24,000 nucleotides of DNA from Caldibacillus debilis DSM 16016 (lineage in GTDB: Bacteria; Bacillota; Bacilli; Bacillales; Caldibacillaceae), in assembly GCF_000383875.1 (NCBI RefSeq), contig NZ_KB912916.1:19955-43954 (forward strand), written 5' to 3'. Both the position numbers and the translations under genes were made by a program. The notes beneath the pieces were generated by a model. The model made no database searches. It was not told where the DNA came from and saw nothing but the letters and a program-made list of their open reading frames with translations. This document shows, piece by piece, positions 1 through 24,000 of this stretch. Positions within the stretch are counted from its first letter, which is position 1. Every line of letters begins with the position of its first letter.

Positions 1-950
1 GCCGGGAAGAGGCGAGACTGTGGAACGATGTGTTTCTTTTCGCCCAGGAGGAACTCGGCATCCCGAGGGGGACCGTTAAAGCGACGGTTTTAATCGAGAC
101 GATCACCGCCGCCTTCGAAGCGGATGAGATCCTGTATGAGCTCCGGGAGCATAGCGCCGGTTTGAACTGCGGCCGGTGGGATTACATTTTCAGCGCCATC
201 AAAAAATTTCGCCGGCATGAGGATTTTCTTTTGCCCGACCGGGCGCAGGTGACGATGGAAGTCCCTTTTATGCGGGCCTACACCCTTTATGTGGTGAAGG
301 TGTGCCATAAACGGACCGTCCATGCCATCGGGGGGATGGCCGCGCAGATTCCGGTCAAGGATGATCCGGAGGCGAATGAAAAGGCTTTCGCCAAGGTCAG
401 GAAGGATAAGGAAAGGGAAGTCAAGGATGGTTTTGACGGCAGCTGGGTGGCCCACCCGGGATTGGTGCCGGCGGTCATGGAAGTATTCGACCGACATATG
501 CCGGGTCCCAACCAGATCGGCCGAAAGCGGGACGATGTGACGGTCAAAGCGGAGGATCTGCTCCGGTGGCCGGACGGAAAAATTACCGAGGAAGGATTGC
601 GGACCAACATCTCCGTCGCCCTGCAATATATCGAAGCCTGGCTCTCGGGAAAGGGCGCCGTTCCCTTGTTCCGGCTGATGGAGGACGCGGCGACGGCGGA
701 GATATCAAGGGCCCAGGTTTGGCAATGGATCCGCCATCCGAAGGGGAAATTGGAAGATGGCAGAAAAATCACGCTGGCATTGGTCCGGCAATTCATCCGG
801 GGGGAGCTGGAAAAGATCAGGAAAACCTTCGGAGAAGAGACATTCAAGCAAAAACGGTTCAAGGAAGCAGAGGAATTGTTTTCCAAACTGATCGAGGAAG
901 ACGAATTCATCGAATTTTTAACGGTTCCCGGATACGATTATCTCGACTAG
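1..950 (+). CDS. aceB: Malate synthase A, C-terminal ~315 aa (5' end outside window)
   Basis: The frame is open from base 3 ([34 protein letters not shown]...[15 protein letters not shown]), which is the typical malate synthase A core. Stop at 948-950. Isocitrate lyase follows 16 nt downstream. Confidence 0.9.
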
Positions 951-966
951 AAAGGAGCATGTTGCC

Positions 967-2241
967 ATGAATCGAACGGAACAAATTCAAAAATTGAAGG
1001 AAGAATGGGCTTCGCCGCGCTGGGAAGGGATCACCCGCCCCTACGGTCCGGAGGACGTGGTGAGACTTCGCGGCTCCGTCCTGATCGAGTACACCTTAGC
1101 TAAGCTCGGGGCGGAGAAATTTTGGAAAATGCTTCATGAAGAAGATTATGTCCCCGCCCTCGGGGCATTGACCGGCAATCAGGCCGTCCAGCAGGTGAAG
1201 GCCGGACTAAAGGCGATTTACGTCAGCGGCTGGCAAGTGGCCGCCGACGCGAACCTGGCCGGCCATATGTATCCGGACCAAAGTTTGTATCCGTCCAATT
1301 CCGTCCCGGATGTGGTGAAAAAAATCAACCGGGCGCTGCAGCGGGCGGATCAGATCGAGCGGCTCGAAGGTAGGGAGGACACCGACTGGTTCGTCCCGAT
1401 CGTCGCCGACGCGGAAGCCGGGTTTGGCGGCGCGTTGAATGTGTTTGAACTTATGAAAGCCATGATCGAGGCGGGAGCGGCGGCCGTCCATTTTGAAGAT
1501 CAGCTGTCGTCGGAGAAAAAATGCGGCCATCTCGGCGGTAAGGTGTTGCTGCCGACGAAGCAGGCGGTGCGCCATTTGATTGCGGCGCGGCTTGCGGCGG
1601 ACGTGCTGGGCGTGCCGACCGTACTAATCGCCCGGACGGATGCCAACGGGGCCCGGCTGGTGACGAGCGATATCGACCCCTATGACCATCCTTTTTTGAC
1701 CGGAAAACGTTCCGAAGAAGGGTTCTATTATGCAAGGGAGGGAATTGACCAAGCGATCGCCCGCGGTCTGGCCTACGCCCCCTATGCGGATGTGATCTGG
1801 TGCGAAACATCGGAACCGAATCTGGAAGAGGCGAAGAAATTTGCCGAGGCCATTCATGAAAAATTCCCGGGCAAACTGTTGGCCTACAATTGCTCACCTT
1901 CGTTCAACTGGAAAAAGAAACTGGATGAAAGGACGATCCGAAACTTCCAAAAGGAATTGGGCAAGATGGGGTATAAATTCCAATTCGTGACCTTGGCGGG
2001 GTTCCATACGTTGAATCACAGCATGTTCGAATTGGCGCACGATTACCGCCAACGGGGAATGGCAGCTTATGCGGATTTTCAGGAAAGGGAATTCCTAAGC
2101 GAGGAAAAAGGCTACACGGCCACGAGGCATCAGCGGGAAGTCGGAACGGGATATTTCGATGAAGTGGCAACGGTTGTCTCCGGCGGAACCAGCTCAACCA
2201 TCGCCCTGAGAGGTTCCACCGAAGAAGAGCAATTCGTCTGA
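967..2241 (+). CDS. aceA: Isocitrate lyase
   Basis: 424 aa ORF. AAAGGAG Shine-Dalgarno (SD) at 951-957. Contains the isocitrate lyase signature KKCGHLGGK and conserved blocks (ARTDA, WCETS). Confidence 0.95.
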
Positions 2242-2367
2242 AAACGAACGCCCAATTTCAGAATAATCGAAACCGCCTGTCGACGCAAGTCGGCAGGCAC
2301 CTGCGAAACGAAACAGGAACCGCCCGATTTTCCCTGCCGTCCCGAATTTCGAGATAACCAAGCCAAG

Positions 2368-2437
2368 AGAAGGCGCCCGTCTTTCCAATCGGCGTTTGGT
2401 GACACTTATGGAGGATCCGGTGCCTTCTCTTTTTTTC
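2368..2437 (+). terminator. Possible intrinsic terminator of aceBA (long-loop hairpin plus T7)
   Basis: AGAAGGCGCC (2368-2377) pairs with GGTGCCTTCT (2419-2428, one G-U pair), followed by C plus seven T (2430-2436). The 41-nt loop is atypical. Confidence 0.4.
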
Positions 2438-2645
2438 GTTGATCTGGAGAAACCGCAGAAAATTTTTCCGGCAGGACGGTGTATTCGGCCGGAAAGCCGG
2501 TGCCTCCGGAATGCCCGCGTGGTGTTGCATCTGTCTTTTCTGTCCTATCCGTGGGCGCCAGGACGCTCGAAAAGCGACATTTTTCCGAAGGGCGGGGACA
2601 CGCATGCGATGTTCGTCCCTGCTCCTCAAGAAATTCCATTCTGTC

Positions 2646-3034
2646 TCAGTCGCCGCGCCCCGGCACGGGAGATCTGAACGGATTGGCCGTTTTCGTCCCC
2701 TGATGAAAAAACATGCGCCATTCGCCGTCCTTGAATTTCCAAATGGAACTTCTCAACGTGTATTCCTTTTTTCTTCATTGAACAAAATATACGCGACAAG
2801 GACGACGTCATCGGCCAGCAGATGGACTTCAAACCGGACGATTTTCGTTTTCACCGGCCCAAGTCCGTTCTCTCCCAAGAAATCCGCTTTATACCTAACC
2901 CTTCCGGGACTGCCGAACTCGAAAAAATCATCTGAAAGCAGCCTGTCGATTTTTTCCGGCGAAGTCCGGACTTCCGGTATCAAAAGGTTTTCCAAAGCGA
3001 AGATACGGGCTTTCCATGCCTCAAGGTTTTCCAT
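2646..3034 (-). pseudogene. DUF4440 / NTF2-like (SnoaL-fold) protein gene interrupted by a 1-nt frameshift
   Basis: ORF 2753..3034 (MENLEAWKARIFALENLLIPEVRTSPEKIDRLLSDDFFEFGSPG...) ends at ...EEKRNTR*. A shifted frame continues with TLRSSIWKFKDGEWRMFFHQGTKT... to a TGA at 2646-2648. The junction is a 6-nt homopolymer at 2767-2772, and adding one A restores ...EEKKEYTLRSSIWKF... Confidence 0.7.
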
Positions 3035-3134
3035 TCCAATCCTCCCGCCAATTTTTCAAAATTATAACAAAATCTTGCGTTCACGTAGGATAAATCGGAA
3101 GCGAAAAAATTGCTTGCAATTTTGAAAGAAAACG

Positions 3135-3149
3135 TTGAAAACGCTGTCT
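3135..3149 (+). promoter_or_regulatory. Catabolite-responsive element (cre, CcpA site) overlapping the -35 box
   Basis: TTGAAAACGCTGTCT satisfies every fixed position of the published cre consensus WTGNAANCGNWNNCW. Confidence 0.55.
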
Positions 3150-3163
3150 GAAACCGTTATAAT
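3135..3163 (+). promoter_or_regulatory. Sigma-A type promoter of the nine-gene operon
   Basis: TTGAAA (3135-3140), a 17-nt spacer, then TATAAT (3158-3163), in an AT-rich region 58 nt upstream of the first ATG. Confidence 0.7.
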
Positions 3164-3165
3164 TA

Positions 3166-3189
3166 CAATATACAATATAATGTATATTG
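3166..3189. promoter_or_regulatory. Perfect 8-bp inverted repeat at the predicted transcription start; candidate operator
   Basis: CAATATAC (3166-3173), spacer aatataat, then GTATATTG (3182-3189), immediately downstream of the -10 box. Confidence 0.4.
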
Positions 3190-3220
3190 AAAATTAATAA
3201 AGTGATGGGAAGAATCGACG

Positions 3221-4303
3221 ATGTTTGAAGCCAATGACCGATTGCGTTCGGCCATAAGGGAATTGGGGCGGTCCGTCGTCTCGGTGAATCCAAAAATCGC
3301 TGAAGAATTAAAAAGCAAAGATCAACCTTTATTCTATTTCGGAGTCAAAGACACAGACCAGATCCCCGACACCGTCGTGGATAAACTGAGGAGGCACAAA
3401 AATTTTATTTGGCTGACGGTAGACAAAATGGCGGACAGGGGCCGGGCCATCGACACGGATTTGATCAATCCGCTGACGTACCGGGTAATGACCGGTTCGA
3501 CCAGCGGCGGACCCATCAATATATTAAAGGGCATCACGGATTTTGCCGTCGGCACCGACGGCGGGGGTTCCGTTTTGGCGCCCGCCATGAGCTGCCAGCT
3601 GCCCGCGGTTATCGGTGCGGGTTTGGGATTATTTGTCAAAAAGAGAAAAGTTTCCGCCGACGGGATTGAATTTTCAGGAAGCATCGGCGTCATCGCAAAG
3701 ACGGTTAAGACGCTGACGATTGTGATGGAATATTTGACAGGCAAACCGCTGACCGGTTCGGAAAAAAAGAAATGGAAAATCGTGATCCCGAAAAAAGGTT
3801 CGCTCATTTGTCCGGACGGGACGGATATGAACGAAAAAGTCCTTTCTTATCTTTCAAAAATCAATGAAAAGGAATGGGTTTTCGAGGAAGCGGAAATGAC
3901 CGGGACCGATGATCGGAAAACAGGAATTCAGGTGATTAAAAAATATTTATATGAAAATGATGCGGACTTGATCGTTACCTGTGAAGGACCGGTCGATGTT
4001 TTCGGGTACGGCGAAACATTGCCGAAGTTTTTTGGAAAGACCGGAGAAAAAATCACGCAAAATCACGGGAAATATTTGCTGAGGGCCGCGAACATGTGCC
4101 AAACAACGGCGATTGCCGTTCCCGTGGACCAATTGGCCAGCGGTTTGCTGATCATCGCGAAAAAAGGGGAAGAACAGGCGCGGATTGCCTTCGATTTCGC
4201 ATTAAAAATGGAAAAAATCATCCGGCTGCCTGAAATTTGGCGGAAGCTTTTTCTGTCGGGGAGCGTCAGTCGAGACGGATTCCATTTTCAAGAAGAAAAA
4301 TAA
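3221..4303 (+). CDS. Amidase-signature (AS) family protein, unusually short (360 aa)
   Basis: Motifs FGVKD (candidate catalytic Lys), GSTSGG, and GTDGGGSVLAPA (compare the AS consensus GGSSGG ... GTDxGGSIRxPA). First gene after the promoter. 19-nt gap to the next gene. Confidence 0.7.
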   Translation: MFEANDRLRSAIRELGRSVVSVNPKIAEELKSKDQPLFYFGVKDTDQIPDTVVDKLRRHKNFIWLTVDKMADRGRAIDTDLINPLTYRVMTGSTSGGPINILKGITDFAVGTDGGGSVLAPAMSCQLPAVIGAGLGLFVKKRKVSADGIEFSGSIGVIAKTVKTLTIVMEYLTGKPLTGSEKKKWKIVIPKKGSLICPDGTDMNEKVLSYLSKINEKEWVFEEAEMTGTDDRKTGIQVIKKYLYENDADLIVTCEGPVDVFGYGETLPKFFGKTGEKITQNHGKYLLRAANMCQTTAIAVPVDQLASGLLIIAKKGEEQARIAFDFALKMEKIIRLPEIWRKLFLSGSVSRDGFHFQEEK

Positions 4304-4322
4304 GTGCGGGGAAGGTGGAGCG

Positions 4323-5255
4323 ATGAGCCGAGTTTGGGAAAGCCTCTACTCAAAAAACGGATTGGCGGCCAAGGAAATCGCCAAACAATTAATTTCAATC
4401 GAAGAAGGGGAACGGATTCCGCGAATCCAGGACTTTGAAAAGGATTTTCAGTTCGGGCGCGGCACCATTCAAGGGGCATTGAAAATATTGGAAAATCTGC
4501 GGGCGGTCCGTTTGGAATCCAGGGGCCACTTAGGCACATTCCTGGTGGCAAAGGATTTGGACCTGTTAAAAGAAATCGCCGGAATCGGTTCCATCATGGG
4601 AGCGATGCCCCTGCCGTATTCGTCCTTGTACGAAGGCTTGGCGACGGGGATCCTCGAAGCGTCAGAAAATATGTTGAGCAGGATCGATTTGGCGTACATG
4701 AGAGGGTCGAAACAAAGACTGCACGGGTTGAAGGCCCGTCGGTATGACTTTATCGTATTGTCCCAATTGGCTGCGGAAGAAGAAATCAAAGAAGATGACA
4801 GCTTGCAGATTGCCGTCAATTTCGGCCCGAGAACCTATGTCACGGCCCACCAAATCTTTTTCGCCGATCCTTCGAACGACCGCATGAAAGATGGCATGCG
4901 GGTGGGCATCGATTTTACATCCATCGACCAATCCCGGCTGACGGCGTTGGAATGCGAGAATCTGGATGTCCAATTGGTTCCGATCAATTACATGCAAGTT
5001 TTTGAGATGCTGCAAAAAGGCTCATTGGATGCCGCCGTTTGGAACGTTGACGACACGAGGACAAACAAAGCGTTCAAAAAGGCCGATTTTCGCTCGGAAA
5101 AAGCCAAGAAATTGTCGGAAAAGGCCACATCCGCGGTCATTTTAATCGAAAAGGACCGCTCGGAAGTCCTGGAATATTTATCGAATCTTGACGTTCAAAA
5201 AATTACGCGGATTCAACAAAAAGTAGTGAAAAAAGAGATTATCCCCCATTATTAG
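4323..5255 (+). CDS. YhfZ-like transcriptional regulator (N-terminal GntR-like winged HTH plus YhfZ C-terminal domain)
   Basis: 310 aa. GAAGGTGGAG SD. The N-terminus IPRIQDFEKDFQFGRGTIQGALKILENLRAVRLESRGHLGTFL looks like an HTH. Size matches E. coli YhfZ (~300 aa), and the gene sits with the other yhf homologues. Confidence 0.7.
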   Translation: MSRVWESLYSKNGLAAKEIAKQLISIEEGERIPRIQDFEKDFQFGRGTIQGALKILENLRAVRLESRGHLGTFLVAKDLDLLKEIAGIGSIMGAMPLPYSSLYEGLATGILEASENMLSRIDLAYMRGSKQRLHGLKARRYDFIVLSQLAAEEEIKEDDSLQIAVNFGPRTYVTAHQIFFADPSNDRMKDGMRVGIDFTSIDQSRLTALECENLDVQLVPINYMQVFEMLQKGSLDAAVWNVDDTRTNKAFKKADFRSEKAKKLSEKATSAVILIEKDRSEVLEYLSNLDVQKITRIQQKVVKKEIIPHY

Positions 5256-5312
5256 ACGAAGTGCGAAAAGGTTTTGCTTACGGTTGATACGATACCCATC
5301 ATGAGGTGAAGG

Positions 5313-5750
5313 ATGGTCATGCGATTTCAGGAGCTTACAACCCGGCTGGAATTGTTGCAGGAACAGGGTCTGATCAATGAGAAGGTTTGCCGTGTAACGG
5401 AATCCGTTTTTGAGGAATTAGCCAGATTAGTGAAAAAGGACAGCATCGAGCAGGCGGAAATGGTATTTACCCATTTGCCTTTGGCGTTGATGCGGATCGT
5501 CAACGGGGAAAACATTGATCGGCCGGATCCGTTCATATTGGAAGAAATGAAAAGATCCGAACATTTTCCCGTTGCCGAGACCCTGGTCCATTTTATCGAA
5601 AAGCTGTGGGAAAAGTCTTTGCCCCAAGGGGAAAAAGACTTCCTATATATCCATTTCATCAATTTATTAAATATCAATCAGGGAGGTGATGAACTTGAAG
5701 ATTGTCATCGGGGGACAAGTGGAGAAGAAGGCGATCGAAGAAAAAATTAA
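5313..5750 (+). CDS. PRD-domain-only protein, YhfY-like
   Basis: GAGGTGAAGG SD (an alternative ATG lies at 5319). Helical protein with a conserved His context (FTHLPLALMRI) typical of PRD modules. The last ~18 codons overlap the next gene. Confidence 0.65.
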   Translation: MVMRFQELTTRLELLQEQGLINEKVCRVTESVFEELARLVKKDSIEQAEMVFTHLPLALMRIVNGENIDRPDPFILEEMKRSEHFPVAETLVHFIEKLWEKSLPQGEKDFLYIHFINLLNINQGGDELEDCHRGTSGEEGDRRKN

Positions 5751-6054
5751 AGAAATCGATCCGTCGATTGAGACAGTGATCAAGTCGGATCTGGAAGCCG
5801 CGATGGCGATGAAAACCGGGCAGGCGGACTATTATTTCGGAGCCTGTCATACCGGAGGCGGCGGGGCATTGGCCATGGCGATCGCCTTGATCGGCAGAGA
5901 CAAGTGCGAAACGGTGTCGATGCCCGGGAAAAAACCGAATGAAGAAAAGGTCATCGAAGCGGTAAAAAACGGTAAAAAGGCCTTTGGCTTCACTGCAGAT
6001 CATTTGGATTTGGCGGTGCCTATGCTTATTAAAGCCATAAAAAGCGCGAACTAA
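5695..6054 (+). CDS. DUF2620 protein, YhfU-like
   Basis: The ORF track starts at 5686 (GTG). GGGAGG at 5681-5686 favours the TTG at 5695, giving (M)KIVIGGQ. About 120 aa with the motif YYFGACHTGGGGALAMAIALIG. Confidence 0.7.
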   Translation: MKIVIGGQVEKKAIEEKIKEIDPSIETVIKSDLEAAMAMKTGQADYYFGACHTGGGGALAMAIALIGRDKCETVSMPGKKPNEEKVIEAVKNGKKAFGFTADHLDLAVPMLIKAIKSAN

Positions 6055-6065
6055 GGAGGGGTTGT

Positions 6066-7358
6066 ATGGAAACGTTATTTGTTGTGCTGATTGGAGCGAT
6101 TGCCGCGGTTTTGGCGAACAGAAATATCGCCGTGTTCAATGACGGTCTTCGCCCCATTGTTTCCGAGCATATTGAAGGAAGATTAAAACGAAGGGAATTG
6201 GCTTTGACCGCCTTTGCGATGAGCTTCGGATTGGTGATCGGTTTCGGGATTCCCTTCACTTTAACCGCCAGCATTATTTTAATTCATAGCATTTTGTTAG
6301 GTACGGATATTATCGGGCTGGTCACGCCGAAAAACAAATGGGGAACCCCGGCGGCGGCGTTGATAGGCGGCCTTTACGGCTGGGGGCTGGTCGTCGGCTT
6401 GGAAGGTTTTGTTAAGTTATTTAAACATTTGCCGTTAAACTTCCTGGATCCGCTGGGGCAAGTGGGAACACCCGTAGTGGTGACTTTTATGGCATTTCCG
6501 GCGCTGGCGGTCGCCATGCAGTTCAGCGTTAAAAAAGGAGTCATCACGTTTGTCACGGCTGCCATCGCCAGACAATTGGCGGTTTTCATCAACGAAAGCG
6601 GCGTTTTCAAAATAGGCGGGAACGCAGTTACGTTAAACCAGGAAGGTATTGCATTGATTGTCGGAATGATTTTCCTGTTTGCCTATGCCATGAAGGAAAA
6701 GGCGGATGAAGGTTCCGGCGTGGATTTGGCTTCTGTCTTCAGTGAAAAAGTGATTTCCATTAAAAAGAATGTCGTTTATTTGGTCATCATCGGCGCTTTG
6801 ATTGCCGGCGCCACGAATTTGGTGTTGATGGCCGGAGACCCGATCTCGCTGAACCTGCTTGCGGAAGGGAAAAAGACGGATGCTGGGATTGCGGCGGTTG
6901 CCAGGGCTATCGGGTTTATTCCGCTGATTGCCAGCACGGCGATTGCCACCGGTGTGTATAGCCCGGTAGGTTTTACGTTCATCTTTGTCGTCGGTCTGTT
7001 TTCCCCGAATGTTTGGGTTGCGGTGATCTTGGGCGGACTGGTCATTTTCATAGAAGTCATGCTTTTAAGTGTAGTTGCCCGGTTCCTTGATAAGTATCCG
7101 GGAATCCGAAAATCCGGGGAAAATATCCGCAACGCCATGACGAAATTGCTGGAAGTGGCCTTGCTGATCGGAGGAGCCAATGCTTCCAACATGATTGCAC
7201 CCGGCTTCGGGTTCTTCTTCATCGCAGGATTTTATTTGTTAAACGAAGCGGCCGGACGCCCGATCGTCAGGATGGCTGTCGGTCCTGTCGGAGCGATTGC
7301 GGTCGGAATCATCGCCAACATTCTTGTAGCATTAGGCATCATGTCGGTACCCAAATAA
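6066..7358 (+). CDS. Polytopic membrane protein, YhfT-like (putative permease)
   Basis: 430 aa. AAGGAGGGG SD. Hydrophobic segments are visible throughout. Size and position match E. coli YhfT. Confidence 0.7.
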   Translation: METLFVVLIGAIAAVLANRNIAVFNDGLRPIVSEHIEGRLKRRELALTAFAMSFGLVIGFGIPFTLTASIILIHSILLGTDIIGLVTPKNKWGTPAAALIGGLYGWGLVVGLEGFVKLFKHLPLNFLDPLGQVGTPVVVTFMAFPALAVAMQFSVKKGVITFVTAAIARQLAVFINESGVFKIGGNAVTLNQEGIALIVGMIFLFAYAMKEKADEGSGVDLASVFSEKVISIKKNVVYLVIIGALIAGATNLVLMAGDPISLNLLAEGKKTDAGIAAVARAIGFIPLIASTAIATGVYSPVGFTFIFVVGLFSPNVWVAVILGGLVIFIEVMLLSVVARFLDKYPGIRKSGENIRNAMTKLLEVALLIGGANASNMIAPGFGFFFIAGFYLLNEAAGRPIVRMAVGPVGAIAVGIIANILVALGIMSVPK

Positions 7359-7376
7359 TGGCTGGAGTGATTCATT

Positions 7377-8291
7377 TTGATACAAACGGTCAGAGGAAAG
7401 ATAAAAAAAGAAGAATTAGGTGTTTGTGCGGCCCATGAACATCTGATTATTGATCTATCAAAAATAAAAAAAGATCCGGACACCATTTTGGACAATGAAG
7501 AAGAGGCGGCTGCCGAATTGAAACGGTTTTTTCAAGCCGGCGGCCGCTCCTTGGTCGAATTGACCAATGATGGAATGGGCAGAGATGTTTTGCGGTTAAA
7601 AAAATTAAGTGAGCTTACCAATATTCATATTATCACTTGTACCGGATTCTATAAAGAGCCGTTTATCCCTGAATTTGCAAAAGGGTGGGACCGGGACCGT
7701 TTTGCGCACCATTTTATTACCGAAATAAGGAACGGCGTGAACGGAGTCTTTCCTGGGGTTATCGGGGAAGTGGGAACGAGTTTGAATCAAATCACGCCGT
7801 TGGAAAAAGAACTTTTGCTGGGTGCGGGGCAAGCCGCATTGGAAACGGGGTTGACGGTTTCCACCCATACCACCTTAGGGACGATGGGGATTCGGCAAGT
7901 GGAGCTGCTTTTCGGGCTTGGACTCCCCAAGGAACAAATTGTCATCGGCCATCAGGATTTAAACCCCAATAAGGAAGAAGTTTTAGAGGTGCTGAGTTCC
8001 GGAGTTTATATCGGATTTGACACCATTGGAAAAAACAATTACAGGCCGGATGAAGCAAGAATGGAATTTTTGCTTGACTTTATCGAGAGGGGGTACCATA
8101 AACAAATTCTCCTCTCCTGCGATTTGACCCGGAAATCCCATTGGAAAATGAATGGCGGAATCGGATATGACTATGCTTTGTCTCAATTTATCCCGGCCTT
8201 AAAGGAACGGGGAGTTACGGATGATATCATCGAAGATCTCCTCGTTCACAATCCAGCCAATGCATTTTCCATAAAGGAGCCTGTGTCATGA
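7377..8291 (+). CDS. php: Phosphotriesterase-homology protein (amidohydrolase-superfamily binuclear-metal hydrolase)
   Basis: TTG start with a GGAGTG SD. The N-terminal metal motif AAHEHLIIDLS resembles E. coli Php (LAHEHLHIDLS). 304 aa. Confidence 0.85.
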   Translation: MIQTVRGKIKKEELGVCAAHEHLIIDLSKIKKDPDTILDNEEEAAAELKRFFQAGGRSLVELTNDGMGRDVLRLKKLSELTNIHIITCTGFYKEPFIPEFAKGWDRDRFAHHFITEIRNGVNGVFPGVIGEVGTSLNQITPLEKELLLGAGQAALETGLTVSTHTTLGTMGIRQVELLFGLGLPKEQIVIGHQDLNPNKEEVLEVLSSGVYIGFDTIGKNNYRPDEARMEFLLDFIERGYHKQILLSCDLTRKSHWKMNGGIGYDYALSQFIPALKERGVTDDIIEDLLVHNPANAFSIKEPVS

Positions 8292-9436
8292 CAAACCAAC
8301 CAGCGAAACGCAAATATAGCGAATCCGTTTTGCCGAGTCTGACGCTGGAAGAGGCGCAGCAATTGCAATTCCAATTCGTGGAAAGCATCAGCAGACATTT
8401 TACAGGCGATCAATTTTTGTCGTTGGGAGACCTGGGATTGGGGTCCCGTTATCAAAGACCTGAACAGACGGAAAAAGCGGAACGGGTTTTGGCGGATTTT
8501 TTCGGTGCGGAAGCAGCAGCTCTTGTCCGGGGTGCCGGGACAGGAGCCATCCGCATTCTTTTAAGCGTCCTCTTATCCCCCGGCGATTCCATGTTCATTC
8601 ATAAAGCGCCCGTTTATGCGACGACGAAGGAAACGATCCGGATGTTGGGAATCCGAACGGTGGCCATTGATTTTAACCGTCTCAAGGAAATGGAAAAAGC
8701 CCTCCGGGAGGACGCTGACTGCAAAGTCTTCTACATTCAGCATGCGAGGCAGCAGCCTTCGGATACTTATCATTTACAAACGGTCATTGAAACGGTGAAA
8801 AGGATCCGACCCGACTTGACCGTAGTGGTGGATGACAACTATTGTGTCATGAAAACTTACGGAATCGGGGTTCAGTGCGGCGCTGATTATTCCACTTTTT
8901 CCGGTTTTAAATTGATGGGACCGGAGGGAATCGGCGTCATTTTGGGAAAGAAGGAAAAGATTGATCTCATCCATGCGAGGAATTATTCCGGAGGCGGCCA
9001 GGTGCAGGGCTTTGAAGCGATGGAACTGCTCAGAATGATGACCTTGACGCCGGTTTTGTTTGCCGTACAAAGCAAACAGGTGGAAGAAATTTGCCGCCAG
9101 TTGAATGAAGGGGCGATCGAAGAAGTGGATTGCGCTTATGTCGTCAATGCCCAATCGAAAAACGTTATCGTGGAATTGAAAGAACCGATCGCTCCGGAAG
9201 TGATTAAACAAAGCAACCGTTTCGGGGCGGCAACCCATCCGGTCGGGGCGGAATCGAAGTATGAGATTTTGCCGTTGTTTTACCGGGTTTCCGGCAGTTT
9301 CATCGAGGCCGAACCCCGGCTGAAAGATTACGGGATCCGGATCAATCCGATGAAGTCAGGAGCCGCCACCGTGCTGCGAATTTTAAAAGAGGCGATTCAT
9401 GCCGCCAAAGAATCGGTTCATGCTGCCAAGAAGTGA
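8288..9436 (+). CDS. PLP-dependent enzyme, YhfS-like (fold-type I aminotransferase/lyase-like)
   Basis: ATGA start/stop overlap with php. 382 aa. GAGTGAIRILL and DDNYCV motifs, and FSGFKLMGPEGIG as the candidate PLP-Lys region. Confidence 0.65.
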   Translation: MTNQPAKRKYSESVLPSLTLEEAQQLQFQFVESISRHFTGDQFLSLGDLGLGSRYQRPEQTEKAERVLADFFGAEAAALVRGAGTGAIRILLSVLLSPGDSMFIHKAPVYATTKETIRMLGIRTVAIDFNRLKEMEKALREDADCKVFYIQHARQQPSDTYHLQTVIETVKRIRPDLTVVVDDNYCVMKTYGIGVQCGADYSTFSGFKLMGPEGIGVILGKKEKIDLIHARNYSGGGQVQGFEAMELLRMMTLTPVLFAVQSKQVEEICRQLNEGAIEEVDCAYVVNAQSKNVIVELKEPIAPEVIKQSNRFGAATHPVGAESKYEILPLFYRVSGSFIEAEPRLKDYGIRINPMKSGAATVLRILKEAIHAAKESVHAAKK

Positions 9437-9463
9437 ATTTTCGCATACAGGAGGACTGCTTCC

Positions 9464-10624
9464 ATGTTTTTGGATGTGACGGTGAGGAGGAATCCCGAGC
9501 TGATTAAAACGGGCGTGAGGCTACATCAATCGGGCAAGATTCCTCCCAACACGTATGTCATCGATTTGGATATGGTAAAAGAAAACGTGCGAAAAATTGC
9601 CAAAACGGCCGCCGACTGCAATATTCATTTGTATTTCATGTCCAAACAGCTCGGCAGAATCCCCGAACTGGCGAAAATAGTTGCAGAAAACGGGATAGAA
9701 AAAGCGGTTGCGGTCGATTTTGACGAGGGAAAAAGATTGGCGGATCACGGTGTTCGAATCGGACATATCGGCCACCTCGTTCAACCCGGCAAACATCAAT
9801 GGGGAGAAGTGTTGAGCTGGAATCCGGAAGTGGTGACGGTTTTTTCCTACGAACGGGCCGCCCAATTGTCAGCCGCTGCGGAAAAATTGGGGAAAAAACA
9901 AGATATTTTGCTGAAAGTCACCGGTCCCGACAACAAAATTTATGACGGCCAGGAAGGCGGAATTGAACTGGAACAGCTCGCTGATGCCGCCGGCCGGATC
10001 AGCCGGCTGCGCGGGGTTAACATCGTCGGCGTTACCACTTTTCCGACCCTCCGGATGAACGACGATAAAACCGGGATGGTGGGAACGAACAATCTGTATA
10101 CCCTTTTAGAGGCGAAAAAGATATTGGAAGAGAGAGGGATTCCTGTGAAACAGGTGAACGGCCCGAGCGGAACAAGCTGCGAAACCATCCCCTATTTGGC
10201 CGAACACGGAATCACCCACGGCGAACCGGGGCACAGTTTAACCGGCACCACTCCGTTGCATGCCTATAAAGATCTGCCAGAAAAACCGGCGATGATCTAT
10301 GTCACGGAAGTTTCCCACAAATTTAGAAACCATTATTTTGTCATCGCCGGGGGATATTACGGACGCTCCAGAATGAAAGGCTGCCTGGTCGGGCATGAGG
10401 AAGATTCCATCCTCAACCGGTATGTGAAAGCCTATCCCACCCGCCCGGAATCGATCGATTACTACGGAAAAATCGAAGCTCCTGCCGATTTTCCGGTGGA
10501 AATCGGGGATACCGCCATATTCGCTTTCCGGAGCCAGATCTTCGTCACCCGCGCCCATGTCGCGTTAGTGGAAGGCATTCAATCGGGGAACCCGAAGGTG
10601 ATTCATTTTGAAAGGAAGTGGTAA
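9464..10624 (+). CDS. Alanine-racemase-N-terminal-domain (fold-type III PLP) protein, YhfX-like
   Basis: AGGAGGA SD. 386 aa. YFMSKQLGR is a candidate PLP-lysine motif. Sits within the yhf set. Confidence 0.7.
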   Translation: MFLDVTVRRNPELIKTGVRLHQSGKIPPNTYVIDLDMVKENVRKIAKTAADCNIHLYFMSKQLGRIPELAKIVAENGIEKAVAVDFDEGKRLADHGVRIGHIGHLVQPGKHQWGEVLSWNPEVVTVFSYERAAQLSAAAEKLGKKQDILLKVTGPDNKIYDGQEGGIELEQLADAAGRISRLRGVNIVGVTTFPTLRMNDDKTGMVGTNNLYTLLEAKKILEERGIPVKQVNGPSGTSCETIPYLAEHGITHGEPGHSLTGTTPLHAYKDLPEKPAMIYVTEVSHKFRNHYFVIAGGYYGRSRMKGCLVGHEEDSILNRYVKAYPTRPESIDYYGKIEAPADFPVEIGDTAIFAFRSQIFVTRAHVALVEGIQSGNPKVIHFERKW

Positions 10625-10628
10625 CATC

Positions 10629-11834
10629 ATGGGCAGAATGATGCTGCTGGTGATCGACAGTTTCGGGATCGGGGCGATGGACGATTGCCGGGACTATGTG
10701 CCTTCCGACTGCCGCGCCAACACGTATAAGCATATTCGGGAAGCGAAAAAGGACGAGCTGAAAATTCCCACGTTGTATCGGCTCGGACTGGGTGCCCTTG
10801 TCGACGGAAAATCCGCACCGGAAACGAGCGCCTACGGGTATTCCAAATTGGCCCATCACGGGGCCGATACGTATTTGGGCCATCAGGAAATCGCGGGAAG
10901 CTGTCCGAAAAAATCGAACAAACGATTAATGAAGGAAGTGCACGGGCAAATCAAACAAGCGTTGGAAGCGCACGGCTATGAGGTCGCCTACCCTTTCAGC
11001 CATTGCCGGGTGTTGCTGGTGAACGGCGCGGCGGTGGTGGCGGATAATCTCGAATCGTCCCTCGGCAATATCATCAATGTAACGGCCGATTTAAAGAAAA
11101 TGACCTTCGATGAATTGAAAAAGATCGGCCGAATCGTCAGGGAAAATGTCGATACCTCAAGGGTCATCGCGCTGGGCGGTCCCTATACTTCCATCGAGCG
11201 CATCCTGTCCTGCGTAAAAGAAAAACATAAAGATCAATGGGGCGTGGATACACCGAAGGCGGGCGTCTACGGAAAGGGCTATATGGTTTACCATATGGGT
11301 TACGGCGTCGAAATCGACAAACAATTCCCCATGATCGCCGCAAAACACGGATTGAAAGTTTACCGCCTCGGCAAAACGGCAGATGTCCTGCACGGCACGG
11401 GTCCTGCCGAACCGATTGTCAATACGACGGAACTTTTGGAAAGATTTTCGGAGCTTTATCGAAAGGAAGAAGGAAACGCCTCCTTTCTGGTCAATATTCA
11501 GGAAACCGATTTGGCGGGGCATGCCGAAAATGTCGATTGGTATTGCCGGTTGTTAAACGAAACGGATCAATGGCTGCAGGATTTTATTCCGCAAATGCGC
11601 GAAGAGGACATATTGATCATCATGGCCGATCACGGCAACGACCCGACGATCGGGCATTCGAACCATACGCGGGAGTATGTTCCCATTTTCATCGTCGGGA
11701 AAAAAGTGAAACCCGTCTATATCGGCATGCGGGAAACGATGGCTGACGTCGGCGCCACCTTATGCGATTTTTACGGGCTGCCGAAAACGAAGGAAGGGGA
11801 AAGCTTTTTGGATTTGATTCTCGACCGAAATTAA
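10629..11834 (+). CDS. Phosphopentomutase-like metalloenzyme (alkaline-phosphatase superfamily mutase), YhfW-like
   Basis: The ORF track starts at 10608 (TTG). The ATG at 10629 follows AAAGGAAGTGG and lies 4 nt after the upstream stop. Motifs LLVIDSFGIG, ETDLAGHAENV and ADHGNDPT..HSNHTREYVPIF resemble DeoB. Confidence 0.8.
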   Translation: MGRMMLLVIDSFGIGAMDDCRDYVPSDCRANTYKHIREAKKDELKIPTLYRLGLGALVDGKSAPETSAYGYSKLAHHGADTYLGHQEIAGSCPKKSNKRLMKEVHGQIKQALEAHGYEVAYPFSHCRVLLVNGAAVVADNLESSLGNIINVTADLKKMTFDELKKIGRIVRENVDTSRVIALGGPYTSIERILSCVKEKHKDQWGVDTPKAGVYGKGYMVYHMGYGVEIDKQFPMIAAKHGLKVYRLGKTADVLHGTGPAEPIVNTTELLERFSELYRKEEGNASFLVNIQETDLAGHAENVDWYCRLLNETDQWLQDFIPQMREEDILIIMADHGNDPTIGHSNHTREYVPIFIVGKKVKPVYIGMRETMADVGATLCDFYGLPKTKEGESFLDLILDRN

Positions 11835-11898
11835 AAGAACTTTCCTGACCGGCTGAATGCCCCAAAGGAAAATAAGATGAATGCGAAAAAAGCGGCTC

Positions 11899-11950
11899 AC
11901 CGGTTCGGATGGCGGGGCATGCCTTTGGCAACCGAACCGGTCTCTTTTTT
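11899..11950 (+). terminator. Intrinsic terminator ending the nine-gene operon
   Basis: ACCGGTTCGG (11899-11908) pairs perfectly with CCGAACCGGT (11932-11941), followed by CTCTTTTTT. Confidence 0.75.
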
Positions 11951-12156
11951 AGGCTTGGCTGGGCGGATCCCTCCCGGCGGCAATATGGCCATGAAAGAGG
12001 CGGCAGGCCGGAACCGGAGATGGGTTTTCCGATGACCCGCATCAAAATTTTTCCGGATGGCCTTTAATAAAAAGAATGAATGTCCGGCATCCTTTTTTGC
12101 ATCGGAGGTCGAGGTTTCCTATCAAGGGTAGAATGTTCGACATTTTTGTACAACGT

Positions 12157-12474
12157 TCAATAAAAAGTTCCGCTTGTCAGATACTTGAGTAAAACGTTCC
12201 ACATGGGGTTTGGTTTTCCCGGCGGATCGCCCAACATTTGTGTCGGATCGTTCCATTTCATAAAAAAGTCGTCCGACACCGCATCGGACGGTTCGTCATT
12301 ATCAACAATCGATCCATCATTTCGACCTCTCCGTTCATCACGAAAAAAAATTTGACCGTTATCAAAGAAAAAATATCCATCATCCATGAAAAAACGTCCA
12401 TCACAGCTGGAGAAATGTCCATCATTCGACATCCGCTGCGACCCGGCCGGCCCCGAACGAGAAAGCGGCGGCAT
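12157..12474 (-). CDS. Hypothetical small protein with degenerate heptad repeats (coding status uncertain)
   Basis: 105 aa ORF (a shorter start gives MSNDGHFSS...). Heptads NDGHFSS/CDGRFFM/DDGYFFF/DNGQIFF/RDERRGR/NDGSIVD. No convincing SD or promoter found. Confidence 0.3.
   Translation of the reverse strand: MPPLSRSGPAGSQRMSNDGHFSSCDGRFFMDDGYFFFDNGQIFFRDERRGRNDGSIVDNDEPSDAVSDDFFMKWNDPTQMLGDPPGKPNPMWNVLLKYLTSGTFY
12310..12435. repeat. Six tandem degenerate 21-nt repeats
   Basis: Units start at 12310, 12331, 12352, 12373, 12394 and 12415. Five contain TCCATCAT/TTCATCAC/TCCATCAC-type cores, and the third is more diverged (CCGTTATCA). Confidence 0.7.
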
Positions 12475-12522
12475 CCTGCCGTTCCCGATTTGAACGTTTC
12501 CATCGACGAGCCCTTGAACGTG

Positions 12523-12549
12523 AAAACGGCGGCATCCTGCCGCCTTTTT
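12523..12549. terminator. Bidirectional terminator-like hairpin (A-tract, stem, T-tract)
   Basis: AAAAC GGCGGCA tcc TGCCGCC TTTTT. A near-identical copy of the core (GAAAGCGGCGGCATCCTGCCG) lies at 12461-12481. Confidence 0.5.
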
Positions 12550-12587
12550 GCATGCGGGGGCGCATAATTATTCGAAATTTTGTCAAA

Positions 12588-12617
12588 TTGAAACAGCGCA
12601 AGCGAAGCGTTTACAAT
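12588..12617 (+). promoter_or_regulatory. Sigma-A type promoter upstream of arginase
   Basis: TTGAAA (12588-12593), an 18-nt spacer, then TACAAT (12612-12617). Confidence 0.5.
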
Positions 12618-12636
12618 AGGCGTGGGAGGGAACAGC

Positions 12637-13533
12637 ATGGAAAAGAAAATCGCCATCGTCGGGATGCCGATGAGTTACGGCCAGCCCCATCCCGGCGTCG
12701 CTCTCGGTCCGGATGCCGTCCGCCACGCCGGTTTGACGGAAAGATTGCGGCAGCTCGGCCTTGCCCCGGAGGACATGGGGAATATGGAAATCGGTACGGG
12801 GGAAAGAACCGTAGACACGGAGACGGGAATGAAAAATCTGCATCAGGTGGCTGAAGCCTGTGAACAATTGGCCGCCCAAGTGGACCACCTCTTCGGGCAA
12901 AATTTTTTCCCGCTCGTCCTTGGCGGCGACCACAGCATGGCCATCGGAACGATCGCAGGAGCGGCTAAACATTTCCGGAATCCGGGCATCCTATGGATTG
13001 ACGCCCACGGGGATTTGAATACCCCGGAGACTTCCCCTTCGGGAAATATTCACGGGATGCCTTTGGCCGCCAGTTTGGGGCTGGGGGCGGAGCCGCTGAT
13101 AAATCTGTACGGTTCCGCGCCGAAAATCCGCTTTGAAAACATCGTTTTAATCGGCATCCGGGACTTGGATGAGGGAGAAAAAAGGCTGATCCGGGAGAGA
13201 AAGATCAAAGCCTATACGATGCATGAGATTGACCGGGCCGGAATGAAACGGGTGATGGAAGAGGCGATCGCCTACTTGCGGGAAAGGGCGGACGGGGTCC
13301 ATTTATCCTTCGATCTCGATTCCTTGGATCCCAGTGAAGCCCCGGGGGTCGGAACGCCCGTGAAAGGCGGACTGACTTTTCGGGAAGCCCGTTTGGCGAT
13401 GGAAATGCTGGGCGAATCCGGCTTGATCGCCTCCTGCGAATTCGTCGAAGTCAATCCCCTTTTGGACACGAAAAATCAAACGGCCGGCCGGGCGGTTGAT
13501 TTGATCGCGGCCTTGTTCGGACATATGCGGTAA
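12637..13533 (+). CDS. rocF: Arginase
   Basis: The ATG at 12637 follows GGGAGGG (the ORF track's GTG at 12622 is within the SD). Mn-binding motifs LGGDHSMAIG, DAHGDLNT and SFDLDSLDP. Confidence 0.9.
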   Translation: MEKKIAIVGMPMSYGQPHPGVALGPDAVRHAGLTERLRQLGLAPEDMGNMEIGTGERTVDTETGMKNLHQVAEACEQLAAQVDHLFGQNFFPLVLGGDHSMAIGTIAGAAKHFRNPGILWIDAHGDLNTPETSPSGNIHGMPLAASLGLGAEPLINLYGSAPKIRFENIVLIGIRDLDEGEKRLIRERKIKAYTMHEIDRAGMKRVMEEAIAYLRERADGVHLSFDLDSLDPSEAPGVGTPVKGGLTFREARLAMEMLGESGLIASCEFVEVNPLLDTKNQTAGRAVDLIAALFGHMR

Positions 13534-13604
13534 AAATCTAAACGGAACCCTGCGGCAAAATGCCGGGTCCGGTTTTCCAAATAGGGACCGGCTTTCTCCA
13601 AAAG

Positions 13605-13636
13605 GAACCTGCTTTCTGCGGAAGGCAGGTTCTTTT
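13605..13636 (+). terminator. Intrinsic terminator after arginase
   Basis: GAACCTGC (13605-13612) pairs with GCAGGTTC (13625-13632), followed by TTTT. Confidence 0.65.
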
Positions 13637-13948
13637 ACGGTGTATATGCCCGCAAGAAAAAGCGGAAGACCGTTCCGCCGGCGCGCAATTGATGAGGATA
13701 AAGAGAATTCTCCGGCGGACCGGGCAAGAAATCGGGGGAATTTCCCCGCGGATCCGCGGCCGCAAAAAATCTTCGCCCGGAGAACTCAAACGGCAGAAAA
13801 ACCCCCGGATCATCCGCCGCGGCCGGGCCGCCGCAGAAAAAACCGGCGGAATTTTCCCTGCGGATAAAAAAAGGAAAAAAGGTGGAAATTTTTTCTGGTA
13901 AAATAGAGTTACAGTCCTGCATCCTCCTTCGAAAAAAAGCCAGGAAAC

Positions 13949-13974
13949 TGAAACTTTTTTCGGAGCCGGACGTA
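13949..13974 (+). promoter_or_regulatory. SigW-dependent autoregulatory promoter
   Basis: TGAAAC (13949-13954), exactly 16 nt, then CGTA (13971-13974). This matches the B. subtilis sigma-W consensus TGAAAC-N16-CGTA. It lies 32 nt upstream of the sigW ATG. Confidence 0.8.
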
Positions 13975-14005
13975 TGGAAAGTCGACCGCGGGCGGAGGTA
14001 TCATA

Positions 14006-14545
14006 ATGGAGGAATTGGTCAAACGAAAAATTAAAGAGATACACAGGGGCAACAAAAACGCCTTCGGAGATATCGTAGAGTTCTACAAAGATAAAGTTTT
14101 CCAAATCTGTTTCCGGATGGTGGGCAACCGGTCGGAAGCGGAAGATATCGCCCAAGAAACCTTCATCCGTGCCTATATCAATATCGGCAATTACAATATG
14201 GACAAGAAATTTTCCACCTGGCTGTACCGGATCGCCACCAATCTTTGCATCGACCGGCTGCGCAAGAAAAAAGCGGATTATTCGCTGGATGCGGAAGTGA
14301 CCGGCACCGAGGGTTTGACGATGTATTCCCAGATCCCGTCCGCCGATCCGCTGCCGGAAGACGCCGTCGCCTATATGGAATTTCAAGATTTTCTCCAAAG
14401 GGAACTGTTGGCCTTGCCGGAAAAATACCGGACAGCGATTATCTTAAAATACATGGAAGAATTGTCGTTAAATGAAATCAGCGAAATCCTCGATTTGCCG
14501 GTTGGAACGGTAAAGACCCATATCCACAGGGGAAGGGAAGCTTAA
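14006..14545 (+). CDS. sigW: ECF sigma factor SigW (ends 8 codons early relative to the B. subtilis-type C-terminus)
   Basis: GGAGGT SD. KFSTWLYRIATNLCIDRLRKKK and LPVGTVKTHIHRGREA closely resemble B. subtilis SigW. TAA at 14543-14545. Confidence 0.9.
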   Translation: MEELVKRKIKEIHRGNKNAFGDIVEFYKDKVFQICFRMVGNRSEAEDIAQETFIRAYINIGNYNMDKKFSTWLYRIATNLCIDRLRKKKADYSLDAEVTGTEGLTMYSQIPSADPLPEDAVAYMEFQDFLQRELLALPEKYRTAIILKYMEELSLNEISEILDLPVGTVKTHIHRGREA

Positions 14546-14584
14546 AGGAAAAGACTCCGCCATTTGTAAGGGGAGATGGATGAG

Positions 14585-15232
14585 ATGAGACAATGCCCCG
14601 ATTATCTTTATGAATACATGCAGGAATCTCTTGACGGGGACATCCCGGCCGAGCATGACCGGGTCTTGAAGGAACACTTGCGCACATGCAAAGATTGCCG
14701 GGATTATTTTTACGAATTGAAAAGGACGGAAATGTTCATCAAAAGCCTGGCCAACGTCCATGCGCCGGATGGCTTTACGGACGAGGTGTTAAACCGGCTG
14801 CCGAAAGCGGCGAAAAAAGCCCGGCTTAGGCATTGGTTCAGCCATCATCCATTTCTCACCGCCGCCGCCATCTTTTTGCTGTTGATGTCCGGCAGCACCT
14901 TCTCGGCGTGGACGGACAATCATGAGGATTTTTCCGTGACGAAACAGCCCGATTTGATCATAAAAAACGATACCGCCATCGTGCCGGAAGGAAAAACCAT
15001 CAACGGGGACATCGTGGTGAGAAACGGAAGCATCCGGATTGAAGGAAAGGTGGATGGCGACGTAACGGTCATCAACGGCGAAAAATACATCGCCTCCGCA
15101 GGGGAAGTCACGGGAGATATTCAGGAAATCAACCAATTGTTTGAATGGATCTGGTTTGACATCAAGAACAAAGTGAGCCAATGGATAAAAATCTTCGATG
15201 GAAAGTCGGAAGAGGAAAAGGACTTCCAATGA
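14585..15232 (+). CDS. rsiW: Anti-sigma-W factor RsiW (zinc-binding anti-sigma domain, single-pass membrane protein)
   Basis: The ATG at 14585 lies 9 nt after AAGGGGAG (the ORF track start at 14576 abuts the SD). HLRTCKDCRDYF is an HxxxCxxC motif. TM segment PFLTAAAIFLLLM. The C-terminal part resembles B. subtilis RsiW (VTVINGEKYIASAGEVTGDIQEINQLFEWIW). Confidence 0.9.
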   Translation: MRQCPDYLYEYMQESLDGDIPAEHDRVLKEHLRTCKDCRDYFYELKRTEMFIKSLANVHAPDGFTDEVLNRLPKAAKKARLRHWFSHHPFLTAAAIFLLLMSGSTFSAWTDNHEDFSVTKQPDLIIKNDTAIVPEGKTINGDIVVRNGSIRIEGKVDGDVTVINGEKYIASAGEVTGDIQEINQLFEWIWFDIKNKVSQWIKIFDGKSEEEKDFQ

Positions 15233-15250
15233 CGCTTTTCATTTTTTGTG

Positions 15251-15293
15251 ACGCTTGGAGTAAAATAGAATTGTCCAAGCGTTCTTCTTTTTT
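15251..15293 (+). terminator. Intrinsic terminator after sigW-rsiW
   Basis: ACGCTTGGA (15251-15259) pairs perfectly with TCCAAGCGT (15274-15282), followed by TCTTCTTTTTT. Confidence 0.8.
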
Positions 15294-15308
15294 CCAGCCC
15301 GAACGGCC

Positions 15309-15337
15309 TTATGAAAGCCTTGCTTTTATGATATAAT
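15309..15337 (+). promoter_or_regulatory. Candidate extended -10 sigma-A promoter for cdaA-cdaR-glmM
   Basis: TGaTATAAT at 15329-15337. The -35 box is weak (TTATGA, 15309-15314, 17-nt spacing). Confidence 0.45.
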
Positions 15338-15438
15338 GGAAACCAATATGATTGCTTCCTGCTATTATGGGAACCAGTATGATTTCATCCTGCTATCATG
15401 AGAAACCGATATGATTTCTTCCTGCAATAGGCAGGAAG
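15336..15438 (+). repeat. Three tandem ~31-nt repeats plus terminal hairpin in the cdaA leader
   Basis: The units are 15336-15366, 15367-15397 and 15398-15429. Their pattern is ATGGRAACCARTATGATTKCWTCCTGCTAT, and the third copy is the most diverged. The array ends in the hairpin CTTCCTGC aatag GCAGGAAG (15418-15438). Confidence 0.8.
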
Positions 15439-15488
15439 CCCGGCCTATCCATACGTATCGGCATACAGCGGTTATTGGAGGATCCACG

Positions 15489-16325
15489 ATGTCTCTGTCA
15501 AATTTTTTTTCGCATTCCACCATCTTCGAATACATATCCAGCATCATTGATATATTGGTTGTCTGGTATTTTATATATAAAATTTTTATGGTCGTCCGCG
15601 GAACAAAGGCCGTCCAGCTGATCAACGGCATTTTTGTCATCCTCATTTTGAAGGGGGTCAGCGAATTTCTCGGTCTGCACACGCTGCTTTGGCTGATCGA
15701 CCAGGTCATCGATTACGGATTGTTGGCGATCATCATCATTTTCCAGCCTGAACTGAGGCGGGCGCTGGAGCAGCTCGGGAGGGGGAAGATCTTCACCCGC
15801 GTGCGCCAAAAGGCGGAGGAACAACAGGAAAAAATGGTCGAGGCCATCGTCAAGGCCAGCGAATACATGGCGAAACGGCGGATCGGCGCCCTGATCTCCA
15901 TCGAACAGGAAACCGGCCTGACCGATTATATTGAAACCGGGATCCCTTTAAACTCCCAAGTTTCATCGGAATTGCTGATCAATATCTTCATCCCGAACAC
16001 GCCGTTGCATGACGGGGCGGTCATCATCAGCAACAACAAGATCGCCGCCGCGGCCTGTTATTTGCCGCTGTCGGAAAGCCCCTTTTTGTCGAAGGAGCTG
16101 GGGACAAGGCACCGGGCGGCCCTCGGCATCAGCGAAGTCACCGACAGCATCACCATCGTCGTCTCCGAGGAAACCGGAAAGATTTCCCTGGCGAAAAACG
16201 GCGAACTGCATCGGGATCTATCCTTGGACGCACTCCGTGAAATGTTGAGGAATAAACTGAATAAAGATGTGGAACCCCAAGCGACGCCAACTATTTGGAG
16301 CAAGTGGGTGAAGAAAAATGGATAA
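15489..16325 (+). CDS. cdaA: Diadenylate cyclase CdaA (c-di-AMP synthase)
   Basis: The ATG at 15489 follows GGAGGA (the ORF track start at 15411 has no SD and extends into the repeats). N-terminal TM helices. DAC motifs LHDGAVII and GTRHRAALG. Confidence 0.92.
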   Translation: MSLSNFFSHSTIFEYISSIIDILVVWYFIYKIFMVVRGTKAVQLINGIFVILILKGVSEFLGLHTLLWLIDQVIDYGLLAIIIIFQPELRRALEQLGRGKIFTRVRQKAEEQQEKMVEAIVKASEYMAKRRIGALISIEQETGLTDYIETGIPLNSQVSSELLINIFIPNTPLHDGAVIISNNKIAAAACYLPLSESPFLSKELGTRHRAALGISEVTDSITIVVSEETGKISLAKNGELHRDLSLDALREMLRNKLNKDVEPQATPTIWSKWVKKNG

Positions 16326-17550
16326 AATATTTGGAAGGCTGATGGAAAGCAAATGGTTCATCCGGATCTTCGCTTTGGTGATCGCAATCCTGCTCTATTT
16401 GTCCGTATCCGTGGATCAAAGGGGGTCCAATTACAGCGCCGGCAGCAACAATTTCTCGACGACGGTCGAGGATGTTCCGGTGGAGGCGTATTATGACCAA
16501 GAGAATTTCGTCGTGACGGGCCTGCCGGAAACGGCGGACGTTCATCTGGAAGGAAATTCCAGCATCGTGCAAATCACGAAAAGTCTGCGGGATTTCACCG
16601 TCTATGTGGATTTGACCAACGCACCGATCGGCATTCAAAAAGCGGAACTGAAAGTGAAAAACATCTCGGATAAGTTAAAAGTTCGAATCGATCCCGCCGT
16701 GGTCACCGTCAATGTCCAGGAAAAGGTGACAAAAGAATTTTCCGTGGAACCGGAATTCAACAAAAATGCCCTGGAGGAAGGATATACGGCGGAAGAACCG
16801 CTGGTCGAACCGGGGAAAGTCAGCGTTACGGGCGGAAAGGACGTCATTGACCAAATCGCCTACGTCCGGGCGGTCGTCAATGCCGACGCTCCGGTGAACG
16901 AAACATTTACCCGGAAGGCGGACGTCCTGGTGCTGGACAAAAACATGAACAAACTGGACGTGATCGTGGAGCCGAACCAGGTTTCCGTCACCGTTCCCGT
17001 CGCCAGCCCCTCAAAGACCGTCCCGGTCGTCATCAAGCAGACCGGTTCGCCGAAAGAAGGAATTATTATTAAAAGCATCGAACCATCTATAAGGGAAGTC
17101 ATCCTGTTCGGAAAGAAGAAGGTGTTGGATGAAACGCCAAGCATTGAAATCCCGATTGATGTGAGCAATATTGAACGGGATACCAAGATCAACATTCCCA
17201 TCAAGCTGAGGGAGGGGATTACGGCGGCATCGCCGGAAACAATCACCGTCCATATATCCGTTGAAAAAGAGGAAACGAAGGAAATCTCCAATATACCGAT
17301 CCGTTATAACGGGCTGGCGAAGGGTTACGGGCTGTCTTTCGTTCAGCCGGTCGGCGGGGAAACATCCCTCACGGTCAAGGGTCCCGCCCATGTTTTGAAA
17401 GATCTCCAGGCGGATGATTTTGAATTGTTCATCGATGTGAACGGTTTGACGGAAGGCAGGCATGAAGTCGACATCCAGGTGGAAGGGCCTGAGGATGTGA
17501 AATGGGAGCTCGTTTTGAAGACGGCCATCATCCAAATCGCGAAAACATGA
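16318..17550 (+). CDS. cdaR: CdaA regulator CdaR (YbbR-domain repeat protein)
   Basis: Overlaps the cdaA stop by 8 nt. N-terminal TM segment followed by repeated beta-rich YbbR-like modules. Conserved position between cdaA and glmM. Confidence 0.85.
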   Translation: MDKIFGRLMESKWFIRIFALVIAILLYLSVSVDQRGSNYSAGSNNFSTTVEDVPVEAYYDQENFVVTGLPETADVHLEGNSSIVQITKSLRDFTVYVDLTNAPIGIQKAELKVKNISDKLKVRIDPAVVTVNVQEKVTKEFSVEPEFNKNALEEGYTAEEPLVEPGKVSVTGGKDVIDQIAYVRAVVNADAPVNETFTRKADVLVLDKNMNKLDVIVEPNQVSVTVPVASPSKTVPVVIKQTGSPKEGIIIKSIEPSIREVILFGKKKVLDETPSIEIPIDVSNIERDTKINIPIKLREGITAASPETITVHISVEKEETKEISNIPIRYNGLAKGYGLSFVQPVGGETSLTVKGPAHVLKDLQADDFELFIDVNGLTEGRHEVDIQVEGPEDVKWELVLKTAIIQIAKT

Positions 17551-17618
17551 GATGGAAGCGAAAACCGGATAAGCTTTTGAAGCATTTCAACAATGGCATG
17601 GAAAAGGAGAGAAACTGA

Positions 17619-18968
17619 ATGGGTAAGTATTTTGGTACTGACGGAGTTCGCGGAGTCGCCAACAAAGATTTGACGCCGGAATTGGCATTTCGTTTGGGCC
17701 GGTTCGGAGGGTACGTCTTAACGAAAAACAAAAAAAGGCCGAAGGTTTTGATCGGCAGGGACACGAGAATTTCCGGGCTCATGCTGGAAGGGGCCCTCGT
17801 TTCCGGCCTGTTGTCCATCGGCGCGGAAGTGATGCGCCTGGGCGTAATCACCACTCCGGGGGTGGCCTATTTGACCAAAGCGCTGGGGGCGGAAGCGGGG
17901 ATCATGATTTCCGCCTCCCACAATCCGGTGGAAGACAACGGCATCAAATTTTTCGGTCCGGACGGATTCAAGCTTTCCGACGAGCAGGAAAATGAAATCG
18001 AGGAGCTGCTCGAAAGAGGGGAAGACAATCTGCCCCGCCCGATCGGGAAGGATCTCGGACAAGTGATCGATTACTTCGAAGGCGGGCAAAAATATATCCA
18101 ATACTTAAAACAGACGGTGGATGATGACTTCTCCGGCTTACATATCGCCTTGGATTGCGCAAACGGCGCGACCTATTCCTTGGCCAACTATTTGTTCGCC
18201 GATCTGGACGCGGATCTTTCCACGATGGCCGCATCCCCCGACGGACTGAACATCAACGACGGGGTCGGTTCCACCCATCCGGAAGCGTTGGCGGAATTTG
18301 TCCTGGAAAAGGGAGCCGATTGCGGCCTCGCCTTCGACGGCGACGGCGACCGGGTGATCGCCGTCGATGAAAACGGGGAAATCGTGGACGGCGACCAAAT
18401 CATGTATATTTGCGGCAAATATTTGAAGCAGCAAGGCCGGCTGAAAAACCATACGATCGTGTCCACGGTCATGAGCAACCTCGGATTTTATAAGGCGTTG
18501 GAACGGGAAGGGATCGTCAGTGTCCGCACGCCGGTCGGCGACCGGTACGTGGCCGAAGAGATGCGGAAGAACGGATACAATCTCGGGGGCGAACAATCCG
18601 GCCACATCATCTTCTTCGACTACAACACGACCGGCGACGGCATGCTGACCGGCCTGCAGCTGGTCAACATCATGAAACAGACGAAAAAGCCTTTGTCCGA
18701 ATTGGCGAAGGAAGTGAAAAAATATCCGCAAAAACTGGTCAACGTAAAGGTCACGGATAAAAATAAGATCATGGAAAACGAACGGGTCAAACAAGTCATC
18801 CGGGAAGTGGAACAAGAGATGGGAACAGACGGCCGGGTATTGGTCCGGCCCTCCGGCACGGAACCCCTGATCCGGGTGATGGTCGAAGCCAGCACGAATG
18901 AAGCGTGCGAAAAATTTGTCAACCGCATCGTTCAAGTTGTCGAAGAAGAAGCGGGAACAAACGAATAA
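17619..18968 (+). CDS. glmM: Phosphoglucosamine mutase
   Basis: [27 protein letters not shown]-terminus. Phosphoserine loop SASHNP. GDGDR metal loop. Confidence 0.95.
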
Positions 18969-18984
18969 AAGGGACGGGAAGCCG

Positions 18985-19030
18985 CCTGAAGGGCCCTCCG
19001 GGAAAGCAGGGCCTTTCAGGCCGTTTTTTT
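18985..19030 (+). terminator. Intrinsic terminator after glmM
   Basis: CCTGAAGGGCCCT (18985-18997) pairs with AGGGCCTTTCAGG (19008-19020, one G-U pair), followed by CCG plus T7. Confidence 0.8.
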
Positions 19031-19072
19031 ATATATCGGCAACCTTTTTCCGGTTTAAATATCGATGCGGGT

Positions 19073-19094
19073 CCGCAGGAAAATTTTCCTGCGG
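19073..19094. repeat. Perfect 22-nt palindrome CCGCAGGAAAATTTTCCTGCGG
   Basis: Self-complementary over all 22 nt. Related copies are at 2453-2475 (CCGCAGAAAATTTTTCCGGCAGG) and 13831-13863 (CCGCAG..AATTTTCCCTGCGG). Confidence 0.8.
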
Positions 19095-19477
19095 CGGAGG
19101 GAGCTGCGCTGGCCGAATCCTGCGGGGGTGAAAAGATGCCCTGCGGAAAAGATGCCCAGTAGGGCACGAGCCGTACCGGCCGGTTTGGCGGGGTTGTCCT
19201 GCGATGACGGGAGCCGTGCGTCCTGCTCCTTGTTGGAATGAAGAAAATTTTTTCGGTGATAGGTGTCGTTCCCGCCCCCTTCTGGAAGAAAGAGGATGTT
19301 TTATGGCGATGGCCGCCCCGGTCCCCGTCCTTTTGGCCGTTTCAAACTCCCGGTTTTTCCCGCTTTCTTTCCGCTTTCGCTTTCGATTTTATTTTCAGGA
19401 CCGGCCGTTCCCCCTGACCCCTTCCCCGCAAAAGAATATACTAATTAAAAGCGGTTTTTTCCCTTTTGCAACGGAAT

Positions 19478-19571
19478 TTTGGGAGAAAAACAATCCGGCT
19501 CCAACGAAAAAGGGCGGGGATGTTATTGCCACGAATGTGAAAATTATTGGAGAAAACAATCCGGCCCCAAC
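19478..19571 (+). repeat. Pair of ~26-nt direct repeats about 66 nt apart
   Basis: TGGGAGAAAAACAATCCGGCTCCAAC (ending 19505) versus TTGGAGAAAACAATCCGGCCCCAAC (19547-19571). Confidence 0.7.
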
Positions 19572-19838
19572 TCCTCCGTGAAAGGTCGGCATCCGCGCCG
19601 GAAAATAGGACGGAACCTACACAGGCATTTTGGAAAGCATGGACAGCGGCGAAAGGGGAAGGGAGCCCGTCGGCGAAATGGTCCGAAGCCAATTTCCCGA
19701 TCATGGGGCGGACGCAAGACCGGCTGCGGCCGTCATTCATCCGGAAAACCAGGCTTTCCGGCCAATGCAGGAACCTCGCCACAGCCCCCCTTTATCCGCA
19801 ACAAAAGGCTACCGGCGGCGGATTGGGACGCCGCCCTA

Positions 19839-19866
19839 TTGACGGGGGAAAAACAACTGTTATAAG
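19839..19866 (+). promoter_or_regulatory. Sigma-A promoter of glmS (extended -10)
   Basis: TTGACG (19839-19844), a 16-nt spacer containing TGt, then TATAAG (19861-19866). It lies about 55 nt upstream of the ribozyme cleavage site. Confidence 0.6.
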
Positions 19867-19914
19867 ATTAATTTGCTTTTAATTTTTTCCGGAAAGGAGG
19901 GCAGTTTTTCATTT

Positions 19915-20094
19915 TTTTCAAGCGCCAGAACTAGGCCCTGGGACGTGCAGGGGCTTAGTTGACGAGGTGGAGGTTTATCGAGGTGTTCGGCGGATGCCTC
20001 CCGGCTGTGCACACGCAGTCGAGAGCCATCTTCCCAAAACATTAAGGCGACTTAATGGACAAAGGAAGATGGAAGGTGTGCGAACGAAAACACC
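19915..20094 (+). ncRNA. glmS ribozyme: glmS ribozyme (GlcN6P-activated self-cleaving riboswitch)
   Basis: A^GCGCCAGAACU core at 19921 onward, then CUUAGUUGACGAGGUGGAGGUUUAUCGA and UUCGGCGGAUGCCUCCCGGCUG. These closely match the B. subtilis glmS ribozyme. Located directly upstream of glmS. Confidence 0.93.
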
Positions 20095-20166
20095 ATACGG
20101 AGATAAGGGGGCAAGATTGCTCCCTTAACGGCTTCTTGTCCCCCTTATGACAAGGAGGAAAGAAGT

Positions 20167-21969
20167 ATGTGCGGAATCGTCGGTTACATCGGAACGGATG
20201 ATTCGAAAGAAATTTTGCTGAGAGGCTTGGAGAAGCTCGAATACCGGGGCTATGACTCGGCGGGGATCGCCCTGTTAAATCAGGAAGGCATCCATATTTT
20301 CAAAGAAAAGGGGCGGATTCAAGATCTGCGCCGGGTGGTCGACCCCGCCATCCAAGCCGGCGTCGGAATCGGGCATACCCGGTGGGCGACCCATGGAAAA
20401 CCGAGCAAAACGAACGCCCATCCCCATCAAAGCGCCTCCGGGAGATTCGTCATCGTCCATAACGGGGTGATCGAAAACTACGAGCAGTTAAAGAACGAAT
20501 ATTTGGCGGATGTGCCGTTACAAAGTGATACGGATACGGAAGTGGTCGTGCAGCTCGTCGAACGTTTCGCCAATGAGGGGCTTCCGGCATTTGACGCTTT
20601 CCGCCGGACGTTGAAGCTGTTGAAAGGTTCCTACGCCTTTGCCTTGCTGGATAAGGAAGACAAGGAGACCATTTATGTGGCCAAAAATAAAAGCCCGCTC
20701 CTTGTCGGACTGGGCGACGGCTTCAAGGTGGTCGCTTCGGACGCGATGGCCATGCTGCAGCTGACGAACCAATTTGTGGAGCTGATGGATCAAGAAACGG
20801 TCATCGTGCGGAAAGATCACATCGAAATTTACGCGTTGGACGGGACGAAAATCGAGCGAAAACCGTTTACGGCCCAGCTGGATGCCTCCGATATCGAAAA
20901 GGGGACGTATCCGCATTATATGTTAAAAGAAATTGAGGAACAGCCTTTGGTCATCCGCAAAATCATCCAAGCATACCGGAACGAACGGGGGGAACTGGCC
21001 GTCGATCCGGAAATCCAGCGGGCGCTCCATGAGGCGGACCGGATCTATATCATCGCCTGCGGCACGAGTTACCACGCCGGATTGGTCGGAAAGCACTATT
21101 TGGAAAAACTGGCGAAAATTCCGGCCGAAGTGCATCTGTCCAGCGAATTCGCTTATCAAATGCCGCTTATTTCCGAGAAACCCTTGTTCATCTTTATTTC
21201 CCAAAGCGGGGAAACCGCGGACAGCCGCGCCGTCCTGGTGAAAGTGAAAGAGCTCGGCTACCCGGCGCTGACGATCACCAACGTGCCCGGCTCCACCCTG
21301 TCCCGGGAAGCGGACTATACCCTGCTTTTGCATGCCGGACCGGAGATCGCCGTCGCTTCGACCAAGGCATATACCGCCCAGCTGGCCGTTCTTGCCGTGC
21401 TCGCTGAAGTGATCGCCAAAAGCCGTTCGCGGCAAAGCGGCGTGGATATGGCCCGGGAACTGGGCATCGTGGCCAACGCGATGGAAACGGTATGCGGAAG
21501 CAAGGACGAATTTGAACAGATCGCCCGCGAGTATTTGGATTCCGCCCAGAACGCCTTCTTCATCGGGCGCACCTTGGACTATGCCGTTTGCCTGGAAGGC
21601 GCGTTGAAGCTGAAAGAAATCTCTTATATTCACGCGGAAGGCTTTGCCGCCGGCGAACTGAAGCACGGCCCGATCGCTTTGATCGAGGACGGCACGCCGG
21701 TTTTCGCCCTGGCCACCCAGGCCAGCGTCAACTTGAACATCCGCGGCAATGTCAAAGAGGTCGTCGCCCGGGGCGCAAATCCGTGCATCATCTCCATGGA
21801 CGGCCTGGTCCAAGACGGGGACCGGTTCGTCCTGCCCGAAGTCCATCCGTTACTGACACCTCTTATCTCTGTCATTCCTTTGCAATACATCGCCTACTAC
21901 GCCGCCCTGCACCGCGGCTGTGACGTGGATAAACCGCGCAACCTGGCCAAATCGGTGACGGTGGAGTAG
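20167..21969 (+). CDS. glmS: Glutamine--fructose-6-phosphate aminotransferase
   Basis: AAGGAGG SD. MCGIVGY N-terminal Cys nucleophile. Two SIS-domain regions. C-terminal KSVTVE. 600 aa. Confidence 0.97.
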
Positions 21970-22057
21970 GTGGAGGAAAAAATTTATAATGTTGTAGAAA
22001 GCTAATAAATCCCGTCCCGGGAAAATAAAATCTGTCCGGGGACAATAAAAAATGTCC

Positions 22058-22114
22058 AAGAAGCCGAGCGTGGTAGGGGTTTGCCCTGATCCATGCTGGG
22101 CTTCTTCTTTTGTT
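22058..22114 (+). terminator. Intrinsic terminator after glmS (long extended hairpin)
   Basis: AAGAAGCC (22058-22065) pairs with GGCTTCTT (22099-22106). Internal pairing (AGCGTGG/CCATGCT, AGGG/CCCT). Followed by CTTTTGTT. Confidence 0.65.
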
Positions 22115-22426
22115 GAAAGTGATACAGGGGAAAGGAAAGAACATTGGTATAACAGGCAATTTCCCAATATCCCCCACCCCGCTATGTTCCGATTGAGGTG
22201 CACTCAAAATATTTTCCTGGACATTTCCCAACGTTCCATTTCCCTAACCCCTTCTCCCAGATCCCCTAATTTCTTCCCATCAGACGGACACTTTTTATTT
22301 TTCTGCTTTTTGGTTCCAATTGGTTCCTCAAGCCTGAGAACCCTTGCGGCTCTAGGAAAGAGAGGGTTTGAGGGGGAGGGGAGGACAGGAATTATTTTCT
22401 CTTGACATCGTAGGATATCAATATGG

Positions 22427-22479
22427 GAAGTTTACGTTCCGTTCGGTTTGATTGCTTAGAGGGGGCAGGGGAAAAGGAT
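22427..22479 (+). repeat. Direct repeat copy 1 (upstream of cupin gene)
   Basis: GGAAGTTTACGTTCCGTTCGGTTTGATTGCTTAGAGGGGGCAGGGGAAAAGGA. About 45 of 53 positions match copy 2, with the invariant core GTTCGGTTTGATTGC. Confidence 0.75.
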
Positions 22480-22663
22480 TGTCACATGGGATACCACAAT
22501 AGCTGGCTTACCTTTTCGGGTTTCGTGGCGATGAATGGCCACCGCATCTTGAGGGCGTCCTCACGATGATTCCGTTTGCCCATGTGCTTTTTCACGTCTG
22601 ACTGGGCAATTACATAAAATAGTCGCAGATTCCGCAATCCAAGCGTGAGGAGCGTGAACGCCA

Positions 22664-23239
22664 TTGAATCCGAATTACGCCCATTTGTATATTCCCACGC
22701 AGTGGCCCTATCCGATGTCCTGTTACTGCCCCCCTTATTATGACGGGTGGAACTGGCCGCCGTATGCTTACGGGATGCAACAACATGTAAGGAATGACAG
22801 GATTCCTCCAATCGAATTGAGAGATTACGGCGGAAAACCGTTTGTTGTCAATATTGAGAGAGCCGCCGAGCAAAATCAAAATTACCGAACCGCATTATGG
22901 ACAGGAAAACATTTGCAAGTGACGTTGATGAGCATTGAGGTAGGAGGAGATATCGGACTGGAAGTTCATCCGAATGTGGACCAGTTTATTCGTATTGAAC
23001 AAGGACAGGGACTTGTGCAGATGGGAAAACGAAAAGACCGGCTGGATTTGGAAAGAAGCGTGTCCGAAGATGACGCCATCATGATTCCAGCTGGGACGTG
23101 GCATAATGTGACCAATACAGGGCATGTTCCCTTGAAGCTGTATTCCATTTATGCTCCGCCCGAGCATCCTTTTGGCACGGTTCACAGGACGAAAGCCGAG
23201 GCCATGGCCGCTCATCGGCAATGGACAGCGTCGTTCTGA
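22664..23239 (+). CDS. Cupin-domain protein with Pro/Tyr/Trp-rich N-terminal extension
   Basis: TTG start 11 nt after GAGGAG (internal ATG alternatives exist). The C-terminal ~130 aa show a cupin pattern (GGDIGLEVHPNVDQFIRIEQG ... IPAGTWHNVTNTG). A terminator follows. Confidence 0.8.
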   Translation: MNPNYAHLYIPTQWPYPMSCYCPPYYDGWNWPPYAYGMQQHVRNDRIPPIELRDYGGKPFVVNIERAAEQNQNYRTALWTGKHLQVTLMSIEVGGDIGLEVHPNVDQFIRIEQGQGLVQMGKRKDRLDLERSVSEDDAIMIPAGTWHNVTNTGHVPLKLYSIYAPPEHPFGTVHRTKAEAMAAHRQWTASF

Positions 23240-23276
23240 CACCAAAGCACAAAAAGGCTGACGTGAACCAACGTGT

Positions 23277-23315
23277 CGCAGATCTCCCGAACTGGGTTGA
23301 TCTGCGGCTTTTTTT
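23277..23315 (+). terminator. Intrinsic terminator after cupin gene
   Basis: CGCAGATC (23277-23284) pairs with GATCTGCG (23299-23306), extendable to 10 bp, followed by GC plus T7. Confidence 0.8.
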
Positions 23316-23463
23316 AAAACAGGATAGAGATGGCAAAAGCTCCGTTTGCATGAAAACTTTGCTACAGAGGCTTCTTCGATGAACAGGGGAATGTCAGCGC
23401 ACACCGGTAGATTGGCCCGATTACCTTTCGCCTTGCCCTCATTAGTTTCCTGCCACAAAAATT

Positions 23464-23514
23464 GGCAGTTAAGTTCAGTTCGGTTTGATTGCGTAGAGGA
23501 GGAAGGGGAAAGGA
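23464..23514 (+). repeat. Direct repeat copy 2 (downstream of cupin gene)
   Basis: GGCAGTTAAGTTCAGTTCGGTTTGATTGCGTAGAGGAGGAAGGGGAAAGGA, in the same orientation as copy 1. Confidence 0.75.
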
Positions 23515-24000
23515 CACGAAACTTCCAGGAATGCCAGGCTGACTTTATCATTGGCATTCGCCAGCAACCATAACGTGATAGTGTAAAAAATGGATATTTG
23601 AAGAAACGAGGGGACGGTTTTGAAGGACAAAAATCAGAACGGATTCGGGGCAGGCATTTTCGATTGCTTGGTATGTTTTTGTCCATTTTTCTAGCCATTG
23701 CTGCAACCCTGTGGTTCACCAGAGACAATTTATTTTACTAGTTTAATTTCTCCAATATCGGGTTTTCGGTTGCGGCAACCGCGATTTCAATTGCCGGGCA
23801 AACGTCGTTTTGCCGCTGTAGATTTTTCCGACTGTTGTCCCACCCGTCTGCTCCTCCGCCTCTTCCTCGCGAGCTGTCCATTGGACGCCGCTCTGCTTAA
23901 GAAGGGTCAAGATTGGAAAATCTATTACAGAAGGGGATTGAAGGGGAAAGGGGAGGGGCGACCGTCCCAATGGCACGCATTTTTTGTTACAATAAATAGG

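What the first reader, a model, noticed from the sequence alone, without database searches (positions are those of the whole stretch)
3135..11950. Nine-gene operon joining an amidase-like protein to a full YhfZ/YhfY/YhfU/YhfT/Php/YhfS/YhfX/YhfW set: a conserved module with no known substrate
Seen in sequence: nine plus-strand genes with gaps of about 60 nt or less or overlapping ends, all between one promoter (3135-3163) and one terminator (11899-11950). Established knowledge: E. coli K-12 carries yhfS-yhfT-yhfU-php(yhfV)-yhfW-yhfX-yhfY-yhfZ next to the fructoselysine frl (yhfM-R) genes. None of these eight has an assigned substrate, although Php has a solved binuclear-metal structure. All eight homologues recur here in a different order (Z,Y,U,T,php,S,X,W), which argues for functional coupling rather than shared ancestry of the locus. 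An extra AS-family amidase sits first. Inference: the enzyme set is an amide hydrolase, a PTE-family hydrolase, fold-type I and fold-type III PLP enzymes, and a DeoB-like phosphomutase, alongside a permease and two regulators. This suggests inducible breakdown of a compound with amino-acid and (phospho)sugar parts, such as a glycated or D-amino-acid conjugate. The substrate cannot be read from the sequence.
Basis: partly seen in the sequence, partly recalled or inferred. Interest (0 to 1): 0.8.

Follow-up and report, generated by a model that had tools for sequence, protein, structure and literature searches.

The report
Amidase-linked yhf/php catabolic operon
This is the Caldibacillus debilis copy of a widespread operon of unknown substrate, also present in E. 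coli K-12 as yhfZ to yhfS, here with an added amidase; comparison with 85 related loci suggests it breaks down an amide-linked amino-sugar phosphate.

Summary
Nine co-directional genes (3221-11834) lie between one strong promoter (3135-3163) and one hairpin terminator (11899-11950). Gaps are at most 57 nt, or the genes overlap. HMM and PDB searches confirm every call: a compact amidase-signature (AS) amidase, then YhfZ, YhfY, YhfU, YhfT, Php, YhfS, YhfX and YhfW. The host is Caldibacillus debilis.

The module is not rare. YhfT relatives occur in at least 484 species genomes, and the window's order without the amidase is the commonest Bacillota order.

The amidase is a recurring optional member: 28 of 85 loci, at four different positions.

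New findings:
- A palindrome, ATATAC-N8-GTATAT, abuts the -10 box. It recurs upstream of yhfZ, yhfY and the amidase gene across Bacillota, so this is one regulon, probably repressed by YhfZ.
- YhfU (DUF2620) has an RpiB/LacAB sugar-phosphate-isomerase fold with the Cys-x-Thr loop. It does not look like a PTS IIB protein.
- Php keeps the residues that bind phosphate in the phospho-sugar lactonase Lmo2620.
- Optional in-operon partners elsewhere are NagB, a PBP4B/AmiE-like secreted hydrolase, a HisJ-type phosphatase and a GlcD-like oxidase.

Best reading: inducible breakdown of an amide-linked amino-sugar phosphate, possibly derived from peptidoglycan. The substrate remains unproven and no publication assigns one.

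The parts
3135..3163 (+). Sigma-A-type promoter: -35 TTGAAA (3135-3140), 17-nt spacer, -10 TATAAT (3158-3163). A cre-like sequence, TTGAAAACGCTGTCT, overlaps the -35 at 3135-3149.
   Evidence: 11 of 12 positions match, the best site in 2200-12700; the -10 followed by the operator is conserved in related loci; the cre consensus matches only here in the window, but 0.74 matches are expected by chance, so this is weak.
3163..3192 (.). Operator-like palindrome. The core ATATAC-N8-GTATAT lies at 3168-3187, starts 5 nt after the -10 and covers the likely transcription start. It is the proposed YhfZ binding site.
   Evidence: unique in the window, 0.01 expected by chance; 77 sites in 1.73 Mb of related loci against 3.65 in shuffles, and 65 of them lie within 160 nt upstream of yhfZ, yhfY or the amidase gene.
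3221..4303 (+). Compact (360 aa) cytoplasmic amidase of the amidase-signature (AS) family. The putative Lys43 / cis-Ser93 / Ser117 triad is intact.
   Evidence: K43, S93 and S117 are invariant in 37 homologues. AF2 model pLDDT 91.6. Foldseek top hit GatA 2df4, E 1e-14, TM 0.70. No hydrophobic N-terminus.
4323..5255 (+). yhfZ: winged-HTH (HTH_41) plus a periplasmic-binding-protein-like ligand domain (YhfZ_C). Probable repressor of the operon.
   Evidence: YhfZ_full 388 bits, cutoff 260. PDB 2ozz YhfZ, E 6e-25.
5313..5750 (+). yhfY: stand-alone PRD-domain protein that keeps both phosphorylatable histidines (H54, H114). Its 3' end overlaps yhfU by 56 nt.
   Evidence: LicT PRD, E 6e-6. H54 and H114 are at least 93% conserved in 63 sequences.
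5695..6054 (+). yhfU (DUF2620): RpiB/LacAB-fold protein with the invariant loop G-A-C51-x-T53-G-G-G-G.
6066..7358 (+). yhfT: polytopic membrane protein (about 10-12 hydrophobic segments). Presumed substrate permease. It always follows yhfU directly.
   Evidence: E 5e-173. (GRAVY 1.0). (U then T adjacent in all 85 loci); no relative found in Pfam or the PDB.
7377..8291 (+). php: binuclear-metal amidohydrolase of the PTE family. Metal ligands H20, H22, E131, H164, H192 and D249 are present. An anion site is formed by K219, R252 and H255.
   Evidence: E. coli PHP 4lef/1bf6, E 2e-65; Lmo2620 3pnz, E 1e-40..
8288..9436 (+). yhfS: fold-type I PLP enzyme (Lys208 in the motif S-x-F-K; Asp182).
   Evidence: PDB 4j8l YhfS, E 1e-106..
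9464..10624 (+). yhfX: fold-type III PLP enzyme with an alanine-racemase-like barrel (Lys61) and the YhfX C-terminal domain.
   Evidence: PDB 4kbx YhfX, E 6e-86..
10629..11834 (+). yhfW: phosphopentomutase-like enzyme of the alkaline-phosphatase superfamily. It has a Thr/Ser81 nucleophile and metal ligands D10, D334, H335 and H346.
   Evidence: PRK12383 495 bits, cutoff 254. B. cereus PPM 3m8w, E 9e-28..
11899..11950 (+). Intrinsic terminator: a 10-bp G+C-rich stem (CCGGUUCGG / CCGAACCGG) with a structured loop, followed by CUCUUUUUU.
   Evidence: sequence.: -28.4 kcal/mol, z -2.5, and 3 of 200 shuffles fold as well.

Best explanation
This is a single-promoter, repressor-controlled catabolic operon of Caldibacillus debilis. 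It is the Bacillota form of the E. coli yhfZ-to-yhfS/php cluster, extended by a cytoplasmic AS-family amidase.

Proposed mechanism:
1. Without inducer, YhfZ (winged HTH plus a small-molecule-binding domain) sits on the palindrome ATATAC-N8-GTATAT that abuts the -10 box, and blocks initiation.
2. The PRD protein YhfY ties the system to the phosphorylation state of the PTS.
3. YhfT imports the compound. YhfT works together with YhfU, an RpiB/LacAB-fold protein with a Cys-x-Thr loop.
4. The pathway then handles phosphorylated, nitrogen-bearing sugar-type intermediates.
   - The amidase removes an amide-linked substituent inside the cell.
   - Php hydrolyses an ester, lactone, lactam or N-acyl bond next to a phosphate.
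   - YhfW moves or removes the phosphate.
   - YhfU may isomerise the sugar phosphate.
   - The PLP enzymes YhfX and YhfS act on the amino-bearing carbon, by epimerisation followed by elimination or transamination.
5. The products enter central metabolism. In some relatives this goes through glucosamine-6-phosphate and NagB.

The most likely natural source is an amino-sugar conjugate, possibly a peptidoglycan fragment.

What is shown: gene content, the conserved operator, catalytic residues, predicted folds and accessory-gene patterns. What is inferred: every biochemical step, and the substrate.
For: Operon structure.

Regulation: the operator is unique in the window. It occurs 77 times against 3.65 in shuffles across the related loci, and 65 of the 77 sites lie upstream of yhfZ, yhfY or the amidase gene. 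It also precedes accessory genes: the serine hydrolase in L025 and L029, and the GlcD-like oxidase in L011-L013.

Amidase: it is active-looking and physically linked to the cluster. K43, S93 and S117 are invariant and the fold is AS. All five loci found starting from the amidase lie in a yhf context. It occurs in 28 of 85 loci found starting from YhfT, at four different positions.

Phosphorylated or anionic substrate:
- Php K219, R252 and H255 align with the Lmo2620 phosphate binders K242, R275 and Y278, and are invariant in 84 sequences.
- YhfW keeps the phosphopentomutase nucleophile and metal ligands.
- A HisJ-type phosphatase appears in 5 of the 11 loci that lack YhfW, but in only 2 of the 74 that have it (p = 3e-4).
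- YhfU has an RpiB/LacAB fold (TM up to 0.75), and its C51/T53 align with RpiB C66/T68.

Amino-sugar link: a true nagB (above the TIGR00502 cutoff) lies inside or at the end of the operon in 11 loci.

Amide and peptidoglycan link: a secreted PBP4B/YfeW-like serine hydrolase lies in-operon in 16 loci, and 15 of these lack the amidase.

PLP enzymes: their lysines are intact.

PTS link: both YhfY histidines are conserved.
Against: - No experiment exists for any member of this operon.
- No kinase, EIIA or other source of the phosphate is encoded in the core.
- YhfT is called a transporter only from its hydrophobicity, and it has no detectable relatives of known function.
- The accessory genes that point to amino sugars or peptidoglycan occur in a minority of loci: nagB in 11 of 85 and the serine hydrolase in 16 of 85. 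They are absent from this window and from E. coli.
- The association statistics ignore shared ancestry between loci.
- The sequence-level similarity of YhfU to RpiB is weak (hhalign probability 5%). YhfU also lacks RpiB's Asp/His pair and its C-terminal Arg helix, so isomerase activity is not assured.
- That YhfZ binds the palindrome is inferred from position and conservation only.
Confidence: 0.55

Rival explanations
1. Glycation-product (Amadori or Heyns compound) catabolism. In this reading the operon degrades a sugar-amino-acid adduct related to fructoselysine.
For: In E. coli K-12 the cluster lies directly next to frlABCDR. The enzyme set combines amine chemistry with sugar-phosphate chemistry.
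Against: None of the 85 Bacillota, Fusobacteria or Vibrio loci shows frl-type genes (deglycase, kinase) as a recurrent neighbour. An Amadori compound has no amide bond, so the amidase and the PBP4B-like hydrolase have no role. Adjacency in a single lineage is weak evidence.
Confidence: 0.1
2. Catabolism of D-amino acids or of peptides containing D-amino acids, with no sugar involved. The amidase or the PBP4B-like peptidase releases a D-amino acid. YhfX racemises it and YhfS transaminates or eliminates it.
For: YhfX has an alanine-racemase barrel and weakly matches ornithine racemase. PBP4B-type enzymes are DD-peptidases. The B. thuringiensis locus has ATP-grasp ligase-like neighbours.
Against: This reading leaves Php's phosphate site, the phosphopentomutase-like YhfW, the RpiB-fold YhfU, the in-operon nagB and the HisJ-type phosphatase without a role.
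Confidence: 0.12
3. YhfT, YhfU and YhfY form a cryptic PTS-type group-translocation system, with YhfT as an EIIC-like component, YhfU as a phospho-Cys carrier and YhfY as a PRD sensor. This system would itself phosphorylate the substrate on entry. It is a variant of the best explanation that answers where the phosphate comes from.
For: - YhfU has an invariant Cys in a glycine-rich loop at the N-terminus of a helix.
- U and T are always adjacent, and they are much more conserved (72-87% identity) than the enzymes (40-75%).
- YhfY keeps both PRD histidines.
- No kinase is encoded in the core.
- In Vibrio halioticoli a complete Lac/Chb-type PTS (IIB, IIC, IIA) lies directly upstream.
Against: The predicted YhfU fold matches RpiB/LacAB (TM 0.6-0.75), not PTS IIB (rank 42, TM 0.42). 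Its Cys sits after strand 3, as in RpiB, and not after strand 1, as in IIB. No EIIA is encoded. YhfT has no detectable similarity to any EIIC family.
Confidence: 0.2
4. An anabolic or salvage pathway rather than a catabolic one. For example, it could recycle an amino sugar into a nucleotide-sugar precursor, with YhfW making the 1-phosphate.
For: A 6-phosphate to 1-phosphate mutase is typical of salvage routes into nucleotide sugars. The window lies beside glmM and glmS.
Against: - No nucleotidyltransferase is present.
- Two PLP enzymes and nagB point to removal of nitrogen.
- A HisJ-type phosphatase can replace YhfW.
- The architecture (repressor, permease, PRD protein, cre-like site) is typical of catabolic operons.
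Confidence: 0.08

Closest known systems
E. coli K-12 yhfZ-yhfY-yhfX-yhfW-php-yhfU-yhfT-yhfS cluster (b3383-b3376)
   Same: All eight protein families are present and co-directional. The window proteins match the solved E. coli structures PHP 1bf6/4lef, YhfS 4j8l and YhfX 4kbx, and the solved YhfZ structure 2ozz (organism not given by the search). Neither cluster has an assigned function.
   Different: Protein identity is only 32-50%. The gene order differs. E. coli has no amidase, and its upstream region lacks the ATATAC-N8-GTATAT operator. The window's Php falls below the NCBIfam equivalog cutoff for E. coli Php (249 bits against 486). E. coli's frl neighbours are absent here.
Phospho-sugar lactonases Lmo2620/Bh0225 (PDB 3pnz) and other cog1735 enzymes, including mammalian PTER (N-acetyltaurine hydrolase, PMC11374699)
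   Same: They share the PTE-family binuclear-metal barrel (3pnz E 1e-40; PTER 9efa E 2e-25). Two of the four Lmo2620 phosphate-binding residues are kept as K219 and R252. All recognise a small substrate with an anionic group near the bond that is cleaved.
   Different: Lmo2620 K244 and Y278 are replaced by N221 and H255. The physiological substrate of the Php clade is unknown. From memory (Nemmara et al., Biochemistry 2018, which could not be retrieved), E. coli PHP is reported to hydrolyse phosphorylated glyceryl acetates only slowly.
RpiB/LacAB sugar-phosphate isomerases (for example E. coli RpiB, PDB 2vvr)
   Same: The predicted YhfU fold matches (TM up to 0.75, rmsd 2.6 Å). The Cys-x-Thr-Gly loop aligns with the catalytic C66/T68 of RpiB.
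   Different: YhfU is 30 residues shorter. It lacks the Asp9/His10 pair and the C-terminal Arg-rich phosphate-binding helix. It has no Pfam LacAB_rpiB hit. It is always encoded next to a membrane protein.
Amidase-signature (AS) enzymes: GatA, malonamidase E2, FAAH, allophanate hydrolase
   Same: It has the Gly/Ser-rich signature, the Lys / cis-Ser / Ser triad with the canonical 24-residue Ser-to-Ser spacing, and the AS fold.
   Different: It is only 360 aa, against 412-600 for the others. The Lys-to-cis-Ser spacing is about 50 residues instead of about 75. It scores below the Pfam gathering score. It forms its own subfamily, found so far only in yhf-type clusters.
MurNAc and muropeptide recycling operons (B. 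subtilis murQ-murR-murP-amiE-nagZ; E. coli murQ-murP-yfeW). Their gene content is given from memory.
   Same: They show the same logic: a secreted AmiE/PBP4B(YfeW)-type serine hydrolase, a transporter that yields a sugar phosphate, and an exit through GlcN-6-P and NagB. PBP4B-like and nagB genes are optional members of yhf operons.
   Different: No MurQ etherase, MurP PTS or NagZ is present. The core enzymes (Php, two PLP enzymes, a mutase) have no counterpart in the known pathway. The link rests on accessory genes in a minority of loci, not on this window.

Membership tests
yhf/php conserved cluster (E. coli yhfZ to yhfS type) | Presence of all eight families: YhfZ, YhfY (PRD), YhfU (DUF2620), YhfT, Php (PTE), YhfS, YhfX, YhfW | tested here: met
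   Pfam and NCBIfam hits are all far above cutoffs, except that the PRD hit is modest at 36.7 bits against 23. PDB matches to PHP, YhfS, YhfX and YhfZ.
yhf/php conserved cluster (E. coli yhfZ to yhfS type) | Genes contiguous and co-directional as one unit | tested here: met
   Gaps are at most 57 nt or the genes overlap. One promoter/operator and one terminator.
yhf/php conserved cluster (E. coli yhfZ to yhfS type) | Orthology to the E. coli proteins by the NCBIfam equivalog cutoffs | tested here: inconclusive
   YhfZ_full passes (388 > 260) and YhfW PRK12383 passes (495 > 254). Php PRK09875 does not (249 < 486). There are no equivalog models for YhfT, YhfU, YhfS or YhfX.
Amidase-signature (AS) family | Lys / cis-Ser / Ser catalytic triad within the Gly/Ser-rich signature, with a 24-residue Ser-to-Ser spacing | tested here: met
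   K43, S93 and S117 are invariant in 37 homologues. The signature region aligns to GatA and FAAH.
Amidase-signature (AS) family | AS alpha/beta fold | tested here: met
   AF2 model pLDDT 91.6. All of the top 50 Foldseek PDB hits are AS enzymes, the best being GatA at E 1e-14 and TM 0.70.
Amidase-signature (AS) family | Score above the Pfam PF01425 gathering threshold, and typical length of at least 410 aa | tested here: not met
   21 bits against 27, with only residues 88-175 matched, and a length of 360 aa. It is therefore a divergent, compact subfamily rather than a typical member.
Amidase-signature (AS) family | Amide-hydrolysing activity | not testable with these tools
   Needs an enzyme assay.
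RpiB/LacAB sugar-phosphate isomerase superfamily (for YhfU) | Five-stranded parallel alpha/beta fold with the catalytic Cys-x-Thr loop after strand 3 | tested here: met
   AF2 pLDDT 96. Foldseek top hits are RpiB/LacB, TM 0.6-0.75. C51 and T53 are invariant and align with RpiB C66 and T68.
RpiB/LacAB sugar-phosphate isomerase superfamily (for YhfU) | Sequence-profile membership (Pfam LacAB_rpiB) and the remaining active-site residues (Asp9/His10, His99/Asn100, C-terminal Arg residues) | tested here: not met
   No Pfam hit even at E <= 10. hhalign covers only 27 columns, with probability 5%. YhfU starts G-G-Q where RpiB has D-H, and it is 30 aa shorter.
PTS enzyme II (YhfU as IIB, YhfT as IIC) | IIB fold with the phosphorylatable Cys after strand 1; IIC homology | tested here: not met
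   PTS IIB ranks only 42nd at TM 0.42. There is no alignment to ChbB. YhfT has no EIIC hit in Pfam or the PDB.
PRD-containing PTS-responsive regulators (for YhfY) | PRD fold with two conserved phosphorylatable histidines | tested here: met
   PF00874, E 5e-9. LicT PRD 1tlv, E 6e-6. H54 and H114 are conserved. There is no RNA- or DNA-binding domain, so it is not an antiterminator itself.
Operator-controlled repressor system (YhfZ and its palindrome) | HTH regulator encoded in the cluster, plus a conserved palindrome overlapping the promoters of the regulon | tested here: met
   Actual binding cannot be tested here.

The most novel reading that the evidence does not exclude
The yhf/php module, with its optional amidase, could be an undescribed catabolic route for a peptidoglycan-derived amino sugar. 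Candidates are muramic acid, muramic delta-lactam from spore cortex, or a MurNAc-peptide. The route would be as follows:
1. The amide or lactam is opened, either by the cytoplasmic AS amidase and Php or, in other species, outside the cell by an AmiE/PBP4B-like hydrolase.
2. The two PLP enzymes remove the 3-O-lactyl group or the amino group by elimination chemistry on the free 2-amino sugar phosphate.
3. YhfU and YhfW isomerise the sugar phosphate and shift its phosphate.
4. The products leave as GlcN-6-P (via NagB) and D-lactate (via the GlcD-like oxidase).

Uptake would use a new transporter type: YhfT paired with an RpiB-fold subunit.
Probability: 0.18. Interest if true: 0.75.

Novelty: new variant of a known kind. 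Interest (0 to 1): 0.5.

Why it matters
The yhfZ-to-yhfS/php cluster is one of the larger blocks of E. coli K-12 genes that still lack a function, even though four of its proteins have crystal structures. It occurs in hundreds of species across Bacillota, Proteobacteria, Fusobacteria and Synergistetes.

This window does not solve it, but the comparison narrows the question to testable points:
- a defined operator for reporter and binding assays;
- a ligand-binding repressor to screen against candidate inducers;
- an amidase and a PBP4B-like hydrolase that mark an amide bond in the natural substrate;
- nagB, a HisJ-type phosphatase and a GlcD-like oxidase that mark likely products;
- a fold assignment for DUF2620.

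The thermophilic C. debilis proteins should also be convenient for biochemistry.

If the peptidoglycan or amino-sugar reading is right, the result would be a new cell-wall-recycling or scavenging pathway and a new transporter architecture.

Tried and rejected
- Megablast of the operon against all complete E. coli genomes and against PLSDB plasmids found nothing. The window is not enterobacterial or plasmid DNA.
- A scan of genome contigs with the single amidase protein found no relative. The amidase family was reached instead through the search for homologous proteins.
- Literature searches on the gene names, DUF2620, PF10797, PF10941, PF14503, SFCGS/DUF431x and 'phosphotriesterase homology protein' returned no functional study.
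- The Raushel-group paper on E. coli PHP could not be retrieved by DOI or PMID. It is cited from memory only.
- I tested and rejected the idea that YhfU is a PTS IIB protein.
- The YhfT profile found nothing in the PDB, and Pfam showed no second family, so its transporter class stays open.
- The strict cre consensus (WTGNAANCGNWNNCW) sits on the -35 in this window but accompanies only 3 of 103 operators in the loci examined (window included). CcpA control is therefore only a weak suggestion.
- The terminator scan did not find the 11899-11950 hairpin. Folding confirmed it.
- The promoter scan overall is not enriched over shuffles.
- I considered that the amidase might be a decayed pseudo-enzyme, because its Pfam score is low. 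I rejected this because the triad is invariant and the model is confident.

Full report
WHAT IS THERE

The window is a chromosomal segment of Caldibacillus debilis. Its YhfT and YhfU proteins are 100% identical to C. debilis entries. Two metagenome contigs carry the same operon at 99% identity.

Flanking genes are aceB and aceA upstream. Downstream lie rocF, sigW-rsiW, cdaA-cdaR-glmM, the glmS ribozyme and glmS.

Between them lie nine plus-strand genes: 3221-4303, 4323-5255, 5313-5750, 5695-6054, 6066-7358, 7377-8291, 8288-9436, 9464-10624 and 10629-11834. They are separated by 19, 57, -56, 11, 18, -4, 27 and 4 nt. Eight of the nine have Shine-Dalgarno-like sequences.

The PDB sequence search links four of them directly to the orphan structures solved for this cluster: PHP 1bf6/4lef (E 2e-65), YhfS 4j8l (1e-106), YhfX 4kbx (6e-86) and YhfZ 2ozz (6e-25). 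The E. coli K-12 record shows yhfZ-Y-X-W-php-U-T-S next to frlABCDR, all still 'putative'.

THE AMIDASE

By Pfam the first gene is only a sub-threshold Amidase hit: 21 bits against 27, covering residues 88-175.

It nevertheless has 527 detectable homologues. These form a tight family of about 360 aa in Bacillaceae, Clostridia, Fusobacteria and Synergistaceae.

In an alignment of 37 homologues, K43, S93 and S117 are invariant, within F-G-V-K-D, T-G-S-[TS]-S-G-G and G-T-D-G-G-G-S-V-L-x-P-A. The 24-residue Ser-to-Ser spacing is that of the AS triad. A profile of the family hits GatA, FAAH and other AS enzymes in the PDB.

An AlphaFold model (pLDDT 91.6) matches only AS enzymes, the best being GatA 2df4 at E 1e-14 and TM 0.70. 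The protein has no hydrophobic N-terminus.

It is therefore a compact, probably active, cytoplasmic AS amidase of a distinct subfamily.

HOW COMMON THE MODULE IS

A pattern scan of one genome per GTDB species found YhfT relatives in 484 of the first 600 candidate stretches, and 80 loci were retrieved.

The commonest order is Z,Y,U,T,php,S,X,W, seen in 40 loci. This is the window's order without the amidase.

The amidase occupies four different positions:
- first, as in the window and in Tigheibacillus, Paraliobacillus, Cerasibacillus and Virgibacillus chiguensis;
- between T and php, in Clostridia and Cetobacterium;
- between X and Y, in Neobacillus, Oceanobacillus and Robertmurraya;
- last, in Clostridium sp. 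MB05.

All five loci reached starting from the amidase itself lie in a yhf context. Repeated independent placement beside the same genes is strong evidence for functional coupling. It also shows that the nine-gene form is a recurring variant rather than a peculiarity of this genome.

REGULATION

The promoter TTGAAA-17-TATAAT (3135-3163) is the best match in the region.

Directly after the -10 lies a palindrome: arms 3163-3177 and 3178-3192, with the core ATATAC-N8-GTATAT at 3168-3187. It is unique in the window, where 0.01 matches are expected by chance.

The same motif, in the same place relative to a -10 box, occurs upstream of yhfZ in most Bacillota loci. It occurs again in the yhfZ-yhfY gap, where the structural genes form a second unit, and upstream of the amidase where amidase-Y-U-T is a separate unit, as in Neobacillus.

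Over 1.73 Mb of loci there are 77 sites against 3.65 in shuffles. Of these, 65 lie within 160 nt upstream of yhfZ (38), yhfY (23) or the amidase gene (4). Several of the remaining sites precede accessory genes: the serine hydrolase in L025 and L029, and a GlcD-like FAD oxidase in L011-L013.

The simplest reading is auto-regulated repression by the cluster's own HTH protein, YhfZ. The PBP-like C-terminal domain of YhfZ would bind the inducer.

In this window the Z-Y gap is only 57 nt and has no second operator, so all nine genes depend on the single promoter/operator.

The stretch 11885-11955 folds into a strong hairpin followed by a U-run: -28.4 kcal/mol, z -2.5.

YhfY is a bare PRD domain related to LicT and GlcT and keeps both histidines (H54, H114). 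This implies an input from PTS phosphorylation.

A cre-consensus match overlaps the -35, but it is not statistically compelling and is not conserved in relatives.

CLUES TO THE CHEMISTRY

1. Php. It keeps the binuclear-metal ligands H20, H22, E131, H164, H192 and D249, all invariant in 84 sequences. In the gap-free alignment to the phospho-sugar lactonase Lmo2620 (3pnz), the residues I recall as its phosphate binders (K242, K244, R275, Y278) correspond to K219, N221, R252 and H255. K219, R252 and H255 are invariant in the Php clade and present in E. coli PHP. The mammalian relative PTER hydrolyses N-acetyltaurine, an N-acyl compound with an anionic head group (PMC11374699). Php therefore most likely cleaves an acyl, lactone or lactam bond next to a phosphate.

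2. YhfW. It keeps the phosphopentomutase nucleophile (T/S81 in G-A-D-T-x-x-G-H-x-E) and the metal ligands. In loci that lack YhfW, a HisJ-family PHP-domain phosphatase tends to appear: in 5 of 11 such loci, against 2 of the 74 loci that have YhfW (p = 3e-4, not corrected for phylogeny). This suggests a phosphorylated intermediate whose phosphate must be moved or removed.

3. YhfU (DUF2620). It has an invariant G-A-C51-x-T53-G-G-G-G loop.
   - A family profile gives weak but consistent PDB hits to RpiB/LacAB proteins over exactly this loop.
   - Its AlphaFold model (pLDDT 96) matches RpiB/LacB structures almost exclusively: TM up to 0.75, rmsd 2.6 Å, E 2e-4.
   - hhalign aligns C51/T53 with the catalytic C66/T68 of E. 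coli RpiB.
   - PTS IIB is a poor match: rank 42, TM 0.42, and no alignment to ChbB.
   - YhfU lacks other RpiB active-site residues, so it is RpiB-like in fold and loop but not a demonstrated isomerase.

4. YhfU and YhfT together. They are always adjacent, and they are far more conserved (72-87% identity within Bacillaceae) than the enzymes (40-75%). This suggests that they work as a pair. YhfT is a very hydrophobic protein with 10-12 hydrophobic segments and no detectable relatives of known function.

5. The PLP enzymes. YhfS (K208, D182) and YhfX (K61) keep their cofactor residues.

6. Accessory genes inside or abutting the operon in other species.
   - A true nagB, above the TIGR00502 cutoff, occurs in 11 loci. 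In some it sits between yhfX and the amidase gene or immediately after yhfW.
   - A secreted Beta-lactamase-family serine hydrolase occurs in 16 loci, often 19-41 nt after the last gene. Its best NCBIfam match is PBP4B/YfeW, at 316 bits and below the cutoff. Fifteen of these 16 loci lack the amidase (Fisher p = 0.016, uncorrected).
   - A GlcD-like FAD oxidase lies under the same operator in about five loci.
   - From memory, YfeW is co-transcribed with murQ-murP in E. coli, and its B. subtilis counterpart AmiE is the secreted MurNAc-L-Ala amidase of the murQRP-amiE-nagZ operon. This is a lead, not a test.

MOST LIKELY MECHANISM

The operon is an inducible catabolic system. YhfZ represses it at the palindrome and YhfY adds PTS-dependent control. 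YhfT and YhfU take up the compound.

The pathway then processes phosphorylated amino-sugar-type intermediates. The amidase, or an extracellular PBP4B-like hydrolase in other species, removes an amide-linked group. Php opens an acyl, lactone or lactam bond next to the phosphate. YhfU and YhfW rearrange the sugar phosphate. YhfX and YhfS act at the amino-bearing carbon. Carbon and nitrogen leave through ordinary intermediates, via GlcN-6-P in the species that add nagB.

I put about 0.55 on this general picture, and about 0.2 on a peptidoglycan-derived substrate specifically.

Weak points are the missing source of phosphate (no kinase and no EIIA), the minority status of the informative accessory genes, the lack of phylogenetic correction, and the absence of any experiment.

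RIVAL READINGS

- Amadori-compound catabolism rests only on the E. coli frl adjacency. It gives the amide hydrolases no role.
- A pure D-amino-acid or peptide pathway leaves Php's anion site, YhfW, YhfU, nagB and the phosphatase unexplained.
- A cryptic PTS made of YhfT, YhfU and YhfY would solve the phosphate problem, but it conflicts with the YhfU fold.
- A salvage or anabolic role lacks a nucleotidyltransferase.

COMPARISON WITH WHAT IS KNOWN, AND NOVELTY

The object is a member of the known but uncharacterised yhf/php cluster family. It differs from the E. coli paradigm in four ways: gene order, an added AS amidase of a distinct compact subfamily, a defined operator, and low identity (32-50%).

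No paper in the searchable library treats the cluster functionally.

I rate it a new variant of a known kind. Interest is moderate at 0.5. A specialist would not be surprised that the cluster exists in a Bacillus relative. The comparative results do, however, make a long-standing orphan more testable: the operator, the RpiB-like fold of DUF2620, the phosphate-site conservation in Php, and the pattern of amidase, PBP4B-like hydrolase, nagB and phosphatase accessory genes.

Noticed in passing
window 19910-20082 (+), upstream of glmS 20167-21969: A full-length glmS ribozyme/riboswitch (Rfam RF00234, 127 bits against a gathering score of 37), lying 84 nt upstream of the start of the glmS gene.
   Followed up: yes
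window 12622-21969: The gene order rocF, sigW, rsiW, cdaA, cdaR, glmM, glmS matches the B. subtilis sigW-to-glmS region. From memory, in B. subtilis the MurNAc-recycling operon murQ-murR-murP-amiE-nagZ lies just upstream of sigW, roughly where the yhf operon sits here. This could be coincidence and could not be checked with these collections.
   Followed up: no
related loci L001-L090 compared with window 5695-7358: YhfU and YhfT stay 72-87% identical across Bacillaceae clusters whose enzymes are only 40-50% identical to the window's (for example Neobacillus novalis: T 85%, U 85%, php 40%, W 40%). A membrane protein that evolves much more slowly than its pathway enzymes is unusual and unexplained.
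   Followed up: partly
window 5695-5750: yhfY runs 56 nt into yhfU in another reading frame. This gives YhfY a tail of 20-25 residues (GGDELEDCHRGTSGEEGDRRKN) that homologues of 114-125 aa lack. It is probably read-through after loss of the ancestral stop codon.
   Followed up: partly
window 3135-3149, and the promoter spacers of related loci: A cre-consensus match (TTGAAAACGCTGTCT) overlaps the -35. Relatives carry a conserved TG(T/A)AA(G/A)CG(C/T)TATAAT element that runs into the -10. This element fails the strict cre pattern. It may be a degenerate CcpA site or a second regulator's site.
   Followed up: partly
window 11951-12621: A 670-nt stretch between the operon terminator and rocF has no convincing gene. 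A minus-strand ORF at 12157-12474 (105 aa) has no Pfam hit. A 15-nt direct repeat, CGGCGGCATCCTGCC, occurs at 12467-12481 and 12528-12542. Each copy can form a hairpin, and the second is followed by a T-run (terminator-like site 12528-12544) just before the rocF promoter at 12588-12617. It may be a leader or attenuator for rocF.
   Followed up: no
window 2439-3125 (+) and 2753-3034 (-): The 228-aa plus-strand ORF upstream of the operon has no Pfam hit, yet it was called as a gene on a metagenome contig. The overlapping 93-aa minus-strand ORF matches DUF4440 (E 2e-6) and has a GGGAGGA ribosome-binding site, so it is probably the real gene. It may be truncated.
   Followed up: partly
L009 (Vibrio halioticoli plasmid pIAM14596) 2082-12797: Here a yhf cluster that lacks yhfS (order Z,Y,php,U,T,X,W) is directly preceded by a complete Lac/Chb-type PTS (IIB, IIC, IIA), a DUF7916 protein and a porin. 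This may be a functional link to a disaccharide or amino-sugar PTS.
   Followed up: partly
L006 (Synergistaceae metagenome contig) 4558-11207: A reduced set is present: an 852-aa protein with no Pfam hit, a 124-aa protein, DUF2620, the amidase, a YhfS-like enzyme and a pyrroline-5-carboxylate-reductase-like enzyme. There is no YhfT, Php, YhfX or YhfW. This suggests a smaller core of amidase, YhfU and YhfS that can work in another context.
   Followed up: no
L010 (E. coli) upstream of yhfZ: E. coli lacks the ATATAC-N8-GTATAT operator. It has a different perfect palindrome, TCTTCATT-TT-AATGAAGA, about 30 nt upstream of yhfZ. This may be the enterobacterial YhfZ operator.
   Followed up: no
window 30-2241: The glyoxylate-shunt genes aceB (malate synthase, truncated at the window edge) and aceA (isocitrate lyase) lie immediately upstream.
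   Followed up: yes
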